A stretch of DNA of 64,000 bases from the NCBI GenBank assembly GCA_020851375.1, contig JADZCV010000045.1, positions 128,046 through 192,045 of the forward strand, in the 5' to 3' direction. Of this stretch, positions 1-64,000 are shown piece after piece. Under the pieces are notes generated by a model. It worked only from the letters and a program-made list of their open reading frames with translations. It was not told the origin of the DNA and did not search any database. This stretch comes from Nitrospirota bacterium (GTDB lineage: Bacteria; Nitrospirota; 9FT-COMBO-42-15; HDB-SIOI813). Positions within the stretch are counted from its first letter, which is position 1. Each line of letters begins with the position of its first letter. The position numbers and the translations under genes were made by a program.

Positions 1-16
1 ATACATCACCCCTTTA

Positions 17-907
17 TTAAATTTGGTCCCATCCAGACTGCCCCATGAGCCTGCGCCATAGAAACTGGATATTGCCCTTAATATCATTGTTAACAGGCCA
101 GCCGCAGACTGTCCTTGCCAGAGACGAATAGCATCTGCCGGCCTCTGAATCCGGGTACAATTCGACGACTGATCTTTGACTAAGTACGGACATACGTACA
201 GACTTGTCATTTATGATGTGACCTATATAGTCAATTGAGATGTTAAGATATTTGTCAGCAGCTGCGCTCAATTTCCTGTAGACCTCCCTGCCCTCTCCGC
301 TGTCTTTTACCATGTTCACCAGAAGCCGGAAACGGGTCTCTCCATATTTAGTATGCAAGATCTTCATAAGGGCATAGGCATCGGTTATTGAGGTAGGCTC
401 AGGCGAGGCAACAACAACAATGTCCTGTGCCGCTGTATTAAAATACATTACATTGCCGGTAATGCCGGCGGCTGTATCAATCAGAACAACGTCTATAGAG
501 CTGTCAATCCTGTCGAGTTCAGCCAGCAGATTTAATTTCTGATCTGTAGTCAGTTCAGACAACTCCTGTATGCCGGAACCGGCAGGCAGAATTTGCATCC
601 CTCCGGGACCTGTTGTTATAACCTCACCAAGCTTTTTTTCACCGCTTATTAAATGATACAGGTTATACTCAGGGGCAAGCCCAAGCATGACATCTATATT
701 GCCAAGCCCCATATCAGCGTCAAGAATTAATACCCTCTTGCCTGATTGAGTCAGAGCATACGCAAGATTTACCGCAACATTTGTCTTGCCGACACCACCC
801 TTTCCGCTTGTAACGGATATCACCCTTACCCCATTCCCGGCTTTAGAATTGCAAAGCCCCCGGGCCGGTTTATTCATCATCTCCCTAAGTGTCAACGCCT
901 GTTCCAT
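17..907 (-). CDS. flhG: Flagellar number regulator FlhG (MinD/ParA-like ATPase, YlxH/FleN family)
   Basis: Deviant Walker A GKGGVGKT near the N-terminus. It is the last gene after flhF in the flagellar cluster. Confidence 0.8.
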   Translation of the reverse strand: MEQALTLREMMNKPARGLCNSKAGNGVRVISVTSGKGGVGKTNVAVNLAYALTQSGKRVLILDADMGLGNIDVMLGLAPEYNLYHLISGEKKLGEVITTGPGGMQILPAGSGIQELSELTTDQKLNLLAELDRIDSSIDVVLIDTAAGITGNVMYFNTAAQDIVVVASPEPTSITDAYALMKILHTKYGETRFRLLVNMVKDSGEGREVYRKLSAAADKYLNISIDYIGHIINDKSVRMSVLSQRSVVELYPDSEAGRCYSSLARTVCGWPVNNDIKGNIQFLWRRLMGQSGWDQI

Positions 908-940
908 TTATGCCTCCCCCTGATTTGACTTATCACCTTT

Positions 941-2125
941 TTAGTTGCTGCTAACTGCATCCATCTTCAATATCAACCTGCTCAGCCGGCCTGCTGTGGC
1001 AAGTTCAATATCCTCCGGAACACGCTGGCCGGTGGTAAAGTATGACAATGGCTTCTGAGCATTAATCATTGAACTGAATATGGCACCGTAATTGTCAGCC
1101 TCATCAAGTTTTGTGAACAATAAACTGTTTATCCTGATTCCCTTAAACTTCCCGATTATATCGTTCAGGACAATGTTACTGCTTGTTGCTGAAAGGACGA
1201 GATGGCTGTCCATCTCTGTCCTCTGACTCATCAATTTGTCAAGCTCACTGATGTATGCCCTGTCCTTGTGGCTTCTGCCTGCTGTATCTATCAGGATCAG
1301 ATCAGAGTCCCTCTTTTTGTCTATTACCCCCCTGAGATCCGACGGAGACAGGACTACCTCAACAGGAAGCCCGATGATCCTGGCATATATCTTCAACTGC
1401 TCTACAGCACCAACCCTGTAAGTATCAAAAGTAATCAGGGAAACTTTCTTTTTGTCAATCAATGTATATTTCGCTGCTATTTTTGCAATGCTCGTAGTCT
1501 TGCCAACACCTGTTGGGCCAATAAATATGGCGATCTTTCTATCCCTGCTATCAGTGCAGATGGGCCCTGTCGCCTTTACCTGTTTCCGGATCAACTCATA
1601 TCCATAACTGTTTATGTCTTCAATATTGTCCTTCTGTTCATCAGATAACCTGTTATGCAGTATATGCACAAGCCTGTATGCTATGCCCCTGTCCATACCT
1701 TCAGATATCAGTCTTCTAAAAAAGATGACAAGATTATCATGAAGTATTTTCAACTGTTCCTGATCCCCGCCCCTGAGAAGCTCCTGAATATAACCCTTCA
1801 GCAGCCCGAGTTCTGACTTTACATCCCTCAGCTCGCCGGGGGTCCTGCTCATATCATCCCTGATGCTCCTCAGTTCCTTCTTCAGGAACTCATCCGTTTC
1901 AATTATTGCTGACTGCGGGTCTTCAGACGGTGCCTTGCCATTCTGAACTTCAGCATAATCCCTGGCAGCGACAACCTCTGTTACCTGGCGGCTGAATATG
2001 CCGAATACACCGTTGTCCTTTTTAAGCTGTTTGGCAGACAGTATGACCGCATCCGGACCAAGCTCGCCTTTTACCAGTTTCAAGGCCTCCTGCATGTCAA
2101 CAGCTTCATATTTCTTAATTTGCAT
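941..2125 (-). CDS. flhF: Flagellar biosynthesis GTPase FlhF (SRP-like)
   Basis: C-terminal SRP-type GTPase motifs GPTGVGKTT and DTAGR. It follows flhA. Confidence 0.85.
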   Translation of the reverse strand: MQIKKYEAVDMQEALKLVKGELGPDAVILSAKQLKKDNGVFGIFSRQVTEVVAARDYAEVQNGKAPSEDPQSAIIETDEFLKKELRSIRDDMSRTPGELRDVKSELGLLKGYIQELLRGGDQEQLKILHDNLVIFFRRLISEGMDRGIAYRLVHILHNRLSDEQKDNIEDINSYGYELIRKQVKATGPICTDSRDRKIAIFIGPTGVGKTTSIAKIAAKYTLIDKKKVSLITFDTYRVGAVEQLKIYARIIGLPVEVVLSPSDLRGVIDKKRDSDLILIDTAGRSHKDRAYISELDKLMSQRTEMDSHLVLSATSSNIVLNDIIGKFKGIRINSLLFTKLDEADNYGAIFSSMINAQKPLSYFTTGQRVPEDIELATAGRLSRLILKMDAVSSN

Positions 2126-4253
2126 CGCTATACCTCACTATGCTTATGGGTTGCAGGCTCACAGAGGATGACAGTTCATTGGATGATAAAATTGTTATGT
2201 TGGGAATGAATCTTTCCAATAGTTTCCTCAATGGCAGCCGTATGGATGGAGATGTAAGGATAACCGGATAAATCCCCTTTTGGGCTGATGACTCTATAAG
2301 CCCCTTTAACTGATTGATAAATACCTGGGCCACTCTCGGTTCAAGAGATACCTGCATGCCCTGTGTCGTTTGCCTGACAGCAGAGTTTATCTTTTCTTCG
2401 AGTACAGGCTCAATGGTTATAACCGGAAGACTGTTGCCATTCTGATACTGCCGGGTAATAGTCCTCGACAGATTTGCCCTGACATATTCAGTCAGGGCAT
2501 CTGTGTCTTTAGTCACAACAGCATAATCAGCCAGCGTTTCAAGGATCGTCAAAAGGTCCCTCACAGGCACTCTCTCCTTAAGCAGATTCTGCAATACCTT
2601 TACAACGCCGCCAAGCGGAAGAAGGTTCGGAATCAGTTCCTCGACGACCCTTGGATATTTGCGGGCAAATCCATCCAGCAGAGCCTGGACTTCCTGCCTG
2701 CCTGTGATCTCATGGGAATGCATCTTTATGACTTCAGTAAGATGTGTAATTATAACAGTTGTGGGCTCCACGACTGTAAATCCGGTCATTTCAGCCTTAT
2801 CCTTATCCTGAGACGATATCCATAGGGCCGGTAGTCCGAAGGACGGCTCCCTCGCAGGAAGACCCTGTATACCCTTGTTTAAACCATCCGGATTTAAAGC
2901 AAGGAATCTGTCTATCATCAGCTCTCCCTCAGCCACCTCTGTACCTTTGATAAGGATCACATATTTGTTTGCACCAATATGCATACTATCCCTGATATGG
3001 ATAGGTGGTACGATTATTCCCATGTCTGAGGCAAACTGATGCCTTATGGATTTAATGCGGTCAACCAGCTCACCCTTTTGATGAGGGTCTACAAGCGGAA
3101 TCAGACTGTACCCTATGTGCAGTTCCATGACATCGAGCGGCACTACTCCGTCATGACCCTCTGTCTTCGTATCACTCTTCCCCTCCGATGCTGTCCTGCC
3201 TTTGGATATAGATGTGTTTATTTCCGGTTTTACCAGACCTGTGGCCTCACCAGCCGATTGTTTGATATTATATGCAACCCATGCCACTGCCCCTGTTAGG
3301 ATGGAAAAAGTTATAAAGGCAAAATGAGGAAGTCCTGGTATTAAACCAAATATAAATATTACTGCAGCGCTTATTGCAATGGCTTTGTGATGCGACAGAA
3401 GCTGCTTCGATACCTCTTCTCCGAGGTTTGACTCTGAAGCCGCCCTTGTCACTATCAAACCAGCTGATGTGGATATAATCAAAGCAGGGATCTGTGCCAC
3501 AAGACCGTCTCCTACAGTAAGCAGCGTATAATTCTGCGCAGCTGAGCCTATTGCCATTCCGTGCTGCAGTACTCCAATGACAAGACCTCCGATTATATTG
3601 ATGACCGTAATAATGATGCCTGCAATAGCGTCTCCGCGGACAAATTTACTCGCACCATCCATTGCCCCGTAAAACTCTGCCTCATGCGCAACCTGACCGC
3701 GCCTTCTCCTTGCCTCGGCTTCATCTATTGTCCCTGAATTAAGATCCGCATCTATACTCATCTGTTTCCCTGGCATGGCATCCAATGTAAATCTCGCCGC
3801 CACCTCAGCTATACGGCCGGCGCCCTTTGTAATGACTACAAAATTGATTATAACGAGGATTACAAATACGATAATACCCACGGCATAATTGCCGCCTACG
3901 ACGAAGTTGCCGAATGCCTTAATAACCTTGCCTGCTGCATCTGGGCCCTCATGCCCCTTGAGTAATATAAGCCTCGTAGAGGCGACATTCATAGATAACC
4001 TTGCAAGTGTCGTGATAAGGAGGACTGAAGGAAATACGGAAAATTCAAGCGGCTTGAGTATATACATGGATACAAGCATTATTACTATGGAGAAGGTAAT
4101 GCTGAAAGAAAGCAGTACATCCATTATAATTGCAGGCACCGGCAGTATCATTACAACAATAACGCCTACTGCCATTACAGCAAGCAGTGCATCGCTGTTT
4201 TTCGTCATTGACAGGAGAATTCTCCTGTTTGATTCTGTCATTGCGTACGCCAT
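2115..4253 (-). CDS. flhA: Flagellar export apparatus protein FlhA
   Basis: 712 aa with an N-terminal multi-TM region and a large cytoplasmic domain. Typical FlhA length and position after flhB. Confidence 0.95.
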   Translation of the reverse strand: MAYAMTESNRRILLSMTKNSDALLAVMAVGVIVVMILPVPAIIMDVLLSFSITFSIVIMLVSMYILKPLEFSVFPSVLLITTLARLSMNVASTRLILLKGHEGPDAAGKVIKAFGNFVVGGNYAVGIIVFVILVIINFVVITKGAGRIAEVAARFTLDAMPGKQMSIDADLNSGTIDEAEARRRRGQVAHEAEFYGAMDGASKFVRGDAIAGIIITVINIIGGLVIGVLQHGMAIGSAAQNYTLLTVGDGLVAQIPALIISTSAGLIVTRAASESNLGEEVSKQLLSHHKAIAISAAVIFIFGLIPGLPHFAFITFSILTGAVAWVAYNIKQSAGEATGLVKPEINTSISKGRTASEGKSDTKTEGHDGVVPLDVMELHIGYSLIPLVDPHQKGELVDRIKSIRHQFASDMGIIVPPIHIRDSMHIGANKYVILIKGTEVAEGELMIDRFLALNPDGLNKGIQGLPAREPSFGLPALWISSQDKDKAEMTGFTVVEPTTVIITHLTEVIKMHSHEITGRQEVQALLDGFARKYPRVVEELIPNLLPLGGVVKVLQNLLKERVPVRDLLTILETLADYAVVTKDTDALTEYVRANLSRTITRQYQNGNSLPVITIEPVLEEKINSAVRQTTQGMQVSLEPRVAQVFINQLKGLIESSAQKGIYPVILTSPSIRLPLRKLLERFIPNITILSSNELSSSVSLQPISIVRYSDAN

Positions 4254-4276
4254 AGTCGTTTAAGCTTCCCCCTTTT

Positions 4277-5338
4277 CTATCCCTTCTTTTTCAACCTGTA
4301 GACATAAGCAAGGATCTCTGCAACCGCCTTGTAAAGATTCGCAGGTATCTCTTCACCTACTTTTACTATCTTGTATAATGTCCTCGCCAGCGGCTTATTC
4401 TCTATAACCGTTACACCGTTGCTTCGCGCGATCTCCCTGATCTTCTCAGCAATGAACCCTGCGCCTTTTGCGACAACTTTTGGTGCATTCATGCTGCCAT
4501 GTTTGTATGATAATGCAACTGCAAGATGCGTCGGGTTGGTTATGACCACATCAGCCTTTGGAACGTCTGCCATCATCCTTTTTCTCGCCGTTTCCCTCTG
4601 CATGCTCCTGATCCTTGACTTGACAAGCGGATCCCCTTCCTGCTGCTTATACTCTTCCTTGACCTCTTCACGCGTCATACGGAGATTTTTGGCATACTGC
4701 CACTTCTGAAACCCGAGATCAATCCCTGCGAGGATGCCTATAACTATACCAGTCCAGACAGCAAGTTTTAATGTCAGCTGCCCCATGTATGAGAATATGT
4801 AATGCACATCTCCGTCTATCAGCATCGGGAAATTGTGAAATTCACCTTTGATCAGAACATAGGACGTATATCCCACGATCGTTATCTTGATAATAGATTT
4901 AAACAGCTCCATTATTGAACGCAGGGACATGATCTTTTTAATCCCCTCGACAGGATTAATCCTGTCGAAGTTGACGTTGAGCGCCTTCGGACTGAAAACA
5001 AGACCAATCTGCAGCACATTTGAAATAACGCCCGCAATTGCCACCAGTGCAAGAAACGGGATCATTGTAATAAACACTTTTCTGAGCACCTCTGACCAGA
5101 ATGGATAAAAGTTGTCTGCAGAAAGCTCTATTGTGCCGCTCGCATTAAATATACCTGATGTCATGTCCATCAAATTGCTATATATTCCGGGGAGTAAATA
5201 ATACATTGCAATTGTCCCTGCCATTAATACTGCAAGAGAAGACACCTCCGGGCTTTTTGCAACCTGACCCTTTTCCCTCGTCTCCTGCAGGCGTTTGGGC
5301 GTAGCCTGTTCTGTCTTTTCCATATCATGATCAGCCAT
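4277..5338 (-). CDS. flhB: Flagellar export apparatus protein FlhB
   Basis: N-terminus EKTEQATPKRLQETREKGQV matches the FlhB start; 4 TM segments; the autocleavage-region sequence NPTHLAVAL is present. Confidence 0.9.
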   Translation of the reverse strand: MADHDMEKTEQATPKRLQETREKGQVAKSPEVSSLAVLMAGTIAMYYLLPGIYSNLMDMTSGIFNASGTIELSADNFYPFWSEVLRKVFITMIPFLALVAIAGVISNVLQIGLVFSPKALNVNFDRINPVEGIKKIMSLRSIMELFKSIIKITIVGYTSYVLIKGEFHNFPMLIDGDVHYIFSYMGQLTLKLAVWTGIVIGILAGIDLGFQKWQYAKNLRMTREEVKEEYKQQEGDPLVKSRIRSMQRETARKRMMADVPKADVVITNPTHLAVALSYKHGSMNAPKVVAKGAGFIAEKIREIARSNGVTVIENKPLARTLYKIVKVGEEIPANLYKAVAEILAYVYRLKKKG

Positions 5339-5339
5339 G

Positions 5340-6110
5340 TCACCTCACCATAACACTAAGAACATTAATGAAGTCATCCTTCATGCCTTCAAATGCCCGT
5401 TGAACCAGATTTGATAACAGGGGAATGGATAAAACCATGATCAGCAGCCCTCCGGCTATCGTAACAGGATAACCAACCATCATTACATTCATCTGAGGCA
5501 TCGTCTTTGAGATAATTGCCAGGGCTATGTTGGCAATAAACAGGGCAACTATAACAGGCGCACCTATCCGTACTGCAAGGACAAACATATCCCGCGACAG
5601 CGTTATAATACCGGACATCATCTGCTGTGATAAAGTAAATCGCATTGGTGATACTATCGCAAAACTCTCAGCCATCGCCGCTATAAAGAAATGATGTGCA
5701 TTAATAGATAGGAATATCAGGGTTACCAATATGGTCTGGAACTGACCGATTATCGGCACATGAGTACTCGTCTGGGGATCAATGACATTGACCATGGAAA
5801 ATCCTATCTGAAAACCTATAATCTCGCCGGCCATATCCACTGCACTGAATATCAGCCTTGCTATCAGGCCTATTGTAAAACCTATTATCACCTCAGCCCC
5901 CATTGCAGCAGCAAGTGTCAGAAGATCGGCAGAAAAAACCGAAGCGTCAATTTTTACAATGCTTATCAAAATAAGCGATGTAAACAGCGCAAGCCCTATT
6001 TTGAAACCCCTGGGGACATTGCGTGCACCCAGAATCGGTAGAAAATAGATCATTGACGCCGTCCGTACAAATATCAGGATAAAGGAATTTAGTTGTAATA
6101 AGACATCCAT
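5340..6110 (-). CDS. fliR: Flagellar export apparatus protein FliR
   Basis: 256-aa polytopic membrane protein between fliQ and flhB. Confidence 0.85.
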   Translation of the reverse strand: MDVLLQLNSFILIFVRTASMIYFLPILGARNVPRGFKIGLALFTSLILISIVKIDASVFSADLLTLAAAMGAEVIIGFTIGLIARLIFSAVDMAGEIIGFQIGFSMVNVIDPQTSTHVPIIGQFQTILVTLIFLSINAHHFFIAAMAESFAIVSPMRFTLSQQMMSGIITLSRDMFVLAVRIGAPVIVALFIANIALAIISKTMPQMNVMMVGYPVTIAGGLLIMVLSIPLLSNLVQRAFEGMKDDFINVLSVMVR

Positions 6111-6129
6111 AGAACATCCAGCCCTGTAT

Positions 6130-6399
6130 TTATTTTATGTATGCCGGTATATTGGTAAATAACGATGTTGTAAATCCCAGCATTACCCTCATCATCCACG
6201 GAAAAAATATCAGCAGCGCCAGGAATGTAACGATAATCTTGGGAACAAATGTCAGGGTTGCCTCGTTAATCTGCGTTACTGCCTGGAATATGCTTATAGC
6301 AAGTCCTGCCACCAGGCTCACGAGAAGCATGGGGGCGGCTATCATAAGTGTCGTCTCCAGGGCACTCTTGCCAATTGTCATTACAAGTTCAGGTGTCAT
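6130..6399 (-). CDS. fliQ: Flagellar export apparatus protein FliQ
   Basis: 89 aa with two TM segments, typical FliQ size and position. Confidence 0.9.
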   Translation of the reverse strand: MTPELVMTIGKSALETTLMIAAPMLLVSLVAGLAISIFQAVTQINEATLTFVPKIIVTFLALLIFFPWMMRVMLGFTTSLFTNIPAYIK

Positions 6400-6419
6400 T
6401 CTTCATCCTTGCCATGCAT

Positions 6420-7238
6420 TTAACCAAAGCTCCTTACTATCGAACCTATAATCAGGTACCATCCGTCAACAAGAACAAACAGCATCAGCTTAAACGGCAG
6501 TGATATCACTACAGGCGGAAGCATTAACATTCCCATTGACATTAAGACGCTTGCAACCACCATATCAAGCACAAGAAATGGTATATAGATCAGGAACCCT
6601 ATCTGGAATGCCGTCTTAAGTTCACTTATCATAAAGGCAGGTATGAGCACATGAGTCGGCACCTCTGCCACATTTTTAGGATCCGGTATCCTTGCCATCT
6701 CTATGAACAGCGAGAGGTCTTTCTCCCTTACCTGCCTGAGCATAAATTCCCGTACCGGCACTATTGCCCTGTCAAATGCAACCGCCTGAGTTATTTGATT
6801 CGTCATCAATGGCTGCAATGCCTCATTGTTAACCCTGGTCCATACAGGCGACATTATGAAGAAGGTCAGAAATAATGACAGGCTGATTAATATCTGATTT
6901 GGCGGAATCTGAGGCGTGCCGAGCGCCTGACGCAGAAGCGAAAGGACAACAGCAATCCTGGTAAAAGACGTGACCATGACGATAATAGCCGGAGCCAGTG
7001 ATAAAACTGTCAGAAGCATGAGGATCTGCACTGTAACTGCAGTCCCACCGGCCCCTTGTTGCCCTCCAATACTGAAATTGATATTGGGAAGGACGCCTGC
7101 ACCGGTTGATGTAACCGCACCCCAGGCTAAACAACCGCCATTAACAGGGGAAAGTAATGCTGCCGTTCCGGCAGCAATGATCTTTAATATAGCCTTATGC
7201 CTTTTCCCACAATTCATCTTGCAGCTCGACCTTTTCAT
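6420..7238 (-). CDS. fliP: Flagellar export apparatus protein FliP (with signal peptide)
   Basis: Signal peptide followed by a conserved FliP TM core (TSFTRIAVVLSLLRQALG, PFKLMLFVLVDGW). Confidence 0.9.
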   Translation of the reverse strand: MKRSSCKMNCGKRHKAILKIIAAGTAALLSPVNGGCLAWGAVTSTGAGVLPNINFSIGGQQGAGGTAVTVQILMLLTVLSLAPAIIVMVTSFTRIAVVLSLLRQALGTPQIPPNQILISLSLFLTFFIMSPVWTRVNNEALQPLMTNQITQAVAFDRAIVPVREFMLRQVREKDLSLFIEMARIPDPKNVAEVPTHVLIPAFMISELKTAFQIGFLIYIPFLVLDMVVASVLMSMGMLMLPPVVISLPFKLMLFVLVDGWYLIIGSIVRSFG

Positions 7239-8274
7239 TTGTTGATTCTGGTTTAATCTGCTGATCCAGTATATCGTTGAAATCTTCTTCTCTCCCCACC
7301 TTAGTAAGCATGGTAATATTTGCAGCTGTTACACCAACCACAATCTTCTCTCCGGCAACCTCCACCAATGCTATGGATTTTCTGGGTCCAAGGTAGGTGC
7401 TTGTCAGCACCTTGATCTTCTGATCCTGTCCGGTAAGCCCGATTTTTCTGCCGAGATATTTTTTTACGAGGAAGACTATGGCAAACATAACTGACAGTAC
7501 AATAGCGAGCGATGCCACCATCTTGATGACCGAACCTGTGAAACCAGGCTGTTCATTCACGACTAACGGTTTGCTTTCTACTGCATCATGCCTGACAGGA
7601 ATATCCTCTTCTTTTGTCATATCTGTGCCGCTTTCAGCCGGCGACTGACCTGTGCTGGCCACAGCATTTGCATCTTTGTTGCCAGCACCTCCATTCTTCT
7701 CAGCTACTGCAGCAATTGCAGATACTGCCGGCGAAACGGCTTCGTCAATCAGGGGCGACTCCCTGCCGGTTTCAGGCAAAACGATCTCAACCGGGATTGC
7801 TTTGGGCTTCTTTACCCCATTCTTAGCCACAGCCTTTGAAGCAGCTGCGGGCTTTCTGCCCGCCGCTTCAGGTCTCCTGCCATAACTGAGTATAAACCCG
7901 CTGTTCACCCTGCTCAGACTGATCCGGGCCCTCATATTGAGCGCCCTGTCATAAGTAAATAATCTTACCCTTACTGTTTCAGGATTTAATTGATATACAA
8001 ATATGTTCTTTACGATCTCATCTTCCACATTCAACCATTGTTTGGGAGGATCCGTATAGGTCTGAGGAAATTCAATCTGAACAAAGTCATCCTGATACTG
8101 TATTTTTTCCTGTCCTGGTTTACCGTCAAACTTAAGATCTATTTTTGTATTGTCAGGCGTAACTGCGATGCTTATATTACCGAGCAGTGCAAGCCCGGCT
8201 GGTTTGGCCAATGAATAGTTATACGATGTCAGCGACAATGACAATAGCATCATAACAAATATCATTCTTTTCAT
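7195..8274 (-). CDS. fliO: FliO/FliZ-like protein with a long N-terminal secreted extension
   Basis: The C-terminal about 100 aa (TM segment plus KVLTSTYLGPRKSIALVEVAGEKIVVGVTAANITML) is FliO-like. The N-terminal about 250 aa has a signal peptide, a beta-rich domain and an Ala/Pro-rich linker. It overlaps the fliP start by 44 nt. Confidence 0.6.
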   Translation of the reverse strand: MKRMIFVMMLLSLSLTSYNYSLAKPAGLALLGNISIAVTPDNTKIDLKFDGKPGQEKIQYQDDFVQIEFPQTYTDPPKQWLNVEDEIVKNIFVYQLNPETVRVRLFTYDRALNMRARISLSRVNSGFILSYGRRPEAAGRKPAAASKAVAKNGVKKPKAIPVEIVLPETGRESPLIDEAVSPAVSAIAAVAEKNGGAGNKDANAVASTGQSPAESGTDMTKEEDIPVRHDAVESKPLVVNEQPGFTGSVIKMVASLAIVLSVMFAIVFLVKKYLGRKIGLTGQDQKIKVLTSTYLGPRKSIALVEVAGEKIVVGVTAANITMLTKVGREEDFNDILDQQIKPESTNEKVELQDELWEKA

Positions 8275-8343
8275 ACGATACCCCCTTATCCGGCTGCATA
8301 TACGGCAATTTCGCAGTGTGGGCGTTAATCCCTCGGGCCGCAG

Positions 8344-8778
8344 CTACTTAAGTTGCTCAACCCTGTCAGTCAGGCTCATTACATCCGTCAGCCTGACCCC
8401 AAACTTATCATTTACCACGACTACCTCGCCCCTTGCTATCAATTTATCATTTATCAGTACATCCATTGGTTCGCCGGCCATCTTGTTCAATTCGATTATT
8501 GATCCCTGTCCCAGTTGAAGAAGATCCTTTATAAGCATCTTTGTTCCGCCCACATGGACTGACACCAGCAGGGATATGTCGAGGAGGAAATCGAGATTGC
8601 CTATTCCACTTACGGTATTGGCAGCCTTGAGCGGCGTAAAATTTGCAGGCTTTGCATCCACAGCCTTTTCCTGCGATACAACCTTTTCGCCGGATTCACC
8701 CTCTGCATTCTCCTGTGAAACTGTTGTCTCTTCCTGAATAGACTGCTCCCACTGGGCCGCCAGCTCATTATCATCCAT
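8344..8778 (-). CDS. fliN: Flagellar motor switch protein FliN
   Basis: C-terminal SpoA/FliN domain (LINDKLIARGEVVVVNDKFGVRLTDV) with an acidic N-terminus. Confidence 0.85.
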   Translation of the reverse strand: MDDNELAAQWEQSIQEETTVSQENAEGESGEKVVSQEKAVDAKPANFTPLKAANTVSGIGNLDFLLDISLLVSVHVGGTKMLIKDLLQLGQGSIIELNKMAGEPMDVLINDKLIARGEVVVVNDKFGVRLTDVMSLTDRVEQLK

Positions 8779-8805
8779 TTCTCCTACCCCCTTCTGTTAA
8801 TACAC

Positions 8806-9771
8806 TCAATAAGGTTTCATAATCTGGAATGCAAGGTTCCCCTTGTACACACCCGGCCTGCCTGAATACCTCGGCTTGCCTTCAATGCTGGCAGTTATAT
8901 TTTCATCAGCCGGTTTATCGAGAATAAGGATGTCTCCAACGCTCAGATTCAGTACATCTTTAATCTTAATCGTTGTCCCTCCCAGTTCAACGCTGATATT
9001 AAGGGAACAATCTGCCAGCTGCTGCTTAAACCTCTCCATCCACTTAGTGTCTACTTCATAATTGTCACTCTGATAACCGGCCTGCAACTTTTCTTTAATG
9101 GGTTCAATGCAGGGGTAAGGAATGCAGACCTGCAGCTTTCCTGGCACACCTTCCACCTCAATATTAAATGCAATGACTATGACTATTTCAGTAGGCGTAA
9201 CTATCGAAGCAAACTGCGGATTGATCTCAGTCCTCGAAAACTGAACTGATACCGGATGCACCGGTCTCCAGGCCTTTTCTATATCCTGCAGGCATAGAGT
9301 AACGATCTTTTTTATAAGCCTGTGCTCAATCTGTGTAAAGTCCCGGCCTTCTATCTTCACATGTGTCTGCGCCTTGCCGCCGAATAAATTATCAACCAGC
9401 AGATATATGACTCGCGGATCAACAACAAGCAGGCTGAATCCCTTCAACGGGTCCATCCGGAATACGTTGATGCATGCAGGCAAAGGTATATGCTTCATGA
9501 ATTCACCAAACTTCATCAACTCAACGGAAGCCATATTCACTTCCACCATCTTTTTAAGCGTCACAGACATGCTAACCTGAAATAGCCGTGAAAACCGTTC
9601 GCTGATTATCTCAAGGGTAGGCATCCTGCCCCTTACCACCCTTTCATGACTTGTAAGGTCATATGAGCGGCAACTGCTGTCATCTGTCGCAGACAGGTCT
9701 GTTGCCACGTCTCCGCTCTCAATCCCCTTCAGCAGGGCATTTACTTCTTCCTGTGATAGTATCTTTTCCAT
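8806..9771 (-). CDS. fliM: Flagellar motor switch protein FliM
   Basis: N-terminal LSQEEVNALL CheY-binding motif and a C-terminal FliN-like domain; 321 aa. Confidence 0.9.
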   Translation of the reverse strand: MEKILSQEEVNALLKGIESGDVATDLSATDDSSCRSYDLTSHERVVRGRMPTLEIISERFSRLFQVSMSVTLKKMVEVNMASVELMKFGEFMKHIPLPACINVFRMDPLKGFSLLVVDPRVIYLLVDNLFGGKAQTHVKIEGRDFTQIEHRLIKKIVTLCLQDIEKAWRPVHPVSVQFSRTEINPQFASIVTPTEIVIVIAFNIEVEGVPGKLQVCIPYPCIEPIKEKLQAGYQSDNYEVDTKWMERFKQQLADCSLNISVELGGTTIKIKDVLNLSVGDILILDKPADENITASIEGKPRYSGRPGVYKGNLAFQIMKPY

Positions 9772-9780
9772 ATCATCTCT

Positions 9781-10311
9781 CTATTGCATCACGAACTCAG
9801 TGAAATAAACCGCTTTGACTTTCCCTGTGCTGACAAAATGATTGATCCTTGCAACCATATCATCCTGCAATTTCAGTTTTCCTCCCGTATCCTTTACATC
9901 TTCAGCCGTCTTGCTGGTCAGCAGCATAAGAATGGCATCTCTAATCTGAGGCGTCTTTGCTTGAATCTCTGCAGCCATTCCCTCAGATTCAACTTCCAGA
10001 TTTATCGTAATCTTAAGATATGTAACGTCAGACGGCTCAGCCAGGTTTACAACAAAGGGATCGAGCGACATTATATGTCCTGCAGCCTTTTCCTCATCAC
10101 GTTGCGCTTTTGCAGCCGCATTACCCGCGTCATCGCCTTTCTGAAGGAATAACTTCCATCCAGCGAATGCGCCTGCCAGAATCACTACGAGACCCGCGCC
10201 TATTATTACAAGGAGCATGAATTTCTTTTTAGACGGCTTTGGAGAAGCTGACTCACCCTCCCTGCCTTCTTTATCTTTTTCTCCGCCATCTGCATTATCA
10301 TCCTTTGCCAT
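9781..10311 (-). CDS. fliL: Flagellar basal-body-associated protein FliL
   Basis: Single N-terminal TM segment plus a periplasmic domain of FliL size. It is the first gene after the internal promoter; an SD GGGGGG lies 4 nt upstream of the ATG. Confidence 0.75.
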   Translation of the reverse strand: MAKDDNADGGEKDKEGREGESASPKPSKKKFMLLVIIGAGLVVILAGAFAGWKLFLQKGDDAGNAAAKAQRDEEKAAGHIMSLDPFVVNLAEPSDVTYLKITINLEVESEGMAAEIQAKTPQIRDAILMLLTSKTAEDVKDTGGKLKLQDDMVARINHFVSTGKVKAVYFTEFVMQ

Positions 10312-10364
10312 TTTCCCCCCTGTGAAATATGTCAGGTTTAATCGTAAGACTGATATTCAACATT

Positions 10365-10382
10365 TTGCAATGTATATGCCAC
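10365..10382 (-). promoter_or_regulatory. Sigma-54 (-24/-12) promoter for the fliL-to-flhG operon
   Basis: The minus strand reads TGGCATATACATTGCA, giving GG-N10-GC spacing identical to the TGGCACG-N4-TTGCW consensus. It lies about 55 nt upstream of the fliL ATG. Confidence 0.5.
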
Positions 10383-10518
10383 AAAGCAGTGGATTTTATA
10401 ATTATTATATCCTCAATATTTCAAGTAGTTACAGATTAGAGCCGGAGCAGGTGCGGCAGATATGGCGTCAAACTCGCAATGACATGTCATGTAATTGACA
10501 TAACCTTATAAGACACAA

Positions 10519-10551
10519 ACAAAAAAGCCCCCTCAGATCATGAGGGGGCTT
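10519..10551 (-). terminator. Rho-independent terminator after flgE
   Basis: A 10-bp GC-rich stem (AGCCCCCTCA/TGAGGGGGCT) with a 5-nt loop, followed on the minus strand by a T-run. It sits 12 nt after the flgE stop. Confidence 0.7.
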
Positions 10552-10562
10552 AATGAGACTGA

Positions 10563-11894
10563 TTATCTCTTCAGGTTTACAAGTTCCTCGAGCATTGAAT
10601 CAGTAGTTGTAATAATCCTTGAGTTTGCCTGAAATGCCCTCTGGGTTGTTATAAGCTTTATAAACTCCTCAGCGAGGTCTACATTTGACAGTTCGAGTGT
10701 ATTGGCTAATATCCTTCCGCGTCCGCCGCTGTCCGGAGCTCCAAGGACAGGCTGACCTGATTCATACGATTCTGCATACAGGTTTTTCCCGATCTTGCTC
10801 ATGCCGTCAGGGTTGGTAAATAACCCGATCACGACCTGACCAATGGTGTTTGTCTGTCCATTGGAGAATGACCCGCTTATTATTCCAGCCTGATTTACGC
10901 TCAAAGACTTCAATGAACCGGCAGAATAGCCGTCCTGATTCAGAAATGAGGTGCTCGACACTGCGCCAAATTGTGTTGTACCGTCAAGCCCTGACCCGCC
11001 ATTGGCAGTGCCTGTTCCAAAGTCAAAACCTATCACCTGATTCTGTTGTCCCCCGCCTGTAAAGCTGAAATCAGACATCAGGCCTGCCAGACCAAGGTCT
11101 GTCACAGGATTAATATCCATATCTGCTATATTCTCTGCAACAAGCGCTCCGCTCGTATCAAATTGCAGATACCCCCTTCCCATGACTTCTGTTCCGGCTA
11201 TACCTTTGGCAACTGCATTCCACTGCCAGTAATTTCCTGAGGCACCGGCCGTGTCTTCATGCACCTTGGTAAAGTATGTCGTAACAAGGTGCTGATTGCC
11301 AAGTGAATCATAAACTGTCATTGAATTGGAAAAATGATATGAGTTGCTGATGTTATTAATATCAAAGCCTGCTGCAATGGGCACTTCGCTTGAATCAAGA
11401 TTGGCGGTCATCTGGACTGTTGACGTTATGTTGGGCGGTGTAGTGGCTGCTGACACATCAATATTGTCTATATTGTTTGTAATGTTTCCCGCGTTGTCAG
11501 CCTGATAACATTGAAGGAAATATCCTTCCGGGTTTATTATGTAACCATCACTGTTTATATTGAACTGACCGGCCCTTGAATAGAATGAAGTGCCTGCGGA
11601 ATCATTAACAAGGAAGAACCCGTCACCATCAATGCCAAAATCAAGTGCGCTGGATGTTGATTCCATTGACCCCTGTGAAAACAGCGTTGAAACATCGCTC
11701 AGATATACTCCACGGCCTATCTGATTACCTGATGAGCCTGTAAGGCTCTGACTAAGGACGTCTGCAAAAGAAGCCCGGCTGGCCTTAAAACCAACTGTAT
11801 TAACGTTTGCAATATTGTTTCCTATAACTGAAAGTGAAGTACCGTTTGCATTAAGACCGCTGATTCCTGTGAATAGTGATGTTAATATTGCCAT
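10563..11894 (-). CDS. flgE: Flagellar hook protein FlgE
   Basis: N-terminal GISGLNANGTSLSVIGNNIANVNTVGFK and a C-terminal rod/hook domain ending LVNLKR. Confidence 0.9.
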   Translation of the reverse strand: MAILTSLFTGISGLNANGTSLSVIGNNIANVNTVGFKASRASFADVLSQSLTGSSGNQIGRGVYLSDVSTLFSQGSMESTSSALDFGIDGDGFFLVNDSAGTSFYSRAGQFNINSDGYIINPEGYFLQCYQADNAGNITNNIDNIDVSAATTPPNITSTVQMTANLDSSEVPIAAGFDINNISNSYHFSNSMTVYDSLGNQHLVTTYFTKVHEDTAGASGNYWQWNAVAKGIAGTEVMGRGYLQFDTSGALVAENIADMDINPVTDLGLAGLMSDFSFTGGGQQNQVIGFDFGTGTANGGSGLDGTTQFGAVSSTSFLNQDGYSAGSLKSLSVNQAGIISGSFSNGQTNTIGQVVIGLFTNPDGMSKIGKNLYAESYESGQPVLGAPDSGGRGRILANTLELSNVDLAEEFIKLITTQRAFQANSRIITTTDSMLEELVNLKR

Positions 11895-11959
11895 CTGTTT
11901 TCCTCCTTTATTTATTCCTGCCGGTCACAAGGGCCGGCACTGCATGCAGCTCATGTCTG

Positions 11960-12631
11960 TTAAATTTTCACATCCCTCACCTCCTCAATGTCAGTCAATG
12001 GTATCCTCATGCCTTGTATCATAAGATACGGGACGTCATTCTCATATGACACGCCATCCACAGCCCCGGTAATATTCGGCCTTATGTCCATTTCCTTTCC
12101 GTTGAGATCCTTTGCACTCACCTCGAATGTATACCCGCCGGCAGGCATGATGTTGCCGGAGTTATCCCTGCCATCCCAGACTGCGGTATGAATTCCACCG
12201 TCCTGAGGACCGGCATTTATACTCCTCACCGTCTTGTTGTCTTCATTTATAATCCTGATGACCACTTCACTTGCATCATCATTTAACTGATACCCGATCC
12301 CGGTTGAACCTTTAATGCCATCCATCGAAAGCCTGTTGCCTGAAGCCATGATATTTTTCCCGATGAAATTGACAACCTGCCTGTTATTCATATCAGTCTG
12401 ACCGCCTGTCAGCGTCTTCAGCCCGCTGTTAATCCCGGCCAGGTGGTCAAGGCTTGAAAACTGTGAAAGCTGTGTCACGAATTCAGTATGCTCCATCGGC
12501 TTTAACGGGTCCTGATACTGTAATTGTGTGACAAGCAGCCTCATAAAGTCCTCCTGACCAAGCGTCTTCTTAACCTCCCTGTCAACCTTACTGGTGGAAG
12601 CGAGCTCATTTCCTGCGATTGAACTAATCAT
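11960..12631 (-). CDS. flgD: Flagellar hook capping/assembly protein FlgD
   Basis: N-terminal FlgD motif QEDFMRLLVTQLQYQDPLKPM. Confidence 0.85.
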   Translation of the reverse strand: MISSIAGNELASTSKVDREVKKTLGQEDFMRLLVTQLQYQDPLKPMEHTEFVTQLSQFSSLDHLAGINSGLKTLTGGQTDMNNRQVVNFIGKNIMASGNRLSMDGIKGSTGIGYQLNDDASEVVIRIINEDNKTVRSINAGPQDGGIHTAVWDGRDNSGNIMPAGGYTFEVSAKDLNGKEMDIRPNITGAVDGVSYENDVPYLMIQGMRIPLTDIEEVRDVKI

Positions 12632-12649
12632 AATACCTCCTTCTTATTG

Positions 12650-13699
12650 TCATACAAAAATGCTGATACTGTTTGCACCTGACCCGATAATTGCACCTCC
12701 CGTGTCACATGCTGCAGCATCGTCATAAGGCAGGTCAGTCAATGGCATATCGTCAGACAAATCCCTCCTGCCCCTGTCAGAAAACCATCCGGGCATACTG
12801 CCATCATAACCGGAATACGATACATTTACGGTAAACTGATCAATATTCAGGCCTGATTTTTTCAATTCGTCAACAAGCGTGTCCAGGTTAGACTCCAGCA
12901 TGTCTTTCACGAGCTTTTCCTCAACAGTAACAATGGCCTTTATGCCGTCATCAGCGACAGAAATATCTATATGCATATTGCCAAGTTCTTCAGGCTGAAG
13001 TCTTATCCTGGCCGAATGGCCGCCTATGAAATACATGTCAGCCAGCTTGTCTGCTAACTGCGTTAGAACCCCTGTTCGCAGATTGTGTGAAGAACTATGC
13101 GCGGCCGCCTTAACGTTCCCGCCGGGATTTTCCATGTGCATATTCGGGATAATCTCCGGCTTTACATCAGTAGACGTATCAGCAGCATTATCCGATTGTT
13201 TACCTGATGCCTCACGTAATAGCTTCATATAAGGAGCGTCCATGAATGATTCAGGTCCATCCATGGCAAACATGGGGATATCAGTAACGGGTGAATAGCC
13301 ATTCTCATCTTTCAAACCATTGTCAGTCCGGTCATCATCACTACGTTCATTATGTGTGCGCAGAAGATTGCCAGGGGACAGAGAATCAGATTGTAATAAA
13401 TGTGTCTTTTGTAACTTTGCATCCCGCAGTTGAGCTGTCAAAGGGGTCAATTCAGATTGCAGCACGTCTGCATCCTGCGACTCACTGTCATGATTCAGGC
13501 CTGCAGAGAGAGACCCGAGTCCTTCATCCTTTGGAATAACGTTGTTGTCACCCTGTGCTGATAACATCAGAAGCAATGCTGAAAACATTTCACTGTTATC
13601 AACACCTGATTTATTTCTCCTGACGGCATTTGTTCTGTCTGACGTGCGTCCTGTATCAGCAGGTTTCTCTGCTGCAGCCATTGGAAACTGCGTGGTCAT
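12650..13699 (-). CDS. fliK: Flagellar hook-length control protein FliK
   Basis: Low-complexity N-terminus and a C-terminal Flg_hook-like domain; lies between ylxF-like and flgD as in the Bacillus fla operon. Confidence 0.65.
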   Translation of the reverse strand: MTTQFPMAAAEKPADTGRTSDRTNAVRRNKSGVDNSEMFSALLLMLSAQGDNNVIPKDEGLGSLSAGLNHDSESQDADVLQSELTPLTAQLRDAKLQKTHLLQSDSLSPGNLLRTHNERSDDDRTDNGLKDENGYSPVTDIPMFAMDGPESFMDAPYMKLLREASGKQSDNAADTSTDVKPEIIPNMHMENPGGNVKAAAHSSSHNLRTGVLTQLADKLADMYFIGGHSARIRLQPEELGNMHIDISVADDGIKAIVTVEEKLVKDMLESNLDTLVDELKKSGLNIDQFTVNVSYSGYDGSMPGWFSDRGRRDLSDDMPLTDLPYDDAAACDTGGAIIGSGANSISIFV

Positions 13700-14278
13700 T
13701 TATCTGTCAACCTTTCCCGATGCCATCCTGGCACTTAGTGACGCGGCCTTGTCAGGAGAAATTGAACCAAGTATCTTTCCTGCCTGTTTCCCTTTTATCC
13801 TCATTAGCAGATTAACGGCAAGATCCGTTTCCATTTTCTCTATCCTCTGAGCAGCCTCTTCAACGGACATTGATTCATAAAGCCTGGCCATACGTGTAAG
13901 GCTGTCCTGAGGTTTATTGCCTGCCGGACTGCTTTGCATCCTGTCACGCATGGCGGTATATTGCTTTAGTGACAGTTCTACAGAAGACCTTAACATATTC
14001 AGCCGTTCTTCATCCTTCTTCAAGGCCTCTTCCCGCTTTGAAAGTTCCCTCTCCCTGTCTTCAAGGGCCTTCATTATTGACTGAATGTCTTTTTCACCGT
14101 CATCAGACACTTCTCCGCCTGTACCGCCATCCGCCGGCTGAGCCGGTGATTCACCGTGTCCGTTGTCCTGTTTCTGAACAGCCACTGCCGGTACAAATAA
14201 AAACATACCTATAAGAAACGTAAACAGGATGGTCAGGTATATTACAGGTTCTTTTCTTTTTAACAATGAATTACTCAA
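13700..14278 (-). CDS. YlxF-like flagellar operon protein (single TM, coiled coil, MgtE-N-like C-terminal domain)
   Basis: N-terminal TM segment, a Glu/Lys/Arg coiled coil, and a C-terminal LARLYESMSVEEAAQRIEKM motif. Same position as B. subtilis ylxF between fliJ and fliK. Confidence 0.5.
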   Translation of the reverse strand: MSNSLLKRKEPVIYLTILFTFLIGMFLFVPAVAVQKQDNGHGESPAQPADGGTGGEVSDDGEKDIQSIMKALEDRERELSKREEALKKDEERLNMLRSSVELSLKQYTAMRDRMQSSPAGNKPQDSLTRMARLYESMSVEEAAQRIEKMETDLAVNLLMRIKGKQAGKILGSISPDKAASLSARMASGKVDR

Positions 14279-14718
14279 TTATTCCTCAGGTATCTGTTAT
14301 TGCTTATCTCATTCATCACTTTCTTATCTTCCCTGCTGACACCTTCCTTCTTCACGTCAATCTCTTTTTCTTTGGCCCTCTCCACAACCTTTTTATCCTG
14401 TGATGCTACTGTCAATGCCGTCTTTCTTTCATTGTATGTCCTGGTTACCTCAGCTACCCTCCGGCGTTGAACTTCCATATCAAGCGTTATCTGCTGCAGG
14501 TAGGAATGATACATGAATATTTCGTGAGGAGGCACCGACCGCTCCTGTCTTTCCTTTAATTCTTCCGCAGCACGATTGCATATCTCCTCAAGAGCAAAGA
14601 GTTTTTTTTCTTCAAGATCAAGTATCTCCAGAACTTCAGCCAGTTCATACTTCATAGTCTCCTCAAGAAATTCCCTGTATTTGAGAAGGGGATCGAACCT
14701 TATGCTTTTATGTTTCAT
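14275..14718 (-). CDS. fliJ: Flagellar export chaperone FliJ
   Basis: 147-aa all-coiled-coil protein directly after fliI. Confidence 0.65.
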   Translation of the reverse strand: MKHKSIRFDPLLKYREFLEETMKYELAEVLEILDLEEKKLFALEEICNRAAEELKERQERSVPPHEIFMYHSYLQQITLDMEVQRRRVAEVTRTYNERKTALTVASQDKKVVERAKEKEIDVKKEGVSREDKKVMNEISNNRYLRNN

Positions 14719-16040
14719 GCAGCCGCCTTTACTTCAAACAGTCTGGATAGTCTTTTTATACTATCCTCAATGGTAACCTTATCCTCTATCCCCTGGCGCA
14801 GGTAATCATTGATACGCTCAATCATGCTTATGGCATAATCTATGTCAGCATTGCTGCCATTCTTGTAAGCCCCTATATTTATCAGGTCTTCAGCCTTCCT
14901 GTACCTTGAAACGACTTCCCGCAGCTTCCTCGCGTCTGCCATGTGTTCAGGGGAAACAATGTCTATCATAGTTCTGCTGATGCTGCGAAGTATGTCAATG
15001 GACGGATAATGGTTGTGTGTTGCAAGATCCCTTGAAAGGACTACATGACCATCCAATATTGACCTTACAGCATCAACGATAGGGTCATTCATGTCATCCT
15101 CTTCAACGAGAACCGTATAGAGCCCTGTTATATTACCCTTACCAGCGCAGGTGCCTGCCCTCTCCAGTAATTTTGGAAGGACTGAGAAAACTGAAGGCGT
15201 ATATCCCTTGGTAGTAGGCGGCTCGCCTATGGCAAGGCCCACCTCTCTCATGGCCGTTGCAAACCTCGTAACAGAATCCATCATCAGCAGGACCTTTTTA
15301 CCGCAATCTCTGAAGTACTCGGCAATGGCCGTGGCAATATATGCCCCGCGCATCCGTATAAGCGGCGGTTGATCCGACGTCGCCACGATAACGACTGATC
15401 GTGCAAGGCCGGCATTCTTGAGGTCCTTATCCAGAAACTCTTTGACCTCTCTTCCCCGTTCACCGATCAGCGCAATCACATTCACATCTGCAGACGTATT
15501 TCTCGCCATCATGCCAAGGAGTACGCTCTTGCCTACTCCGCTGCCGGCAAATATGCCAAGCCTCTGTCCCTGACCGCATGTAATCAATCCATTCATGGCC
15601 TTGATGCCCAGGTCAAGTGGTTTTTCAATCCTGCGCCTGTCCAGCGGATTAAGAGGGGAATTATATATTGGATATTCCATCTTGCCTGCTATATCCCCCC
15701 TGCCATCAATGGGATTTCCAAGCCCATCAATAACCCGTCCAAGAAGATTCTCACCAACACGGACGACTGCCCTGTGTCGCTTTGCCATGATCTTACTGCC
15801 CGGACTCAACCCCCTTGTGTCTCCGAGAGGCATAAGCTGAATCTTCTCACCCTTAAATCCGACGACCTCAGCCTCTACAACATGAGATGCCTCTTTCGGA
15901 AAAATCTCACAAAGCTCGCCGATTGAAGAACCTGGTCCGTGTCCTTCTATAATAAGGCCTGTAATCTGAGTAACCTTGCCGTAGACCCTGATAGGATCTG
16001 TCTCGTTAATTATTTTGTGGTGCCTGGTCAGATTTAGCAT
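14715..16040 (-). CDS. fliI: Flagellum-specific ATPase FliI
   Basis: Walker A GSGVGKS and an F1/T3SS ATPase core; 441 aa. Confidence 0.95.
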   Translation of the reverse strand: MLNLTRHHKIINETDPIRVYGKVTQITGLIIEGHGPGSSIGELCEIFPKEASHVVEAEVVGFKGEKIQLMPLGDTRGLSPGSKIMAKRHRAVVRVGENLLGRVIDGLGNPIDGRGDIAGKMEYPIYNSPLNPLDRRRIEKPLDLGIKAMNGLITCGQGQRLGIFAGSGVGKSVLLGMMARNTSADVNVIALIGERGREVKEFLDKDLKNAGLARSVVIVATSDQPPLIRMRGAYIATAIAEYFRDCGKKVLLMMDSVTRFATAMREVGLAIGEPPTTKGYTPSVFSVLPKLLERAGTCAGKGNITGLYTVLVEEDDMNDPIVDAVRSILDGHVVLSRDLATHNHYPSIDILRSISRTMIDIVSPEHMADARKLREVVSRYRKAEDLINIGAYKNGSNADIDYAISMIERINDYLRQGIEDKVTIEDSIKRLSRLFEVKAAA

Positions 16041-16041
16041 A

Positions 16042-16683
16042 TTATTTGGCCGCTGTCAGTGCCCCCTTGATTACCTTAATCTGAGAATCTATTCTTGCAT
16101 CAATATCACCCTGATTGGTCTCAATCAGGCAGCCACCAGGCTGTACAGATTCATCCGCTTCAAATATGAGGCTCTTTATACCGTCAATGCACTGCAGCAA
16201 CTCTGAGCGTTTTTTATTCAGCGTATCATAATCAACCGGGGCAACCCTGATCCTCAGAACCTCCCTGTCTGATGCCCTCTTAATAGCCTCTTTTGCAATA
16301 TTTACAACAAGCTCACGGTCTTGCTCCACTGCCGCCCCTATTATCTTTCTTGCAATCATAACTGATATATCTACCACATCATTTTCAATCTTCCTGTATA
16401 ATTCATCTTTGAGTTTCTCTGCACCTTCTATCAGCCCCTTCATGATCTTTAGTTCAGTACCTATCTCCTTTAAGATCATCATCCTGCCCTTGTTCAGGCC
16501 ATCCTCCAACCCACTGTTATATGCAGCATCCCTGACATCCTGCATGACGTCAGAGTTCGGTTCCTCCTGACCTGCAGATGCCTTTCTGGCGGTCCCATCA
16601 TCAACTTTATTCAATTGAAATGGTCTTATATTCGATCTATCCTTAACCTCTGTTTTCAGAACCTTACCCGACACTTTGCACAT
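16042..16683 (-). CDS. fliH: Flagellar assembly protein FliH
   Basis: 213 aa, charged coiled-coil protein between fliG and fliI. Confidence 0.7.
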   Translation of the reverse strand: MCKVSGKVLKTEVKDRSNIRPFQLNKVDDGTARKASAGQEEPNSDVMQDVRDAAYNSGLEDGLNKGRMMILKEIGTELKIMKGLIEGAEKLKDELYRKIENDVVDISVMIARKIIGAAVEQDRELVVNIAKEAIKRASDREVLRIRVAPVDYDTLNKKRSELLQCIDGIKSLIFEADESVQPGGCLIETNQGDIDARIDSQIKVIKGALTAAK

Positions 16684-16702
16684 ACCCCTTTCATGTTATA
16701 TT

Positions 16703-17710
16703 TCAGGAAAGCATGTCATCACTTCCCTTGCCGCCTATAACAATCTTTCCCTCTTCCTCCAATCTCTTGGCAATCTTTAATATTGCCTGCTGGGATTTTT
16801 CGATTTCACTGACCCTGACAGGCCCCTTGGCCTCCATGTCTTCCTTAACCCCCTGTGCAGCCCTTTCCGACATATTCTTAAAGAATTTGGCCTTCAAATC
16901 CTCACCCGCACCCTTAAGGGAAATCATAAGGTCTTCCTTGCTGATCTCTTTCATAATCTCCTGCATACCCCTGTCATCTATGTTCATGAGGTCTTCAAAG
17001 ACAAACATCATCTTTCGTATAGCTTCCGCCAGATCCGGGCTGGTCTGTTCAATGCTGCTCATGATCGCCGATTCATTGCTCCTGTCAAGGCTGTTCAGAA
17101 TTTGTGCAGCCACATCAGGTCCACCGATCTTTTTTTCCACTATAGAGCCGCCCATTTGCAGTTCCTTATTCAGGACCTCTTCTATCTCTTTTATGACGCC
17201 GGGTGAAACCCCCTCTATTGTCGCTATCCTGTGCATTACATCGCCCCGTATTGCAACAGGAAGCAAAGAAACCACCCGGCTTGCATGATCAGCATCCAGG
17301 TGTGCCAGGATAAGCGCAATAGTTTGCGGATGCTCGCCTTTTACAAGATTTGCAATGCCGCGCGGATCAATCCATTTTAATGCCTCAAGGCCCTTGTCTT
17401 CGGATACTATAGCGAGGTTTTCCATCACCTTGCCTGCCCTTTCAGCACCCATAGCCTTTGTAAGCACAGCACGCATGTAGTCTTCACCGCCAAAAACAAA
17501 ACTGTCCGGTGATGTGGCAATCTCATGAAATTCCCTTACGACGGTCTTTACCTTCTCAGGCGCTATCTTGCTCGCCTTCGAAAGGTAATTGCCTATTAAC
17601 TTTATCTCCCTGGCATCGAGGTTTTTCATAACCTCAGATGCAACATCCTCACCCAGTGTCACCAAAAGGATTGCAGCCTTTTCATATCCATTATTCTGAT
17701 TCTCCGTCAT
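16703..17710 (-). CDS. fliG: Flagellar motor switch protein FliG
   Basis: 335 aa with the C-terminal torque-helix region. Confidence 0.9.
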   Translation of the reverse strand: MTENQNNGYEKAAILLVTLGEDVASEVMKNLDAREIKLIGNYLSKASKIAPEKVKTVVREFHEIATSPDSFVFGGEDYMRAVLTKAMGAERAGKVMENLAIVSEDKGLEALKWIDPRGIANLVKGEHPQTIALILAHLDADHASRVVSLLPVAIRGDVMHRIATIEGVSPGVIKEIEEVLNKELQMGGSIVEKKIGGPDVAAQILNSLDRSNESAIMSSIEQTSPDLAEAIRKMMFVFEDLMNIDDRGMQEIMKEISKEDLMISLKGAGEDLKAKFFKNMSERAAQGVKEDMEAKGPVRVSEIEKSQQAILKIAKRLEEEGKIVIGGKGSDDMLS

Positions 17711-17739
17711 ACCGTTATCCTCTCCCCATGATGAATGCC

Positions 17740-19353
17740 CTATTTTTCACTGATCCATGATTTAATTAATTTTGCCGTTTGCTGCGGATTCTCCCGGGCA
17801 ATTTTCAGCACCTCATTTCTTGCCATGACCTCTGAGTCCATCTTAAGAGGAGGATGTATGCCACCCTCAACCTCACCCGATGACTGGAAAACTCCGCTCA
17901 TTCCGCCTGGATAAGATGCAATCTGGGGTCTCGTTGCAAGAGCTGTCTTCATAAGCGGCTTTACAACAAACAGGAATACAAGCCCTGCTACAACCAGGGC
18001 AACGGCATACTTGATGAAGGGCAGCATGGCGGTCAGCTGAAACCTGGTCTCAGGCTCTGCTTCGGAGTCTGCGGATATTAATGATGACTCGAACGGTATA
18101 CTCAGCACCTCGACCTGATCTCCCCTTTCCTCGTTATATCCTATTGCTTTTTTTACAATTTCAGTATATTTGCCGAGCTCTTCAACTGTTCTCGGAATAT
18201 ATTTCCTCGTATCCTTGCCATCACTACCCTTGACAATCTCATAATTTCCATCTATCAGTATAGCTGCTGACAATCTCCTGATTGTCCCGGCAGCCTCTAC
18301 AATATGATTGACCGTCTTGTTTATTTCATAGTTTATTGTTTCCTGTGCCTTCCTGGATTGCGATGAAGTGCCCTTTGTATCGCCTGCGGCCTGAGGGTTT
18401 TCATTCCTGGCGGATGGAAGGTTTGAGACCACGCCCGGGATCCCTGACACCCCTCCTGAAGAGCCCGAAGCATTCTCCTGAACCCTTTGCTCGCTCCTGA
18501 CAGCAACAGTGTCAGGATCATACTTCTCTTCAGTCGTCTCTACCTGTTTGAAATCAAGAGTGCCCGATATACGAACAGAGACCTTGCCGGGCCCGACTGC
18601 CCTCTCGATCATGCTCTGCACCCTTTCTTCCAGTGACTTCTCAAGATTCCGCTGATACTCAATCTGATAAGTGGACATGTTTGCAGCATATCCGTCATCA
18701 GAAGGTTTTGATAATATATTCCCATGAGTATCAACAACCGATATATTCTGTGCGCTCAAACCCTCCACACTGCTTGCGACAAGGTGAACGATCCCATAGA
18801 TCTGGTTCTGGGACAACGTCCCCCCCCCTTTTATCTTCAACACCACAGATGCCCGGGCTGACTCTTTTTTCTCAGAGAACAGTGTCTTTTCAGGTACGAC
18901 CAAATGAACCCTGGCCTGCTCAACTTCACTAATCTGGCTGATGGTTCGGGCCAGTTCTCCCTGAAGCGCCCTCCTGTAATTTAATTTCTGGACAAAGTCA
19001 GTCATGCCGATGCTTGTCCTGTCAAAAATCTCAAATCCCACGCCGCCGCCTGAAGGTATCCCCTCACCTGCCAGCAGCAATCTCAGTTCATGAACTTTTT
19101 CATGAGGAACCAATACCGCATTTCCGTTCTGCAATTCATATGGCACCTTCAACTCCTTCAATTTCGCAGTAATTGTCCCTGCATCTTCAGTAGACAGGTT
19201 CGCATAAAGAAGCTGATATACCGGTTGATTAGCCCAAAGCACAACAGCTATCACCACGGCTATCATAGCGGCAACCCCAGCCACAGCCATTACCTTCTGG
19301 CCAATAGGTATCGCCGCAAATCTGCTTTGCAATTCGGAAGGATTAATCGCCAT
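17740..19353 (-). CDS. fliF: Flagellar MS-ring protein FliF
   Basis: 537 aa with an N-terminal TM segment, a large periplasmic domain and a C-terminal TM segment. Confidence 0.9.
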   Translation of the reverse strand: MAINPSELQSRFAAIPIGQKVMAVAGVAAMIAVVIAVVLWANQPVYQLLYANLSTEDAGTITAKLKELKVPYELQNGNAVLVPHEKVHELRLLLAGEGIPSGGGVGFEIFDRTSIGMTDFVQKLNYRRALQGELARTISQISEVEQARVHLVVPEKTLFSEKKESARASVVLKIKGGGTLSQNQIYGIVHLVASSVEGLSAQNISVVDTHGNILSKPSDDGYAANMSTYQIEYQRNLEKSLEERVQSMIERAVGPGKVSVRISGTLDFKQVETTEEKYDPDTVAVRSEQRVQENASGSSGGVSGIPGVVSNLPSARNENPQAAGDTKGTSSQSRKAQETINYEINKTVNHIVEAAGTIRRLSAAILIDGNYEIVKGSDGKDTRKYIPRTVEELGKYTEIVKKAIGYNEERGDQVEVLSIPFESSLISADSEAEPETRFQLTAMLPFIKYAVALVVAGLVFLFVVKPLMKTALATRPQIASYPGGMSGVFQSSGEVEGGIHPPLKMDSEVMARNEVLKIARENPQQTAKLIKSWISEK

Positions 19354-19402
19354 AACTATATGTTCCCTTTCTTGTCTTATCTCTCATAACCAGTCAACGA
19401 AA

Positions 19403-19457
19403 GTTGACGCTCAAAATCGTCCGGTTGCAATGTGTACCCCCGTTTTTCAGCGTCAAC
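19403..19457. repeat. Core-less mini copy of repeat family 1 (GTTGACGCTCAAAA ... TTTTCAGCGTCAAC) at the fliE/fliF junction
   Basis: Its terminal inverted repeats match those of the 120-bp elements at 27367, 54354 and 54678. An adjacent GTCAAC-gaaa-GTTGAC palindrome lies at 19393-19408. Confidence 0.4.
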
Positions 19458-19762
19458 TATACCTGGGTGCGCATTATTTCTTCATACGCACTTATTAACT
19501 TGTTCCTAACCTGCATCATCATCTGCAAAGACAGGTTCGCCTTTTCCACGGCAATCATCACCTGATGAATGTTCTGGTCTTTACCTGACAATAAATCCTG
19601 CACTGCCTGATCAGCCCCATTCTGCACTGTATTGACCTTTTCGACTGACCCCCTGAGCATCTCCGCAAATGAATTTACGGAGTCATCAATTTTTGCTGCG
19701 GACTTGTTGTCAGCTACGGGAAATACATTGGCCCCAATGCCGTTTATCTCCATTTTATTCAT
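19457..19762 (-). CDS. fliE: Flagellar hook-basal body protein FliE
   Basis: 101 aa in the conserved position after flgC. Confidence 0.8.
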   Translation of the reverse strand: MNKMEINGIGANVFPVADNKSAAKIDDSVNSFAEMLRGSVEKVNTVQNGADQAVQDLLSGKDQNIHQVMIAVEKANLSLQMMMQVRNKLISAYEEIMRTQV

Positions 19763-19783
19763 GACTCACCATCCCCTTCTTTC

Positions 19784-20194
19784 TTACCTGCCGATCTCCA
19801 GCGCCTTTTGAGCCATAGCCTTTGCAGAGTTTACTGCAGTAACATTGGCCTCATAGGACCTCGACGCCGACATCATATTAACCATCTCTTCAAGAAGGTT
19901 TACATTAGGAAGCTGCACATATCCTTCTTCATTGGCATCCGGATGCTGAGGATCAAATACAACCTGGAAAGGCCTTTTGTCTTCCACTATCTCTTTAACT
20001 TCCACTGCACCGGCACTGTTATCAAGGGCATTGTCAAGCACCTCTGAAAAGACAACATCCTTCCTCCTGTACGGACCGCCTTCCTGAGTATGCGTGGATT
20101 GAGCGTTGGCAAGATTGCCTGCAATTATATTCATCCGGATCCTCTGAGCCTCAAGACCTGATGCACTGATTGAAAAGATTTTTCCGATATCCAT
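19784..20194 (-). CDS. flgC: Flagellar basal-body rod protein FlgC
   Basis: N-terminal SASGLEAQRIRMNIIAGNLANAQST and a C-terminal rod domain. Confidence 0.9.
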   Translation of the reverse strand: MDIGKIFSISASGLEAQRIRMNIIAGNLANAQSTHTQEGGPYRRKDVVFSEVLDNALDNSAGAVEVKEIVEDKRPFQVVFDPQHPDANEEGYVQLPNVNLLEEMVNMMSASRSYEANVTAVNSAKAMAQKALEIGR

Positions 20195-20196
20195 AT

Positions 20197-20607
20197 TTAT
20201 CTCCCTTCTCTGATTGCGTTTGCAATCATTCTGAATTTTGTTGAAATAACCTGCGCTGAGGCATTATACAGAATAGAATTCTGTGCCATATTCGCCATTT
20301 CAAGCTCAACGTTAACACTGTTGTCATCATAGCCGGCATTGCTCTCAGGCCTGTTAATTACTGCTGCACCGCTGCTGTTCAAGCCGGTATCAGCGTTAAG
20401 ATGCATGGGATTTGTCCTTGATATCTGCTGCACCCCTCCGGAATTCTGCGCAGCCCTGAGTTCATCAGTAAAATTAATATCCTTGGCCTTATAGTGCGGT
20501 GTATCCTGATTGGCTACGTTGGCAGACAGCAGCTTATGCCTGTCACTCATCATATCAAGCGCCTTGGACAGGAATGAAATTGTATTATCGAATAGTGTCA
20601 TAGTCAT
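20197..20607 (-). CDS. flgB: Flagellar basal-body rod protein FlgB
   Basis: N-terminal rod motif SANVANQDTPHYKAKD; first gene of the operon. Confidence 0.85.
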   Translation of the reverse strand: MTMTLFDNTISFLSKALDMMSDRHKLLSANVANQDTPHYKAKDINFTDELRAAQNSGGVQQISRTNPMHLNADTGLNSSGAAVINRPESNAGYDDNSVNVELEMANMAQNSILYNASAQVISTKFRMIANAIREGR

Positions 20608-20622
20608 TGCAATGAAACATAG

Positions 20623-20640
20623 TTTGCAAACGATATACCA
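20623..20640 (-). promoter_or_regulatory. Sigma-54 promoter for the flgB operon
   Basis: The minus strand reads TGGTATATCGTTTGCA with exact GG-N10-GC spacing. The -12 element is only about 18 nt from the flgB ATG, giving a near-leaderless transcript. Confidence 0.45.
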
Positions 20641-20759
20641 TAGCCAGAATCATTTTATTTATTTTGTTTATCAATATGTTACAACTCACTTCATTCCACC
20701 TGCCCTGATTAATTCATTTCAGAGGGCACTTTGTTTCCACCTGAGCAGGCAATTTCTGC

Positions 20760-22115
20760 CTACACAATAATTCCTTCCTCCCTGTATTCGCTCAATTTAT
20801 TTCTAAGGGTGCGAATCCCTATGTTCAAAAGCTTTGCTGCTTTTGTCCTGTTCCAGTTGACATCCTCAAGGGTCTTAAGTATAAGGGCTGTTTCCATTTC
20901 CCGGACAGACATCCCTGCAGAAATGGAAGATGGCGTATTCCGGCTGTCTCTCTTACCCTCAATCATAAGGTGACCCGGAAGCAGAGTGTCGCCGTCGGCA
21001 ATCAGGATCGCCCTCTCTACAACATTCTCAAGCTCCCTGATATTCCCCTTCCAGTCATGGCTGATTAAGACATCCACGGCCTCATCTGATATTTTTGTAA
21101 CCGGGGCCCTGTTCCCGCGTGATCTATTGTCCTTAAGTTTCTTCATAAAGTGCCTTGCAAGTTCAGGGATGTCTCCCTTTCTGTCCTTCAGCGGAGGGAG
21201 TACCATCGGGAAGACGTTCAGCCTGTAGTAGAGATCCTCCCTGAATCTTCCCTCTTCCACCTCTCTTTTCAGCGTCCTGTTGGTTGTGGCAATAACACGG
21301 ATGTCAATATGAACAGGCTCTTTCCCGCCTATGGTGTCTACCTGCCTCTCCTGCAGCACCCTCAATAGCTTGGCCTGAAGCGGAAGACTCATCTCTCCCA
21401 CTTCATCAAGGAGCAATGTACCCGTATTTGCCTGTATAAACTTTCCGTTTCTCTTGCTGATGGCCCCGGTAAACGCCCCCTTTTCATGACCGAATAATTC
21501 ACTCTCAAGGAGTCCGTCAGGTATAGCCGCACAGTTTATGGCGACAAACGGATTTCCGGCCCTGTAACTTCTGTTATGAATAAACCTGGCAAGCATTTCC
21601 TTCCCGGTACCGCTCTCACCCTCTACCAGCACTGTAACATCACTAAATGCAATTTCCTGCGCAGTCTTTAATAATCTGAGCATACCAGGGTCTTTTGATA
21701 TAATAGCTGCTGCTTCTTTATCATCCGATGACGGTTTATTTGCATCCTGAACAGACTCAATACCACGTTTTACAAGGTCCTCAAGGGCATCCGCGGAAAA
21801 TGGCTTCATTATGTAGTCAAAAGCGCCCAGTTTCATCGCCTCAACTGCATTATCAATGGTGCCGTAAGCAGTAACAAGGATTACCGGGACATCAGGGGAG
21901 CGCCTTTTTACCTCCTTTAGCACATGAACTCCGTCGCCATTTGCCATCCTGACATCCGTTATCACCATGTCAAACTGTTTTGATGAAAACTTTCGTATAG
22001 CCTCATCTCCGCCGGATGCAATATCAACTGAATATCCACACCTCCTTAGTGTTTCACTCATGGCAAAACGCATTTCGCAGTCATCATCTGACAGAAGTAT
22101 TGTCCGCCCCATCAA
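20760..22115 (-). CDS. Sigma-54-dependent response regulator (NtrC family; FleR/FlrC/FlgR-like)
   Basis: Receiver domain with phospho-acceptor region (DMVITDVRM), AAA+ Walker A GESGTGKE, the GAFTGA sigma-54 contact motif, and a C-terminal Fis-type HTH. Confidence 0.85.
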   Translation of the reverse strand: MMGRTILLSDDDCEMRFAMSETLRRCGYSVDIASGGDEAIRKFSSKQFDMVITDVRMANGDGVHVLKEVKRRSPDVPVILVTAYGTIDNAVEAMKLGAFDYIMKPFSADALEDLVKRGIESVQDANKPSSDDKEAAAIISKDPGMLRLLKTAQEIAFSDVTVLVEGESGTGKEMLARFIHNRSYRAGNPFVAINCAAIPDGLLESELFGHEKGAFTGAISKRNGKFIQANTGTLLLDEVGEMSLPLQAKLLRVLQERQVDTIGGKEPVHIDIRVIATTNRTLKREVEEGRFREDLYYRLNVFPMVLPPLKDRKGDIPELARHFMKKLKDNRSRGNRAPVTKISDEAVDVLISHDWKGNIRELENVVERAILIADGDTLLPGHLMIEGKRDSRNTPSSISAGMSVREMETALILKTLEDVNWNRTKAAKLLNIGIRTLRNKLSEYREEGIIV

Positions 22116-22882
22116 GCTCCCCCCCCCTTTAAAGGCAAATGCATAACAAAAAGACTGCCGGCCCCTGGCTTGCTGTAGACATTAATGCTCCCTCTGTGGG
22201 CGCTTATAATATTGTGCACGATGGTAAGGCCGAGGCCTGTGCCATTTTCCCTGGTCGTGAAAAATGGGTCGAATATCCTGTTCATGTCTGCAGAGGCAAT
22301 CCCGGCACCTGTATCCTGAACTGATATATCAACTGTATCGTTGGCAGTATCCTCGACTGCCTCAATAGTGAGGCTGCCTGAATCCTCCATGAACTGAAGG
22401 GAATTCAGAAACAGATTAAGAAAAACCTGCCGCAGTAATGTCTTATCGCAAAACAACCTGAGACGGTCAGGACATCTTTTTACCACACTGATATTCTTTT
22501 TATTTATCAGATACGACACGCCTTCGAGACTGTTATCAATTATTGTCCCAATCCCTGCCTTTTCATAAGCAGGTTTGGGAAGCCTGGTAAAGTGCAGCAG
22601 GTTTGATAAAACCGCATCAATATTTTTGACTCCATAAATTATATGCCCCAATAAAACCTGTTTATCAGGGTCTGCTGCCAGCTCTTTCCGTAATAAGGAT
22701 GTAATCAGTTCAATGCTCCCCAGGGGATTTCTGATGTCATGGACTATCTTTGTCACCATCCCCCCCATAGACTGCAGGCGCACTTCCCTTTCATGGCCGT
22801 CTCTGTAATTTAAATCAGGATATGGTTCTGTTCCCCCGTATTCAGGCACTTCACATCTGTGTGATATATTTTTATCGTTCAT
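22112..22882 (-). CDS. Cytoplasmic sensor histidine kinase (FleS/FlrB/FlgS-like)
   Basis: H-box HDIRNPLGSI, HATPase G-boxes (DTGAGI, GTGLGL) and no TM segments. Start and stop codons overlap with the flanking operon genes. Confidence 0.8.
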   Translation of the reverse strand: MNDKNISHRCEVPEYGGTEPYPDLNYRDGHEREVRLQSMGGMVTKIVHDIRNPLGSIELITSLLRKELAADPDKQVLLGHIIYGVKNIDAVLSNLLHFTRLPKPAYEKAGIGTIIDNSLEGVSYLINKKNISVVKRCPDRLRLFCDKTLLRQVFLNLFLNSLQFMEDSGSLTIEAVEDTANDTVDISVQDTGAGIASADMNRIFDPFFTTRENGTGLGLTIVHNIISAHRGSINVYSKPGAGSLFVMHLPLKGGGA

Positions 22883-22887
22883 GGCAA

Positions 22888-24963
22888 TTAATTCAGTTGT
22901 CCTGAAGCATAGGCAATGTCTTTTATGCGCTCCTCAGAAATCTGTTTGACAAGATTATTATTGCCCCCGGATAACTTTGAGAACACCTTTTTGGCATCCT
23001 CCGCCCTTCCCAGCCTTAAAAGGCAGTCCCCTATCATAAACTCCACTGTATCAGAGCCTTCCTTAAGCCATCCCCCTTTTAATCCTGCATTGTATGCATC
23101 CATTGCCTCCTGGTACTTCTGCAATCCATAATAAGCATTGCCAAGCATGACATAACCATTTGACGCAAACCCGGCGTTTGGCTGTTTCCTGACACCTGTA
23201 AGCATATCCCTGAGGACAGCAATGCTGTCTTCATACTGAGTCCTGTTCTGCAACATGGTCGCAAGTTTTATATAGGCATCAGGATAGCGGTACGGTGCAT
23301 CTCTTATTACTGCATATAAATTATTGCTCGCCTTTTCATACTCTTTGAGGTTATAGAAACTGTTGCCGGCAAGAGCCCTTGCTTCATTTGTCATACTGCC
23401 GTCCGGGAATTCTGATAAAAGTCGTCCAAGCAGCCCGACCGCCTTTCTGTCATCACCGGACAAGGCATACAACTTTCCTGCGTTAAACAACGCCTGCTCT
23501 CTTCTGCTTCCATTTCTCTCAATAATGGCTTCATAGATCACATGTGCGTCATTGTAAAAGTGAAGCCCCTCATGCATGGCAGCTATACCCATGAGAAGTC
23601 CTTCGTTCTTCACATACCTGAGGTTATCCCTGTAAAAGGCATGGTATAGTTTAAGAACACCGGCCTTGTCACCCCGGTCAAGCCTGTCCCTTATCTTTAT
23701 CCCTATTCTGTCAATAGCATCGCTGAGCGCTTCTGAGACCTCACTTCTTAAATTACTGTCTGGATTATTGATAAGTTCGAGATAGACGTTAAATGACTGC
23801 TGGAGCCTGCCCTGTTCCTCCATTACTTTAGCTGTCTTAAACCTTGCTGTGGCAACAAGGACATTATTTTCTGAAGCTGTTTCAACATCCTTATAGTATT
23901 TCAACGTATCCTGATTGAACTTATCAGCCGGAATCGCCGGACGTCCGCGAGATGATCTGGCCTCCCTGTTGGATTGAAGCTTCATGTCCCCCAGTGCAAG
24001 CATACTCGAAAAGGAATCATCGCTGTCAGGGAAGTACATGATTACATCACGAAATATCTTCTCAGCAACAGGATAGTTTCGCGAAATGGCAAATGTCTCT
24101 GCCGCCCTTTTAAGGGCTAAACCGGCCTGACCGTCTTTTGGGTACAGATTATAAAAAGTCAGAAAGCCTTCCCTTGCCTTTATAATTTCTCCATTCTGAA
24201 ACTGACACTCACTATATTCATGCAGGATTTCAGGATTGCCTTTCATGTAGGCCGGCCATCTTCTTAGTCCCTCTTCAAAGTACTTTCTTGCATCACCAAA
24301 CTCATTGAGTAAAAAAAGTAACTCAGCAGCAAGGAATACCCTTTCCTTCTCCATCTTGCCATTGTATCTTAACATCAGCACATCAAGGTCTGACAATGCA
24401 TCTTTGAAATTACCCAACTTAAGATTGATAACTGCCAGCATATATTGTGCCCTTGCAGCAAACAGGGTTGACGGATAATCCTCGATCACCCTCCTGAAAT
24501 TTCCCTTAGCCTCAGCAATCAGGTTTAGATCAAGGTATATGTTGCCTGTCTCAAGAAGTATTTCCGGAATCTTTCCCTTTTCCCGTGCCGGACATAACCT
24601 CAGACCAAACTGAAATGACCGGAGCGCGTTCATCATAACCTTTTCATTTTTCCTGCCATCTCTTAATGCAAGCCAGCGGTATATGCTGCCTGCGTAGAGT
24701 GATGAGACAGCGGAGACTTCACTGTTCCTGCCGTCCATCGTAAACTGCACAAACTGATCAAGGGCCAGTTCGTAATTACCCCCCTTAAAAGCAACCAATG
24801 CCTCCTGGAATTCCTTCGCTCCGTCACCGTTCACCCTGTCTGTCCATGAAACGATAATCGTTTCAGGAGATGGAGGAAACAGGGCAGGCGTCTTGTATAA
24901 TACAGATGCGCTGGAGTCGCTTATGCTGAGAACGACAAATAGTAAGATAATAATTATCTGCAT
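22888..24963 (-). CDS. Periplasmic TPR-repeat protein (691 aa, signal peptide); first gene of the kinase/regulator operon
   Basis: N-terminal signal peptide and many 34-aa TPR-like repeats along the protein. Its stop lies 6 nt from the kinase start. Confidence 0.7.
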   Translation of the reverse strand: MQIIIILLFVVLSISDSSASVLYKTPALFPPSPETIIVSWTDRVNGDGAKEFQEALVAFKGGNYELALDQFVQFTMDGRNSEVSAVSSLYAGSIYRWLALRDGRKNEKVMMNALRSFQFGLRLCPAREKGKIPEILLETGNIYLDLNLIAEAKGNFRRVIEDYPSTLFAARAQYMLAVINLKLGNFKDALSDLDVLMLRYNGKMEKERVFLAAELLFLLNEFGDARKYFEEGLRRWPAYMKGNPEILHEYSECQFQNGEIIKAREGFLTFYNLYPKDGQAGLALKRAAETFAISRNYPVAEKIFRDVIMYFPDSDDSFSSMLALGDMKLQSNREARSSRGRPAIPADKFNQDTLKYYKDVETASENNVLVATARFKTAKVMEEQGRLQQSFNVYLELINNPDSNLRSEVSEALSDAIDRIGIKIRDRLDRGDKAGVLKLYHAFYRDNLRYVKNEGLLMGIAAMHEGLHFYNDAHVIYEAIIERNGSRREQALFNAGKLYALSGDDRKAVGLLGRLLSEFPDGSMTNEARALAGNSFYNLKEYEKASNNLYAVIRDAPYRYPDAYIKLATMLQNRTQYEDSIAVLRDMLTGVRKQPNAGFASNGYVMLGNAYYGLQKYQEAMDAYNAGLKGGWLKEGSDTVEFMIGDCLLRLGRAEDAKKVFSKLSGGNNNLVKQISEERIKDIAYASGQLN

Positions 24964-24975
24964 CGAAGATGCTTA

Positions 24976-24993
24976 GAAGCAATAGACGTGCCA
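24976..24993 (-). promoter_or_regulatory. Sigma-54 promoter for the TPR-kinase-regulator operon
   Basis: The minus strand reads TGGCACGTCTATTGCT, a perfect TGGCACG-N4-TTGC consensus, ending 15 nt before the ATG. Confidence 0.55.
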
Positions 24994-25121
24994 GTAAATA
25001 TCACGGGACACTCGTTTTATAACTAATTGATATTGTGGATGAATTACATATTGAAAAGGATGGCGTGGTTTTATCTTGTCAATAACTTGACAAGATGGCA
25101 GTCAAAATATTTATTGCAGGA

Positions 25122-26519
25122 TCAGGCATTAATATGAAAGTCTAACTTCTTCTTCTTGAGTTTTTCCACAAGAGTAGTGCGATTTAAGGAGAGTAGCTGT
25201 GCTGCCTTATTCTTTACGCCCTGTGCCTTTTGCATGGCCTGAAGGATCAGGTTATTCTCAAACTCCTCTACGACATCCTTCAGATTGACACCGGTTTCAG
25301 GAAGGGTTACGTGCAGTGCGCGGGCGCCGTCTTTGCTTAACTTATGTGAAATGAATTTATCAGGCAGGTCTTCAGGACAAATAGTTCCATCGCCTTTGAG
25401 TATTACAAGTCTTTCAACAAGGTTCTCAAGCTCCCGTATATTCCCGGGCCAGGGATATGTCACAAGTATTTCCATTGCTGCAGGTGAAAATCCCTTTATC
25501 TCTCTCTTCTTTGACTTGTTGAAATAACTGAGGAAGTGATCCATCAACAAAGGTATATCATCTGTACGGTCTCTCAATGGGGGAATTACTACTGGTATTA
25601 CATTAAGACGATAATAGAGGTCTTCCCTGAACTTTCCTTCATGGACGGCTGTTTCAAGATCAATATTTGTAGCAGCAATAATCCTGACATCCACCTTAAT
25701 AGTCTTAACACCACCTACACGCTCGAACTCGCGCTGCTGCAGTACCCGGAGGAGTTTGACCTGAAGCGTCGGACTCATGTCGCCTATTTCATCAAGAAAT
25801 ATTGTCCCTCCGTCTGCAAGTTCAAATCTTCCAATACGAGTGCTGCTTGCACCGGTGAATGCGCCCTTTTCATGCCCAAACAATTCACTCTCCAGCAGTG
25901 TTTCCGGGATGGCGCCGCAATTTATCGGAATAAGAGGCTTATTCTTTCTTGGACTATTGTAATGTATGGTCCTTGCAACCATCTCTTTTCCAGTACCGCT
26001 CTCCCCAAGTATGAGGATAGTGCTGTCAGTCTCTGCAACCTTCTCTATGAGTGAACAGACTTTTTGAATACCTTCACTGCACCCTATGAGATTCTCAAAA
26101 CCATACCTCTGATGAAGACTCTTTTTAAGCTGACTATTCTCTGTCTGCAGGTCCTGTAATTCAATCACACGTTTCAGAAGTATTAAGACTTCCGTACCGT
26201 TAAATGGCTTCATCAGGTAATCATATGCGCCTGCCTTCATTGCATCTATTGCGTTAGATACAGTGGCATAGCCTGTAATGACTATGCAAGGCAAATCAGC
26301 ATCTATGGCCCTGATATTTTTAATGACATCAATACCGCTCATCCCAGACAGCATAAGGTCTGTAATTAATACATTAAACTTATCCCTGCCTGCTGCTTCC
26401 ATGGCTGACTGTCCATCTGCTGCAGCAGTTACCTCGTAGCCATTCATCGAGAGGAGAGTAATCATCGTCTCCCTGATGTCAGCATCATCATCTACAAGGA
26501 GAATGCGGGGGGATTTCAT
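25122..26519 (-). CDS. Sigma-54-dependent response regulator (NtrC family), second copy
   Basis: Receiver domain ([11 protein letters not shown]), AAA+ [14 protein letters not shown], and a C-terminal HTH. Confidence 0.85.
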
Positions 26520-26525
26520 GACATA

Positions 26526-26566
26526 ATCTTACAAATTCTTGACGCCAATGTCAACATTTATATAAT
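26526..26566. promoter_or_regulatory. Divergent sigma-70-like promoters sharing the palindrome TTGACgccaatGTCAA
   Basis: Plus strand: TTGACG-16 nt-TATAAT ahead of the fis-like gene. Minus strand: TTGACA-17 nt-TAAGAT ending 6 nt before the second regulator's ATG, so that transcript would be leaderless. Confidence 0.35.
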
Positions 26567-26604
26567 TGACTTAATTTAATCTTTTATGATACAAGAATAC
26601 GGTC

Positions 26605-27048
26605 ATGGAAAACGATAGTATTGTCATTATTGGAAAGAATAACGGGTTGTCTGAACTAAGAAAGACATGGGGAGAGAAGGGCATAGAAGTAACACTTATC
26701 AAAGATGCACATGAGGCAAAAAAGAGAATAGGAAAAACCCCGTGCAGTCTTGTTGGACTTGATCCTGATACATTCAATTCAATCGTTTCACAGAATAGCC
26801 AGCCAACAGTGTCACTTAAAGATTATATAGAAAAAAGAATCCACGACTTTATCAGGAGATTTAAGTCATCAGAAGGATCCAACCTTTACTATACCCTTTT
26901 GCGTGAAATTGAAAAACCTCTCATAACCATGACACTTAAAGAGACTAAGGGGAATCAACTGGAAGCAGCCCACATCCTCGGATTAAACAGAAATACCCTC
27001 AGGAAAAAAATCAAAGAGTTAAATATATCGCTTGACAAGATGAAATAA
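26605..27048 (+). CDS. Fis-family DNA-binding protein with a degenerate receiver-like N-terminal domain
   Basis: C-terminal Fis-type HTH (QLEAAHILGLNRNTLRKKIKEL). Confidence 0.6.
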   Translation: MENDSIVIIGKNNGLSELRKTWGEKGIEVTLIKDAHEAKKRIGKTPCSLVGLDPDTFNSIVSQNSQPTVSLKDYIEKRIHDFIRRFKSSEGSNLYYTLLREIEKPLITMTLKETKGNQLEAAHILGLNRNTLRKKIKELNISLDKMK

Positions 27049-27090
27049 TGTCTGTTAATCTGTCTCCTGTTTTTCCACCGGAGGCCTTCA

Positions 27091-27363
27091 ATGACAAAAG
27101 CAGAACTGACAGACAAGATAGCAATTTCAGCAGGTATCAGCAGGACAGCAGCATCAAACGCGCTGAACTCCATGCTTGAAAATATAACCAGGGCATTGCA
27201 GAAGGGACAAAAGGTAACTCTGCTCGGGTTCGGAACATTCTCAGTACAGCACAGGAAGGCCCGCTCCGGCAGGAATCCAAAGACTGGTGAAGAGATAAAG
27301 ATACCGGCAGGTAAATTGCCTAAGTTTACAGCCGGGACAGCCCTCAAGAATTCCCTCAAATAG
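27091..27363 (+). CDS. hup: Nucleoid protein HU/IHF family
   Basis: 90 aa with the classic HU signature GFGTF...RNPKTGEEIKIPA. Confidence 0.9.
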   Translation: MTKAELTDKIAISAGISRTAASNALNSMLENITRALQKGQKVTLLGFGTFSVQHRKARSGRNPKTGEEIKIPAGKLPKFTAGTALKNSLK

Positions 27364-27366
27364 AGA

Positions 27367-27525
27367 ACGCTGAAAAGCACCCCACTGCGGCGTCAGGAAA
27401 AAAGATTTGAACTTCAACGTACAACACAGTACGCCTCAGCTCAAATCTTATTTCCTTCCTTGCATTTGAGTACTTTTGAGCGTTCTCCCGTTGTGACGCT
27501 GAAAAGCACCCAACTGCGGCGCCGG
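27367..27525. repeat. Repeat family 1, full copy (27367-27483) plus a partial copy (27495-27525)
   Basis: ACGCTGAAAAG...CTTTTGAGCGT terminal inverted repeat, the invariant core CTTCAACGTACAACACAGTACGCCTCAG, and a copy-specific complementary inner stem. Confidence 0.6.
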
Positions 27526-27526
27526 T

Positions 27527-27715
27527 TCATGGTTCCAGGTCTAAGACAGTGTTGCAATTCATGCAGAGATATCCCTCTCCTTCAACCATACGGCATGTCT
27601 CTGAGATATACCTGATCTCATATACCATCCCGCATTTACCGCAGGTAATCTGATGCTTTAAATTAGAACCAGGGTTTCCTGTTTCCGTACCCCCTGTTTT
27701 ATCATTATCTGACAC
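27527..27715 (-). CDS. Small zinc-ribbon protein (CxxC...CxxC), GTG start
   Basis: SD GGAGG lies 5 nt before the GTG; two Cys pairs (CGKCG...CMNCN). Uncertain, because it sits between two repeat blocks. Confidence 0.4.
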   Translation of the reverse strand: MSDNDKTGGTETGNPGSNLKHQITCGKCGMVYEIRYISETCRMVEGEGYLCMNCNTVLDLEP

Positions 27716-27740
27716 GTCAACCTCCGTTTCATCTGAAATT

Positions 27741-27965
27741 CCCCGTTATTTACCACAAAGACACAAAGGACACAAAGAATTATATTTCAGATACATCATC
27801 CCAAAATGCTCCTATGTACCTGTCATTCCCACGGAACCTGTCCCCGCATGATTTAAGCGGGGAGTGGGAATCCAGAATCAAGCACTAGTTCTGGATTCCC
27901 GCTTGCGCGGGAATGACATTTTCATCGACCCTTGTGAGCCCAGGCTCATGACGGTTCACTCGATA
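27741..27965. repeat. Repeat family 2, composite hairpin array (modules D-A-B-C)
   Basis: Module D is the CACAAAG-rich segment. Module A is ATTCCCAC...GTGGGAAT with a nested TCCCCGC/GCGGGGA stem. Module B is ATTCCCGCTTGCGCGGGAAT. Module C is TGAGCCC...GGGCTCA. The array recurs at 32837-33297 and 43305-43503. Confidence 0.6.
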
Positions 27966-27986
27966 ACTCACCAGCATCCGGGCTTG

Positions 27987-29651
27987 CTACACGAGCACAG
28001 CCCCCTTGCTGCCGGACGTAACCATCCGTGCATATCTTCCAAGCCAGCCCTTCTCGATCTTTGGAGGCGGCTGTTTCCATTCAGCCCTGCGTCTCGCAAG
28101 CTCATCTTCACTTAACTCAACATCAAGGGTCCTCTTGTTAATATCAATGCTGATAATGTCACCGTCTTTGATCAGTGCTATCGTTCCACCCTCTGCTGCC
28201 TCAGGTGACACATGACCGATACAGGCACCGCGGGTACCGCCTGAAAACCTTCCGTCCGTAATCAGCGCCACCTTATCCCCAAGACCCATGCCCATTATAT
28301 TTGCCGTTGGAGAAAGCATCTCCTGCATACCCGGACCTCCCTTAGGCCCCTCATAGCGAATAACGACAACATGTCCTTCCTTAACCTTTCCTCCAAGGAT
28401 CCCGGCACATGCCTCTTCCTGTGACTCAAATACTATTGCAGGTCCTTCATGCCTTAACATTACAGGCGACACCCCTGCAGTCTTCACAACCGCACCTTCA
28501 GGTGCAAGATTGCCAAACAGTATGGCCAGCCCGCCATCTTTGCTGTAGGCATTTTCTACCGGCCTTATGACCTCTTTGTCCTTCAAAACTACATCCCTGA
28601 TGTTATCGCCGATGCTCTTTAGTGTCACGCTTTTCTGCCTCAGGTCTATTACCCCTTCCACCCTGCTCAACTCTTTCAGGATAGCGCTCACCCCCCCGGC
28701 ATTGTGAACATCCTCTATATGCCATTGTGAGGACGGACTTACCCTGCAGATATTTGGTACGCGAGCCGAGAGGTCATTTATCCTGCCAAGGTCATAATTA
28801 ATCCCGGCCTCCCAGGCTATTGCAAGGGTATGAAGAATCGTATTGGTGGAGCCTCCCATAGCTATATCCAATGCAAAGGCATTATCAATGGCCTCTTTCG
28901 TTACAATATCACGCGGTTTGAGGTCCGCCTTAACAAGACCTAATATCTGTCTTGCTGCCCCTCGAATGAGATCGTCTCTTTCTTTTGACACAGCAAGCGC
29001 CGTACCATTGCCTGGCAGGGCAAGTCCAAGCGCCTCCATCAGGCAATTCATTGAATTTGCTGTAAACAGGCCTGAACATGAACCGCATGTCGGGCAGCCA
29101 TGGTCTTCAATGTCCTTTAACTGTGACTCAGATATCCTGCCTGCCCTGAACTCACCTACTCCTTCAAAGACAGATATGAGGTCAACCACCTTCCCGCTCG
29201 TAGTCCGTCCTGCGGCCATTGGTCCGCCGCTTACAAATATAGTCGGGATATTCACACGCATGGCCCCCATGATCATCCCCGGTACGATCTTGTCACAGTT
29301 TGGTATGCAGACAAGACCGTCAAGCATGTGCGCCTGGGCCATCGTCTCTACTGAGTCAGCTATAAGCTCCCTGCTTGGCAGTGAATAGAGCATCCCCTTA
29401 TGACCCATGGCAATCCCGTCATCCACCCCTATGGTGTTAAATTCAAACGGGACGCCGCCTGCCTTCCGTATCTCTTCCTTTACGATCCGGCCAAACTCCT
29501 GCAGGTGAACATGGCCCGGGATAATATCAATGTATGAATTCACTACGCCTATAAACGGCTTGTCAAAATCACCATCCTTAAGACCGCAGGCCTTCAGCAG
29601 GCTCCTGTGCGGCGCCCTTTCAAACCCCTTTTTTATCGTATCACTGCGCAT
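27987..29651 (-). CDS. ilvD: Dihydroxy-acid dehydratase IlvD
   Basis: 554 aa with N-terminal [23 protein letters not shown]; the conserved Cys ligands CPGMIMGA and CGSC are present. Confidence 0.95.
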
Positions 29652-29831
29652 AATCCCTCTCTCCTTACTTTAGCAAGGTATCACCTTTGATAATGAGTTC
29701 GTATTACGATTTTGTATTATAACACTCCACCAGTCATCCGGTAAAGACCCAATTCCGGCACAAAGTTGACATACAGGAATGGAGGGGATTAAGATAAATT
29801 CATACAGACCCATTATCATTCAGGTAAAACC

Positions 29832-30698
29832 ATGAAAGAAATCATAGAGTGGCTGGTACATGCTGAAGGCAGGACATGCTCTATATATAATAAGGCGGCA
29901 GATTATTTTCATGCTGATGAGGAATTCAGCGGATTCGTCAGACGGCTTGCTTATGATGAAAAGGTGCACCATGCCATAATAACTCAGGTCTATGACCTGG
30001 TGAAGGGAAGGAATAACCTGCCGTCATTGATTGCTGTAATGAGTGACACAACAAGGAACGAATTTGATGCGTGCCTGTCCGGGATTGAAAAAGGCATAGA
30101 AGCCGGAACACTGACGAGAAGTGCCCTTGCTGATCACATAATTTCCATCGAATTCTGTGAATTGAACGATGCATTTGCCTACATGTTAACAACAATGAAG
30201 GATCATGATTCACAATTCAGGACTGCAGCCATCAATATTCACAAACACAAGATGACCATTAAACAGTTTCTCAACTCTTGTAATGAATTTAAGGAACATC
30301 TTGACCGCATAACACATTTCCCTGATATATGGGAAGAAAAGATCCTGATTGTTGATGATGAACACGTTATTATTGATGTCATGCAGGCGATATTGTCAAA
30401 GGAAGGCATGATAGATACAGCTTCAAACGGCAGAAAAGCCCTGGAAAAGGTTCAGGATAAATATTATGCCGCAATTATAAGTGACATTAGTATGCCTGTT
30501 ATGGACGGTATGGATTTCTATAAGAGGGCTGTGGAGCTTTATCCATCAATAAGCAAGCGGTTCCTGTTCTTTACTGGGAGGGTGGACGAAAAGACAGAGG
30601 ATTTTTTCAGGGAGTATAATCTGTCATACCTGGAAAAGCCATCACGCCTCAAAGACATCAGGAAAAAGGTCATAGACATATTGACTGCTATACCTTGA
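29832..30698 (+). CDS. Response regulator with an N-terminal all-alpha His/Glu-rich (possibly di-iron) domain and a C-terminal receiver
   Basis: C-terminal CheY-like receiver (LIVDDEHVI...ISDISMPVMDG...EKP). The N-terminal 170 aa has no DNA-binding motif and carries His/Glu motifs (EKVHH, HDSQ, HKHK). Confidence 0.7.
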   Translation: MKEIIEWLVHAEGRTCSIYNKAADYFHADEEFSGFVRRLAYDEKVHHAIITQVYDLVKGRNNLPSLIAVMSDTTRNEFDACLSGIEKGIEAGTLTRSALADHIISIEFCELNDAFAYMLTTMKDHDSQFRTAAINIHKHKMTIKQFLNSCNEFKEHLDRITHFPDIWEEKILIVDDEHVIIDVMQAILSKEGMIDTASNGRKALEKVQDKYYAAIISDISMPVMDGMDFYKRAVELYPSISKRFLFFTGRVDEKTEDFFREYNLSYLEKPSRLKDIRKKVIDILTAIP

Positions 30699-31998
30699 CA
30701 TTCAACAGAGGTACCCCTATCTTTTGCCTCTTGTTTTCCCCTTTAAACAATTCCCCCTTTCTTGCAGGCACGTCCCCACGCTCCCCCTCATGTTGTGCAT
30801 GAATCTTTACCGGCAGGCTTGAGGCATGCTGAACCGTATGCTTGCCAAACCGTTGTGAGAGCTCATCAACAGCGCTGTATATCCTGCCCATCTTCTCTAT
30901 TCCAGGCACATCATCAAACAGGGAGTACTGGACACTGCTGACAGGGACAAGACCGGCCAGGATAACGCCTGTTGACCTGTACTGGGTACCGCTCCTGTAT
31001 ATCTCCCTGAAGCCATTCCTGAGTATGCCTGTAAGCTCTGCCGGGAATGAAGTAGGGCGGCTTAGTTTCAGATCAACCCCATTGTCCCTGAAGTCCTGCA
31101 TCCTCAGAAACAGGATTAACCCCGAAGCTGCAAGTTTATGGCGCCTTGCCTTGATGCAGGCATTCTCAAGGTTTTTAGACAACTGGGCAAATATAAAGGT
31201 CTCATCCATTGACGAAGGGGTAAAGGTCTTTGTCTTGCTGATTGATTTATAACTGCTCTTTGACTCCCGTACTACAGGATAAACGCTCCTGCCATTTAAC
31301 TCATGCCATATCTCCTGATAGGGTTTGGAGAGGTATGCCTTTATAAACTCCTCTTTGCTGCGTGCAAATTCAAGGGCCGTTACTATATTAAACTTTCCAA
31401 GAAATGCAGAGGTGTTCGGACCTATGCCCCACAGCTTTCCAACAGGCAGATCTGAAAGGTATCTGTGTATGTCACCCCCGGGAATTATTGTGATCCCGCA
31501 TGGTTTTTTATACTTTGAGGCGACCTTGGCAAGCACCTTGGTAAGGCTTACACCGATAGAGACACTTATCCCCAGCTCCTTTGCTATCGCCTCCTGCACC
31601 CGCCCTGCAATATCTGAATATGGACCGTGAAAAGTCCTCCTGAGGCCGGTAAGATCCACAAATGCCTCATCAATCGAATACTCCTCCACATCAGGTGAGA
31701 AACGCCTGAGTATCTCAAACATCCTTATGGAAAAGAGGCTGTAGGTCTCATAATCAGATGGAAGGAGTACAACATCAGGGCAGGCCTTCTTAGCCTCAAA
31801 CAGCCTCATCCCGCGTTCTATACCCCTTGCCTTTGCCTCATAGCTTGCCGCAGCAACTATACCCCGCTCCTTTCCTGTTATGACAGGCCTCCCCTGAAGC
31901 TCGGGATGTATCGCCTGCTCGCATGATGCAAAAAACGCATCCGCATCCATGTGCATTATGGCCCTCGGCCATGAGTGGATTGTAATAGGCTTATCCAT
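30688..31998 (-). CDS. dinB: Y-family DNA polymerase (DinB/Pol IV-like)
   Basis: MHMDADAFFASCE catalytic N-terminus and a little-finger domain. It is the gene after lexA. The true start may be the internal M14-M17. Confidence 0.85.
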   Translation of the reverse strand: MDKPITIHSWPRAIMHMDADAFFASCEQAIHPELQGRPVITGKERGIVAAASYEAKARGIERGMRLFEAKKACPDVVLLPSDYETYSLFSIRMFEILRRFSPDVEEYSIDEAFVDLTGLRRTFHGPYSDIAGRVQEAIAKELGISVSIGVSLTKVLAKVASKYKKPCGITIIPGGDIHRYLSDLPVGKLWGIGPNTSAFLGKFNIVTALEFARSKEEFIKAYLSKPYQEIWHELNGRSVYPVVRESKSSYKSISKTKTFTPSSMDETFIFAQLSKNLENACIKARRHKLAASGLILFLRMQDFRDNGVDLKLSRPTSFPAELTGILRNGFREIYRSGTQYRSTGVILAGLVPVSSVQYSLFDDVPGIEKMGRIYSAVDELSQRFGKHTVQHASSLPVKIHAQHEGERGDVPARKGELFKGENKRQKIGVPLLNVKV

Positions 31999-32215
31999 GC
32001 TTTGTCATTCCTGCGAAAGCAGGAATCCAGATATTGTTACTCACAAATACTTTTATACAAGTCATTCCATTGTGGGCTCTCTTTTTCAATTAATTTTAGT
32101 TTCCATATTCTTTTCCATTTCTTTATTTGTTTGCTACAAAGAATATAAACATAATAATTCTTCATTCCTTACCTCTGGATTCCCGCTTACGCGGGAATGA
32201 CAAATAATAATTCCA
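31995..32215. repeat. Two family-2 type-B hairpins in the lexA-dinB spacer (ATTCCTGCGAAAGCAGGAAT at 32010-32029; ATTCCCGCTTACGCGGGAAT at 32178-32197) flanking AT-rich DNA
   Basis: ATTCCC-N8-GGGAAT architecture. The first copy carries a compensatory C-to-T / G-to-A pair that preserves the stem. Confidence 0.5.
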
Positions 32216-32236
32216 TACAACTACACATATTATCAA

Positions 32237-32836
32237 TTATATATACTTCCTCACGACTGCCGTTACCACACCGGCAATCTTCAACTCACTCTTGGGTCTT
32301 ATAGCTTTATACTTCGGATTTGCAGGCAACAGAGAAACCGCATCCCCGCGCTTTCTCAGATACTTCATGGTCCACTCCCCGTCTACCTCAGCAATCACAA
32401 TATCACCGCTCTTTGGGGTCTGAGACCTGTCTACTATAACCATGTCACCAGGGAGTATGCCGGCCTCAACCATGGAATCACCGGACACCTTTAGCAAAAA
32501 TGTAGCCTCCCTGTTCTCTACAAGCAGGTCATCAAAAGAGAGCGTATCCGCCAGCTCTTCCTCGGCAGCGCTCGGAAAGCCGGCCTCTACAGTGCCAAGG
32601 ACCCTCGTGCCTGATACCAATGACCTCGGTATAAGCCTCCCTGTATGGTCCCTCTCTACCACCCCCATCTCTTCAAGCCTGTTTACAAACTTGAACACGG
32701 CATTCTTCGACCTCATACCGAGCATTTTCCCTATCTCAGAAAAACTCGGCATACGCCCCCGCTGCTTATAAAACCGGGCTATGGCATGAAACCGCGATTT
32801 TAATTTAGCCTCTCTGCTATGTTCCAGCTTCTTCAC
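32237..32836 (-). CDS. lexA: SOS repressor LexA (GTG start)
   Basis: N-terminal winged HTH; C-terminal S24 peptidase with the catalytic Ser (GDSM) and Lys (KYL). SD AGGAG 9 nt before the GTG. Confidence 0.85.
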   Translation of the reverse strand: MKKLEHSREAKLKSRFHAIARFYKQRGRMPSFSEIGKMLGMRSKNAVFKFVNRLEEMGVVERDHTGRLIPRSLVSGTRVLGTVEAGFPSAAEEELADTLSFDDLLVENREATFLLKVSGDSMVEAGILPGDMVIVDRSQTPKSGDIVIAEVDGEWTMKYLRKRGDAVSLLPANPKYKAIRPKSELKIAGVVTAVVRKYI

Positions 32837-33297
32837 TCGAAAATACTCCTAAGTACCCGTCATTCCCACGTAACCTGTCCCCGCAGGATTTAAGCACCCG
32901 TCATTCCCACGGAAGTGGGAATCCAGAATCAGGCCCACGGTCTGGATTCCCGCTTACGCGGGAATGACGTTTTCATGAACCCTGGTGAGCCCTGAGCTGT
33001 GAGCTTGTCGAACAGTCGAAGGGCTCATGACAGTTCACCTTAAAATCCCAGTTATTTACCACAAAGACACAAAGGACACAAAGAATTATATTCCAGATAC
33101 ATCATCCAAAAATGCTCCTATTCACCCGTCATTCCCACGTAACCTGTCCCCGCAGGATTTAAGCGGGGAGTGGGAATCCAGTATCAGGCCCACGGTCTGG
33201 ATTCCCGCTTACGCGGGAATGACGTTTTCATGAACCCTGGTGAGCCCTGAGCTGTGAGCTTGTCGAACAGTCGAAGGGCTCATGACGGTTCACCTAA
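32837..33297. repeat. Repeat family 2, tandem composite array (A-A-B-C-D-A-B-C)
   Basis: About 460 bp of nested hairpins. The sequence is near-identical to the copies at 27741-27965 and 43305-43503, including the CACAAAGACACAAAGGACACAAAGAA module. Confidence 0.65.
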
Positions 33298-33418
33298 AAA
33301 TACCACCCTCACCCGTACCCTCTCCCTGCCATCTTTATAATAGGTGAACATTCGTTTACTGTCAAGGAGAAAACTTCATTTATTGCAATAACCCGCTTTA
33401 TTAAAGTAATATGTCATC

Positions 33419-34561
33419 ATGCAAAACAACCATCGCCTGCGTGAGGTGGCATTGCTCTTTCTCAAGCTTGGCGTCACGGCGTTCGGCGGCCCGGCGGCTC
33501 ACATAGCCATGATGCGGGATGAGGTCGTAAAGCGCCGGAAATGGGTGGATGATCATCACTTTCTTGACCTGCTCGGTGCAACAAATCTTATACCGGGTCC
33601 TAATTCAACTGAGATGACAATCCACCTAGGCCTTCTCCGGGCAGGATGGAAAGGCCTTATCACAGCCGGCACATGTTTCATCCTTCCTGCCATGCTGATG
33701 GTCATGGCAATAGCATGGGCGTATGTCCGTTTTGGCGCAATGCCTGAGGTCTCCTGGCTCCTCTACGGCGTTAAACCGGTTGTCATAGCAATAATTGTAC
33801 AGGCGTTATGGGGATTGGGGCGCCGGGCCGTCAAAGGATTATTAACGGCAATTATTGGACTGACCGTTCTCATACTCTATTTCTTTGGAGTTAACGAGAT
33901 ACTCCTGCTTTTTGCCGGCGGGTTTGTTGCAATAATTGCAAATAATCTGACATGGTCACGGAAAGACAACCTCCCTGGGTTAATTGCACCTGTTGCCGGG
34001 CTCTCATTACCGGCAGCAGCATCATCTGTTGTCCCTTTCAAACTTTCACACCTCTTCCTCATATTCCTCAAGATCGGCTCAGTCTTATACGGGAGCGGCT
34101 ATGTACTGCTCGCATTTCTTCATAATGACTTTGTTTCGCGCCTCGGCTGGCTCACAGACCAGCAGTTGATTGATGCCATTGCAATCGGACAGGTAACTCC
34201 GGGACCTGTATTCACTACCGCAACATTCATAGGATATATACTTGGAGGCATCCCCGGGGCAATACTTGCCACCATCGGCATATTTCTCCCGTCATTTATC
34301 CTGGTGGCTGTTACTAACCCGCTAATCCCGCGTCTCAGACACTCTCCCCGTATAAGTGCGTTCCTGGACGGCGTAAACATCTCATCCCTTGGACTGATGG
34401 CCGCAGTAACGGTTCAGCTTAGCCAGACATCCCTCATAGACCCTCTTACAATTATAATGGCCGTCACAGCCGCCATCCTGTTGGTTTACTTTAAAGTCAA
34501 TTCAACATGGCTCATTGCCGGCGGGGCCGCGACTGGTCTTATCAAAAGTTTCCTTCTGTAA
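33419..34561 (+). CDS. chrA: Chromate transporter ChrA (CHR family, duplicated domains)
   Basis: GVTAFGGPAAHIAMMRDEVV motif and a 10-12 TM architecture. Confidence 0.9.
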   Translation: MQNNHRLREVALLFLKLGVTAFGGPAAHIAMMRDEVVKRRKWVDDHHFLDLLGATNLIPGPNSTEMTIHLGLLRAGWKGLITAGTCFILPAMLMVMAIAWAYVRFGAMPEVSWLLYGVKPVVIAIIVQALWGLGRRAVKGLLTAIIGLTVLILYFFGVNEILLLFAGGFVAIIANNLTWSRKDNLPGLIAPVAGLSLPAAASSVVPFKLSHLFLIFLKIGSVLYGSGYVLLAFLHNDFVSRLGWLTDQQLIDAIAIGQVTPGPVFTTATFIGYILGGIPGAILATIGIFLPSFILVAVTNPLIPRLRHSPRISAFLDGVNISSLGLMAAVTVQLSQTSLIDPLTIIMAVTAAILLVYFKVNSTWLIAGGAATGLIKSFLL

Positions 34562-34662
34562 TCTTAATCATTCGGTTCATTGACAGCAATATGGCTAACT
34601 GATATTATGTCAATATACTTTCATTATTTCTAAACTAAATAAAGACTTTAGAGGCTGAATTC

Positions 34663-34980
34663 ATGGAAAAAGAGATATACGAGATACATGCAAGCATATG
34701 TCAGATTATGGCAAATGCCAAGAGGCTTGAGATCATCAGCATCCTTGGAAACAGGGAATTGACAGTCGGTGAGCTTGCTGAAAAGATGGATATCAGGATG
34801 GCCAATCTATCCCAGCACCTGTCTATAATGAAGGCAAAGGGGATACTCAAATCCCGTCGGGAAGGTGTCAGCATCTATTACCGTATTGCAAACCCTAAGG
34901 TAGTTCAGGCCTGCAAATTGATGCGTGAGGTTATGATGGAGCAGATCAGGGAAAAGGGACGCCTTTCGATGTCAGGGTAA
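34663..34980 (+). CDS. ArsR/SmtB-family metalloregulator
   Basis: ArsR-type HTH ([30 protein letters not shown]). Confidence 0.8.
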
Positions 34981-34982
34981 TT

Positions 34983-35441
34983 ATGAAAATATGGATTGAC
35001 GCAGACGCGTGCCCCCGGGCCATCAGGGAGATTGTGTTCCGGGCCTCGCTGCGCCTTGATGTCCCGGTCTGCCTCGTGGCAAATCAGGATCTGTCGGGAG
35101 CCCATTCTATTCTGGTAACGTCTGTGCGGGTTGCCCCTGGTTTTGACAACGCGGACGAGCATATCATCCGGCATGTCACATCAGGGGACCTGGTGATTAC
35201 TGCCGACATTCCGCTGGCCGCCCGGATCGTTGACAAGGGAGGGGTTGCCCTCGACCCTCGGGGGGATCTCTACACGGAAGAAAATGTAGGGGAGCGGCTC
35301 TCCATGCGCAACCTGATGCAGGAACTCCGGATGGAGGGGATAGTCAGGGGTGGGCCTGCCCAGTTGGGCCTACCGGACCGGCAGCGCTTTGCCTCTGCCC
35401 TGGACCGCCTGCTGACCCGCATGCTAAAGAGCGGTCGCTGA
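34983..35441 (+). CDS. YaiI/DUF188 (UPF0178) family protein
   Basis: N-terminal [11 protein letters not shown] signature. Its start codon lies 3 nt after the arsR stop. Confidence 0.7.
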
Positions 35442-35520
35442 CAGCAGACTCGTTAAGAAGTCTTGTTGCGACCTTATCATGTCAGGGTAATCAATGTCAG
35501 GATAATCTATTGACACAGAC

Positions 35521-36024
35521 ATGGCGTATTGCTATTTTATATCTGTGCTGTTTACCCTCATACATATAATCCATCTCCTGACCGTCATAATCTGGATCGG
35601 CGGTCTAAGCTTCATAACAATAATTGTCATCCCAATGCTTATAAAGTGGGACGCCCCCCTTCAGAAGGCCCTCACCTTTCAGAGTATTGAACACAAGTTC
35701 GCCCCTATAGCAAGGGTTTATAATCTTATAACCGGGGCAACGGGTTTCATAATGGTCTACCTCACCGGCTGGCACAAACTTTACTTTACGGCAAAAGGGC
35801 TGCCACTGCTTATTATGACTGTCATCTGGCTGATCTGGTTTGTAATGCTCTTCGGACTCGAACCGCTAATTGTAAAAAAGATGCTCGACAACATGGCAAA
35901 GAACGGTGTAAAGATGGAGATAGAGGCTGTCTTTGCAAGAATGAACCTGATGCACTGGGTCCTGCTGACTGCCTCGCTCGTGGCATCAATTGCCGGAATA
36001 GTCTTTGCCCATAGCTACTTCTAA
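35521..36024 (+). CDS. Hypothetical integral membrane protein (4-5 TM segments)
   Basis: Hydrophobic segments only; no recognisable motif. Confidence 0.4.
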   Translation: MAYCYFISVLFTLIHIIHLLTVIIWIGGLSFITIIVIPMLIKWDAPLQKALTFQSIEHKFAPIARVYNLITGATGFIMVYLTGWHKLYFTAKGLPLLIMTVIWLIWFVMLFGLEPLIVKKMLDNMAKNGVKMEIEAVFARMNLMHWVLLTASLVASIAGIVFAHSYF

Positions 36025-36232
36025 GGCAGGCCGGTACTGTCAATGCTCAGGGCTGGGATAATCTTCTATATCCCTGGCTTTATCATAATATTGACAGGAC
36101 GGCGCATCCTGTGCCCTTTGCTCGGATTTGTTTAACCTCTGTCCCACCAAATATGATTCACATCATAGGATATTTCCTGAATCGTTGTAATATTATTTAC
36201 AAGCATAATTTATAAGGAAGGATGTACGGCCA

Positions 36233-36784
36233 ATGGTTGCAACAGATGCCTTAAAAAAAGATCACAGGGTAATTGAAGAGATGCTCAGGCTGCTGGAATT
36301 GACATCTAAAAAGCTGAATAATGGTGTAGACGTATCAGCAGACATCCTCCAAAAGTCATTGGATTTTATACTAAATTTCGCTGACAAATATCATCACGCC
36401 AAAGAAGAGGACATCCTGTTTAAAAAGATGGGAGAGAAGGGCTTCGGCATAGAAGGCGGCCCTGTTGCCGTAATGCTTGATGAACATAATACCGGACGAG
36501 GTTATACGCAGGCATTGTCAGCGGAAATAGAAAAGTACGCGGCAGGCGATGGTGACGCACGCAAGGCTGTCGCTGAAAATTCAAGAAATTATGTACGCCT
36601 TATGACTACTCACATCATGAAAGAAGATAACATCCTCTACCCATTGGCGGATAAGATAATTTCTCAGGATGAACAGAAAGAACTCCTTAATGAGTTTAAC
36701 CTCATAGAAAACCTTCGGTTTGGAAATGGGCGGCTCTTCTTCTATCTGAGTATGCCGGATGATCTGATCAGGGCGATGCACTGA
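36233..36784 (+). CDS. Hemerythrin-like (HHE cation-binding) domain protein
   Basis: His/Glu ligand spacing of the hemerythrin-like fold: HxxxE...HHxxEE...H...HxxxE (KKDHRVIEEM, KYHHAKEED, MLDEHN, HIMKED). Confidence 0.7.
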   Translation: MVATDALKKDHRVIEEMLRLLELTSKKLNNGVDVSADILQKSLDFILNFADKYHHAKEEDILFKKMGEKGFGIEGGPVAVMLDEHNTGRGYTQALSAEIEKYAAGDGDARKAVAENSRNYVRLMTTHIMKEDNILYPLADKIISQDEQKELLNEFNLIENLRFGNGRLFFYLSMPDDLIRAMH

Positions 36785-36864
36785 CAATGGCCTTGACATA
36801 CCTGCGATGCTGGATGTATTATGATTTTTCAAATTTTAATGGGTCCGGGAGGAACAAATAATCT

Positions 36865-37431
36865 ATGGAAAATCAAGATAAATTCACCGCACTGCACAGG
36901 ATACTGCACTGGATAATAGCCCTGACAATGCCCATCCAATTCATAACCGGTTTTTTACGCATGTACTGGATGAACAAAAACCATATTGTCAGCATCATTG
37001 AGAATGAAACTATAAATTCACCACTATCAAAAGAGCAAATGGTGAATATTGCAATATCAATCCGTGAACCAATGTGGGAATGGCATGAACTATTTGCCGA
37101 CATAGTTATTATTGCCTTTATTGCAAGAATTATTTATATGCTGGTAAAGAAGTCCCGTTTTTCTAATCCATTTACAGGGACTCTCACTTTGAAAGAGCGA
37201 TTAAAAGGCCTGACGTATGTCTATTTTTATCTGTTTGTCTTCATTTCTGCAGTTACTGGAATTTTCATTGAATGGGAGCTTCTTCCTCAATGGAAAGAAG
37301 GTATTGAAACAATTCACAAGTGGGGCCTTTATTGGTTTCCTATCTTCATTCTGCTTCATTTTGGAGGAATTTTCCTTGCCGAATTATCCAATGAGAAGGG
37401 TCTCACTTCTAAAATGATTGGGGGAGATTAA
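36865..37431 (+). CDS. Cytochrome b561/b-type cytochrome-like membrane protein
   Basis: N-terminal FTALHRILHW is typical of prokaryotic cytochrome b561; 4 TM segments with conserved His residues. Confidence 0.5.
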   Translation: MENQDKFTALHRILHWIIALTMPIQFITGFLRMYWMNKNHIVSIIENETINSPLSKEQMVNIAISIREPMWEWHELFADIVIIAFIARIIYMLVKKSRFSNPFTGTLTLKERLKGLTYVYFYLFVFISAVTGIFIEWELLPQWKEGIETIHKWGLYWFPIFILLHFGGIFLAELSNEKGLTSKMIGGD

Positions 37432-37742
37432 GTATCTCTAAATCGGTATTTCATCCCGAATCTTCGCGTACGGCCCGCCATGCCGGCGGGCGTGCAGGTA
37501 TGGCGCAGTCTCTTTGCTATCACATCTTTTGAATGCGGGAAATTGCTCTGAAAAACATATTTTTCTTATGGTACATCACGCCCGTGGATAGCATTACAAT
37601 AGTTCCAATACATTCTCTTTCGCCCCTGCATTGACGTTCTTCATCAAGGCAAGATGTAAAAAGCAGACACCAGTGTTATATTTATTAATGGAAAGCCACG
37701 CAAACCGGCTATAGTCAAAATATATGAACCTTACCGCCTGGG

Positions 37743-38837
37743 ATGGAGGATCAAATGACGGAAATGACCGGCAACAGCAATAGAAAGATCATAGCCTTCG
37801 TCACACTGGGGCTGCTCGCAGCCGTATGCGCGGCCGCGCTCATTGTCTATCTCAATTACAGGCAAAAGCACATAAGCACTGACGATGCCTTCATAGACGG
37901 CAACATTCACACAATTGCATCAAGGATACCAGGCACTGTAAAACAGATACTGGTCAGGGACAATCAGCCAATTAAGGCAGGAGACCTGCTCATCCTGATA
38001 AGTCCTGAAGACTATCAGGTCCAGGAGCAGGAGGCTTTCGCAGCATACATGGCAGGTGAGGCAAGGCAGGCAGCGGCATCCGCTTCGCTTGAGTCAGCGA
38101 GAAAGAAGCTGGATGAAGTCACGCTATCAGCAGCATCAGCAAAGGCTGACTTGCAGCTCAATGAAGCTGACATGAGACAGGCTGAACTTGATATGAAGCG
38201 CGCTGACGACCTCTACAAAAAGGAGGCCATATCCAAAGAGGCGTACGAGCAGGCACTGACCAATTACGAAACTGCTGCTGCCCGTGCAGCCTCTGCAAAC
38301 GCAAATCTCACCAGGGCCATCTCATCAATCGGGACCCAGAAGGCTATAATTGAAGAGGCATCTGCAGCAGTTAAGGTGCAGGCATCTGAGGTGGGCAAAG
38401 AGCAGGCTGCACTTTCTTATGCAAGGCTTAATGTGGGATACACAAAAATATTTGCGCCGGTTGACGGCGTGGTTACAAAACGTACAGTACAGAAAGGCAA
38501 CCAGATACAGCCAGGACAGGCGTTGATGGCTGTTGTGCCGCTGGACGATATCTGGGTTACAGCCAACTACAAGGAGACCCAGCTCAAAAATGTCAGACCA
38601 GGACAGAAGGTACAGATAAGGGTGGATATGTATCCGGACAAAAAGTTTCAGGGCAGGATTGACAGCATAATGGCCGGAACCGGTGCCGCATTTTCCCTCT
38701 TTCCGCCCGAAAATGCCACTGGCAATTATGTGAAGATAGTGCAGAGGATACCAGTGAAAATTGTATTTGAAAAACCTGATTCAGAACACATCCTGCGTGT
38801 CGGCATGTCAGTGGAACCCACTATCCTTGTTGAGTGA
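37743..38837 (+). CDS. emrA: HlyD/EmrA-family membrane fusion protein
   Basis: N-terminal TM segment, a long coiled-coil hairpin, and a C-terminal beta domain; lies upstream of an MFS DHA2 pump. Confidence 0.85.
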   Translation: MEDQMTEMTGNSNRKIIAFVTLGLLAAVCAAALIVYLNYRQKHISTDDAFIDGNIHTIASRIPGTVKQILVRDNQPIKAGDLLILISPEDYQVQEQEAFAAYMAGEARQAAASASLESARKKLDEVTLSAASAKADLQLNEADMRQAELDMKRADDLYKKEAISKEAYEQALTNYETAAARAASANANLTRAISSIGTQKAIIEEASAAVKVQASEVGKEQAALSYARLNVGYTKIFAPVDGVVTKRTVQKGNQIQPGQALMAVVPLDDIWVTANYKETQLKNVRPGQKVQIRVDMYPDKKFQGRIDSIMAGTGAAFSLFPPENATGNYVKIVQRIPVKIVFEKPDSEHILRVGMSVEPTILVE

Positions 38838-38910
38838 TGTAACGATTTGACACTGCTAAAACAGGAATTTATCGTTTCCTGACTTTGCCAGAATCTGCGG
38901 GGATATACAT

Positions 38911-40440
38911 TTGAATAAGTGGCTTATAGCATTGACAGTCATGCTTCCCACACTGATCGAGATAATAGATACCTCGGTCGTGAATGTATCGCTCGAACAC
39001 ATACGCGGCAGTCTTTCAGCCGGCGTTGATGAATCCACCTGGACAATAACCTCATACCTCGTTTCTAACGCAATCATAATACCACTTACAGGGTGGCTCA
39101 GCAGGAGATTCGGCAGAAAGAGATATCTGCTCTTTTCAATAGGGCTCTTCACTGCCAGCTCATTCATGTGCGGGGCAGCGTGGAACCTCCAGAGCCTGGT
39201 ATTCTTCAGGATACTCCAGGGTATCGGCGGCGGGGCAATGCAGCCAATCTCACAATCAATCCTGCTCGAGTCGTTTCCGCCCCGTCAGCACGGCATCGCG
39301 ATGGCCGTATTCGGTGTGGGTATCATGTTCGGACCGATTGTAGGACCGCTTATGGGCGGCTGGCTCACTGACAACTGGTCATGGCACTGGATATTCTTCA
39401 TCAATGTGCCGATCGGCATAATTTCAATGTTCATGGTCCTGTTCTTTATCTCTGATCCTCCATATCTAAAGGGGAAGGGGCTAAAGGTTGATTACGCTGG
39501 CCTTGGCCTGCTCGCCATCTCGCTTGGCTGCCTTCAGGTGGTGCTTGACAAAGGACAGCAGGAAGACTGGTTTGCTTCACAGTTCATAGTAGCACTAACA
39601 TTCATCTCTGTTGTTTCTCTGATTTCCTTCATAATTAATGAGCTCCGCGTTGAAAATCCAATTGTTAACCTCAGACTATTCAGACAGGCAACATTCAGCG
39701 CAGGCAATATTGTGATGTTCTGCGCATTTTTCAATCTTTTTGGCAGCATAGTGCTTCTGCCGATATACCTTCAAACTCTTATGGGATATACTTCAACCCT
39801 GTCAGGTCTTGTGCTCGGCCCCGGAGGCATTGCCACGCTCATAGTCATGCCAATAGCAGGGCTGCTTGTAACCAGGGTGAATCCAAAAACACTGCTCGCT
39901 TTTGGTATCATCGTATGTTCGTATTCAACATATGTGATGTCCCAGTTCAACCTGTATGCAGACTTTACAACTATACTCTGGCCCAGGATTCTCCTTGGAA
40001 TTGGGATGGGGTCTCTCTTCATACCGCTCACAACCATGACAATGTCCGGTATAAGAAAAGAAGATATGGGAGATGCCACATCATTCTATAATCTGCTGCG
40101 GAATCTTGGAGGCAGCTTTGGGGTGGCATTTGTTGCCACGACACTTGCAAGGAGGTCCCAGTTTCACCAGGGCAGGCTGTCAGAGGGGTTTACTCAGTTT
40201 GACCCGGCGTTTCAGCAGGCAGTTTCAACAATTGAAAGTACCCTGCGAGGGGCAGGGGCTGATCCGGCAACCTCGTCATACGGCAGTCTCGATATTCTAT
40301 ACAAAGAACTTATACGTCAGGCAGCAATGCTCTCCTTTAACGATGCCTTTTACATTGTGAGCATATTGATGCTGCTTACACTTCCGCTGATTTTTCTGAT
40401 GCGCAGGACAAAGTCGGCCGAATTACCGCCGATGCATTAA
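38911..40440 (+). CDS. emrB: MFS DHA2-family efflux pump (EmrB/QacA-like, 14 TM), TTG start
   Basis: 509 aa with 14 predicted TM segments and the conserved motif GRKRYLLFSIGLF. GGGGA lies 8 nt before the TTG. Confidence 0.9.
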   Translation: MNKWLIALTVMLPTLIEIIDTSVVNVSLEHIRGSLSAGVDESTWTITSYLVSNAIIIPLTGWLSRRFGRKRYLLFSIGLFTASSFMCGAAWNLQSLVFFRILQGIGGGAMQPISQSILLESFPPRQHGIAMAVFGVGIMFGPIVGPLMGGWLTDNWSWHWIFFINVPIGIISMFMVLFFISDPPYLKGKGLKVDYAGLGLLAISLGCLQVVLDKGQQEDWFASQFIVALTFISVVSLISFIINELRVENPIVNLRLFRQATFSAGNIVMFCAFFNLFGSIVLLPIYLQTLMGYTSTLSGLVLGPGGIATLIVMPIAGLLVTRVNPKTLLAFGIIVCSYSTYVMSQFNLYADFTTILWPRILLGIGMGSLFIPLTTMTMSGIRKEDMGDATSFYNLLRNLGGSFGVAFVATTLARRSQFHQGRLSEGFTQFDPAFQQAVSTIESTLRGAGADPATSSYGSLDILYKELIRQAAMLSFNDAFYIVSILMLLTLPLIFLMRRTKSAELPPMH

Positions 40441-40516
40441 ATGATACCCAAAGAGATCAGACAAACGAACTTCGGGTGCTCCCGAAAGAGTAAACCAGGA
40501 CGCTGCTGCACACCTG

Positions 40517-41158
40517 TTGGAACATCCCGGAACACCAAAGGATGCACCAAAGGCTTTTCTCGAGCAAATAGAACAGGTGATCCGGCTTATCCGCTCGAAG
40601 GGAATCGGCGTCTTCTTCTGCACGCAGTCACCAACGGATATTCCACAGACTGTGCTGGCACAGTTAGGCAACCGTGTGCAGCACGCGCTGCGGGCATTCA
40701 CGCCAAACGATGCGGAGAACCTGCGCAAGACCGTAAAGACCTATCCACGCTCCGATTTTTATGAGATTGACAGGGCGCTCACGTCAATGGGGATCGGGCA
40801 GGCGCTGATTACGGTGTTGAATGAGAAGGGAATTCCCACGGAGGTTGCCGTTACGCATCTGGTTCCGCCCCGCTCCGTGATGGGTCCGCTGCCGGAGAAT
40901 GAATATCGTAATCTGTTTCTCTCTTCAGAATTCTATCGTAAATACGAAAAGACGATTGACCCCGTGAGCGCTCAGGATATCCTTTCAAGCCGGATGGCGC
41001 AGCAGCAGACACCGGCCGGAGCTCCAGTTTACAAATCCTCTCAAAGGAAAGCAGAAAAAGGAATGGTGGAGCAGGTGCTCTCCAGTTCTGTCGGGCGGCA
41101 GATTGGAAGAGAGCTTGTGCGCGGTGTGTTCGGGATGTTGTTTGGCAAAAGACGATAA
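40517..41158 (+). pseudogene. C-terminal fragment of a YjgR/DUF853 (HerA-like) ATPase, high GC
   Basis: Matches only the C-terminal half of the about 500-aa family (GIGVFFCTQSPTDIP). It has no N-terminal Walker A and starts right after the emrB stop, in DNA of visibly higher GC. Confidence 0.4.
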
Positions 41159-41192
41159 TGAGAGAGCACTAATACCAGTGGCTTGAATCCCG

Positions 41193-42023
41193 CTACGGCT
41201 CCGGTTTTTGGTATAAACGGTTCGGCCGCAGCATTCGCCACTTCTCCGCAGTGAGATACTGGCGCAACTGAGCGAGATCAGGTGAGATATGCAGAAATTC
41301 CTCGTTATGGTCGGTGTGGTCTGCCAGATTCGTCAGCAGAAATCCGCCGGGCTTTACGGCTTCTGCCAACGCCAGCAAATAATTCATGGGGTCTGGTACA
41401 TGTTCGAATATTTCCGTAGCCACGCAGAGATCACATGCCGGTAAATCAGGAATCGGACAGCTCGGTGTGCAAGCAGCGATTGAGGCAGGCAATTCCCACC
41501 GCTGGCAGAGCCAACGCAGGAAGTCCATATGCAGCAGTGGCAGGTCGGCCAGAAACAACTGCAACGGCTTGCCTTGATTCCGCAACCGGCACGCCCACGC
41601 AATCGAAAACTGCGCCAGACCACAGCCAAAATCCACGATAAGTGGATCGGCCCGCTCTTCCAGGATGCCCAATTCGGGCCACGATGTGAGCAACGGTTCA
41701 TCGTAGCTGAGCAGGCGCATAAACTGCAAGGGCTCATGTGCTGCGTAAGCCTGCTGAAGTTCCATCGGCGTGTTTCCCCAGAACGGCTGGCACAATTCCA
41801 TCTGTACCAGCACGTGAGCCTTGAATGACCGCCCCCGATGCCCCTTAGGCAGCGCGGCCCAGGAGCGATAGAACCGGTCGCGGCTCTCCTGGAGGCTGAT
41901 TCTCAACCGCTCCGCGTTCCATTCACAAAACGCCTCCTGCCACCGGTTCAGGCGGGGAGTCGTGAAACCGAGCACCGTGCACCGCTTCGACTTATTTCGC
42001 CACATTTGGGACAGCCAGCTCAT
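41193..42023 (-). CDS. Class I SAM-dependent methyltransferase (high GC, island-borne)
   Basis: Motif I VDFGCGLAQFS and post-I/II motifs; GC content is far above the window average. Confidence 0.6.
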   Translation of the reverse strand: MSWLSQMWRNKSKRCTVLGFTTPRLNRWQEAFCEWNAERLRISLQESRDRFYRSWAALPKGHRGRSFKAHVLVQMELCQPFWGNTPMELQQAYAAHEPLQFMRLLSYDEPLLTSWPELGILEERADPLIVDFGCGLAQFSIAWACRLRNQGKPLQLFLADLPLLHMDFLRWLCQRWELPASIAACTPSCPIPDLPACDLCVATEIFEHVPDPMNYLLALAEAVKPGGFLLTNLADHTDHNEEFLHISPDLAQLRQYLTAEKWRMLRPNRLYQKPEP

Positions 42024-42371
42024 GACAGTCCTTCCTTATGCACTCTTCTATCCACGTCCTCCTCCTACGCTCTCTTCAGAAATTAACAATTGCTCTTTGA
42101 CAACTTAAGACCTTCTGATGGCAAACGAGAAGTGTCTTGTCCGTTAATGCATGTTTCAACTGGCTGATCTCGCTGTGGAGCCTGGACTCAGCGAGTTCAG
42201 GGCGGAGGTGTCCTGCTCGAGATATTCGGAACAACTATTTCGGGCTTAAAGTTAATCCTGCCATTGCTGCAGGCGTTATTAAAACAGCGCTTGCAGGGTT
42301 AACTGATCCTTCACATCCGCAGAGCTGACAGGACTCTGACCCAATCATACGCAACGCCTTGATTTACCTGA

Positions 42372-42443
42372 AGCCGGGGAAGGGAATTGAACCCTCAACC
42401 TACGCATTACGAATGCGTTGCTCTGCCATTGAGCTACCCCGGC
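42372..42443 (-). tRNA. tRNA-Thr (anticodon CGT)
   Basis: Hand-folded cloverleaf: acceptor GCCGGGG/CCCCGGC, D stem GCTC/GAGC, anticodon stem ACGCA/TGCGT with loop TTCGTAA, T arm GAGGG-TTCAATT-CCCTT. No CCA is encoded. Confidence 0.8.
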
Positions 42444-43297
42444 AAATTGTCAATTACTGCGGAGAGCAGTCTTGATGCATCTTTACTGCGCATCACTGCC
42501 ATATTAACTACATCTTCATGCCTCAGGGGAGATGCACTGATGCCGGCAGCATTATTGGCTATCATTGATATGACAAGGACCTTAATGCCAAGATACCGGG
42601 ACATTATAACCTCAGGCACTGTAGACATGCAAACTGCATCTGCACCGAGTGTGCGGAGCATCCTGATCTCTGCCGGCGTCTCGTAGGAGGGCCCTGTGAC
42701 CGCGGCAAGGGTGCCGGTGTGCAGGGTTATCCCAATATTTCCGGCAGCGGATAAGACCAACTCTGCCAGCTGCCGGTCGTAAGCCTCTGTCATATCTGTG
42801 AAACGTGTCCTGTCAGCGGCATGAGGGTTCGTCTGCAGCATTATGCTGCCCGCTGTCCTTTCTTCAAAGGGCGAAGGGGCTCTGAGTGGATTTGATCCCA
42901 TCATGTTAATATGATCTGTAACGAGCATAAAATCGCCTGGATTGAAACCGGGTCTTATGCCTCCTGCAGAATTTGTCATGATAACCTGCCTGACACCCAG
43001 CGATGAGAGCACTCTGACAGGGAAGGTGACCTCATCCATGCTGTATCCCTCATAATTGTGCACCCTTCCCTGAAGAAGTATGATCTCTTTCCCATTTTTA
43101 GAGCCATGCAGAAGGCTTCCTTTGTGACCGCTGACTGTTGATATTGGAAAATCAGGGATGTCCTGATACTTGATTTCTGACACACCGTCCAGCAGAGCGC
43201 ATGTATCCCAGCCTGAACCTGTTATAATTGCGGTTGAGGCTGAGATATTCAGTAACGCCGACTTAATGTATTTTACAGCATCATCAACTGGTCTCAT
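42434..43297 (-). CDS. Purine nucleoside phosphorylase (PNP/MTAP family, trimeric type)
   Basis: Family motifs: the GSGWD phosphate loop, SGHKGSLLHG, MTNSAGG and a VCMSTVPE-like region. The start was trimmed to MRPVDD because the upstream 33 codons are repeat-derived. Confidence 0.8.
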   Translation of the reverse strand: MRPVDDAVKYIKSALLNISASTAIITGSGWDTCALLDGVSEIKYQDIPDFPISTVSGHKGSLLHGSKNGKEIILLQGRVHNYEGYSMDEVTFPVRVLSSLGVRQVIMTNSAGGIRPGFNPGDFMLVTDHINMMGSNPLRAPSPFEERTAGSIMLQTNPHAADRTRFTDMTEAYDRQLAELVLSAAGNIGITLHTGTLAAVTGPSYETPAEIRMLRTLGADAVCMSTVPEVIMSRYLGIKVLVISMIANNAAGISASPLRHEDVVNMAVMRSKDASRLLSAVIDNLPG

Positions 43298-43304
43298 TCT
43301 TGAA

Positions 43305-43503
43305 ACCTGTTCACTCGAAAATACTCCTGAGTACCCGTCATTCCCACGGAACCTGTCCCCGCAGGATTTAAGCGGGGAGTGGGAATCCAGAACCAAGCTA
43401 CTGGTCTGGCTTCCGGCTTACGCGGGAATGACATTTTTCATGCCCCTGTGAGCCCCGAACTTTCAGCGTGCCGGACACCCGAAGGACTCATGACGGTTCA
43501 TCC
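43305..43503. repeat. Repeat family 2 copy (modules A-B-C)
   Basis: It begins with the same TTCACTCGAAAATACTCCTGAGTACCCGTCATTCCCACGG sequence that forms the lexA translation-initiation region. Confidence 0.6.
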
Positions 43504-43613
43504 GACAATGTCTGTTAATTATGCTGCCAGGATCATCTGCAAACAGCCCCTTTGTTCTGTCTGTCACAGCTCAGGGAGTATTTAGCGAATCAAGCCGGCT
43601 GCACAGGCCGTCG

Positions 43614-44354
43614 CTACATGCTGATGCCAGCGCTTGTGATAACTACGTTCCTTACCACAGCCCCCCGCTTGCCAAGGGGTTCAACGGATTTATCATTGAC
43701 CTCAAGGTCTATCCCGCCGGCATTGCCGGCAGTAATGACAATTCTGCTTTCGCCGTTCCACTTTACACCTTCGCCAGGTTTCAGGATCACATCCTTTGTC
43801 TCTTTATCATCAATCGTTGCATTGATCCACGTCAACTCTCTCGCCTGTATGACAAGCACAAAAGGTTCAGCCTTTTTTTGCGCTACCGGCTGCCGGGGGC
43901 TTATGTCCTCGGCAGGAATGTCTGCCGGGGCTTCCCTGACATCCTTTGAATTCCGTATTGTCTCGCTATCCCTGCCTCCGGAGAACAGTATTATCAAAAA
44001 AATCACTACAATTATGCCGGCAGTGACCGGCAGAATTATCCTTGCCTTTCCTGGTTTCGATACCTTATCCTGTTTTGAATAATTTTCCGGAGTTTTTTCA
44101 TTTGGAACATCTGGTTCGGTCTCAGCAGCAGTCTCCCTGATCCTCCTGCTGATTTCCTCTTCGCTGATGCCAAGACATTTCGCAAATGAGCGCACAAACC
44201 CATAATAGAATATATCTCCCGGGGTTTTGGAAAAATCATCATGCTCTATCGCCTCGAGATAGCGGAGATTTATCTTTGTAACCTCTGCCACATACTCAAG
44301 ACTATATCCGCATGTCTCTCTTACACGTTTAAGATGTTCGCCTAATGTCTCCAT
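43614..44354 (-). CDS. rodZ: Cytoskeleton protein RodZ-like (HTH, TM, C-terminal DUF4115)
   Basis: XRE-type HTH, a single TM segment, and a C-terminal beta domain. Start trimmed to METLGEHL. Confidence 0.7.
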   Translation of the reverse strand: METLGEHLKRVRETCGYSLEYVAEVTKINLRYLEAIEHDDFSKTPGDIFYYGFVRSFAKCLGISEEEISRRIRETAAETEPDVPNEKTPENYSKQDKVSKPGKARIILPVTAGIIVVIFLIILFSGGRDSETIRNSKDVREAPADIPAEDISPRQPVAQKKAEPFVLVIQARELTWINATIDDKETKDVILKPGEGVKWNGESRIVITAGNAGGIDLEVNDKSVEPLGKRGAVVRNVVITSAGISM

Positions 44355-44355
44355 G

Positions 44356-45123
44356 TCACCGTTTATTGAACATTTCAATATACTTCATGGCCTCAGCCGC
44401 TGCTTCGCTGTCAGGCGCCAGCGCTACCACTTTCTTAAACGCTGTAAGCGCCTCCTCTTTATTCCCCTCCCTGGAATATGCCAGGCCAATATTGAGCCAC
44501 GCATCCACACTGGCCTGGTCCTTTTTCCGGGCCTCATCATATGCAGATATGGCTTCCCTTATCATATCAATCTTCATGTATGTGTGGCCAAGCCACAGAT
44601 AAAACACAGAACTGTCCGGTTGTATCTTTACTGCCTCTTTAAACTCCGTAAGAGCTGACTTGAAATCACCTTTTTTAAAGTACGCAATGCCAAGGTTGTA
44701 TCTCGCCCCCTGCGGCGTACTGTATTGCGGATTGCTCAGGGCCTTATCATACTCGCCCACGGCATCATCCCATAGTTCCATCTTCCCATACGCAGCTCCA
44801 AGGGCATTATGCGCATCACTATACATAGGGTCTATCTCCAGCGCCTTGCTGTATTCCCTGACAGCATCATTGAACTTCTCCATCCTGAAATAGACATGTC
44901 CAAGTGCATAATGATACGTCTTCTCATCAGGATCAAATTCCACTGCCTGGCTGAATTCAATAAAGGCCATCTGCAGATTGTTTTCATTCAGATAGGCAAT
45001 ACCAAGCTTGTGATGGGCATCAGCCTCCCTTTCGCTCTTTATCCTGCTCTTTGTAAGTCCGCAACCGGATAACAGCAATAGGACAACTGCCGCGAAGGCA
45101 AATATAGTCTTGTAATGCTTCAT
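44356..45123 (-). CDS. TPR-repeat lipoprotein (PilF/PilW-like)
   Basis: Lipoprotein signal with an LSGC lipobox, followed by 6 TPR repeats. Confidence 0.7.
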   Translation of the reverse strand: MKHYKTIFAFAAVVLLLLSGCGLTKSRIKSEREADAHHKLGIAYLNENNLQMAFIEFSQAVEFDPDEKTYHYALGHVYFRMEKFNDAVREYSKALEIDPMYSDAHNALGAAYGKMELWDDAVGEYDKALSNPQYSTPQGARYNLGIAYFKKGDFKSALTEFKEAVKIQPDSSVFYLWLGHTYMKIDMIREAISAYDEARKKDQASVDAWLNIGLAYSREGNKEEALTAFKKVVALAPDSEAAAEAMKYIEMFNKR

Positions 45124-46046
45124 CTGTTAAATATCTCCCCGGCATCCTCAAAATGAGTAAGCCGTTTAAACTCCCTGTATCGGTTCAGTATCTCCTGATA
45201 GTCAAGAGAGCGGATCCTGTTGAGGCTGAAATCCTCAACGACAAAAGATGCCATTACGCTCCCGAATATGACAGCCTGCCGCATGTTTGCTTCGTTGAAA
45301 TTGCGCGTGTTCGCAAGATAGCCAAGAAAACCGCCTGCAAAACTGTCGCCTGCGCCTGTAGGATCAAAAACGCTTTCTAACGGATAGGCGGGTGCAGCGA
45401 AAACATTCTTCGAGTTGAACATCAGCGCCCCATACTCACCCCTCTTAACGATAACGTGTTTCGGGCCATATGACATTATGGCACCGGCAGCCTTGACAAG
45501 ATTGGCCTCCATGGCAAGCTGCCTTGCCTCTCCGTCATTAATAATCAGGACATCCACGCTCTTCAGCGTGTTTAACAAAGCCTCTCTTTTGCCTGAGATC
45601 CAGAAATTCATGGTATCACAGGCAATTATTCCTGGAGCAGCTACCTGCCTCAGTACATCGCTCTGCAATTCAGGATCAATGTTAGCGAGAAAAACCACTT
45701 CGGAATCACGATATGACTGAGGTATCGCCGGTCTGAATGTTTCAAATACATTCAGATGAGTCTCAAGCGTGCTGGCCTCATTAAGCTGGTAACCATACTC
45801 ACCCTTCCACCTGAAGGTCTTCCCTGACCGCCTCTCGAGCCCTTCAGTATTTACACCCCGGCTTTTTAGAAACGTGATGTGCTGATCCGGGAAATCATCT
45901 CCCACCACTGCAACAAGATTGACTGAAGTAAAATAGCTTGCAGCCGTGGAGAAATAGGTTGCAGACCCGCCCAGGATCTCATTCCTCTCACCAAACGGCG
46001 TCTTGACACTGTCAAATGCTACTGAACCAACTACAAGTAGACTCAT
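45120..46046 (-). CDS. PfkB-family carbohydrate/nucleoside kinase
   Basis: N-terminal GG motif and C-terminal DPTGAGDSFAGGF. Confidence 0.8.
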   Translation of the reverse strand: MSLLVVGSVAFDSVKTPFGERNEILGGSATYFSTAASYFTSVNLVAVVGDDFPDQHITFLKSRGVNTEGLERRSGKTFRWKGEYGYQLNEASTLETHLNVFETFRPAIPQSYRDSEVVFLANIDPELQSDVLRQVAAPGIIACDTMNFWISGKREALLNTLKSVDVLIINDGEARQLAMEANLVKAAGAIMSYGPKHVIVKRGEYGALMFNSKNVFAAPAYPLESVFDPTGAGDSFAGGFLGYLANTRNFNEANMRQAVIFGSVMASFVVEDFSLNRIRSLDYQEILNRYREFKRLTHFEDAGEIFNR

Positions 46047-46063
46047 ACTTCCCCCCTTACTGC

Positions 46064-46927
46064 CTATTTAATATATTTGCTGATAATTAATCCCAGTTTC
46101 TCTTTTGCTTCTGATGGAATGCCGTTGCGGGATGTTATTATTGCGTCCCTGAGCGCATTACGACACCCGCAATCTGATTTATCGGAAATCATCCCGAGCG
46201 CCTCCCTGATAATCTTCTTTGAAGTATCCACGTTCTTGTTCAGTATTGCTATTATTGCATCTGTTGTAACTGCCTCTTCCTCCTTATGCCAGCAGTCATA
46301 GTCTGTAACAAGGGCGATGGTGGAATAGCAAATCTCTGCCTCCCTTGCCAGCTTGGCTTCTGTTACATTGGTCATCCCTATAATATCAACTCCCCAGCTC
46401 TTGTAAATGTGCGACTCTCCCCGTGTAGAAAACTGCGGGCCTTCTATACATATGTATACCCCACCTCTGTGAACCTTAGCGCCGACATTTACCGCCGACT
46501 GATACAACGTCCCTGCGAGATTGCTGCAGACAGGGTCCGCAAGAGAGACATGTGCCACAATCCCCTCGCCGAAGAAGGTGCTGATACGGCGCCTTGTATT
46601 GTCATAGAACTGATCAGGGATGACTATCTCCTCGGGGTGTATATCCTCCTTCATACTGCCAACGGCGCTGACGGAGATAATCCTGCTTACGCCAATTTTC
46701 TTCATCCCATAAATATTGGCCCTGAAGTTTATGTCAGACGGCTGTATAACATGCCCCCTTCTGTGTCTCGACAGGAACGCCACCCGCCTCCCCATAAGTT
46801 TACCTATAATAAAACTGTCTGAAGGCGCGCCAAAAGGCGTATCCACCTTAACCTCTTCAATTCCTTCAAGCCCTTCCATCTGATAAAGCCCGCTTCCGCC
46901 TATAACACCGATATCAGCTCCCTGCAT
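46064..46927 (-). CDS. mtnP: S-methyl-5'-thioadenosine phosphorylase (MtnP/MTAP)
   Basis: IGVIGGSGL N-terminus and the TNVTEAKLAREAEICY motif typical of MTAP. Confidence 0.8.
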   Translation of the reverse strand: MQGADIGVIGGSGLYQMEGLEGIEEVKVDTPFGAPSDSFIIGKLMGRRVAFLSRHRRGHVIQPSDINFRANIYGMKKIGVSRIISVSAVGSMKEDIHPEEIVIPDQFYDNTRRRISTFFGEGIVAHVSLADPVCSNLAGTLYQSAVNVGAKVHRGGVYICIEGPQFSTRGESHIYKSWGVDIIGMTNVTEAKLAREAEICYSTIALVTDYDCWHKEEEAVTTDAIIAILNKNVDTSKKIIREALGMISDKSDCGCRNALRDAIITSRNGIPSEAKEKLGLIISKYIK

Positions 46928-47186
46928 TTACTGCCTCCTCTGCCTTCTTTTCCTCACCCTCCCGCACGTCAAAGTCACGTATTGCCTTTTTGGGGACGAT
47001 AACAGCAACGGAATGTTTATATATAAGGTTCTGGCTCTCACCCTTGACCAGTATACTGAAATTATCAAATGCCCTGATAGTACCCGATATTTTAGAACCA
47101 TTCAGTAAATGTACTGTTACAGTCGTCTTTTCCTTTCTGAGGTGATTCAAAAACTGATCCTGCAGGTTGATGAATAATTTACTCAT
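46914..47186 (-). CDS. hfq: RNA chaperone Hfq
   Basis: Sm1/Sm2 motifs (QDQFLNHLRKEK, IYKHSVAVIVP). Confidence 0.95.
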   Translation of the reverse strand: MSKLFINLQDQFLNHLRKEKTTVTVHLLNGSKISGTIRAFDNFSILVKGESQNLIYKHSVAVIVPKKAIRDFDVREGEEKKAEEAVNAGS

Positions 47187-47201
47187 TGTTTCTCTCCTTT
47201 T

Positions 47202-48146
47202 TCAATTTAACCCCATCGCACATCTTATATCCCGCTCAATATCCTGGTAGTGGGAGCAGTCATCCTTCACATCATGCCATCTTATCCTTCTATCCCTGCG
47301 GAACCAGGTAATCTGTCTCTTTGCGTATCTCCTCGTGTCCCTTTTCAAAAGCCTGATTGACTCATCCAGACTATACCAGCCTTTGATATATCCTGCAATC
47401 TGTTTGTATCCAAGGCCGTTTGTCAAAATAAAGGCCTCATAGCCATTATCTATAAGCCCTCTTACCTCTGCCTCAAGCCCGTTTTCCATCATACGGTCTA
47501 TACGTCTTTCAATTCTCTTATACAGCTCTTTCCGGTCCATGGCGAGGCCGATCATAACAGTGTCATATGGTCTTTCACCAAAACCGTGAGTATCCTGAAT
47601 GTCTGATATGGGCACGCCGGTTATTTCATAAACCTCCAATGCACGGATTATTCTTACAGTGTCATTGGGCTTTATCCTTGCTGAAGACACAGGGTCAACA
47701 TCCTGCAGCCGCTTATAGAGATAACCACTTCCGCGTTCTTCTTCCTCCTTAAGCAGTCTCCGGCGCAGTTCCTTATCTGCCTGAGGCGCCTCGCAAATCC
47801 CGTCAACAACAGCCCTTATATAGAGGCCTGTACCACCTGTAAGTATCGGCATTTTCCCATCTCTGTGAAGCCTCTCTATAACAGGCCTGACGAACCGTAC
47901 ATATTCACCGGCGCTAAATCGCTTGCCTGGACTGACAATACCAAGCATGTGATGGCGGACCCTGGCCAAATCCTCCTTTGCGGGCTTTGCAGTTCCGATA
48001 TCCATCCCTTCATACACCTGCATTGAGTCAGCACTTATAACCTCCCCGTTAAGGACACCGGCAAGATGTATCGCCAGGTCACTTTTGCCTGAGGCAGTAG
48101 GGCCTGCAATAACAAGGAGCGGCCTTCTTTTTGCAAAATCTTCCAT
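47202..48146 (-). CDS. miaA: tRNA dimethylallyltransferase MiaA
   Basis: P-loop GPTASGKS; part of the mutL-miaA-hfq synteny. Confidence 0.9.
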   Translation of the reverse strand: MEDFAKRRPLLVIAGPTASGKSDLAIHLAGVLNGEVISADSMQVYEGMDIGTAKPAKEDLARVRHHMLGIVSPGKRFSAGEYVRFVRPVIERLHRDGKMPILTGGTGLYIRAVVDGICEAPQADKELRRRLLKEEEERGSGYLYKRLQDVDPVSSARIKPNDTVRIIRALEVYEITGVPISDIQDTHGFGERPYDTVMIGLAMDRKELYKRIERRIDRMMENGLEAEVRGLIDNGYEAFILTNGLGYKQIAGYIKGWYSLDESIRLLKRDTRRYAKRQITWFRRDRRIRWHDVKDDCSHYQDIERDIRCAMGLN

Positions 48147-48175
48147 GTCAACCAGCCTGCTGATAATTTAAACTG

Positions 48176-49969
48176 TCACTTCCTGCCGAACATCCCAGCA
48201 AGCTCGTCATATGTAAATCTCCGTATTACAGGCCTTCCGTGCGGACAGGTATACGGCATATCAGTATGGAGCAAATCCTTCACCAGAGCCATCATCTCTC
48301 CTGTGGTCAGCAGCCCCTTAGCCCTTACTGCCGCATGACAGGCCTTTCTGCTCAACAGAGACCTTACAACCTTGTCCATTGCATCAATCTTCATGCCCTC
48401 TGACGCAGGGAAGTCCTTCTCTATGATCTCATCAGTCATATCAATAAGGAGGGATTTGAAGTCATCTCCAGTAAAGACATCAGGAACAGCCCGGACAATA
48501 AAGGACCTGTCCCCTATCTCACCGATGTCAAAACCAAGCTTATTTAAAAACTCCATATATTCACACAACGTGTGAGCTTTATCAAGACTTAATTCAATGG
48601 TTTCAGGAAGCAGCAGCGGCTGCGAGGCAAGGCCGCCTTCGTCGTATCCACGCATTAATCTGTCATAGACTATCCGTTCATGCGCTGCATGCTGGTCTAT
48701 GATGCTGAACTGACCATTGATCTCAGCCACGATAAAGAGCGCTGCTGTCTGTCCAAATACCCTGACAATGGGCTCCGCATACATTTCCTGAGGCTTATAT
48801 TCTGCATTTTCCAGAAACGGATTGAATCCTTCTGAGACTGTCAGACTTTCATTTGAAAATTGTCCCCTGTCCAGCCACCCGGCAGAACGGAGATTAATCC
48901 CCTGTTTGAAGGAGGCTTCTTTAAAACCGGTCATAAAGGCCGGCGTCAGGCCTGCATTCTCATTCCTTCCCCCGGCATGCAGCGCACCCCGTATGGCCTC
49001 AACAACCATGTCATGGACATACCTGCTGTCCCTGAATCTGACCTCCCTCTTCGTTGGATGCACATTTACATCCACTGACTCAGGCGAAATGTCAATGAAA
49101 AGGACTGCGATGGGAAAGCTGTCTCCGGGGATTAAGTCACGATATGCCTGCTGAACAGCATGGGACAAAGATGGATTCTTTACAGCCCTCTTGTTGACAA
49201 AAAACAACTGGTTCTCCCTGGTCCTGAAAGTCATGGCCGGGCTTGAAACAAGACCATCTATATTTCCGCTGTTGATTTTAAATGAAACAGGTATCAGCCC
49301 TTCTGAAATGTCGCTTCCATAAATCTGCAGGATCCGTTCGGCAATGTCTGTAACAGGGGGAAGGTCATAAATGACCCGAGGCCTGTCCCCATCCCCGGTC
49401 AGAATAAAATGTATATTTGTGTTAGACAGGGCCTGATGTGTTACAGTAGATAATATGTGACCGTGTTCAGTTGAGACTGCCTTAAGAAAACTTTTCCTCG
49501 CAGGCACATTATAGAAAATATCCCGCACCTCTATCTCTGTACCCTGGGGACAACCACACTCTGTATTCTTAAGAATGCTCCCCCCGGTGATTTCGATAAA
49601 TGTCCCTGTCAGCGCCGCCCTCTCCCTCGTCTTAAGGCTGACCCTCGACACTGCCGCAATGCTCGCAAGGGCCTCACCCCTGAAGCCAAGGGTGCGGATA
49701 TTGAAGAGATCATCTGATGATACAAGTTTGCTTGTGGCATGTCTTTCAAAGGCGCTGCATGCATCCCTTCGGCTCATCCCAGTCCCGTTATCCGCAACTG
49801 AAATGAATTTTGATCCGCCTTTATCAACTTTAATGGTGATCTGCGTGCTCTCTGCATCTATGGAATTTTCTATGAGTTCTTTTAACACAGAGGCAGGTCT
49901 TTCAACCACCTCTCCGGCAGCTATCTGATTGATTAAATCCTGTGGAAGGTGTCGTATTATATCAGACAT
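48176..49969 (-). CDS. mutL: DNA mismatch repair protein MutL
   Basis: GHKL ATPase N-terminus (NSIDAEST, DNGTGM) and a C-terminal dimerisation domain. Confidence 0.9.
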   Translation of the reverse strand: MSDIIRHLPQDLINQIAAGEVVERPASVLKELIENSIDAESTQITIKVDKGGSKFISVADNGTGMSRRDACSAFERHATSKLVSSDDLFNIRTLGFRGEALASIAAVSRVSLKTRERAALTGTFIEITGGSILKNTECGCPQGTEIEVRDIFYNVPARKSFLKAVSTEHGHILSTVTHQALSNTNIHFILTGDGDRPRVIYDLPPVTDIAERILQIYGSDISEGLIPVSFKINSGNIDGLVSSPAMTFRTRENQLFFVNKRAVKNPSLSHAVQQAYRDLIPGDSFPIAVLFIDISPESVDVNVHPTKREVRFRDSRYVHDMVVEAIRGALHAGGRNENAGLTPAFMTGFKEASFKQGINLRSAGWLDRGQFSNESLTVSEGFNPFLENAEYKPQEMYAEPIVRVFGQTAALFIVAEINGQFSIIDQHAAHERIVYDRLMRGYDEGGLASQPLLLPETIELSLDKAHTLCEYMEFLNKLGFDIGEIGDRSFIVRAVPDVFTGDDFKSLLIDMTDEIIEKDFPASEGMKIDAMDKVVRSLLSRKACHAAVRAKGLLTTGEMMALVKDLLHTDMPYTCPHGRPVIRRFTYDELAGMFGRK

Positions 49970-49989
49970 AAATACAAATTCAGCTATAA

Positions 49990-50889
49990 CTACTTAAGGT
50001 CCGCTAATCTTATCCTGGCGAGTGAAGCCTCCGGAGAATAGGGCAATTGCTCTACAACCTTCTTAAAATACAGCTTTGCCATGTCCTTATTTCCCAGCTT
50101 TTCATATCCGTAGCCCATCTTAAGCAGTGCGCCTGCCACCTTGTCACTTTTCGGATAATCAATCGTTACACTCTCAAAGACAGTTACAGACTTTGTATAG
50201 TCACCCTTGCTGTAAAAACACTCCCCTATCCAATACAGGGCATTTGGCGCTAAATTCCCTGTTGGAGACTGACGCAGGTAATTGTAGAAACCCTCTATGG
50301 CAGGATCAAAATGACCTGACATGTAATCCTTATATGCCTGATTGTAAAGTTCGGAGGGTGCTGATGCAGAAGCGCTCTCTGATGGTTTTGCGGCAGTTGA
50401 CTGAGCAGGCGGTTGTCCGGACTGCGTCACAGGCGGTGCAGGGGCAAGAATTGTATCCTGCTGTCTGTTCCTCTCCCCTTTCGCTGATTCCAGGTTATCA
50501 AGCCTTCTTGACATCTCCTGAATAGCAGCGTCATGATCATCAACACTCTCTGTCAACTCAGTCACCTTGTGAGTATTTTCCTCTACTCCGCCCTGAATAA
50601 TCTGGACATCGGTCGCAAGCTGCGTCAACCTCCCCTCAAAATCAGCCTGGTTCTTCTGCAGCATATCAATGGATCCGGAATTTTGAGATTCCAGCCTCGA
50701 CATCAGCTCTTTAATAGACTGTTTCTCATCGGGCTGGGACTGCTGGAGATTTGAAAAATCCCTCTGTGTCTGAAGTAAAATGACCTTCATGCGGTTGACC
50801 TCATTTTCCAGATCAACGAATTCAGACTGCATGGCACAACCGGAAACAGAAATAACCAGTGCAACAAAAGTCAACAATATCTTTTTCAC
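49990..50889 (-). CDS. cpoB: Tol-Pal-associated CpoB/YbgF-like protein (lipoprotein signal, coiled coil, C-terminal TPR), GTG start
   Basis: SD GAGGAGG 9 nt before the GTG; lipobox VSGC; a coiled coil; and a C-terminal TPR region YWIGECFYSKGDY. The longest ORF would overlap tolB. Confidence 0.7.
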   Translation of the reverse strand: MKKILLTFVALVISVSGCAMQSEFVDLENEVNRMKVILLQTQRDFSNLQQSQPDEKQSIKELMSRLESQNSGSIDMLQKNQADFEGRLTQLATDVQIIQGGVEENTHKVTELTESVDDHDAAIQEMSRRLDNLESAKGERNRQQDTILAPAPPVTQSGQPPAQSTAAKPSESASASAPSELYNQAYKDYMSGHFDPAIEGFYNYLRQSPTGNLAPNALYWIGECFYSKGDYTKSVTVFESVTIDYPKSDKVAGALLKMGYGYEKLGNKDMAKLYFKKVVEQLPYSPEASLARIRLADLK

Positions 50890-50947
50890 CTGAAAACCCC
50901 TCCTCGTCCTGCCAGTCCACAGCCGGCCATTAAGGCCTGCGCCGCAT

Positions 50948-52237
50948 TTAATTAGGGGACCAGTCCGGCCCCGTGTTATTCCCGCCATTATTTGTCAATC
51001 TGAGCGCCTCACCGCCCTCAGCGCTTATAACATATATGTCAGACTTTCTGCCCCTTGATGATGCATATGTGACCCACTTGCCGTCAGGAGACCATGATGG
51101 GGACTCATCACTTCCGGGACCTTTTGATATCTCCCTTAGATCACTGCCGTCCGGGTTGACAAGACAAATACGAAAGCTCCCCCCCCGCCTGCATGAAAAC
51201 GCTATCCTGTCACCTCTGGGCGACCATGCAGGTTCGCTGTTATAGTCTCCCTTAAAGGTCAATCTGCGTACATTGGTGCCATCTGCCTTCATCACATATA
51301 TCTGCGGACTTCGTCCCCTGTCTGATGTAAAGGCAATCTCCTCACCGGCAGGAGACCAGGTTGGTGACACATCTTCTCCGTTGGCATATGTAATCCTCCT
51401 TAATCCCTTTCCATCCCTGTTCATTGTATATATCTCGGCATTCCCATCCCTGCTTGTTGAAAATGCTATTGTATTGCCATCAGGAGACCAGGATGGCGAA
51501 ATATCCAGTCCTGAATAATCAGTCAGCCTCAACCGTTTGCTCGTGTTCAAATCTACCATATATATATCAGGATTGCCATCCCTGTATGACGTGTAGGCTA
51601 TTTGAGTTCCGCCGGGTGACCAGTCAGGCGACATGTTGATTGACCTGTTTCCTGTAATCATCTTTGATGAAAAACCGTCATAGTCCATAATGTAGAGCTC
51701 CTTGCTCCCGGTGTGATCAGACACGTAAGAAATGCGTGTCTGTGCAATCCCCTTTTCTCCTGTCATCCTGAATACTATCTCGTCTGAATACCTGTGGACT
51801 ATCCTTCGAAGGATATTATTGTTTCCTATATATTTCCTGGCATAGATCAGCTCTCCGCTCCCTGTCTCATACAATTTGCCATCCAGCCTTATCGTCTTTC
51901 CGTCCCTGAATACCTGCGCAACAACCAATGCCTCAGCGCCGGATGAAGTCAATTGTCCGCGAATGGCCTCGCCAAGCCTGTCTGGAACCCCTTTTAATTG
52001 AGGTCCCTGGATTGTAATCAGCTTAAAATATAAGGAGCGCTCAAGGTCATTTAAGAGTATCTTTCCTACTGCAGTTTTCAACTCCTGGTCATCGCCTGTA
52101 ATCACTACTGATACAGGGATCTTCTCAATCTCTCCCTTCTTCGTCTCAATATATACCTCTTCAGATAGCGCTGCCTTAAATGAGAGGGCAGACAGCAATA
52201 CAAAAAAAGTAAACAGATGTAATATTTTCTTCTTCAA
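50948..52237 (-). CDS. tolB: Tol-Pal system beta-propeller protein TolB
   Basis: Signal peptide and repeated PDWSPDG propeller blades. Confidence 0.9.
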   Translation of the reverse strand: MKKKILHLFTFFVLLSALSFKAALSEEVYIETKKGEIEKIPVSVVITGDDQELKTAVGKILLNDLERSLYFKLITIQGPQLKGVPDRLGEAIRGQLTSSGAEALVVAQVFRDGKTIRLDGKLYETGSGELIYARKYIGNNNILRRIVHRYSDEIVFRMTGEKGIAQTRISYVSDHTGSKELYIMDYDGFSSKMITGNRSINMSPDWSPGGTQIAYTSYRDGNPDIYMVDLNTSKRLRLTDYSGLDISPSWSPDGNTIAFSTSRDGNAEIYTMNRDGKGLRRITYANGEDVSPTWSPAGEEIAFTSDRGRSPQIYVMKADGTNVRRLTFKGDYNSEPAWSPRGDRIAFSCRRGGSFRICLVNPDGSDLREISKGPGSDESPSWSPDGKWVTYASSRGRKSDIYVISAEGGEALRLTNNGGNNTGPDWSPN

Positions 52238-53019
52238 CCCTTCTCCCCGAATATAAACCTGTAATGCACTTTCAGGGAATCCCCTTTATAACCACGGGGT
52301 AACGGAGGAAAAGGGGTCGAAAGGGTCACAGCCCTCAGGGCAGTTTGATCAAAATATCTGTCTCCTGACGAATCCGCAACCTTCACGTTACTGACATCCC
52401 CTTTTCTGTTAATGGTAAATTCAATAAGTGCTTTTCTCATGTTACTGTGAGTTACAGGCTGACTCCACCTGTTATCAACCTTATTTTTTATGAGCCCGAG
52501 ATAATAGTCATATTTAAATGAAGGCAGGTCTACTACTGGTCCGCTTACCATCTGACCGCTTCCGCCAAGTTTTGAATCTCTCTGAGATTGAACTTCGCCC
52601 GGCCCCCCAACCCTCTCTTCTGCACTGTCTCCTGCAGGCTTCACCGGTGTTGCAATTACCTCCTTCTGCTTTTTTATGCCACTCTCGATTACCTCTCTTA
52701 ATTTCTCGATCCTTTTCGATGGACTTATGTCCTCTTTCTTTTCGATGACTGCACTTTTCTTTTTTTCTGTCTTTTTTACAGTTGCAGTGCTTTTCACGAC
52801 CCTTGAGATTTCCGGTTCAGGGGCTGTCATGCGGCCCGGATTTTCTTTAGGAAGGTTTACAATGCTAACCTGTATCGAAGATAACGGAGAATATTTTGCT
52901 GTAAAGAGGTCCTTCCATCTTAAGAAACCGGAGGAAAATATCATTGACAGGATTGATATATGAAAAAGGAGGGATATTGTCAGCATCCACTTCAAGTTTG
53001 TCTCTGCTTGCCTGAACAT
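52234..53019 (-). CDS. tolA: TolA/TonB-family energy-transducer (N-terminal TM, Lys/Pro linker, TonB-C-like domain)
   Basis: Domain organisation as stated; lies between tolR and tolB. Confidence 0.6.
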   Translation of the reverse strand: MFRQAETNLKWMLTISLLFHISILSMIFSSGFLRWKDLFTAKYSPLSSIQVSIVNLPKENPGRMTAPEPEISRVVKSTATVKKTEKKKSAVIEKKEDISPSKRIEKLREVIESGIKKQKEVIATPVKPAGDSAEERVGGPGEVQSQRDSKLGGSGQMVSGPVVDLPSFKYDYYLGLIKNKVDNRWSQPVTHSNMRKALIEFTINRKGDVSNVKVADSSGDRYFDQTALRAVTLSTPFPPLPRGYKGDSLKVHYRFIFGEKG

Positions 53020-53037
53020 AAGTAAACTCTAATTGTT

Positions 53038-53442
53038 CTACTCCACCTCCTTAAGAGATTCTGTAACCATACCAAGCTTGTCTATGCCCATCCCTTTAAC
53101 TGTATCCATCACACTTACGATAGTCCCGTATGGTACAGACCTGTCTGCCTTCAAATAGACTGTCACATCAGCATCTTCAGCGCTCTTTTGCCTGATGGCA
53201 GATTCGATCCCCGCCATAGGGACCTTTCTGTCATCAATATAGACATTGCTGAACCTGTCAACAATAAGCATTATTCGCTGTTCCTGCTTTATCGTATTTA
53301 CGGACGACTTCGGAAGGTCAACATCAATGCCACGGTACATAAGTGGGGCTGATATCATGAAAATAATCAGCAGCACAAGGACTATATCAACAAACGGCAC
53401 CATGTTAATTTCAGACATCAGCCTGTATTTTTTATCAGTCAA
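53038..53442 (-). CDS. tolR: TolR/ExbD
   Basis: 134 aa with a single TM segment and the biopolymer-transport ExbD fold. Confidence 0.85.
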   Translation of the reverse strand: MTDKKYRLMSEINMVPFVDIVLVLLIIFMISAPLMYRGIDVDLPKSSVNTIKQEQRIMLIVDRFSNVYIDDRKVPMAGIESAIRQKSAEDADVTVYLKADRSVPYGTIVSVMDTVKGMGIDKLGMVTESLKEVE

Positions 53443-54177
53443 TCATGACCCCTTTTGAATCCTGGCTAAAGATGGTTCATCCGCTTCCTCGGCCTGACCG
53501 CTTCCTGCCCAGACATCGGCTTCAGCGTATGCTATGATCTCTCCTGAAAACACATCCATCTGCGATGCCATCTTTCTAACCCTGTTCAACAGATAATTAT
53601 AACCTATGACAGCAGGGATTGCGGTAGCAAGACCTGCGCCTGTAGCGATGAGCGCCTCAGCTATACCAGGCGCCACTGCCGCAATATTTGCCGAACCCTG
53701 CAGCCCTATCTGCTGAAATGCATGTATAATACCCCACACAGTACCAAACAATCCGATAAAGGGTGTAACATTCCCGGTAGTAGCAAGAAATGAGAGATAC
53801 TCCTCATAATATGATATTTCATCCTCGCTGGTGCTCTTTAATCTCCTGTCAATGGCATTCAGAAAGGCAGGCCGGTCGGTCAGCAGGCCCCCCTGTCCCT
53901 TCTTAATCTCATAGAACCTCGCATACCCCTCCTTAACCAGTGAAGCAAGCGGATTGTCCTTATTCTTTGACAAGGTATAGAGCTGGTGGATATTTTCAAT
54001 CTTTGAAAAGGTACCCATAAATTCTCTGGAATCCTTTTCTATCCTGCGGAACTGGAAAAACTTAAAGAACATGACAGCCCAGGATACAATGGAGAATATG
54101 AACAGGATTAACAGGACTACCTTGGCTACTATTCCGGCTGAGAAAATGAGTTTTAGGATTTCTGATTCTATATGCAT
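53443..54177 (-). CDS. tolQ: TolQ/ExbB (MotA family)
   Basis: 3 TM segments with the conserved C-terminal TM core. Confidence 0.85.
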   Translation of the reverse strand: MHIESEILKLIFSAGIVAKVVLLILFIFSIVSWAVMFFKFFQFRRIEKDSREFMGTFSKIENIHQLYTLSKNKDNPLASLVKEGYARFYEIKKGQGGLLTDRPAFLNAIDRRLKSTSEDEISYYEEYLSFLATTGNVTPFIGLFGTVWGIIHAFQQIGLQGSANIAAVAPGIAEALIATGAGLATAIPAVIGYNYLLNRVRKMASQMDVFSGEIIAYAEADVWAGSGQAEEADEPSLARIQKGS

Positions 54178-54270
54178 GCGGAACTTGTTTACGCTGAAAA
54201 ACGCCGCAGACGGGCATTTTTGTGTGTAGCTGTTGCAACTTCTGCTGAGCTACAGATGCTCACCTTATTA

Positions 54271-54348
54271 TGGCGGGGCCGACGAGACTTGAACTCGCGA
54301 CCTCCTGCGTGACAGGCAGGCGTTCTAACCGAACTGAACTACGACCCC
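54271..54348 (-). tRNA. tRNA-Asp (anticodon GTC)
   Basis: Cloverleaf with anticodon loop CTGTCAC; CCA encoded. Confidence 0.85.
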
Positions 54349-54353
54349 GCGGG

Positions 54354-54478
54354 TTGACGCTGAAAAGTGCCCATCTGCGGCGTCAGGGCATGGGAATTGA
54401 GCTTCAACGTACAACACAGTACGCCTCAGCTCAATTCCCATGCCCTTCCTTGCACCTGGACACTTTTGAGCGTCAACC
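54354..54478. repeat. Repeat family 1, full copy, ending 5 nt before the tRNA-Asp 5' end
   Basis: GTTGACGCTGAAAAG...CTTTTGAGCGTCAAC ends, the invariant core, and inner stem GGGCATGGGAATTGAG/CTCAATTCCCATGCCC. Confidence 0.6.
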
Positions 54479-54597
54479 TTGTTGTTTATGCTGAATTCTG
54501 CAAAATTACTTTATACGGCGTTGGACTCCTCAGGAAATCCTCAACGTACTATTTAGTACGCCTCCGGTTTCCTTGTCATCCACTCCTCTATAAGCAA

Positions 54598-54673
54598 TGG
54601 TAGGCGGAACAGGTATCGAACCTGTGACCTCGGCCTTGTAAGGGCCGCGCTCTACCAATTGAGCTATCCGCCC
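54598..54673 (-). tRNA. tRNA-Val (anticodon TAC)
   Basis: Cloverleaf with anticodon loop CTTACAA; CCA encoded. Confidence 0.85.
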
Positions 54674-54677
54674 ACAG

Positions 54678-54797
54678 TTTACGCTGAAAAATGTCCATTT
54701 GTGGCGTCAGGAAGTATCAATTGAGCTTCAACGTACAACACAGTACGCCTCAGCTCAATTGATACTTCCTTCCTTGCAACTGGACATTTTTGAGCGT
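54678..54797. repeat. Repeat family 1, full copy, starting 4 nt before the tRNA-Val 5' end
   Basis: Same ends and core as the other copies; inner stem GGAAGTATCAATTGAG/CTCAATTGATACTTCC. Confidence 0.6.
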
Positions 54798-54887
54798 AGA
54801 CTGAGTTACTTTTGCTACATTGGGTTACATCCTAACAACTTTAAAAAATATTGTCAATACGGAGTGTTCGGCTTATAATATTCCAAT

Positions 54888-55439
54888 ATGAACAGGGTTA
54901 TAATCATTTTGACTTTCTCTGTTATGCTCCTGTCATTTGGCCGGGTAATGGCACAAAAAGGGGGTGAAACTATGAATTTTACTCTAAGCACCTCTGCCTT
55001 CATTGAAGGTGAAACTATTCCGGTTAAATATACATGTGATGGCGCTGATCTGTCCCCTCTCATGAAATGGGAAGGGATACCGGCAGGCACAAAGGGATTT
55101 GCCATTATTATGGATGATCCTGATGCACCTGTAGGGACTTTTACACACTGGGTTATCTATGACATTCCTGCGGATACCCATACGCTGCCGGAAGGCCTCG
55201 CAAAAGACCCCGAACTTTCAAAGGGTATCAAGCAGGGAACAACCAGTTTCAGGCGTACAGGCTATGGAGGTCCGTGTCCTCCGCCAGGCCGCCCGCACAG
55301 ATACTTCTTCACAATCTATGCCCTTGATACCGGGACAACAGGATTAGCGTCCAAAGCATCAAGACAGGATGTTGAAAGCAGGATTAAAGGACACATCACC
55401 GGCAAAGCCACAGTGATGGGTCAATATGGGCGAAAATAG
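54888..55439 (+). CDS. YbhB/YbcL-family PEBP (Raf-kinase-inhibitor-like) periplasmic protein
   Basis: Signal peptide and PEBP motifs (DPDAPVGTFTHWVIYDIP, GYGGPCPP...HRY). Confidence 0.8.
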   Translation: MNRVIIILTFSVMLLSFGRVMAQKGGETMNFTLSTSAFIEGETIPVKYTCDGADLSPLMKWEGIPAGTKGFAIIMDDPDAPVGTFTHWVIYDIPADTHTLPEGLAKDPELSKGIKQGTTSFRRTGYGGPCPPPGRPHRYFFTIYALDTGTTGLASKASRQDVESRIKGHITGKATVMGQYGRK

Positions 55440-55466
55440 GGACAGCGACTATTTAACATCTGCAAC

Positions 55467-56429
55467 ATGAGCAAGCATTATTTTTCATACAGGGATTATC
55501 TTAAACAGGTCTTTCCATTCAGGGTTTATAAAATAGGGCTTGATGCAGGATTTACCTGTCCAAACAGGGATGGCTCTGTAGCATACGGCGGATGCGTCTA
55601 TTGTGAAAACCGGAGTTTCAGCCCGAATTCCAAGGGATCAAAGCGGTCTGTCAGCGAACAGATCATAAACGGCATGGAGTTTTACAGAAAGAACTTCAGG
55701 GCAGAAAAATTCATAGCCTATTTTCAGGCATATACCAACACGTATGGCCCGGTAAATCTGTTAAATGACCTGTACAGAGAGGCGCTGTCATTTGATGATG
55801 TCGTCGGTTTGTCAATAGGCACCAGACCTGACTGTCTTCCTGATGAAGTGGTTGACCTCCTCGCATCTTACTCGAAAAAGACCCATCTCTGGGTAGAGAT
55901 CGGCCTTCAGAGCATGTATGATGATACACTGACATGGATGAACAGGGGACACAACTTCGAACAGTTTGTTGATGCCATAACGAGGGTAAAGCTCAAAGGT
56001 CTCAGGGTATGCGTCCATGTCATATTAGGGCTGCCCGGTGAGACGCATGACATGATGATGCAGACGGCCGATATGCTTGCCAGCCTTGATATAGACGGAC
56101 TTAAGATACATCACCTCTACGTTGCGGAAAATACACTGCTCGAAAAGATGTATGCTAAGGGGGGGATTAATCTTATCTCTCCTGATGAATACATACAGCT
56201 TGTCTGTGATTTCCTTGAACGAATACCGGCTGGTGTTGCAATACAGCGTCTCACAGGAGAACTGACAGGTGATTATCTCATAGCACCAAAATGGGGAGTA
56301 TCAAAAAAGGTCATCCTGACACGTATAGAAAATGAGTTTGAACGCAGAGGTTCGTATCAGGGTAAAGAATGTAAATCAGAAAAGGATATAGCATCGCTGA
56401 CAATATCTGCAAGGGAAGGGACATTATGA
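55467..56429 (+). CDS. Radical SAM protein, TIGR01212/YhcC-like family
   Basis: N-terminal cysteine cluster CPNRDGSVAYGGCVYC and a TIM-barrel body. Confidence 0.8.
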   Translation: MSKHYFSYRDYLKQVFPFRVYKIGLDAGFTCPNRDGSVAYGGCVYCENRSFSPNSKGSKRSVSEQIINGMEFYRKNFRAEKFIAYFQAYTNTYGPVNLLNDLYREALSFDDVVGLSIGTRPDCLPDEVVDLLASYSKKTHLWVEIGLQSMYDDTLTWMNRGHNFEQFVDAITRVKLKGLRVCVHVILGLPGETHDMMMQTADMLASLDIDGLKIHHLYVAENTLLEKMYAKGGINLISPDEYIQLVCDFLERIPAGVAIQRLTGELTGDYLIAPKWGVSKKVILTRIENEFERRGSYQGKECKSEKDIASLTISAREGTL

Positions 56430-57148
56430 GCATCGCAGCAACAGACACAGGCTATTTCTCACAGGTATGTATAGAAAAATGCGGGGGAAAGTGCTGCGAC
56501 CCATGGTGGGGCATAATCACCTACTCTATAAAAAAAGAAGGCGGCCTGTTCCGTCCCCGGGAGCTTAAGACAGAAATAGTCAGCAGCATCAATGAAAGGG
56601 CTCAGAGAATATCGGGAAAGTATGTAACGAAAGAGGAGACTCCCCGTCCCCTCTTTACCACACCGGAGAGATACAACCTTGCGGTTCAGGATATCAAGGT
56701 AGCAAACAAGACGATTTTAATAAATCTGAGGGCAATGTTTGCATTCAGATGTCTCTTCTTATCTGAAGACAAAAAATGCAGGATACATCCTGCGGCAACA
56801 GGCGGAACTGAAATAAGACCAGAACACTGCGGCTACATGGGATCTCCTGAAGCTAAACCAAATGAAAAGGGATTCTGCCGGATAATACACGCCGCAGCAA
56901 CATCGTCCGACGATCCTCCTGCAGTAGATAAGGCCATTGAGACAGAATTAATGGCAAGTGAAAAACACTATAAAGATAGCTTTGACAAACCGGAAGATGC
57001 AGCAGAAGGCGTCGTAGAGCTTGTCAGGTTATACTGCCGTAATTACGCACCTCACATGTTACCTCCGGCAGCGGCCAGGACACCGGGACGAAATGATTCA
57101 TGTTATTGCGGAAGCGGGAAGAAGTACAAGAAATGCCACGGGATGTAA
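56426..57148 (+). CDS. YkgJ-type cysteine-cluster protein with a C-terminal SEC-C metal-binding motif
   Basis: CIEKCGGKCC at the N-terminus and CYCGSGKKYKKCHG at the C-terminus. Its ATG overlaps the stop of the upstream radical SAM gene (ATGA). Confidence 0.6.
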   Translation: MSIAATDTGYFSQVCIEKCGGKCCDPWWGIITYSIKKEGGLFRPRELKTEIVSSINERAQRISGKYVTKEETPRPLFTTPERYNLAVQDIKVANKTILINLRAMFAFRCLFLSEDKKCRIHPAATGGTEIRPEHCGYMGSPEAKPNEKGFCRIIHAAATSSDDPPAVDKAIETELMASEKHYKDSFDKPEDAAEGVVELVRLYCRNYAPHMLPPAAARTPGRNDSCYCGSGKKYKKCHGM

Positions 57149-57164
57149 AGCTGCTGAATAATAA

Positions 57165-57437
57165 TTACTTGTTCGACCTCTTTGGTCTTGGAGCAGGTGT
57201 TCCGTACAACATTCCCTCTGCACTAATATCTTCATCAACATCGGGCCAATGTATTCCTTGACCATCTCCAATAATTTCATACTTTGCCCGCTCCTCAGCT
57301 GTAGCCTCTGATAATCTCCATGACCATGCAAGAGGAACGCTAATTGTCCGCCCGTCAACAAGATATGCAGTTATAGTGTCCTCAGTAATACTCACATCTT
57401 TAATCTTTATTTCCTGGAGTTTAACCGCAATGCTCAT
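57165..57437 (-). CDS. DUF2442 family protein
   Basis: YEIIGDGQGIHWPDVDEDIS signature. It overlaps the DUF4160 gene by 17 nt. Confidence 0.7.
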   Translation of the reverse strand: MSIAVKLQEIKIKDVSITEDTITAYLVDGRTISVPLAWSWRLSEATAEERAKYEIIGDGQGIHWPDVDEDISAEGMLYGTPAPRPKRSNK

Positions 57438-57657
57438 ACCATGCCTCCTTTATCTTATCTATATTTTTATTAATAATCTCTCGAATAGTAGTTAGTTCTC
57501 TTGGTGAAAAGCCACTATTCTTGCACAAAGCAATTGGTTCCAACCAAAACTTACAGGTCATTCTCTCTCTTTGAACATGTACGTGCTTTGGTTCGTTGCA
57601 ATCAAAACTATAAAAGTAAAATCTATACGGACCCTCAATTTTTTTTATTGTCGGCAT
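57421..57657 (-). CDS. DUF4160 family protein
   Basis: MPTIKKIEGPYRFYFYSFDCNEPKHVHV signature. Confidence 0.7.
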   Translation of the reverse strand: MPTIKKIEGPYRFYFYSFDCNEPKHVHVQRERMTCKFWLEPIALCKNSGFSPRELTTIREIINKNIDKIKEAWYEHCG

Positions 57658-57688
57658 ATAGAAATGTTACTGAATATGGGGCATAGTG

Positions 57689-57889
57689 TCAAGAATACCA
57701 GAGGATATTCTTCACCCGTCCAACAATGCCGCTTTCAAGGCGCACCTTGATCCCGTGTGGATGCGTGGGTGACTTTGTCAGGATATCCTTAACTATACCT
57801 TCCGTCAGCCTTCCTGTACGCTGGTCATCCTTCGTTACCACCCGCACAAGCAGACCCTGTTTTATATCCGCTTTCTTTACCTCCTGCAT
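57689..57889 (-). CDS. YwbE-family small protein (DUF2196)
   Basis: 66 aa with TGRLTEGIVKDILTKSPTHPHGIKVRLESG, closely similar to B. subtilis YwbE. Confidence 0.65.
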   Translation of the reverse strand: MQEVKKADIKQGLLVRVVTKDDQRTGRLTEGIVKDILTKSPTHPHGIKVRLESGIVGRVKNILWYS

Positions 57890-59361
57890 GACGACAATAT
57901 CTCCTTGAAGTTTTCAAGTCCAGCCTCGATATTCTCGATGATTTCAGCTGCCAGTGTGTCGGGATCAGGCAAATTGTCCAGATCTGCAAGGGACTTGTCC
58001 TTCAACCATATGATATCAAGACTTGTCTTATCGCGGTTGATGATTTCGTCATAGGTGAATCGCCTCCACCTTCCTTCTGGATTGGTCTTAATATCCCAGG
58101 TCTCTTTCCTCCTATGCCTGTTCTCAGGTTTGTAGCATTCAATGAATTCTTTAAGGTCGTCAGGTTTCAACGGGTTCTTCTTGAGGGTATGATGGACATT
58201 GGTGCGGTAATCATAGACCCAGACCTCTTTCGTCCATGGGGCTTTACTCGCTGGCCTCGCGTCAAAGAAAAGGACATTCGCCTTCACCCCCTGGGCGTAA
58301 AATATCCCTGTCGGGAGGCGCAGGATGGTATGCAGTTCCGTTGTCTCCAGCAGTTTCTTTCTTACGGTTTCACCTGCGCCGCCTTCAAATAGGACATTGT
58401 CCGGCAGTACGACTGCCGCCTTCCCGTCTGTCTTCAGCATGGTCCGTATGTGCTGGACAAAGTTGAGTTGTTTATTGCTCGTGGTTGCCCAGAAGTCCTG
58501 ACGGTTGTAGGTCAGACCTTCTCTCTCCTGCTCCCCTTCTTCATTGGTAAAGGTCATACTGCTCTTTTTGCCGAAAGGCGGATTGGTAAGGACATAGTCT
58601 GCCCGCAAACCTGTATCTGCCACCAATGCATCCGTTGATGAAATTACGTTTTCACTGTCAATATCCCCGATGTTATGCAGGAACATGTTCATCAGCGCCA
58701 GTCTGCGGGTGTTGGCCACAATCTCGTTCCCGAAAAATGTCTTGTATTTCAAAGATTGTCTCTGGTCTTTGTCCAGATCATAGTTTTCCACGATAAAATC
58801 ATACGCAGCCAGAAAAAATCCGCCTGTTCCACAGGCTGGGTCAGCTATGATCTTCATGGGTTCCGGCCGCAGGCATGTGACCATTACCTTTATAAGCGCC
58901 CTGGGTGTGAAATACTGCCCTGCCCCGCTCTTCGTATCCTCTGCATTTTTCTCCAGCAGCCCCTCGTATATCGCGCCTTTTACATCAGCTCCCATCAGGC
59001 TCCATTGCTCCCTGTCAATCATATCAATGAGCTTATAGAGTTTTGCCGGATCCTGAATCTTGTTCTGGCTCTTGATGAAGATCTGCCCCAGTATCCCTTT
59101 CTGTTTCCCCAGCTCACGCAACAGCGTGGTGTAGTGTCCCTCCAGCTCTGCGCCCCGTTTGGCAGTCAGGCTTTCCCAATTGTATTCTACAGGAATCGGA
59201 AGCGACCGGCTGTAGGGCGGCTTGCTGTATTCATCAGCCAGCTTCAGAAAGAGGAGGTATGTAAGCTGCTCCAGGTAATCACCGTATCCCACTCCATCAT
59301 CACGGAGGGTGTTGCAGAAGGACCAGACCTTGCTTATGATGCCGGATGTATTGCTGCTCAT
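57877..59361 (-). CDS. hsdM: Type I restriction-modification N6-adenine methyltransferase subunit HsdM (apparently orphan)
   Basis: HsdM N-terminal domain; motif I DPACGTGGF; motif IV NPPFG. Confidence 0.9.
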   Translation of the reverse strand: MSSNTSGIISKVWSFCNTLRDDGVGYGDYLEQLTYLLFLKLADEYSKPPYSRSLPIPVEYNWESLTAKRGAELEGHYTTLLRELGKQKGILGQIFIKSQNKIQDPAKLYKLIDMIDREQWSLMGADVKGAIYEGLLEKNAEDTKSGAGQYFTPRALIKVMVTCLRPEPMKIIADPACGTGGFFLAAYDFIVENYDLDKDQRQSLKYKTFFGNEIVANTRRLALMNMFLHNIGDIDSENVISSTDALVADTGLRADYVLTNPPFGKKSSMTFTNEEGEQEREGLTYNRQDFWATTSNKQLNFVQHIRTMLKTDGKAAVVLPDNVLFEGGAGETVRKKLLETTELHTILRLPTGIFYAQGVKANVLFFDARPASKAPWTKEVWVYDYRTNVHHTLKKNPLKPDDLKEFIECYKPENRHRRKETWDIKTNPEGRWRRFTYDEIINRDKTSLDIIWLKDKSLADLDNLPDPDTLAAEIIENIEAGLENFKEILSSCRR

Positions 59362-59363
59362 AA

Positions 59364-60087
59364 CTATGTTTTCTCCTTGCCATATTCTGCAAGTTTTGTA
59401 CTTGTTGTATCACTCAAATAATACCCGCCTGTCTTTGGACTCCCTTTAAAAATAACAAGACCGGCTGATTGCATCTTTTGCATATCCCGTCTTATTGTTA
59501 CAGGAGTAACTCCGGTTCTTTCACTTAATTTTTTTGAACGGATTCCCGGATTCTGCTCAAGAATAATTATAATCTTCGACATTCTTTCCTTTACTGTATC
59601 ATTTACTGTATCACCTACTGTATCATTTACTATGTCACTTGCTGTGCCGGCTGATACAATAAGCTTTGCAAACATACTTTCATCCAATGGAATTATTATT
59701 TTGAAATAATTGCCTTCAATAAACTGGGGCTTTTTGCCAAGGGTATAAACAGGCAGGTACTTGTTAACGTTCAACACACCTGACCCAAGCTCATCCACCC
59801 GCCCAAGCTGGGTAAAGAATTTGCAAATCAATGGGTTTTTAGAAAAAGGAGTGAAGTTGTCCAGACGAATCGGACCTTCACCATTTTGAAATATTCACCA
59901 GATTGGCTTTCAATATTTCCACCTTTGAAGCATCCACACCTTTAACAGCGCCGGTATCAGCAACACCCAATAATATATCGCCCCCATCCCTGTTCAGCAT
60001 GGCACAGATGGTTTCAAAAAGGCTCTCAGGCAGTTCCGCCCTGGCCTCTTTGACCTCCAGACGGATGTTTTCACGCTGCTTGAGCAA
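59364..60087 (-). pseudogene. Disrupted AlbA_2/HATPase_c_4/HTH-type regulator (two ORF fragments of 69 and 155 aa)
   Basis: An N-terminal AlbA_2-like fragment (ELPESLFETICAMLNRDGGDILLGV) and a C-terminal fragment with a winged HTH, separated by 46 bp. The middle of the protein is missing. An internal 12-bp tandem repeat lies at 59590-59645. Confidence 0.45.
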
Positions 60088-60272
60088 TCTTTTTTACCAG
60101 CTCTATGCTCATACCTTAACCTTCCTTTTCCTGCCTGACTCCTTTGGTTGCTGTCCGGCCCTCTCCGCCATTACCCTATCCAACAATTTCTCCGCAGCTT
60201 CCCAGGCGGGATTGGCCACATTTATCTATAAATTTACGGAAAGCATCAGATAATCACACTTCGCCAATAGTT

Positions 60273-63059
60273 TCAGTGCACATTAATAATCCCAACACAT
60301 TTAGCCCGGACATTAATCACGCCCTCATTTTCAGACCTCAAATAGGCCTCATAATTCCTGACAAGCATCTCACAGTGCTCTGTTATAGGATACTTCCGGT
60401 GGTTATCTTCTGTATCTTCCCATCTTTGTTCTTGCAGAAATGCAATGTCATCACTTATCTCTGCGCCAAAGAGAGGAAATCCCTTATAAATCTCCCTGTA
60501 CGTATTGTCACTGAACTCTACCCTGAATATATATCTTGCACACAGATTACCTGAAAGTCCTTTATATCCTGCGCTCAGGATTTCTCCTGAGACATTGTCA
60601 CTCTTGTAAAATTCAATTAATGCATTAATCAAAGGATGACCTATGCCCAATAGTTCAACCCCTTTTTTACGCGTTGCTGTCTTCCTTGTGAATGTCATAT
60701 TCTCATATCGGGCTGATACATTATTATAATTCAGCAAGACATGAGGGGTTACAATAGTCACAATATCGCCGGACGGAATAAAACTGCCGCCGAGCCGAAT
60801 GGTGGCCTTTTCACAAAAGACCCTCAAATCATCAAGAGTATATTTTCCCCTCAATTCCACATAGCTTGCAAGGTTAAATGTTGACAGGTCCTGCGTCAGC
60901 ATCCTCAATGCATCACTTGCCTCGTCCGCCTGCCTTAGTGCATCATAAATCTCCATCTCAGTCCTGTTATAATCGCTGTTTACCAGGGCCTCTTTGTAGA
61001 TATCATTGTAGTTTAACGCTGTCCCCATGAATCCGAGGACTTCTGACCTGAAATCCTCAGTAACCTCTCCTGTAACCCTGTCCACTTTCCCTATAGTTGC
61101 GGCTATTTCAAGAAGCTTTTGTTCAAGAATGGAATAAACCTTTTCTTCAATCGTCCCCTCTGCAACAAGATTATAGACCTGTGCCGTCTCCTGTTGTCCG
61201 TACCTGTGAATCCTGCCGATCCTCTGTTCAACCGCCATGGGATTCCATGGGAGATCATAATTAAACAACACCCTGCACACCTGCAGGTTTATCCCCTCGC
61301 CGCCGGCAGATGTGCTTATCAGGAATTGCGCCCCATCCTCATCCCAGAACGACTCACAGGCAGCTATCTTATCCTCCAATGCTCCGCCTTTAATCGCTGC
61401 TATCTTCCCTGCGCCATAATACTTTTCAAGTTCATCTTTCAGAAAATATAAGGTCTCAAGATATTGCGTGAATATAATCATCTTCTCATTCGTATTTTCC
61501 CGGCGTATCTGCTCTACTGCCCTGATGAGGGTATCAAACTTCCTGTCAGGCCCGTCATCAATCATTTCAATCAATTCCTTTATCTTCTGGTCCTCATTGG
61601 GGATATTTGCCTCTGCAATGATTGCATCCTCGTCCGTCTCAAGGGCATCCAGCGCCCAGTTGGTAATCTCCTCCTCAAACTGGGGACGCCTTTTAATGCG
61701 TTGCTTTAACTGAGCAATGTATGTATCCGCCTCCGTATAATCCATCTTCCCGTAACCGGCGGAAAGCAGGTCACTGACGACCTCTCTCATCAACTCCTGA
61801 TACCTCATGATCTGCATAGAGATGTCGGCCCTTGTTATCGCCCCCCTCATTCCGCTCTCAAGCGCCATCTGTTTCCTTGCATAGATGGCAATAAGCCTCC
61901 TCCTTAATGCCTGCCGGATCGCCCTTGGGCTTGAAGACATGATCTTCTGAAATGTCGCCATGACAAAACCGACAGCCCTTTCCTGTTTGGTTGTCTTCTC
62001 CTTTCCAGCTCCGGCTGCAGTATACCCCTCTCTCAGATACTCTGTCAGGTTTTCGTAAAACCTCTGTTCTTTTAAAGACAGGCTGAACTTCTGGGAATGG
62101 ACCTTCCTCTTCATAAAGATGGGATTTCCCGACGCATCAGTAACCTCCCTTTTGGTGCGCCTGAACATCACCCTGTTAAGGAGGCCCCTGTGGTCAAGCA
62201 TTGCCTCAGGATTTTCAAAGAGCTGGTCATCCAATAGCTGTACCAAAGACCAGAACTGGTATCCATCCCCCTGATGTGGTGTCGCCGACAGAAATAATAT
62301 ATCCCGTGTAATCCCCTTTATCTTCTCTGCGAGTCTGTAGTTCTGCGTGGCAGTGATCTTATTCCCATATCTCTTGCGGCTGAGGTGATGCGCCTCATCA
62401 AACACGACAGTATCCCATTTAGGGCCTTTTACGAGCCTCTCAAGGCGGGATGTTTTTTTAATCGTGTCTATAGAAACAATGACATGGTTATGCCTCTCCC
62501 ATGCGTAAGGATTGGCATCAGTGAAGTCCGACCCAAATATATCGAAGTGCATCCTGAAACAGTCCCTTAATTCGTTCTGCCAGTTCCGGGTAAGTCCCGC
62601 CGGACAGATAATGAGTATCCTCTCAGCCTCTTTTCTTGCGCTGAGCTCTCTCATAATCATCCCTGTCTCAATGGTCTTGCCAAGCCCCACCTCATCGGCA
62701 ATCAGGAATCTCCTCCTCCTTGCCTCAACTATCTTGTGGGTCAGAAGGATCTGATGCGGCAGAAGGTCTGTCTTGCTGTTTGACAGCTCCCCGCCTGAGT
62801 TTTCGAGCGGAAATTGATATGCAAGCTGTTTAAGGAAGAACTCCAGGGGATTATCAGAGATCCCCTTTTCATATCTCTGAAAGATATCGTCTACCGGTTC
62901 AAGGAAGTCCTCTGGAAATGTCTCAAGGATCCTTTTCCCGTCTTTCTCAAATACTACATCAACCTTATAGGTTCCATCCCCTTCTGAAACCCTGAACACC
63001 TCACCTGAACCAAGTTCAGGACGGTATTTGTTTCTTACCTTTGTCTTTTTGTTTAGCAT
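60273..63059 (-). CDS. rapA: SNF2-family ATPase, RapA/HepA-like (RNA polymerase-associated)
   Basis: LLPHQI...FLIADEVGLGKTIETGMI...ILIICPAGL is near-identical in pattern to E. coli RapA motif I. DEAH box VVFDEAHHL and helicase-C GRIHRYGQ are present. Length and N-terminal small beta domains are comparable to RapA. Confidence 0.6.
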   Translation of the reverse strand: MLNKKTKVRNKYRPELGSGEVFRVSEGDGTYKVDVVFEKDGKRILETFPEDFLEPVDDIFQRYEKGISDNPLEFFLKQLAYQFPLENSGGELSNSKTDLLPHQILLTHKIVEARRRRFLIADEVGLGKTIETGMIMRELSARKEAERILIICPAGLTRNWQNELRDCFRMHFDIFGSDFTDANPYAWERHNHVIVSIDTIKKTSRLERLVKGPKWDTVVFDEAHHLSRKRYGNKITATQNYRLAEKIKGITRDILFLSATPHQGDGYQFWSLVQLLDDQLFENPEAMLDHRGLLNRVMFRRTKREVTDASGNPIFMKRKVHSQKFSLSLKEQRFYENLTEYLREGYTAAGAGKEKTTKQERAVGFVMATFQKIMSSSPRAIRQALRRRLIAIYARKQMALESGMRGAITRADISMQIMRYQELMREVVSDLLSAGYGKMDYTEADTYIAQLKQRIKRRPQFEEEITNWALDALETDEDAIIAEANIPNEDQKIKELIEMIDDGPDRKFDTLIRAVEQIRRENTNEKMIIFTQYLETLYFLKDELEKYYGAGKIAAIKGGALEDKIAACESFWDEDGAQFLISTSAGGEGINLQVCRVLFNYDLPWNPMAVEQRIGRIHRYGQQETAQVYNLVAEGTIEEKVYSILEQKLLEIAATIGKVDRVTGEVTEDFRSEVLGFMGTALNYNDIYKEALVNSDYNRTEMEIYDALRQADEASDALRMLTQDLSTFNLASYVELRGKYTLDDLRVFCEKATIRLGGSFIPSGDIVTIVTPHVLLNYNNVSARYENMTFTRKTATRKKGVELLGIGHPLINALIEFYKSDNVSGEILSAGYKGLSGNLCARYIFRVEFSDNTYREIYKGFPLFGAEISDDIAFLQEQRWEDTEDNHRKYPITEHCEMLVRNYEAYLRSENEGVINVRAKCVGIINVH

Positions 63060-63089
63060 CAGCTTGCCACTGAAATCGGCCGTGTGATT

Positions 63090-63518
63090 TCAGCTTGATA
63101 GATTGTAACCTGTAAAATACCAGTCTGTCCCATTTGTGGTCTGTTTAGTGGTGTATCCGAAAATCAACTCAATATCAAGCCTTTCCCCCCGGTACTCTAT
63201 CCAAAGGGTATCACCTTTAACAAGCCTGCCATTACAAATGATCTGCACCTGAATATGTTTTCTCTGAAGCGCGGAGGCGCCTGATTGCAGGACATTATGG
63301 ATCTTCCTTGCCATTGAATGACGGTCTCCCGGGCTTGTAAGATAGAGGACGTCCTCTATGCCTGATACAATATATGAAGAAGAAGCCGGGATGTCATTCG
63401 CCTCGTTTCTTATCTCCCTGAGAAAGTCAATAAAACCTATCCTGTTTTCGTAAGGCGTTATACCTTCCGGATTGTATGGTCTGACTGAAGAACGTTCTAT
63501 AATCTCATATCCAGGCAT
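63090..63518 (-). CDS. Hypothetical protein (142 aa), upstream of the rapA-like gene
   Basis: ORF only; 30-bp spacing to the downstream gene. Confidence 0.3.
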   Translation of the reverse strand: MPGYEIIERSSVRPYNPEGITPYENRIGFIDFLREIRNEANDIPASSSYIVSGIEDVLYLTSPGDRHSMARKIHNVLQSGASALQRKHIQVQIICNGRLVKGDTLWIEYRGERLDIELIFGYTTKQTTNGTDWYFTGYNLSS

Positions 63519-63524
63519 ATGACT

Positions 63525-63830
63525 TCATTCACCTTTTTTCCCTAATCTCTTCCTTATCCATGCAGGGTTTCTGCGGCAGTCAAGAACAGCATATACAAGC
63601 GCGGTTTGATCCTCAACACGGTAATACACTGCAAATGGAAATCGCTTTGACAGCAAACGATGGTACTTCTCAAAATGCACAGAATGAATACCTGCATTTA
63701 CAACCAGCGAATCAATATCTGAAAAGAGTGTGTCTAAGAAATAAGCGCCTACTCCCTCTGACTGTTTTTCATAGAAGCGGTATCCGTCAATCAAATCCTG
63801 GATCGCTGAGGATAATATTTTGATTTTCAT
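63525..63830 (-). CDS. ParE/RelE-family type II toxin
   Basis: YRFYEKQSEGVGAYFL...FPFAVYYRVEDQTALVYAVLDCRRNP fits ParE-like toxins. Start trimmed to MKIKILSS. Confidence 0.7.
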   Translation of the reverse strand: MKIKILSSAIQDLIDGYRFYEKQSEGVGAYFLDTLFSDIDSLVVNAGIHSVHFEKYHRLLSKRFPFAVYYRVEDQTALVYAVLDCRRNPAWIRKRLGKKGE

Positions 63831-64000
63831 GAAACTTCTTTTCTTATTATCTTCTTGGCTGAATCCCATTCTGAAAAGTTTTCACTTCCATGCACAATCC
63901 CTTTTTCTCTATCCTCCAATACTTCTTTATGCCACGAGGGAGATACAATGCCTTCAGCCTTATTACATAAATCATCCCAAATTGATTCCATCACCCTGAT
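63827..64000 (-). CDS. Putative antitoxin (TIGR02574-like addiction-module component), 5'-partial at the window edge
   Basis: ESIWDDL...SPSWHKEVLEDRE pattern. Its TGA stop overlaps the toxin ATG (ATGA). Confidence 0.5.
   Translation of the reverse strand: MRVMESIWDDLCNKAEGIVSPSWHKEVLEDREKGIVHGSENFSEWDSAKKIIRKEVS

Follow-up and report, generated by a model that had tools for sequence, protein, structure and literature searches.

We propose that the TPR gene heading the flagellar operon of the window (the whole 64 kb stretch of Nitrospirota DNA analysed here) encodes a periplasmic structural component of the motor, of the same class of TPR spoke and collar proteins as PflA, MotK, MotC and FlcB. 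We put the probability of this reading at about 55%. It agrees in part with the first-pass annotation, which had suggested a PflA-like motor scaffold: the notion of a protein that works like PflA, within the same broad class, was retained, and strict membership of the PflA family was not. The retained part draws on a colinear protein family placed at the head of the flgB operon, on relatives that combine AMIN and TPR domains, on a structural match to the PDB chain 9hmf_K, and on a FlgY/YlxF gene in the same cluster. The coordinates of all features are listed in Table 1.

The open reading frame is real, and the earlier description of its product as a secreted protein of 691 aa composed only of TPRs was supported. 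The N-terminus, MQIIIILLFVVLSISDSSA followed by SVLY, showed a hydrophobic core and then small residues at positions -3 and -1. These features suggest a type I Sec signal peptide, which lacks a lipobox cysteine and is probably cleaved after Ala19. This pattern was kept in 18 of 19 orthologues, those with a complete N-terminus, most of which begin with MR. TPR families were the sole Pfam matches; no enzyme domain accompanied them, and three or more TPR motifs follow one another without a break. The AF2 model (mean pLDDT of 86.7) was entirely helical, with 34 helices between residues 49 and 686 and no strand; residues 1–20 had a pLDDT below 50, and the loop 336–345 was variable and disordered. 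In the model, an extended peptide of only about 28 residues links the signal peptide to the first TPR helix. It is conserved, with invariant L22, Y23, P26 and W40, and may dock into the groove of a partner. The cysteines C253 and C647 also form an invariant pair.

Table 1. Features of the window that bear on the TPR gene (positions are those of the window).
Feature	Position	Strand	Description
TPR protein gene	22888..24963	(-)	predicted signal peptide, residues 1-19; extended peptide, 20-47; ~17 TPR-like hairpins, 49-686
Histidine kinase gene, 256 aa	22112..22882	(-)	HisKA + HATPase_c only; no TM/hydrophobic segment, no sensor domain
Response regulator gene, FlgR/FlbD/FlrC-like	20760..22115	(-)	REC-AAA+(sigma-54)-HTH_8; start overlaps kinase stop
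Upstream activator gene, 465 aa	25122..26519	(-)	REC-sigma54-HTH_8 (Pfam); conserved 5' of the TPR gene in L001, L003, L009, L010
FlgY/FlbB/YlxF-type E-ring protein gene, 192 aa	13700..14278	(-)	between fliJ and fliK; 11 genes downstream of the TPR gene
Sigma-54 -24/-12 promoter of the TPR gene	24978..24993	(-)	TGGCACgtctaTTGCT; ends 14 nt before ATG
IHF-like site	25017..25034	(-)	AATATCAATTAGTTATAA, fits WATCAANNNNTTR; between UAS and promoter; conserved alignment block
Perfect palindrome TGTCAA-N4-TTGACA	25077..25092	(-)	~100 nt 5' of the promoter; candidate enhancer (UAS)
Sigma-54-type box, flgB operon	20625..20640	(-)	TGGTATatcgtTTGCA; 18 nt before flgB ATG; separate promoter
Sigma-54-type box, fliL operon	10366..10381	(-)	TGGCATatacaTTGCA; upstream of fliL-fliM-fliN; like palindrome ~105 nt further 5' (10485..10500)
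Genuine CpoB/YbgF gene	49990..50988		within the tolQ-tolR-tolA-tolB cluster; coiled coil + one C-terminal TPR domain

The 19 orthologues shared 41–100% identity, and the order TPR gene, kinase, activator, flgB, flgC, fliE and fliF was conserved among them. When the full library was searched with a profile, the family members aligned in a single colinear block of 639 ± 20 residues, whereas generic TPR proteins gave 7–12 short stretches each. All eight relatives whose contig reached downstream, comprising orthologues of 41–60% identity and members of about 20% identity, had the TPR gene at the head of a (kinase)-sigma-54 activator-flgB-flgC-fliE-fliF series. This head position was seen in loci L001, L003, L004, L009, L010, L012 and L013. 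The four distant members located on long enough contigs all showed the TPR gene directly upstream of (kinase)-activator-flgB...fliJ, and a FlgY-like gene followed fliJ in both of the distant loci that extended so far. The named members of the profile family belonged to the Nitrospiria, Nitrospirota and Nitrospinota. A scan of genome contigs returned three loci only, all from close Nitrospirota MAGs. TPR words saturate the word-indexed homologue search; two of its matches, of approximately 1000 aa (P0024 and P0025), were adjacent to ExbB/MotA-family genes in a non-flagellar setting and aligned as repeats only.

The N-terminal part of the family was variable. One or two AMIN-like domains were present there in 31 of the 62 distant colinear members, and single members carried a LysM (P0055) or a SPOR (P0072) domain. 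No AMIN domain was detected by Pfam in the window protein or in its 18 close orthologues. We propose that relatives in the Nitrospinota and other lineages tether the solenoid to the peptidoglycan through an N-terminal AMIN, SPOR or LysM domain, and that the Nitrospirota version lost, or never had, such a wall anchor and retains the peptide of residues 20–47.

These features bear on the strongest alternative, a periplasmic assembly factor or chaperone that, early in assembly, would bind and stabilise for a short time flagellar or stator proteins that have been exported (rod, P-ring, MotB, FliL), a role reportedly first proposed for the MotE/MotC pair. We consider it possible and clearly the less probable of the two readings. 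Early expression, driven by the sigma-54 promoter that heads the basal-body operon, would suit such a factor, as would the lack of a wall or membrane anchor in the window version, and chaperones and adaptors are commonly built of TPR domains. NCBIfam also matched the protein weakly to LcrH/SycD and SctY, models of T3SS chaperones, which points in this direction, but these matches are far under the cutoffs of the models. The solenoid length is constant across very distant members and peptidoglycan-binding domains are found in half of the relatives; both features point to a fixed architectural element more than to a chaperone in solution. The gene neighbourhood speaks for a flagellar role, but a structural part and an assembly factor would look alike on this evidence.

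The TPR gene lies, as first described, immediately 5' of a FlgS/FlgR-like pair, the kinase gene being followed by that of a sigma-54 activator, and these two genes are all that separates it from flgB. The flagellar genes then succeed one another in the order flgB, flgC, fliE, fliF, fliG, fliH, fliI, fliJ, the FlgY-like gene, fliK, flgD, flgE, fliL, fliM, fliN, fliO, fliP, flhA, flhF and flhG. The translational overlap that had been claimed between the TPR and kinase genes turned out to be a gap of 5 nt: the TAA stop of the former ends at 22888, the ATG of the latter is at 22882, and the kinase frame is closed further upstream. The kinase and regulator genes do overlap (TGATG). Because these spacings are tight and no convincing terminator was found among the TPR, kinase and regulator genes, the three are probably co-transcribed.

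The claim of a sigma-54 promoter proper to the TPR gene was borne out by the -24/-12 box directly upstream. TGGCAC-N5-TTGCT is the only exact match to the pattern in the window, and every related locus that extends far enough upstream has an equivalent box just 5' of its TPR gene, members of about 20% identity included. The 5' UTR of the transcript would measure only about 3–6 nt, making it near-leaderless. In an alignment of five loci, the IHF-like site appeared as a conserved block amid otherwise diverged intergenic DNA, and IHF likely binds there. The palindrome is a candidate UAS for a sigma-54 activator, and its second copy, upstream of the fliL-operon sigma-54 site, differs by one mismatch. 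The 465-aa activator encoded upstream is a plausible candidate for the activation of the TPR-operon promoter. A box equivalent to that of the flgB operon was observed 5' of flgB in every related locus containing this gene.

It was correctly noted at first that the kinase, with its HisKA and HATPase domains, has no sensing domain of its own, and the TPR protein was accordingly suggested to be a periplasmic signal input or checkpoint for the kinase and the sigma-54 regulator, its free or assembled state being relayed directly or via the MS-ring/E-ring. We regard this as improbable. It would account for the 5-nt gap before a sensorless kinase and for the recurrence of the TPR-kinase-activator order in the distant loci L009 and L012, and there is an analogy with C. 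jejuni FlgS, which senses the assembly of the MS-ring and export gate. However, the kinase is cytoplasmic and, having neither a TM nor a periplasmic segment, cannot touch a periplasmic protein; the kinases of L009 and L012 carry cytoplasmic PAS domains instead; and two of the four distant loci (L010 and L013) have no kinase at all, the TPR gene being followed directly by the activator. A direct periplasmic sensor was rejected on these grounds. Since the kinase is missing in L010 and L013, the link common to the whole family is with the flgB operon, not with the kinase. An indirect route, in which docking of the TPR protein on a FlgY/YlxF E-ring around FliF would license, via the MS-ring, the co-transcribed FlgS-like kinase and thus form an outside-in checkpoint contained in one operon, is conceivable at long odds. 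So is the related idea that, in place of the AMIN/PflB anchor, residues 20–47 provide a new way of joining head to tail or of docking onto a partner.

Least probable of all is a protein of general envelope function, like YbgF/CpoB or BamD, with incidental flagellar neighbours, suggested by the four-stretch tol_pal_ybgF match, by the YbgF TPR domain as best PDB sequence match and by the IMG name 'TolA-binding protein' given to some family members: the window has its genuine CpoB/YbgF elsewhere, which led us to reject this identity for the 691-aa protein, and the flagellar position and the sigma-54 promoter are kept over phylum-level distances.

The presumed partner of the TPR protein is the FlgY-like protein encoded in the same cluster. 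It matched Pfam MgtE_N with 28.6 bits (cutoff of 25.9), and its single-sequence AF2 model displayed a TM helix, a helix of 57 residues and an MgtE_N/ARM-like helical head. The sole Foldseek match below an E-value of 1e-3 was B. subtilis YlxF in the FliF-YlxF model (9a67_B), and the NCBIfam model collar_FlbB gave an E-value of 0.0019 only. The E-ring proteins FlgY, FlbB and MotE pair with the periplasmic TPR proteins PflA, FlcB and MotC/MotK (PMC13023049).

When the model of the TPR protein was compared with 350,542 PDB chains using Foldseek, chain 9hmf_K of the C. jejuni periplasmic scaffold model ranked second (E-value of 6.6e-13, 677 aligned columns) and was the best bacterial match, the next bacterial chain being at 8.5e-9. 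This chain of 773 residues appears to correspond to PflA 16–788. The structural scores against PflA are no better than against generic TPR solenoids, and the shared fold is necessary, not sufficient. At the sequence level, phmmer and two profile searches of the PDB yielded YbgF, CpoB, Ctr9, APC subunits and designed TPRs; no chain of 9HMF was among the matches, nor was PflA or PflB. The broad-family profile A3 behaved against the PDB as a detector of consensus TPRs, with designed CTPR proteins at 1e-133. The first-pass annotation had made the PflA idea depend on profile similarity beyond generic TPR, and none was found in these PDB sequence and profile searches. The window ORFs scanned with Pfam included no pflB (TM helix, TPR and internal beta-pair), flgP, flgQ or motAB, and nothing else in the window points to the elaborated high-torque motor that had also been put forward. 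A TPR protein of 255 aa (44356..45123) was tried as PflB and rejected: its gene adjoins rodZ and nothing ties it to flagella.

A possible course of events follows from the motor-scaffold reading. The upstream sigma-54 activator, together with a protein of the IHF/HU type, would fire the near-leaderless promoter early in flagellar assembly, and the transcript would also carry the soluble FlgS/FlgR-like kinase and regulator. The TPR protein would be exported by Sec, lose its putative signal peptide and fold into a solenoid of fixed length, with about 17 hairpins predicted with good confidence. By analogy with known motors, its copies could be arrayed radially around the MS-ring and the E-ring made by the FlgY/YlxF-like protein of the same cluster, where they might hold in place or stabilise other periplasmic proteins, for example the MotB stator units or FliL.

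If this is true, Nitrospirota motors carry an E-ring and TPR-spoke module, in a phylum for which we know of no motor imaging or genetics; such a module has recently, it is said, been argued to be ancestral to bacterial flagella. A motor-scaffold role for such Nitrospirota genes has already been proposed by Feng et al. 2025 under the name of 'potential PflA' (PMC11870540). What is added here is a single colinear family that unites the TPR proteins encoded at flagellar clusters in Nitrospirota, Nitrospinota and related uncultured lineages; its solenoid length is fixed, its sigma-54 promoter is conserved, and it exists in wall-anchored (AMIN, SPOR, LysM) and anchor-less versions. The published catalogue groups proteins by gene proximity only, and a sequence family offers firmer ground for tracing the evolution of the module. 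The annotation 'tetratricopeptide repeat protein' could be replaced by 'putative flagellar periplasmic scaffold protein, PflA/MotK class'.

Among known systems, YbgF/CpoB shares with the window protein the TPR_6-type repeat flavour. Four stretches of the latter matched NCBIfam tol_pal_ybgF (TIGR02795), for a total of 129.7 bits that exceeds the cutoff only by summing the four repeats, and the protein contains four YbgF-like modules; its identity with the CpoB of the window was 25% over 114 residues. Proteins of this type have about 260–330 aa, with an N-terminal coiled coil before one C-terminal TPR module; the CpoB of the window, of 332 aa, has this build and belongs to a tol-pal operon. The TPR protein is encoded in a flagellar operon, lacks a coiled coil and comprises about 17 hairpins.

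The likeness to PflA of C. jejuni and H. pylori consists of a Sec signal peptide (read from the sequence in the window protein) followed by a superhelix of 16–17 TPRs, approximately 620–640 residues long, and of a FlgY-type E-ring partner present in both systems. In the Campylobacterota pflA lies apart from flgB, whereas the TPR gene of the window heads the flgB operon behind a sigma-54 promoter. PflA sensu stricto is also marked by its place as radial spokes in the motor and by paralysed flagella on deletion. PflA is the periplasmic spoke of the proximal disk (PDB 9HMF; PMC12222027, PMC11870540, PMC12054838), and its N-terminal beta-sandwich and loop (residues 16–163/168) wrap PflB and are needed for PflB recruitment (PMC12222027). 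The AF2 model of the window protein, devoid of beta strands, lacks this N-terminal element; the AMIN domain of distant family members resembles the beta-sandwich that Feng et al. call PflA-AMIN. The window protein is not PflA sensu stricto: it lacks the beta-sandwich, no gene for PflB was seen in the window, and no sequence match goes beyond TPR.

FlcA and FlcB of Borrelia burgdorferi are TPR-rich periplasmic proteins that are built onto FlbB, the E-ring base, and are required for the stator to assemble (PMC13023049). NCBIfam NF047371 (FlcA_CTERM) gave no match to the window protein at an E-value of 0.01 or less, and several other spirochaete collar components have no counterpart in the window. 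MotK of Cereibacter sphaeroides and MotC of Sinorhizobium meliloti are likewise periplasmic, made mainly of TPRs and encoded with flagellar genes. As partners of MotE, they have functional ties with MotB and with a protein of the E-ring type, and both their size and their sequence have diverged greatly (PMC13023049). They are likened to the window protein by description. The AMIN+TPR layout of MotK is that of half of the distant family members, whereas the window protein has no AMIN domain.

A published catalogue of potential PflA homologues contains TPR proteins encoded beside flagellar clusters, among them a single one for each flagellated genome of the Nitrospirota (PMC11870540, Suppl. Table 5). 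Feng et al. 2025 looked for at least three consecutive TPR motifs, no enzyme domain and a distance of no more than five genes from the flagellar cluster; the window protein has all of these, and its genome also encodes an E-ring homologue of the MgtE_N type. Their 'TPR-1' proteins from Nitrospirota and Nitrospinota measure 528–726 aa (831 aa in Nitrospina), each with a FlgY homologue (PMC11870540). That list was built on proximity and TPRs only, and its members are likened to the present family by description; the accession numbers of its TPR and FlgY proteins are mostly 10–11 apart (21 in one case), which matches the spacing of 11 genes found in the window.

The TPR gene proved to be a genuine ORF. 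Its product begins with MQIIIILLFVVLSISDSSA followed by SVLY, a hydrophobic core ending in small residues at −3 and −1, and this pattern was kept in 18 of 19 orthologues (the 18 with a complete N-terminus), most of them starting with MR. There is no lipobox cysteine in this segment, which is probably a type I Sec signal peptide. The TPR families were the sole Pfam matches, and NCBIfam recognized four YbgF/CpoB-like TPR modules (TIGR02795, 129.7 bits as the sum of four stretches). The AF2 model, derived from a 19-sequence alignment (mean pLDDT 86.7), was free of strands, with 34 helices spanning residues 49–686, disorder being limited to residues 1–20, 336–345 and the final three. The protein is thus secreted, judging by its sequence, and folds as a predicted solenoid of some 17 TPR hairpins without any other domain. 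The first-pass observation is confirmed, apart from one small error at the junction with the kinase gene. Cysteines C253 and C647, invariant in 19 of 19 close orthologues and not conserved across the wider family, suggest a possible disulfide in the periplasmic protein. The unstructured peptide following the signal peptide (residues 20–47) is also conserved, at L22, Y23, P26 and W40.

Features of the flagellar region and of other segments of the window
Feature	Position	Strand	Remarks
FliO-domain ORF	7195..8274	-	359 aa; Pfam FliO match at residues 269-338 only, no Pfam match in the N-terminal ~260 residues
Sigma-54 box of fliL-fliM-fliN operon	10366..10381	-	in front of fliL
Palindrome of TGTCAA-N4-TTGACA type	10485..10500	-	one mismatch; ~105 nt upstream of the fliL box
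MgtE_N-type E-ring gene (FlgY/FlbB/YlxF type)	13700..14278	-	192 aa; between fliJ and fliK; Pfam MgtE_N above cutoff
Sigma-54-type box of flgB	20625..20640		directly 5' of flgB
REC-sigma54-HTH_8 activator		-	next after kinase; start overlaps kinase stop as TGATG
Histidine kinase	ATG at 22882	-	256 aa; HisKA and HATPase_c, nothing else; downstream of TPR gene
TPR gene	22888..24963	-	691 aa
Predicted control region of TPR operon	24963..25092	-	
-24/-12 box TGGCACgtctaTTGCT	24978..24993	-	sole exact TGGCAC-N5-TTGCW match in the window
IHF-like block AATCAA-N-AGTTA	25017..25034	-	IHF-like by sequence; conserved in five loci
Palindrome TGTCAA-N4-TTGACA	25077..25092	-	perfect; conserved in five loci
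Second REC-sigma54 activator	25122..26519		directly upstream of TPR gene
Upstream trio	25122..27363		second activator, then divergent 147-aa Fis-like HTH_8 protein and 90-aa HU/IHF-like protein
CpoB/YbgF	49990..50988	-	332 aa; in tol-pal cluster
tol-pal-type cluster	49990..54177	-	TolQ, TolR, TonB_C/TolA-like protein, TolB, CpoB/YbgF
HsdM, small HTH protein, 928-aa SNF2/helicase protein	57877..63059	-	type I restriction-modification methylase; looks like a defence island

The TAA of the TPR gene ends at 22888, which leaves a 5-nt gap before the kinase gene, whose reading frame is closed further upstream. The translational overlap previously described between them was therefore wrong, the TGATG overlap being that of the kinase/regulator junction. 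The kinase was rightly described as having no sensing domain; it also lacks any hydrophobic segment and must be cytoplasmic. Since no convincing terminator was found between the three genes, their co-transcription is likely. They are followed by flgB, flgC, fliE, fliF, fliG, fliH, fliI, fliJ, the MgtE_N-type gene and fliK, then by flgD, flgE, fliL, fliM, fliN, fliO, fliP, flhA, flhF and flhG. The upstream trio, also present in the orthologous loci L001 and L003, may stand at the top of the flagellar cascade and supply the DNA-bending protein for the IHF-like site.

Judged by its sequence, the region preceding the TPR gene is a textbook-type sigma-54 control region. The palindrome, the IHF-like block and the −24/−12 box are three conserved blocks in otherwise diverged intergenic DNA (window, L001, L003, L004 and L005). 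Every related locus with an upstream region, including those of members at ~20% identity, has a TGGYAY-N5-TTGC box just 5' of the TPR gene. A second sigma-54-type box was observed directly 5' of flgB in every flgB-containing locus. The −12 element is only 14–20 nt from the ATG in four loci (window, L001, L003 and L004), so that the 5' UTR would be a few nucleotides long and the transcript nearly leaderless. The Shine-Dalgarno sequence is missing in the window, L001 and L003, L004 being the exception. The fliL-fliM-fliN operon is preceded by a clear terminator after flgE, and the similar palindromes upstream of both promoters suggest a common activator.

A word-indexed search retrieved about 20 full-length homologues (41–100% identity), all from Nitrospirota MAGs, one of which is identical and annotated only as "tetratricopeptide repeat protein". 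The order TPR-kinase-activator-flgB-flgC-fliE-fliF was the same in L001, L003 and L004 (60%, 46% and 45% identity, respectively). The decisive result came from searching all of 1.84 billion representative proteins with a profile, which produced two types of matches: generic proteins of ~1000 aa with 7–12 short stretches each, and proteins of 660–1140 aa with one colinear stretch over profile positions ~40–674. The two generic proteins checked, P0024 and P0025 from the word-indexed search, adjoin ExbB-family genes and not flagellar genes. At L008 (8001..12344) and on the P0025 contig, both from other organisms, TPR_6-rich repeat-only matches of ~1000 aa lie directly upstream of a MotA/ExbB-family gene, a different, non-flagellar pairing of a TPR protein with a proton channel. 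In 61 single-stretch proteins the matched core measured 639 ± 20 residues (ratio to the profile 1.02 ± 0.02), and this constancy at ~16–21% identity indicates that the solenoid length is conserved. Five distant members were looked up for their context, one being on a 3-kb contig without neighbours. The other four all occupied the position of the window gene: TPR-PAS kinase-activator-flgB...fliJ-MgtE_N-fliK in L009, TPR-PAS kinase-activator-flgB in L012, activator-TPR-activator-flgB in L010 and TPR-activator-flgB in L013. This synteny is orthology-grade evidence that the TPR family is flagellar. As L010 and L013 have no kinase gene, it is the link with the flgB operon and with its activator that is conserved, rather than one with the kinase.

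Some relatives carry an additional N-terminal domain: Pfam AMIN in distant members P0053 (31 bits), P0109 and P0048, SPOR in P0072 and LysM in P0055. With a local iterative HMM seeded on such N-termini, 31 of the 62 distant members proved to have one or two AMIN-like domains, and about 19 had no extra domain, like the window protein. The named members with AMIN belong to Nitrospinota, those without to Nitrospiria and Nitrospirota. The model of the E-ring-type protein, predicted from its single sequence (pLDDT 77), comprises a TM helix at the N-terminus, a helix of 57 residues and a head made of five helices. The sole Foldseek match below E 1e-3 was B. subtilis YlxF in a FliF-YlxF integrative model; FliG ARM and MgtE N-domains came next. 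By published criteria it is a FlgY/FlbB/MotE E-ring protein.

We propose, with a probability of about 0.55, that the TPR protein is expressed early, exported by Sec, and assembles as a solenoid of fixed length on the E-ring/MS-ring, in a periplasmic scaffold which would position the stators or FliL. Relatives would be anchored to the wall via AMIN, SPOR or LysM, an anchor that the window protein lacks. A transient periplasmic assembly chaperone is an unlikely alternative. Much less probable is a role as the signal input of the kinase, as also put forward initially, or as a checkpoint acting on it; the cytoplasmic location of the kinase and the kinase-less loci contradict such a role. The least credible, a non-flagellar CpoB-like envelope protein, conflicts with the deep synteny with flagellar genes and with the genuine CpoB in the tol-pal cluster.

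The scaffold reading matches a known class. E-ring proteins and TPR "spokes" were proposed to be ancient and widespread (Feng et al., bioRxiv 2025, PMC11870540; Zhu et al., FEMS Microbiol Rev 2026, PMC13023049), and a protein with multiple TPRs was considered a potential PflA homologue whenever its gene lay no more than five genes from a flagellar cluster (PMC11870540, PMC13023049). The Nitrospirota entries seen in Supplementary Table 5 (PMC11870540) give one FlgY and one TPR protein (528–726 aa) per species, with accession numbers mostly 10–11 apart (21 in one case), equal to the gene spacing in the window. The PflA idea is thus an already published prediction for Nitrospirota, and the TPR protein is a further member of this predicted class.

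The 16–17 TPR motifs of PflA form a radial spoke that contacts the FlgY E-ring at its inner end, and the N-terminal beta-sandwich and loop of PflA (residues 16–163/168) wrap PflB and are needed for PflB recruitment (PMC12222027, PMC11870540). The AF2 model of the TPR protein has no beta-sandwich, a defining feature, and strict PflA membership therefore fails. Neither PflA nor PflB was retrieved from PDB sequences by phmmer or profile searches, and the 64-kb window contains no pflB, flgP, flgQ or motAB gene. The first-pass interpretation is partly supported: the claim that the protein works like PflA stands on its context, on the architecture of its family and on the E-ring partner being encoded as well. 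The AMIN-bearing distant relatives exactly match the signal peptide-AMIN-linker-17 TPR layout of C. jejuni PflA and MotK (PMC11870540, PMC13023049). The TPR module of the window CpoB shares 25% identity with a portion of the flagellar protein, a likeness in keeping with published speculation on an origin of PflA-type proteins from Tol-Pal TPR modules.

Follow-up and report, generated by a model that had tools for sequence, protein, structure and literature searches.

We propose that the flagellar genes in a 64-kb stretch of Nitrospirota DNA (the whole stretch analyzed, hereafter the window) are expressed as a two-tier sigma-54 cascade. In this reading, to which we assign a probability of roughly 0.7, transcription from three promoters would be governed by two response-regulator activators, with one (EBP2) standing above the other (EBP1). 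The proposal builds on the promoter and enhancer motifs, their conservation across related loci, a strict partition of two enhancer types between the promoters, the domain content of the encoded regulators, and the resemblance between the DNA-binding domain of EBP2 and that of the Pseudomonas aeruginosa regulator FleQ. Coordinates of the features are collected in Table 1.

Table 1. Genes, promoters, and candidate regulatory sites of the flagellar cluster (window coordinates)
Feature	Position	Strand	Description
fliL-fliM-fliN-fliO-fliP-fliQ-fliR-flhB-flhA-flhF-flhG (MinD-like)	17–10311	-	NCBIfam and Pfam assignments
sigma-54 −24/−12 promoter, fliL operon	10366–10381	-	TGGCATATACATTGCA; GG-N10-GC; matrix score 16.3
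enhancer A at fliL (candidate)	10464–10499	.	GTCAATTACATGAC at 10486–10499; extra conserved half-site TTTGACGCC at 10464–10472
intrinsic terminator after flgE	10525–10551	-	11-bp GC-rich stem and T-run; strongest in the region
flgB-flgC-fliE-fliF-fliG-fliH-fliI-fliJ-(192-aa MgtE_N protein)-fliK-flgD-flgE	10563–20607	-	NCBIfam assignments; Pfam for the 192-aa protein
transcription start, flgB operon (predicted)	near 20614	-	ATG at about +8
sigma-54 −24/−12 promoter, flgB operon	20625–20640	-	TGGTATATCGTTTGCA; GG-N10-GC; matrix score 13.9
IHF consensus site between enhancer B and the flgB promoter	20669–20681	+	TATCAATATGTTA, match to WATCAANNNNTTR; AAC-N4-TTGA block conserved
enhancer B at flgB (candidate)	20748–20760	.	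palindrome GGCAGAAATTGCC, GGCA-N5-TGCC; abuts the EBP1 stop codon
EBP1, response-regulator sigma-54 activator	20760–22115	-	REC with Asp, GAFTGA, HTH_8; proposed FleR/FlrC-like second-tier role
minimal histidine kinase, 256 aa	22112–22882	-	HisKA and HATPase_c only
TPR protein, 691 aa, first operon gene	22888–24963	-	N-terminal signal peptide or membrane anchor (hydrophobic segment)
transcription start, TPR operon (predicted)	near 24967	-	ATG at about +5
sigma-54 −24/−12 promoter, TPR-kinase-EBP1 operon	24978–24993	-	TGGCACGTCTATTGCT; GG-N10-GC; matrix score 18.6
IHF consensus site between enhancer A and the TPR-operon promoter	25020–25032	-	TATCAATTAGTTA, match to WATCAANNNNTTR; ATCA..TAGTTA block conserved
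enhancer A at the TPR operon (candidate)	25073–25096	.	perfect palindrome ATCTTGTCAA-taac-TTGACAAGAT; core GTCA-N6-TGAC at 25078–25091; FleQ-box-like
EBP2, response-regulator sigma-54 activator	25122–26519	-	REC with phospho-acceptor Asp, AAA+ GAFTGA, HTH_8; Pfam and NCBIfam assignments
sigma-70-type promoter of EBP2	26526–26554	-	TTGACA-17-TAAGAT

Conserved sigma-54 promoter motifs in the flagellar cluster

We observed that the flagellar genes fall into two long putative operons, one running from flgB to flgE and the other from fliL to flhG. The last gene of the latter (17–907), directly after flhF, encodes a MinD/ParA-type ATPase of the FleN/FlhG type. On two near-identical contigs (L080 and L081) the next gene is fliA, which lies 14 nt after flhG and whose product scores 271 bits against FliA/WhiG (cut-off 190). 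We searched the rest of the window for rpoN and for further flagellar operons and found neither; it contains ilvD, dinB, lexA, chrA, tol-pal, mutL, miaA, hfq, and defence genes. An Rfam scan of the window returned three tRNAs only, with nothing inside the flagellar cluster.

The original prediction placed three sigma-54 promoters with GG-N10-GC geometry in this cluster. We found all three on the minus strand, each 1–2 nt shorter than first drawn, in short non-coding stretches upstream of the TPR-kinase-regulator operon, flgB, and fliL, and we found them conserved at orthologous positions in other genomes. The pattern TGGYAYN5TTGCW matched four times in the window, compared with 0.39 matches expected and with none of 100 shuffles reaching at least four; the fourth match (28992–29007) lies inside ilvD. 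Using a weight matrix with approximate frequencies based on the consensus of Barrios et al., we recovered five sites scoring at least 13.5 in the window where 2.5 were expected – a count that alone is not significant – and the TPR-operon site had the best score of all. Three of these five best sites nonetheless fall within the 2.8% of position and strand space that is non-coding and at most 150 nt upstream of a co-oriented gene (about 2e-4 by our own binomial estimate). What is notable is the placement of these sites upstream of genes, not their overall number. The ilvD match and a strong match at 50123–50138, within a cpoB/ybgF-like gene, are both intragenic and were treated as chance.

To assess conservation, we scanned for FliF with one genome per species, which yielded 79 FliF-anchored loci. 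The nearest belong to uncultured Nitrospirota (FliF 81–64% identical), followed by the genus Nitrospira (~46%), and the gene order EBP2/TPR/kinase/EBP1/flgB extends through Nitrospira and reappears in some Deltaproteobacteria-labelled genomes. Among Nitrospirota loci, sigma-54 sites recur before the orthologues of the TPR operon, flgB, and fliL. The TPR-operon site is conserved in L001–L003, L006, the Nitrospira loci, and L024, L026, L064, and L073, and a site before flgB or flgC is found in many phyla, including loci labelled Nitrospinota, Zixibacteria, Fibrobacterota, Calditrichota, and Planctomycetia. When the three upstream regions were aligned with MAFFT, the only invariant blocks coincided with the enhancer palindrome, an IHF-like block, the −24/−12 elements, and the start codon.

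Conservation of the three sites at corresponding positions in related Nitrospirota, including the genus Nitrospira, lends good support to their identification as genuine sigma-54 promoters. We predict sigma-54 dependence and transcription starts about 12 nt downstream of the −12 GC. The predicted leaders of the TPR gene (~4 nt) and flgB (~7 nt) are unusually short, which counts against our model. The fliL operon, with a predicted start near 10355, would have a 44-nt leader in which GGGGGG serves as the Shine-Dalgarno sequence.

A scan of the promoter regions for the sigma-28 consensus returned no match, and sigma-70-like matches near the three start codons were only weak (9/12) and misplaced, at or 3′ of the start codons. 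The sigma-54 sites, by comparison, are orthologously conserved across loci whose FliF proteins are 46–81% identical and whose flanking DNA is unalignable, conserved enhancers and IHF sites accompany them, and two dedicated GAFTGA activators are encoded next to them. Given these results, we consider it extremely improbable that the motifs are chance or non-functional and that sigma-70-type or sigma-28-type promoters drive the operons instead, as the window-wide matrix count and the equally good site inside ilvD might otherwise suggest.

A further, weaker sigma-54 site had been suggested before fliF (19425–19441), and we do not retain it as a promoter. Its matrix score is below 9, its −24 element is non-consensus, it falls within a hairpin loop flanked by 18-bp arms, and its GG is shifted in L001. 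The spacer that holds it is also absent from relatives, with the whole fliE-fliF spacer missing in L004–L007 and L022.

Two candidate enhancer types partitioned between the promoters

We identified a palindrome upstream of each promoter. GTCA-N6-TGAC (enhancer A) occurs only twice in the window, both times upstream of a sigma-54 site: at the TPR operon it starts 98 nt upstream of the −24/−12 motif, with its centre at ~91 nt, and at fliL it starts 118 nt upstream. The flgB promoter is instead preceded by GGCA-N5-TGCC (enhancer B), which starts 120 nt upstream of the −24/−12 motif and has a degenerate second half-site ~23 bp downstream (about 20725–20738). Enhancer B may resemble the ftr sequence of Caulobacter FlbD. 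Between enhancer and promoter, the IHF consensus is matched at two of the three promoters, and the version at fliL has one mismatch.

The two enhancer types are strictly partitioned between the promoters across the compared loci. Of 20 TPR-operon promoters, 18 have an exact GTCA-N6-TGAC at −98 to −118 (of the two exceptions, L006 has an exact copy at −193 and L073 has one mismatch). All 11 fliL promoters have an exact copy at −115 to −127, and the palindrome never precedes flgB promoters. Versions with an AT-rich spacer occur almost nowhere else in these loci. Of 23 flgB promoters, 22 are preceded at −83 to −124 by GGCA-N5-TGCC with zero or one mismatch. At TPR-operon and fliL promoters, the enhancer interval from −83 to −127 contains no match to it, and the only stray one-mismatch copies are in L073 (−74) and L012 (−20). 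In other phyla, related palindromes precede flgB, sometimes in tandem 22 bp apart.

Enhancer A corresponds closely to the binding site of FleQ. The FleQ box of Pseudomonas is GTCAAT-N2-ATTGAC (PMC10723142; PMC6120874, quoting Baraquet & Harwood 2016), from which the window's two GTCA-N6-TGAC copies differ at inner positions only, and loci L002 and L003 carry perfect FleQ boxes. A single upstream box is described there as typical of flagellar operons. Counting against our model, genome-wide prediction from the FleQ box reportedly proved unreliable in P. fluorescens (PMC6120874). A literature search for a published FleR binding site gave nothing useful.

A different palindrome, ATGACATGTCAT at 10479–10490, had been put forward as the fliL enhancer. 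The palindrome exists as described but is not conserved, reading ATGACATTGTAT in L001 and CTGACACAGCAA in L002. As a candidate enhancer it is displaced by the conserved GTCA-N6-TGAC at 10486–10499, with which it shares an overlap of only 5 nt.

Two sigma-54 activators with different DNA-binding domains

The claim that two sigma-54 enhancer-binding response regulators are encoded next to each other proved correct. Both EBP1 and EBP2 combine a receiver with all CheY-type catalytic residues, an AAA+ domain with the GAFTGA motif, and an HTH_8 domain; the receivers were aligned to the sequence of CheY.

EBP2 stands alone, outside the TPR/kinase/EBP1 block, and a sigma-70-type promoter is conserved for EBP2 alone. 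This promoter is the second-best sigma-70-like match between 9 and 27.5 kb of the window, and its −35 and −10 elements are invariant in L001–L003. With the −10 element ending 6 nt before the ATG, the EBP2 mRNA is predicted to be leaderless. No terminator was found between EBP2 and the TPR operon, so read-through is possible, which counts against our model. On its other side, EBP2 adjoins a divergent gene (26605–27048) for a 147-aa Fis-like HTH_8 protein.

Among solved structures, full-length EBP2 is closest to P. aeruginosa FleQ (356 bits), and its AAA+ domain likewise favours FleQ (313 bits) over FlrC (254 bits). When the C-terminal 64 residues of EBP2 were compared with all PDB sequences, FleQ again came first (E 8e-8), and the two share the recognition segment RTTLVEK. 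One difference within the recognition helix counts against our model: EBP2 has N-R where FleQ has R467-R468, a pair proposed to read the ends of the box (PMC10723142).

Outside the DNA-binding domain, EBP2 departs from FleQ. Its receiver matches Pfam Response_reg (PF00072; E 3e-28), no match of EBP2 to the FleQ domain (PF06490) was returned at E ≤ 0.001, and CheY residues D12, D13, D57, T87, and K109 are all conserved. At the phospho-acceptor position, the alignment pairs an Asp in EBP2 with a Ser in FleQ. FleQ binds c-di-GMP through R144, R185, E330, and R334 (PMC10723142); by comparison with PDB 8p53, EBP2 keeps R185 alone and has R144 replaced by E, E330 by H, and R334 by Y. Judged by these features – the acceptor Asp kept, the Response_reg match without a FleQ-domain match, and three of the c-di-GMP residues absent – EBP2 is not a strict member of the FleQ family.

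The predicted placement of the kinase-regulator operon behind a sigma-54 promoter was also supported, the site at 24978–24993 having the correct geometry and being conserved. The homologues of its first product, the TPR protein, come from Nitrospirota metagenome-assembled genomes only and are annotated just as 'tetratricopeptide repeat protein'; one of them, on a 345-kb contig, is 100% identical. We detected no sensor domain (PAS or other) and no transmembrane domain in the histidine kinase. Its stop codon overlaps the EBP1 start, and flgB lies directly downstream of EBP1. As expected of a flagellum-associated two-component system, the kinase and an NtrC-type regulator are encoded together beside flagellar genes, with flhF and flhG in the cluster.

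The PDB search with EBP1 gave NtrC4 and NtrC1 as best matches, and the first match of its HTH was Aquifex NtrC4. Its AAA+ domain scored higher against Vibrio cholerae FlrC (267 bits) than against FleQ (241 bits). Scores of the kinase and EBP1 against specialized NCBIfam families fell far below the cut-offs: 79 bits for FlgS (cut-off 600), 339 for FlgR (750), and 413 for FlbD (750), the last being the third-best NCBIfam match of EBP1. By the NCBIfam FlgS and FlgR models, the kinase and EBP1 are not orthologues of FlgS/FlgR and show a generic, family-level similarity only.

The Nitrospirota loci, together with L024, L028, L029, and L073, share the RTLRNKL motif of the EBP1 HTH unchanged; slight variation occurs in L026/L064 and L076. 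Among Nitrospirota loci with a given box, the recognition helix of the corresponding activator does not vary. This retention of intact, invariant HTH_8 domains in both activators bears on whether the palindromes might be bound by another protein – the Fis-like HTH_8 protein or a repressor – with the activators using other sites or no specific enhancers. The Fis-like gene adjoins EBP2 and is highly conserved in L001–L003, and some flagellar activators, such as FlgR, work independently of DNA binding. The gene was detected in L001–L003 only, however, whereas both palindromes are conserved through Nitrospira and beyond, and a position at −100 to −120 with an intervening IHF site is the classical geometry of an activator. 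We therefore regard binding by another protein as very unlikely.

A proposed two-tier cascade

We favour a linear cascade because the enhancer of the TPR operon is of the same type as that of fliL, not that of flgB, and matches the FleQ box. EBP2 is paired with this box because FleQ is the best solved-structure match of its DNA-binding domain. The pairing of EBP1 with enhancer B is inferred by exclusion, adjacency, and co-conservation.

In the first tier, EBP2 would be made from its sigma-70-type promoter as a FleQ-like regulator whose receiver may still be phosphorylated. It would bind GTCA-N6-TGAC ~100–120 bp upstream of the promoter and activate the TPR/kinase/EBP1 operon. EBP2 would also activate the fliL-to-flhG operon, which encodes the C-ring, the export gate, FlhF, and FlhG, and after which fliA comes next on the near-identical contigs. 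In the second tier, the sensor-less kinase would phosphorylate EBP1, and phosphorylated EBP1 would bind GGCA-N5-TGCC and activate the genes from flgB to flgE (rod, MS ring, rotor, export ATPase, and hook), with transcription ending at the terminator. Both the assignment of each regulator to its enhancer and the phosphotransfer from kinase to EBP1 are predictions of this model.

The original prediction read the sigma-54 promoter of the TPR operon as a sign of auto-activation or a feed-forward loop. This idea amounts to the opposite wiring, in which EBP1 would bind GTCA-N6-TGAC at its own operon and at fliL, and the orphan EBP2 would bind GGCA-N5-TGCC and activate flgB. Such an arrangement would accord with the position of the TPR-kinase-EBP1 operon behind a sigma-54 promoter, with positive autoregulation being common among two-component systems, and with the EBP2 recognition helix not being identical to that of FleQ. 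Three observations nevertheless lead us to judge it improbable. Among solved structures, the HTH of EBP2 is nearest to FleQ and that of EBP1 to NtrC4, and the box is the FleQ box. A self-activated operon would need another entry point, for which EBP2, with its conserved sigma-70-type promoter, is the natural candidate. Lastly, sites resembling GGCA-N5-TGCC co-occur with RTLRNKL (EBP1-type) regulators beside flgB in phyla that lack the EBP2/TPR arrangement. With the enhancer type common to the TPR operon and fliL matching the box of FleQ, the best match of EBP2, auto-activation is not the best reading of these promoters, and we prefer the linear order with EBP2 above EBP1.

Significance

The arrangement of the cascade is largely expected, following the style of Pseudomonas and Vibrio, and it involves no new kind of mechanism. 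The new contribution is a cis-regulatory map that places three promoters together with two types of enhancer, IHF-like sites, and a terminator. Nitrospirota are ecologically important and mostly uncultured, and include nitrite oxidisers; the regulation of their motility has until now been guessed from gene names.

The comparisons show the FleQ box and a FleQ-type recognition helix to be conserved far outside the Proteobacteria, and the conserved pair could serve for predicting flagellar regulons from metagenome-assembled genomes. They also bear on the evolution of FleQ in Pseudomonas, which is phosphorylation-independent and responds to c-di-GMP. A broader proposal, which we offer as speculation and ourselves find doubtful, is that the pairing of FleQ-type domain and box and the two-tier cascade are ancient and common to Nitrospirota and Gammaproteobacteria, with EBP2 representing the ancestral phosphorylatable form behind FleQ. 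Under the same proposal, the TPR protein and the sensor-less kinase would constitute an undescribed assembly checkpoint that watches the export gate and C-ring, not the MS ring and rotor.

Comparison with known flagellar regulatory systems

Caulobacter crescentus FlbD resembles the second tier proposed here in being a receiver-domain activator that acts at IHF-assisted flagellar promoters from dyad ftr enhancers ~100 bp upstream (PMC3930126). It differs in being controlled by FliX and not by a cognate kinase, and EBP1 remains below the FlbD family cut-off.

The FlgSR system of Campylobacter and Helicobacter, part of what has been called a 'polar flagellar transcriptional program' (Burnham, Kolar & Hendrixson 2020, PMC7064773), likewise pairs a cytoplasmic kinase that lacks a transmembrane domain with an NtrC-type regulator beside flagellar genes. 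FlhF and FlhG co-occur in both cases, and rod and hook genes are expressed from sigma-54 promoters. The FlgSR kinase is switched on once the export gate, MS ring, and rotor are complete, the genes for which are sigma-70-dependent, whereas here fliF and fliG lie in the operon predicted to be activated by the two-component system, and a FleQ-like upper tier is present. In Campylobacter, Vibrio, and Pseudomonas, fliF and fliG have to be made before two-component activation, and the checkpoint of FlgSR, FlrBC, and FleSR is the prior assembly of export gate, MS ring, and rotor (PMC7064773). With fliF and fliG in the proposed second-tier operon, this checkpoint logic cannot apply unchanged here, a point that counts against our model.

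The four-tier FleQ→FleSR hierarchy of P. aeruginosa and the FlrA→FlrBC hierarchy of V. cholerae (PMC10723142; PMC5767232) share with the arrangement proposed for the cluster a top sigma-54 activator that stands above both a kinase/regulator operon and the fliL-to-flhG genes, and a second activator that switches on the flgB rod and hook genes. The likeness extends to fliA at the end of the flhA-flhF-flhG block and to the enhancer, GTCAAT-N2-ATTGAC in a single upstream copy. Three sets of differences set the cluster apart. FleQ carries Ser at the acceptor position and is phosphorylation-incompetent, whereas EBP2 has a canonical phospho-acceptor receiver and lacks R144, E330, and R334. Compared with FleSR and FlrBC, the kinase is without a PAS or sensor domain, and a secreted or anchored TPR protein heads its operon. 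Finally, fliE-F-G-H-I-J belong to the flgB (second-tier) operon, owing to a Bacillus-like gene order, and the host phylum is Nitrospirota – a group in which Ushiki et al. (PMC5767232) had already noted homologues of FleQ and FleSR in the genomes of Nitrospira, with FleQ as their suggested master regulator.

Proposed enhancer and regulator sites

We observed that a subset of EBP2 orthologues (EBP2 being the proposed FleQ-like sigma-54 activator) carry the recognition helix KRTTFVEMLKRK in place of another 11-residue sequence. These orthologues are found in loci labelled Deltaproteobacteria (L024, L026, L064 and L073), where the right half of the GTCA-N6-TGAC box, the proposed EBP2 enhancer, reads CTGAC (L024, L026, L064) or CCGAC (L073) rather than TTGAC. 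The altered helix and the altered half-site may represent protein-DNA co-variation.

Palindromes of the GGCAAA-N-TTTGCC or GGCAAAAATTCCC type lie upstream of the flgB sigma-54 promoter in L028, L029, L044, L049, L054, L055, L058, L059 and L076 – loci labelled Eisenbacteria, Saccharimonadales (L029), Zixibacteria, Fibrobacterota, Deltaproteobacteria (L058), Poribacteria and Planctomycetia – and form a tandem pair, 22 bp apart, in L028 (~8426-8460). The occurrence of these palindromes suggests that a flgB enhancer of this type is very widespread.

Everted half-sites at the EBP2 promoter (see table) are invariant in the window and in the related loci L001-L003. EBP2 might regulate its own gene through them as an operator, or they could be bound by the Fis-like protein that is encoded divergently. 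This protein is 82-87% conserved in L001-L003, and no such gene was detected beside EBP2 in Nitrospira loci.

Features and their coordinates (window positions unless a related locus is named)
Feature	Position	Strand	Details
EBP2 leader	26519-26531		predicted very short or absent
TPR gene leader	24961-24967		predicted very short or absent
flgB leader	20605-20614		predicted very short or absent
Everted half-sites, EBP2 promoter	~26536-26554		TTGAC-N6-GTCAA, over -35 element and spacer
Sigma-70-type promoter	26539-26566		TTGACG-16-TATAAT, near-consensus; before Fis-like gene
Fis-like gene	26605-27048	+	147 aa; C-terminal Fis-type HTH_8 domain; divergent from EBP2
Inverted repeat, fliE-fliF spacer	19402-19458	-	18-nt arms, 89% complementary; 21-nt loop
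Sigma-54-like site in ilvD coding region	28992-29007	-	score 16.2
Sigma-54-like site in cpoB/ybgF-like coding region	50123-50138	-	score 15.1
ORF in fliO position	7195-8274	-	359 aa
FliA/WhiG-family sigma factor	L080 1533-2312; L081 1334-2113		just past window start

Other sigma-54-like sites

The weak sigma-54-like site that the original prediction placed before fliF lies in the loop of an inverted repeat that overlaps the fliE stop codon (predicted RNA fold -26.4 kcal/mol, z = -2.8). L003 has these arms as well, but the entire spacer is absent from L004-L007 and L022. Within the operon, the repeat could act as a processing or stability element.

The high-scoring sites in ilvD and the cpoB/ybgF-like gene are probably chance matches, although sigma-54 sites inside genes are known from other cases. 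Elsewhere outside the flagellar genes, a probable defence island (57877-63059, -) comprises a DISARM DrmD-like SNF2 helicase of 928 aa together with a MAD2/HsdM-like methyltransferase. A lexA-dinB pair (30688-32836, -) is separate from these genes.

The proposed fliL-to-flhG operon and its downstream genes

In the near-identical contigs L080 and L081, the FliA/WhiG-family gene begins 14 nt beyond flhG, which makes co-transcription of sigma-28 with the operon probable. The next gene encodes a large HEAT-repeat protein of 659 aa. The ORF in the fliO position overlaps the fliP start and matches the FliO domain only at residues 256-325; it has either a long N-terminal extension or a mis-called start codon.

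Leader lengths

The EBP2 mRNA is predicted to be leaderless, since the ATG lies only 6 nt past the conserved -10 hexamer. Relative to the predicted sigma-54 starts, the ATG falls at about +5 for the TPR gene (first in the TPR-kinase-EBP1 operon) and about +8 for flgB. Promoter-to-ATG spacing is kept in L001-L004. The leaders of Nitrospira are of normal length and include a Shine-Dalgarno sequence.

Follow-up and report, generated by a model that had tools for sequence, protein, structure and literature searches.

The lexA gene, its promoter and its start codon

The 64-kb stretch of DNA analysed here (the window) carries, on its reverse strand, a lexA gene with a dinB-like gene downstream of it, as well as the purine nucleoside phosphorylase gene pnp. 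The LexA protein encoded in the window is 100% identical to the LexA of a Nitrospirota MAG. The features of this region are as follows:

30688-31998, reverse strand: Y-family DNA polymerase gene (dinB-like), downstream of lexA (Pfam IMS, IMS_C)
32237-32836, reverse strand: lexA coding sequence, 199 aa, GTG start (ORF list; N-terminus aligned with orthologs)
32834-32836, reverse strand: GTG start codon of lexA, within the repeat terminal motif ATTTTCGA-GTG-AA
32846-32850, reverse strand: AGGAG Shine-Dalgarno (SD) sequence of lexA, repeat-derived, with a 9-nt spacer to the GTG
33337-33365, reverse strand: lexA promoter, with -35 TTGACA (33360-33365), a 17-nt spacer and -10 TATTAT (33337-33342)
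33344-33359, no strand assigned: candidate LexA operator GTGAACATTCGTTTAC, whose GTTTAC half-site is the one mismatch to the clade consensus GTGAAC-N4-GTTCAC
42434-43297, reverse strand: pnp (Pfam PNP_UDP_1)

Read codon by codon upstream from the lexA GTG, the sequence is CGA, TTT, TAT, GAG and TAG, an in-frame stop five codons up with no start codon in between, and the next in-frame ATG inside lexA is the invariant M29, within the DNA-binding domain. The GTG at 32834-32836 is therefore the only possible lexA start. It occupies the ancestral start position, as judged from the conserved R-E seven codons further on in the ortholog alignment. An origin of the initial lexA codons (MKKLEHS) from the repeat mini-ORF (MMYLEYN) was considered and rejected, since homologous codons are found in orthologs with other arrays or with none.

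The site at 33337-33365 is the best promoter-like site of the region, matching 11 of 12 positions. A common architecture is seen in 60 related lexA loci, which have TTGACA, a spacer of 17-18 nt and TATAAT or TATACT, and from which we derived the LexA box consensus GTGAAC-N4-GTTCAC; the box lies inside the promoter spacer in 57 of the 60. The only match to this consensus in the window with at most one mismatch is at 33344-33359, outside the repeat described below. Other matches (13066, 19393, 35687, 41686 and 62058; GAAC-N4-GTTY or two mismatches) were judged to be chance, their counts being not above those in shuffled sequences, and 35687 lies within a coding region. Like the gram-positive-type Cheo box (GAAC-N4-GTTC), the GTGAAC-N4-GTTCAC dyad overlaps the lexA promoter, and the core of the window box fits CGAACRNRYGTTYC, which we take to be the Bacillus consensus. 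Unlike the usual Cheo box, in this order it sits in the -35/-10 spacer of a leaderless lexA.

The start codon follows the -10 element by 6 nt in 52 of the 60 loci, and by 5 or 7 nt in seven more, and it is ATG in 58. Judging from these alignments, lexA is ancestrally leaderless in this Nitrospirota order, with an ATG 5-7 nt past the -10. Up to the -10, every column of the chrA-lexA promoter region of the window has its counterpart in loci L003-L010, after which the sequences diverge; by this alignment, the window promoter and box are orthologous to theirs. In the window, promoter and box now lie about 500 nt from the lexA start codon because of an inserted array of repeats.

Repeat units in the lexA leader

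The tail of this array is a 39-nt string, CGTGGGAATGACGGGTACTTAGGAGTATTTTCGAGTGAA, found at 32832-32870 on the reverse strand and again, with 38 of 39 positions identical, at 43310-43348 on the same strand ahead of pnp; in shuffled sequences no match to it is expected. The first-pass annotation of this DNA had noticed both copies, with their single mismatch, and had taken the string for a separate module of 40 nt. It is instead the gene-proximal tail of a mosaic repeat unit of about 210-255 nt. The window holds four such units (A-D), and two of them in tandem (C and B) fill the lexA leader:

27727-27967, reverse strand: repeat unit A, long form, between ilvD and a 62-aa ORF; NTS-type hairpin (see below) at 27891-27918
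32832-32870, reverse strand: 39-nt module, lexA copy, comprising AGGAG, the 9-nt spacer and GTG
32837-33046, reverse strand: repeat unit B, short form, with head hairpin, NTS, inverted NTS variants and SD-bearing tail
33047-33301, reverse strand: repeat unit C, long form, with a 17-codon mini-ORF module
33302-33336, reverse strand: G-rich partial repeat unit directly after the lexA -10
43294-43314, reverse strand: 6-codon uORF starting from the repeat GTG, whose TGA overlaps the pnp ATG as ATGA
43310-43510, reverse strand: repeat unit D, upstream of pnp

Copies A-D can be aligned, with cores running from ATTTTnnGRTGAAC to AGGAGyATTTTnGRRTGA. Each array unit starts with a head hairpin (ATTTTCAG-RTGAAC-CGTCATGAGCC..GGCTCAC), continues into an interior of NTS-type hairpins (CGTCATTCCCGCG-loop-GCGGGAATCCAG), and ends in a tail that resembles a translation initiation region (a G-rich or AGGAG stretch, ATTTTCNN, RTG, AA). 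AGGAG sits at the equivalent place in all four copies of the window, and all four share the orientation of the downstream gene; besides lexA, the genes preceded by a copy are pnp and a small zinc-ribbon-like ORF. Units C and B follow one another at 255-nt spacing with the motif ATTTT-N3-RTGAA between them, and the same motif flanks each of the copies A-D, as well as 19 heads found in other genomes, at either end. Units B and D part ways immediately past GTGAA. In the partial unit, an ATG at 33330-33332 stands in the ancestral leaderless position and opens a 7-codon uORF. The interior and copy number of the tandem array are those of the MAG assembly, and other assemblies (L001, L002) break there.

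We could not find clear terminal inverted repeats in the units, only a short imperfect inverted match (ACCGTCAT...ATGACGGGT), nor a variable target-site duplication; the flanks are the constant direct repeat ATTTT-N3-RTGAA. A consensus pattern scan of the reverse strand between 32837 and 33336 gave no terminator-like site and no other promoter-like site. Rfam gave no riboregulator match: at the gathering threshold the whole window returned only tRNAs, and at E<=1 the region 31900-33450 returned only sRNA matches at chance level.

The hairpins of the array match a known repeat. One of them, CGTCATTCCCGCGTAAGCGGGAATCCAG, matches the Neisseria NTS consensus CGTCATTCCCGCGMAVGCGGGAATCYRG, for which the published criterion is at most one mismatch (Chenal et al. 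2025, PMC11893778), at 27 of 28 positions, including the oriented 5' flank CGTCA. Scanning the window gave three sites with one mismatch (27891, 32942 and 33197), one with two and two with three, where shuffled sequences are expected to give none. The hairpins around lexA, and a gene remnant found beside one of them, are:

32003-32030, forward strand: inverted NTS variant; it is the type-B hairpin of the first-pass annotation, GGATTCCTGC-TTTC-GCAGGAAT at about 32007-32031
32037-32165, reverse strand: remnant (42 codons) of a gene for a single-domain GIY-YIG nuclease, residues ~14-65 being deleted
32175-32202, reverse strand: NTS-type hairpin beside the decayed GIY-YIG ORF
32899-32926, forward strand: inverted NTS variant with stem ATTCCCAC/GTGGGAAT
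32942-32969, reverse strand: NTS-type hairpin CGTCATTCCCGCGTAAGCGGGAATCCAG, one mismatch
33197-33224, reverse strand: NTS-type hairpin, one mismatch

The GIY-YIG remnant lies between lexA and dinB, bordered by two inverted NTS-type hairpins. Searches of Pfam, NCBIfam, a word index and plasmids (tblastn) gave no match for this 42-aa ORF, and PARP2 matches in the PDB were judged spurious; its identity came only from an exhaustive HMMER search, which gave 665 matches at E<=1e-3, the full-length ones of about 100 aa carrying PF01541. The remnant aligns to one protein (P0148) in two segments. We found no intact GIY-YIG nuclease or transposase in the 64-kb window or the related loci. We class the hairpins as NTS/Ssn-type repeats at the DNA level and not as LexA sites.

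The hairpins stand differently to the start regions of the two SOS genes. At lexA, the first-pass annotation was right that the SD sequence and spacer are repeat sequence and that the GTG lies within the repeat terminal motif, but the hairpin that it placed on the start region is not there: the nearest hairpin lies wholly upstream of the SD, and folding predicts the AGGAG to be mostly unpaired (probability 0.69-0.82). The local fold around the SD is no better than in shuffles (z = -0.7); for the 5' UTR as a whole, structure greatly exceeds that of shuffled sequence (z = -5.4). At dinB, the observation that the SD-like AGGAA is part of a hairpin proved correct; it lies at 32008-32012, in the 3' arm on the mRNA strand, 9 nt before the ATG, and by prediction it is base-paired within an 8-bp hairpin, with a probability of 0.05-0.2 of being unpaired. 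An incidental effect of this hairpin on dinB translation is likely. lexA and dinB stand in a conserved order, overlapping each other in L008.

At pnp, the ATG lies 12 nt past the end of the 39-nt string and the AGGAG 26 nt upstream of the ATG, and the frame opened by the repeat GTG closes after six codons, as the first-pass annotation had stated. The related pnp locus L113 has the same uORF arrangement with a different array interior. We searched for an empty counterpart of copy D via PNP homologs, among which the only close relative, L113, also has an array; the rest are at most 67% identical.

Arrays in related genomes

We found the head module of the array at 23 loci in Nitrospirae MAGs. 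Of 21 arrays that could be evaluated, 17 are followed by a co-oriented ORF of 80 codons or more that begins 0-60 nt past the tail RTG; this count includes a few false tails of the regular expression (L097, L104, L107). In these genomes the array tail adjoins mnmA (L091), an oxidoreductase gene (L095), ispG and other unrelated genes. The link between repeat and translation initiation that the first-pass annotation drew is therefore real, but its restriction to SOS genes is not. With the SD-bearing end of the unit as query, nothing was found in species-representative genomes, and that exact tail variant is therefore absent from them.

Upstream of lexA, arrays are restricted to the closest relatives and their interiors are all different. 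In L003, L005, L008, L009 and L010 the array interiors differ, and a tail of one common type precedes the RTG start; across this clade the arrays place the lexA promoter and operator 126-500 nt upstream. The ATG of the partial unit has comparable counterparts in L005, L009 and L010. Two independent assemblies from other samples, L001 and L002, are identical to the window over the 24 nt upstream of lexA, which include the AGGAG-spacer-GTG junction, after which their contigs end.

Neither L007 nor some 60 more distant loci have the repeat upstream of lexA. In L007, whose lexA DNA is 85% identical, TATAAT is followed by 10 nt and the ATG; there is a canonical box and no repeat, and lexA has no RBS because it is leaderless. 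The AGGAG is not present at this empty site, TTTTATTATGA, which resembles the motif ATTTT-N3-RTGAA. A neighbour-joining tree of lexA DNA had bootstrap values below 60% and was not used; it cannot separate one gain followed by loss in L007 from several gains.

Leadered lexA loci start with GTG in five of six cases, against the ATG of 58 of 60 leaderless ones, which points to a loss of the leaderless constraint. The LexA N-terminus of L005 is four codons shorter and opens with the complete boundary motif ttttcagGTGAAC; from this sequence, its start codon is apparently supplied by the element. In the window, a GTG at the ancestral position together with an ATG retained at the -10 fits either a target duplication or an element-supplied start.

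Origin and role of the array

We propose that a repeat array was inserted between the lexA promoter and the start codon, and that lexA is read from its LexA-repressed promoter and translated via the SD of the repeat, which we regard as probable. A mosaic array of non-coding palindromic repeats would have inserted between promoter and start codon; lexA would still be transcribed from the LexA-repressed promoter at 33337-33365; units C and B would give the transcript a structured 5' UTR of about 495 nt; and translation would start by the ordinary SD route, using the repeat AGGAG and its spacer, with the GTG in the repeat terminal motif. Read-through transcription of the array, use of the lexA AGGAG and any quantitative effect on expression are what we infer from this arrangement. 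Possibly a promoter within the array, of a kind missed by simple consensus scanning, bypasses the LexA box.

On this proposal, the locus would be a natural example of a non-coding repeat rewiring the expression of a master regulator: lexA, once leaderless and tightly autoregulated, would now have a structured leader of 500 nt, start at GTG and borrow its Shine-Dalgarno sequence, with its operator left behind at the promoter. It would also extend to Nitrospirota the NTS/Ssn repeat system, which was not characterised until 2025, in Neisseria, and it suggests that NTS-type arrays can carry portable translation signals. In such genomes gene callers will misplace starts, regulon predictors will miss operators, and assemblies will break at the arrays.

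The closest known kinds of element are NTS/NIME arrays and Neisseria REP2. NTS/dRS3 hairpins and Ssn-related motifs (SRM) are single-stranded DNA targets of Ssn GIY-YIG nucleases, and in Neisseria NTS/dRS3 delimit NIME mosaic arrays (Chenal et al. 2025, PMC11893778). Like them, the window hairpins are multi-copy, intergenic and placed within mosaic arrays, and the GIY-YIG remnant between two inverted hairpin copies recalls the NTS-ssn-NTS layout (PMC11893778). Unlike NTS/dRS3, they occur in Nitrospirota rather than Neisseriaceae, with the sole nuclease gene seen being decayed and its membership in the Ssn clade (cd10448) putative; and unlike NTS/NIME as described, the arrays point towards gene starts, with a head that is constant and a tail that resembles an SD and start. 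Neisseria REP2 (CREN) and Borrelia IR-A/IR-B are dispersed repeats that measure about 130-180 nt and contain stem-loops (PMC3184786). Compared by description, the window repeats resemble REP2/CREN in lying directly upstream of co-oriented ORFs and in carrying an RBS and an initiation codon. They differ in that REP2 has its own promoter, of which the pattern scan detected none in the window units, and in forming tandem mosaic arrays with NTS-type hairpins.

Like REP/BIME and MITEs such as Correia elements, the units are short, palindromic, non-coding, multi-copy and intergenic. REP/BIME and Correia elements are co-transcribed with neighbouring genes and form composite mosaics. Unlike the MITEs (Correia), the window units are without clear terminal inverted repeats or variable target-site duplications.

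A further reading, which we hold to be possible though improbable, is that the array consists of site-specific mobile cassettes that target ATTTT-N3-RTGAA and are mobilised by NTS hairpins and an Ssn-type GIY-YIG nuclease. Each insertion would regenerate the motif, leading to tandem growth and to arrays always ending at a start codon. Several observations are in line with this: the motif lies on both sides of every unit and between C and B, the L007 empty site resembles it, junctions are kept while interiors are exchanged both at lexA (window, L009, L010 and L003) and at pnp (window versus L113), tail-proximal units are alike within one genome, and a decayed NTS-GIY-YIG-NTS cassette lies in the same operon, NTS-ssnA-NTS having been likened to an insertion sequence (PMC11893778). 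However, no empty/filled pair has a clean duplication, and neither the window nor the related loci yielded an intact nuclease or transposase; the polarity is explicable by selection alone, tolerating only the orientation that gives an SD, and the homogenisation of sequence could be gene conversion rather than transposition. We would give a similarly low chance to the wider claim that the arrays are undescribed mobile translation-initiation cassettes at start regions, mobilised by NTS/Ssn and replacing native signals at dozens of genes per genome; if the cassette reading is true, insertions would convert leaderless genes such as lexA into SD-led ones.

It is equally doubtful that the repeats are selected cis-acting RNA regulators of lexA and dinB translation or mRNA stability. 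The strong structure of the lexA 5' UTR and the buried dinB AGGAA point in this direction, and co-transcribed palindromic repeats (REP, Correia) are generally known to affect mRNA stability or processing elsewhere (PMC3184786). Yet a z of -5.4 is expected anyway from two tandem copies of palindromic DNA repeats, the lexA SD is predicted to be open within an unremarkable local fold, and Rfam gave no match. Since array interiors differ in every close relative and L007 is array-free, no particular leader structure is conserved. The first-pass annotation had named close relatives without the repeat and with a canonical box as grounds for dropping its regulatory idea, and L007 is such a relative; its lexA, being leaderless, has no RBS.

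An artefact, in which the repeat was joined to lexA by MAG mis-assembly or lexA starts elsewhere, is very improbable. Repeats do break short-read assemblies, as in L001 and L002, but both of these still show the window junction, homologous tail-lexA junctions occur in related genomes, and there is no alternative lexA start codon. Still less credible is the suggestion that a repeat hairpin is itself the LexA operator, made for a palindrome upstream of both SOS genes when no other operator had been located: the Cheo-type box is conserved in the promoter spacer of the related loci and present at 33344-33359, the hairpin reads ATTCCC-N8-GGGAAT, neither the hairpins nor the module contain a GAAC-N4-GTTC dyad, and the repeat lies also beside non-SOS genes and is missing at lexA in L007 and all more distant relatives.

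Several database LexA entries of this clade are over-extended into repeats, one example being a 239-aa entry (P0003).

The lexA start codon and the repeat around it

The lexA gene (32237-32836, minus strand) has a GTG start preceded by AGGAG at a spacing of 9 nt. An in-frame TAG lies 5 codons 5' of this GTG with no start codon between them, and the first in-frame ATG downstream encodes Met29, an invariant residue within the DNA-binding domain; the GTG is therefore the sole possible start. The first-pass annotation took both the Shine-Dalgarno (SD) sequence and the GTG for repeat sequence; the SD is, and the GTG falls within the terminal motif of the repeat. They lie inside a 39-nt string, CGTGGGAATGACGGGTACTTAGGAGTATTTTCGAGTGAA (32832-32870, minus strand), a second copy of which is found with 1 mismatch at 43310-43348, upstream of the purine nucleoside phosphorylase gene pnp; no such match is expected by chance. 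Contigs L001 and L002, which come from other samples and code for the same LexA, have an identical junction at lexA and stop 24 nt upstream of the gene. In this clade, several LexA database entries run too far upstream, into repeats or the promoter (239-aa and 217-aa calls; P0003, P0004-P0008).

The string had been taken for a 40-nt module. It is indeed present at both sites, but it is not an element on its own: it is where a longer, composite repeat (~210-255 nt) ends. This repeat occurs four times in the window, always on the minus strand and always in the orientation of the downstream gene:

27727-27967, minus strand: repeat unit A
32837-33046, minus strand: repeat unit B
33047-33301, minus strand: repeat unit C
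43310-43510, minus strand: repeat unit D

Units B and C stand in tandem and take up almost all of the DNA that separates lexA from chrA, the divergent chromate-transporter gene. Each unit starts with a head, a small hairpin (ATTTTnnG-RTGAAC-CGTCATGAGCC..GGGCTCAC), has in its interior one hairpin, CGTCATTCCCGCGTAAGCGGGAATCCAG, together with one or two inverted variants whose stem is ATTCCCAC/GTGGGAAT, and ends with the tail AGGAGyATTTTnGR-RTGA. Units A and C are longer by ~70 nt, comprising a 17-codon mini-ORF and then a further copy of the boundary motif. The mini-ORF (33052-33105 and 27746-27799, both minus strand) is cysteine-rich, MMYLEYNSLCPLCLCGK, with AGGAG at 9-nt spacing, and its DNA includes a short tandem of CTTTGTGTC. 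Units B and D have one and the same sequence up to and including GTGAA, after which they are unrelated, so that the shared sequence stops exactly at the lexA start codon. No Rfam family matched the repeat.

The LexA operator and the ancestry of the lexA leader

The sole unique DNA upstream of lexA, at 33302-33418, contains two features:

33365..33337, lexA strand: lexA promoter TTGACA-17 nt-TATTAT, best-matching promoter-like site in this region
33344-33359: LexA box GTGAACATTCGTTTAC, within the promoter spacer

Synteny is kept in orthologous loci, with chrA divergent from lexA and lexA followed by the Y-family polymerase gene (dinB). In 6 close relatives the promoter aligns column for column and its spacer contains GTGAAC-N4-GTTCAC, relative to which the window box has a single substitution, in one of the half-sites. 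Among 80 further lexA loci from metagenomes, 60 had the full pattern.

Promoter and start-codon pattern in 60 metagenomic lexA loci
-35 is TTGACA: 57/60
Spacer of 17-18 nt with LexA box: 60/60 (GTGAAC....GTTCAC in 57)
-10 is TATAAT or TATACT: 59/60
-10 to start codon, 6 nt: 52/60
-10 to start codon, 5 or 7 nt: 7/60
ATG start codon: 58/60

By its sequence, this pattern marks a leaderless mRNA, with LexA occluding the promoter. It also identifies the operator as a conserved Cheo-type box rather than the repeat hairpin, for which that role had been suggested. Across this Nitrospirota order (L011-L088) lexA is apparently leaderless, with the LexA box as the -35/-10 spacer, and the arrangement is very uniform.

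Only in the closest relatives, which share 79-96% lexA DNA identity among themselves, does additional sequence separate the -10 from the start codon. In the window the -10 is separated from the GTG by 500 nt.

Distance from LexA box start to start codon in close relatives
L010: 126 nt
L005: 143 nt
L003: 172 nt
L009: 209 nt
L008: 224 nt

The repeat is not conserved upstream of lexA: relative L007 (85% identity) reads TATAAT, 10 nt, ATG without any repeat, and array interiors differ even among close relatives, consisting of head hairpins, C-rich/G-rich palindromic units or NTS-type hairpins (see below). The array ends are alike in all, namely an SD-like stretch, ATTT(T)CNN, RTG and then AA(G/A/C). 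Since the empty site of L007 lacks ATTTTCNN, the SD and spacer arrived with the array, and the repeat is an insertion into a gene that was leaderless. On a weakly supported lexA tree, this history could be a single gain with loss in L007 or a series of repeated gains.

Leaderless translation strictly requires AUG. GTG starts five of the six leadered lexA genes, as against ATG in 58 of the 60 leaderless ones, which fits a relaxation of this requirement once an SD is present. The lexA GTG may be either native or element-borne. It occupies the ancestral start position, whereas the LexA of L005 is 4 codons shorter and its start is a complete boundary motif, ttttcagGTGAAC, which argues for an element-supplied start codon there. 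The window (33330-33332), L005, L009 and L010 still have an ATG beside the -10, as though the first start codon had remained at the promoter. In the window it lies 4 nt past the -10, where the leaderless ancestor would have started, and is the first codon of a uORF of 7 codons (33309-33332, minus strand).

A pattern scan of the minus strand from the promoter to lexA found no terminator-like site and no second promoter-like site; the simplest reading is read-through from the LexA-controlled promoter, with transcription passing through a leader of ~495 nt. The predicted fold of this leader is far more stable than that of shuffled sequence (z = -5.4), as tandem palindromic repeats would lead one to expect. 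A hairpin acting directly on the lexA start region had been suggested, but none is predicted there: the AGGAG is expected to stay largely unpaired (0.69-0.82), and the fold around it does not exceed chance. Most plausibly, then, the repeat just supplies an ordinary SD-dependent initiation site.

Arrays at other genes and in other genomes

Species-representative genomes were scanned for the head module, which turned up at 23 loci in Nitrospirae MAGs; a single genome accounts for 15. The arrays there begin with the same head, differ in their palindromic units and close with the tail ...GGGGATTTGAAAGGnATTTTCAG-RTG-AAA. In 17 of the 21 evaluable arrays the tail RTG is followed, after 0-60 nt, by the start of a co-oriented ORF of 80 codons or more. 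For up to 10 of them, including a few false tails of a lenient regular expression, the candidate start is the tail RTG itself, as at mnmA in L091, with no other start before the conserved KKVVVGMSGGVDSS, and at an oxidoreductase gene in L095. In the other cases a native SD and ATG come within a few nt. The association with gene starts is therefore general, and not specific to SOS genes as initially thought.

At pnp, the tail GTG opens a frame that closes after 6 codons, as previously noted; the TGA of this uORF (43294-43314, minus strand) overlaps the pnp ATG as ATGA. The related locus L113, whose PNP is 93% identical, has the same junction and uORF (91-118) with a quite different array interior, which suggests translational coupling and indicates that junctions are conserved while interiors turn over. 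Together with the similarity of tail-proximal units within one genome, these features are compatible both with cassette-like, site-specific insertion at an ATTTT-N3-RTGAA motif and with gene conversion among arrays. In one related MAG an IS110-like transposase gene directly follows a head module (L104, 1-400); in another a head module adjoins the apparent middle of a sugar-nucleotide dehydrogenase gene (L106, 3991-4100).

The mosaic arrays are similar to NIME and BIME. With Neisseria REP2 and Borrelia IR repeats, which are defined by carrying an RBS and start codon immediately upstream of genes (PMC3184786), they have this trait in common; however, those repeats carry a promoter, whereas a pattern scan of the minus strand across units B and C (32837-33336) detected no promoter-like site. 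We therefore classify the arrays as related to known kinds of repeats, in a different phylum. Their distinguishing traits are a constant head, a tail resembling a translation-initiation region and a polarity towards gene starts.

NTS-type hairpins and the lexA-polymerase spacer

In a full-text search, the sequence of the hairpins pointed to the Ssn nucleases, a GIY-YIG family acting on single-strand DNA that was described in 2025. In Neisseria they target NTS, CGTCATTCCCGCGMAVGCGGGAATCYRG, which contains the classical dRS3 repeat ATTCCC-N8-GGGAAT (PMC11893778). Three window sites differ from NTS by 1 mismatch, the tolerance used in that study, and three more by 2 or 3; by chance none is expected. 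In sequence, the window hairpins qualify as NTS/SRM (Ssn-related motif) sites. Two NTS-type hairpins enclose a short ORF:

32037-32165: GIY-YIG remnant ORF of 42 codons, between lexA and the polymerase gene (HMMER)
32175-32202 and 32003-32030: inverted NTS-type hairpins flanking the remnant

An exhaustive HMMER search with this ORF gave 665 matches at E<=0.001; those of full length, ~100 aa, belong to the single-domain GIY-YIG proteins (PF01541). Residues 1-13 and 66-90 of one such protein align with the ORF, which is therefore a gene that has lost an internal part. The stretch 32003-32202 is a decayed NTS-GIY-YIG-NTS cassette. The layout is that of the described NTS-ssn-NTS (PMC11893778), and the remnant is a candidate member of the Ssn clade proper (cd10448).

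The hairpin at 32003-32030 is the one that had been reported before the polymerase gene, and its 3' arm does include the AGGAA, which is predicted to be paired (unpaired 0.05-0.2). It may incidentally damp translation. Relatives differ at the lexA-polymerase junction: in L008 the genes overlap by 4 nt, in L005 they are separated by a short spacer that contains GGAGG, and elsewhere other repeats fill the junction. The hairpin is therefore not a conserved regulator. Right after the lexA stop codon lies a promoter-like TTGATA-18 nt-AATTAT with an extended TG (32207-32236, minus strand), which could allow LexA-independent transcription of the polymerase gene.

Another family of dispersed repeats, TGACGCTGAAAAGCACCC...GCGGCGTCAGG, adjoins tRNA genes at 27363-27532, 54353-54497 and 54677-54821, and also fills the lexA-polymerase spacer in L003, L007 and L010. 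A 12-nt unit, TACTGTATCAYY, is present in 3-4 tandem copies at 59592-59639.

Follow-up and report, generated by a model that had tools for sequence, protein, structure and literature searches.

Four intergenic loci of the window (the whole 64,000-nt stretch analysed, with a G+C content of ~46%) carry hairpin repeats of one family, located beside ilvD, between lexA and dinB, upstream of lexA, and between a rodZ-like gene and a gene of the PNP family. An earlier note on this DNA had these repeats filling most large intergenic gaps; they do occupy the two largest, but only 4 of the ~11 gaps of ≥200 nt, and to that extent the description was overstated. All four loci and all four modules (A–D) that it distinguished were recovered at the same positions or a few bases away, module C was found in both the long-loop and the short-loop form described, and the proposed tandem duplicate at 32837–33297 showed a 255-nt period in a repeat search. 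Missed at that stage were an ssnA relic at 32037–32165, the inverted doublet formed by modules A and B, and the coincidence of unit ends with start codons.

The 28-nt hairpin unit and the repeat loci

The core of the repeats is a single 28-nt hairpin, GTCATTCCCRC-N4-GYGGGAATCCAGA, of which the window holds 7 copies when up to 3 mismatches are allowed, with 0 expected. The multicopy 20-bp palindrome that characterizes dRS3, ATTCCC-N8-GGGAAT, is present in 5 exact copies (0.02 expected in the window), or 6 if a compensated CCTGC variant is included, and GTCATTCCC occurs 10 times against 0.8 expected in the window, always at the four repeat loci. Modules A and B had been taken for distinct modules, but the short form of A (32900–32927, + strand) and B (four copies, − strand) are the same 28-nt unit in opposite orientations, 13 nt apart, and the long form of A is this unit with a second hairpin, TCCCCGC-N9-GCGGGGA, in its loop.

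In a set of 17 distinct 28-mers, taken from both the window and related loci, pairing held in 97% of stem cells and 4 of the 8 stem pairs had changed on both sides, a score reached by 0 of 500 shuffles. The stem variants comprised CCCGC/GCGGG, CCTGC/GCAGG, CCCAC/GTGGG, CCCGT/ACGGG and CCCAT/ATGGG, which bears out the compensatory changes reported earlier, although the variant hairpin then placed at 32010–32029 lies at 32007–32026. All units start with GTC(A/G)T immediately preceded by C or T, and G1, T2, C3 and C24 were invariant in the 17 distinct units, giving the palindrome the oriented flanks of the Neisseria Transformation Sequence (NTS), with a CGTC tag on the 5′ side and a C after the palindrome. 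The NTS, CGTCATTCCCGCGMAVGCGGGAATCYRG, contains dRS3 (PMC11893778; Chenal et al. 2025). Three window copies match it with ≤1 mismatch, the search rule of that study, against 0 expected; 5 B units match the published degenerate SRM pattern, against 0.22 per shuffle. The likeness to dRS3 drawn in the earlier note is thus closer than was supposed, also in that the gonococcal unit flanks an ssnA homologue (see below).

The units likewise have the features of the CGTC-1 family of tagged REPs, which carry a CGTC or TGTC tag, an 8-bp stem starting with AT, a 4-nt loop and a CCA tail, and form inverted dimers (PMC3733652; Di Nocera et al. 2013): tag, AT-starting 8-bp stem, 4-nt loop and CCA tail are all present, and most units form inverted dimers. 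That survey equated CGTC-1 with dRS3, reported no dedicated enzyme, and listed five phyla, Nitrospirae not among them.

The first locus is bounded on the left by a motif that we call X (TTCATCTGAAATT; 27728–27740, +), identified by alignment. It is followed by module D (27746–27799, −), which can be read as a 17-codon mini-ORF, MMYLKYNSLCPLCLCGK and a stop, with its own AGGAG; by a long module A (27822–27876, +), an NTS-type hairpin with a CAC/GTG stem and TCCCCGC-N9-GCGGGGA nested in its loop; by module B (27890–27917, −), a 28-nt NTS unit reading GTCATTCCCGCGCAAGCGGGAATCCAGA; and by a short-loop module C with a degenerate right X motif (27918–27967, −), ending 20 nt from the ilvD stop codon.

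Upstream of lexA, two units follow one another. The left X motif of unit 1 (32832–32849, −) reads GGAGTATTTTCGA-GTG on the minus strand, that is, the Shine–Dalgarno sequence and the start codon of lexA (GTG at 32836). Next come a truncated module A consisting of the left arm and half of the nested hairpin (32859–32895, +), a variant also seen at another locus (L117); a short module A, the plain 28-nt NTS unit GTCATTCCCACGGAAGTGGGAATCCAGA (32900–32927, +); module B (32941–32968, −), an NTS with 1 mismatch to the published pattern; and a long-loop module C with the right X motif at 33034–33046 (32969–33046, −). Unit 2 comprises a second copy of module D (33052–33105, −; mini-ORF MMYLEYNSLCPLCLCGK and a stop), a long module A (33128–33182, +), module B, again an NTS with 1 mismatch to the published pattern (33196–33223, −), and module C with the right X motif at 33289–33301 (33224–33301, −). 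A predicted sigma-70-type promoter of near-consensus sequence, TTGACA-17-TATTAT (33337–33365, −), points to lexA from upstream of both units.

At the fourth locus, the left X motif (GGAGTATTTTCGAGTGA; 43310–43327, −) has the ATG of the PNP-family gene 19 nt beyond it. A long module A (43337–43391, +) is followed by a degenerate module B with 2 mismatches and a broken stem (43405–43432, −) and by a diverged module C (76%) with the right X motif at 43497–43509 (43433–43509, −), ~100 nt from the stop codon of the rodZ-like gene.

Identity between units in the window was 90–97% in the repeat search, and module D and the long module C each have 2 exact copies. Module C is a second CGTC-tagged hairpin, reading CGTCA-TGAGCCCT...AGGGCTCA-CCAG on the minus strand, with tag and tail as in the 28-nt unit and a different stem. 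In DNA and RNA folding, A and B formed one long hairpin with a nested branch and module C a separate fold (z scores of −6.6 to −7.5).

The ssnA cassette between lexA and dinB

The remaining locus, 31995–32215, had been described as another composite unit. It consists instead of two inverted hairpins around a gene relic: an NTS-ssnA-NTS cassette, located between lexA and dinB, in which an in-frame deletion has left ssnA with 42 codons. The relic (32037–32165, −) is an in-frame ORF encoding MKNYYVYILCSK followed by QIKKWKRIWKLKLIEKESPQWNDLYKSICE and a stop, without codons ~13–66. It lies on the minus strand between the upstream NTS unit (32174–32201, −) and the downstream, inverted unit (32004–32031, +), which has the compensated CCTGC/GCAGG stem and lies 6 nt from the dinB start.

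The 42-aa relic alone had no match in Pfam, NCBIfam, PDB, a plasmid tblastn or a protein homology search, and the family was therefore retrieved with an artificial query made of the relic ends and a consensus middle; the relic itself was judged against real proteins only. The artificial query returned at least 8,000 candidates, and all 120 matches listed were proteins of ~96 aa annotated as PF01541 (GIY-YIG). Against real PF01541 proteins of 96–101 aa, the N-terminal 12 residues of the relic were 100% identical to their N-termini and its C-terminal 30 residues 83–90% identical to their C-termini, shared ending included. A tblastn of one intact protein (P0068) against the relic gave E=2.5e-13.

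P0068 is encoded on a 588-bp ENA contig (L130) that represents the orthologous locus, with the 3′ end of lexA, an NTS, an intact 101-aa ssnA, an NTS and the 5′ end of dinB. By comparison with this contig, the window lacks 177 nt between GCAAA repeats, and ssnA has been reduced to its 42-codon relic by deletion between these short repeats. The intact relatives are 96–101 aa long and have PF01541 as their only domain, with no match in NCBIfam or PDB. P0068 was 57–60% identical over 93–98% of its length to the single N. gonorrhoeae homologue, which is flanked by CGTCATTCCCGC...GCGGGAATC units. Intact homologues from other metagenomes (L122–L126, L129 and L131) are arranged alike: one NTS precedes the ATG by a few bases, and another, inverted, comes directly after the stop codon. 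The NTS-ssnA-NTS arrangement is thus found around the relic, around its intact orthologue in L130, in the L122–L131 set and in N. gonorrhoeae. No intact ssnA was found in the window; a weak tblastn hit at 55.5 kb, which falls within another gene, was discarded.

In Neisseria, the small GIY-YIG protein SsnA binds the NTS hairpin as single-stranded DNA only, cleaves only the tagged strand, a few nucleotides 5′ of the hairpin, and lowers transformation by DNA bearing NTS (PMC11893778). The same study described NTS-like motifs flanking ssnA homologues in many bacteria, with binding and cleavage known only for the four enzymes assayed there, and remarked on the IS-like appearance of NTS-ssnA-NTS. 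It attributes cutting to SsnA, and a joining activity is not known.

Comparison of the orthologous cassettes also revealed variation within the NTS loop. The upstream NTS is plain in the window and has a 23-nt hairpin in its loop in L130; the same contrast between plain and nested loops exists between L123 and L124. Together with the long form of module A, these pairs indicate that NTS loops repeatedly gain or lose other hairpins.

Dispersed composite units and their start-codon junctions

A pattern based on the long module A retrieved 12 stretches from two metagenome assemblies (WBZO01 and JAANMX01), corresponding to 11 independent loci. Their flanks are all different and the composite is the same throughout. 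Ten window proteins are identical to entries in the range MCC7202978–MCC7203041 of an NCBI Nitrospirae/Nitrospirota MAG. The proteins flanking the 11 loci are ≥90% identical to proteins of this window MAG, on three of its contigs, and the 11 loci therefore belong to a sister strain. One of them (L117) repeats the combination of truncated and short A seen in unit 1 of the window, and another (L115) has module D; small tandem duplications make the loop of module C vary in length across loci, and four loci lack this module. The element was also found at two further loci of the window's own strain (L132 and L135), at ispD and at a hydrogenase small-subunit-like gene, one of them 46 genes before the window and the other on another contig. 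Counting the window, the sister strain and these two, the family comprises at least 15 loci. Short-read (Logan) contigs of the window strain end at or inside the repeats. A blastn of the array against plasmids gave one irrelevant hit, and viral contigs scanned with the module A pattern yielded nothing.

A 13-nt motif, X, bounds each unit: homology between copies starts at TTCAYCYRAAAAT (X) and extends as far as another X in direct orientation; an inverted partial X copy forms the outer stem of module C. Read on the opposite strand, the A-side end has the sequence GGGAATGAC-GGGTATAT-AGGAG-CATTTTCAG-RTG-A, that is, AGGAG-N9-RTG, and its occurrences in the window are confined to repeat ends and one chance-level hit. 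At 8 of 15 independent ends (lexA, L112, L113, L114, L117, L118, L119 and L120), the RTG opens a long ORF, compared with a background RTG rate of 15.9% in these sequences (binomial P ~9e-4). The genes at the fused ends encode IspD, MurJ, an Oxidored_q6 hydrogenase subunit, an amidohydrolase, LexA, a U32 peptidase, an HTH protein and a protein with DUF2156/LPG_synthase_C domains. For those with Pfam matches reaching the profile start (IspD, the hydrogenase subunit, the amidohydrolase, the HTH protein and LexA), the match begins at ORF residues 3–16. The LexA record of NCBI is also 199 aa long, so the same GTG start is used there.

An empty site was identified on a 49-kb Logan contig of a related species (L137; ~85% nucleotide identity in the gene by eye), where 116 nt of unrelated spacer replaces the unit and the ATG is the exact point at which homology to the filled loci begins again. 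Because the whole 116-nt spacer is different, this was no simple insertion.

The predicted lexA promoter scores 11/12 and lies beyond both units, and lexA would therefore have a leader with ~495 nt of repeat. The promoter spacer contains AAACGAATGTTC, one mismatch from GAAC-N4-GTTC and tentatively a possible LexA box.

Origin and spread of the units

From these comparisons, the repeats are probably a Nitrospirota family of CGTC-tagged units of NTS/dRS3 type, in which the flanked gene encodes an Ssn-type GIY-YIG protein and an autonomous cassette coexists with gene-less doublets. The autonomous form would be the cassette NTS(+)-ssnA-NTS(−), which in this lineage sits between lexA and dinB. In the A–B doublet, the tags face outward and the CCAGA tails inward across the 13-nt spacer, the same polarity as that of the two NTSs of the cassette. 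Because of this shared polarity, and because the relic shows that deletion of the intervening gene occurs, the doublets are most likely gene-less, non-autonomous derivatives of the cassette, comparable to MITEs derived from IS elements or REPINs derived from RAYT cassettes. Each doublet in turn forms part of a longer unit, X - SD-like stretch - A - B - C - X. The dispersal of the copies suggests spread as a mobile element. The copies are presumably still acted on by an Ssn enzyme, but with no intact ssnA in the window they may also be orphan relics on which no enzyme acts.

The likeness to the neisserial system (PMC11893778) extends to the unit itself, which is within one mismatch, carries the oriented CGTC tag and has a C following the palindrome, to the NTS-ssnA-NTS layout, and to the single-domain GIY-YIG protein of ~96 aa with 57–60% identity to the gonococcal homologue. 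It differs in that the host is a member of Nitrospirota, not of Neisseria or Alphaproteobacteria, that the local ssnA is a 42-codon relic in a cassette within the lexA–dinB operon, and that the units belong to a larger composite, which also includes X motifs, a hairpin nested in a loop and another type of hairpin. With CGTC-1 repeats (PMC3733652), our units share the tag, the 8-bp stem starting with AT, the 4-nt loop, the CCA tail and the predominance of inverted dimers; the dimers of H. neapolitanus also lie within a longer palindrome, GAAAaACC...GGTaTTTC, and the flanks here are GAAAAT...ACCC and GTTTTC. In contrast to that survey, the phylum here is outside its five, and the ssnA link is of later date. 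PMC11893778 and PMC3733652 appear to cover neither the phylum nor the lexA–dinB position, the half-deleted cassette, the X-bounded start-codon composite or the nesting in the loop.

As in dRS3-bearing NIMEs, ATTCCC-N8-GGGAAT hairpins are interleaved with other modules into mosaic intergenic arrays, with different repeat units separated by dRS3-type inverted repeats; the interleaved modules were compared by arrangement only. Those found here (X, C, D and the nested hairpin) appear to be lineage-specific, and the arrays are short, with 1–2 units. We know of no report of NIME unit ends at start codons. To our knowledge, no competence or transformation context has been described for the host organism.

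Compatible with an Ssn-related origin, but unlikely to be the principal explanation, is that the composite is kept mainly for a role in RNA, as a portable structured leader or intercistronic element that brings its own Shine–Dalgarno sequence and tunes or stabilizes mRNA in the manner of E. coli REP/BIME. Several observations argue for such a role: GGAGYATTTTYRRRTGA is confined to repeat ends in the window, the RTG is a real gene start at 8 of 15 independent ends (P ~9e-4), the NCBI LexA of 199 aa begins at the same GTG, the predicted promoter implies a leader of ~495 nt consisting of both units, and in the RNA fold the Shine–Dalgarno stretch is unpaired just 3′ of the large hairpin. The unit also lies between co-directional genes (ilvD and its downstream gene; rodZ and the PNP gene) and within a hydrogenase operon. 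Yet 7 of the 15 ends are fused to no gene, the flanking genes have no common functional theme, and the high identity between copies favours spread over an ancient regulon. At gathering and E-value thresholds, an Rfam scan matched tRNAs and one sub-threshold RsmY only, and a terminator scan gave no support to a role as intrinsic terminators.

The Ssn-type origin that we prefer predicts neither the X motif nor the start-codon boundaries, and SsnA, known only to cut, is not enough on its own to account for the multiplication of the repeats. Candidate causes of the start-codon boundary that we considered are recombination at SD/ATG regions, guided by microhomology or by a core site; selection for insertions that bring their own Shine–Dalgarno sequence; and a circular form integrating at X. 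A more specific, speculative and rather doubtful proposal is that X-A-B-C-X is a self-contained cassette placed site-specifically at translation starts, where it would take over from the native spacer as far as the start codon and bring its own Shine–Dalgarno sequence, with spread and hairpin nesting dependent on single-stranded DNA cleavage by an SOS-inducible Ssn nuclease encoded between lexA and dinB. The position of ssnA within the lexA–dinB operon suggests a link to the SOS response, and the gene is presumably under SOS control. If true, the proposal would give the Ssn/NTS system a mechanism of propagation and a connection to the response to DNA damage.

The direct X copies could also be the cores of recombinase attachment sites, the hairpins then serving as dRS3 does for the Piv/IS110-type recombinase of neisserial filamentous prophages, a use of dRS3 as phage recombinase target that is cited in PMC11893778. 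Every unit has X as a direct repeat at its two ends, which is what a circle integrating at a core site should leave behind, one X is common to the tandem units, and the boundary at the empty site falls cleanly on the ATG. We consider this very improbable: none of the loci has recombinase or prophage genes nearby, the flanks are housekeeping genes, the X copies within a locus differ from each other, and the whole 116-nt spacer differs at the empty site.

Scarcely tenable is the reading of the doublets as REPINs mobilized by a RAYT (an IS200/IS605-type tyrosine transposase) encoded elsewhere, the ssnA link being incidental. The inverted doublet does fold into one long hairpin, as REPINs do, and REPIN-RAYT systems and BIMEs of Gammaproteobacteria are the same in outline, with a single-copy nuclease gene between inverted hairpins and gene-less inverted doublets scattered intergenically in mosaics with other motifs. 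Their tag is GTAG, though, whereas the tag here is CGTC or TGTC, and an HUH tyrosine transposase cuts and joins, as opposed to a GIY-YIG protein known only for cutting. CGTC repeats were reported not to flank transposase genes (PMC3733652); the gene flanked here and in other organisms is a GIY-YIG gene, and a scan of 20 window ORFs detected no Y1 transposase. Neither the tag nor the flanked gene is that of a REPIN-RAYT system, and we therefore rejected this reading.

Three other classes were set aside on architecture. A Correia-type MITE has terminal inverted repeats and a target-site duplication, and the ends here are direct X copies; a target-site duplication was rejected for X because its copies resemble each other from one locus to the next but differ within any single locus. 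A CRISPR or integron attC array was dismissed, as the spacing is irregular and the neighbours are housekeeping genes. Lastly, local duplication within a 16-kb stretch, with no genome-wide family, would fit the position of the window copies, all within 27.7–43.5 kb, but its probability is virtually nil and it is refuted by the dispersed loci, namely the 11 independent sister-strain loci with unrelated flanks and the two more in the window's own strain, and by short-read contigs that break exactly at the repeat edge; the earlier note had named confinement of the modules to the four loci as the sign of such duplication, and they are not so confined.

For an Ssn-related family of this kind, the lineage offers several handles on how dRS3, NTS and CGTC repeats multiply: an ssnA cassette half-way to a gene-less doublet, with an intact orthologue for comparison; a filled and an empty site, with the unit boundary exactly on the start codon; and an indel polymorphism of a second hairpin in the NTS loop. 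The repeats also break short-read assemblies of the lineage and generate spurious ORFs. The five phantom ORFs listed earlier all exist as ORFs and were rightly read as phantoms; for the one at 33027–33230, a protein homology search returned no homologous candidates. The nested hairpin of module A was also encountered on its own, identical over 28 nt, in a contig of a Latescibacterota MAG, the sole match when genome contigs were scanned with the nested-hairpin pattern.

Cassettes encoding SsnA homologues

An identical protein of the Ssn family of small GIY-YIG proteins (P0044) is encoded in three distinct gene neighbourhoods (L123, L124 and L125, around positions 4750-5450 in each), two of which come from one assembly. 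At all three sites its gene is enclosed by a larger unit with inverted-repeat borders (GGTTCATCTCCCAATTAGTTG / CAACTAATTGGGAGATGAACC), and this recurrence of the same protein within the same kind of unit suggests that the P0044 cassette, in which ssnA lies between NTS hairpins, is mobile. The termini of the cassette start with GGTTCAYC and resemble X, the 13-nt motif bounding the composite units of the window. At L126, a further locus with an intact ssnA homologue, ATATAATATAAGAAAC units form a tandem array (1-160) directly upstream of the cassette.

The exact 28-nt NTS pattern was found in 106 viral or prophage-like IMG/VR contigs (L004-L109), many of them derived from isolate genomes and some carrying 4-6 copies; one (L034) encodes an Ssn homologue beside the repeat. 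The gonococcal ssnA locus was read from two 2.17-Mb Neisseria gonorrhoeae chromosomes that are filed as plasmids in PLSDB (NZ_CP119140.1 and NZ_CP119142.1).

Hairpins and repeats beside the units

Also common is a further type of hairpin or repeat, CCCTCTCCC...GGGAGAGGG and GGGTGAGGG, which adjoins composite units (window 33300-33330; flanks of loci L111 and L121). The same type occurs in a 49-kb Logan contig from a related species (L137, 3958-3982), inside the 'empty' spacer that stands where filled loci carry a unit and that additionally contains tandem repeats of AGCAATGAG. The hairpin nested in module A (CCTGTCCCCGCATGATTTAAGCGGGGAA) has a solitary identical copy in contig JAJEAX010000017.1 (L001, 3685-3712), which is binned to a different phylum (Latescibacterota); the hairpin could be mobile in its own right or could have been transferred horizontally, or the contig could be mis-binned.

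A mostly palindromic repeat of ~110 nt (ACGCTCAAAAGTG...GAGCTGAGGCGTACTGTGTTGTACGTTGAAGCTC...CACTTTTCAGCGT; window 27363-27532, 54353-54497 and 54677-54821) is distinct from the NTS family, with which it has no sequence relationship. It immediately precedes the minus-strand genes for tRNA-Asp and tRNA-Val, and one copy adjoins the composite unit at 27741-27965.

Open reading frames and gene calls

Module D contains a 17-codon minus-strand ORF with its own AGGAG (window 27746-27799 and 33052-33105; also the sister-strain locus L115), whose product would read M(M/V)(Y/N)L(K/E)YNSLCPLCLCGK*. The three copies compared differ by three non-synonymous and two synonymous changes, numbers too small to decide on coding. 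NTS-type hairpins can also contaminate gene calls, as exemplified by P0019, a 158-aa NCBI annotated protein in which translated repeat (VIPAEAGIQ, FPRRRES) forms a spurious extension at the N-terminus of an Ssn homologue.

Elsewhere in the window (38911-41158, plus strand), a 213-aa ORF with a HerA-like helicase C-terminal domain, matching profile positions 271-437 of 502, lies directly 3' of a 509-aa ORF, and the two may represent a split or frameshifted gene.
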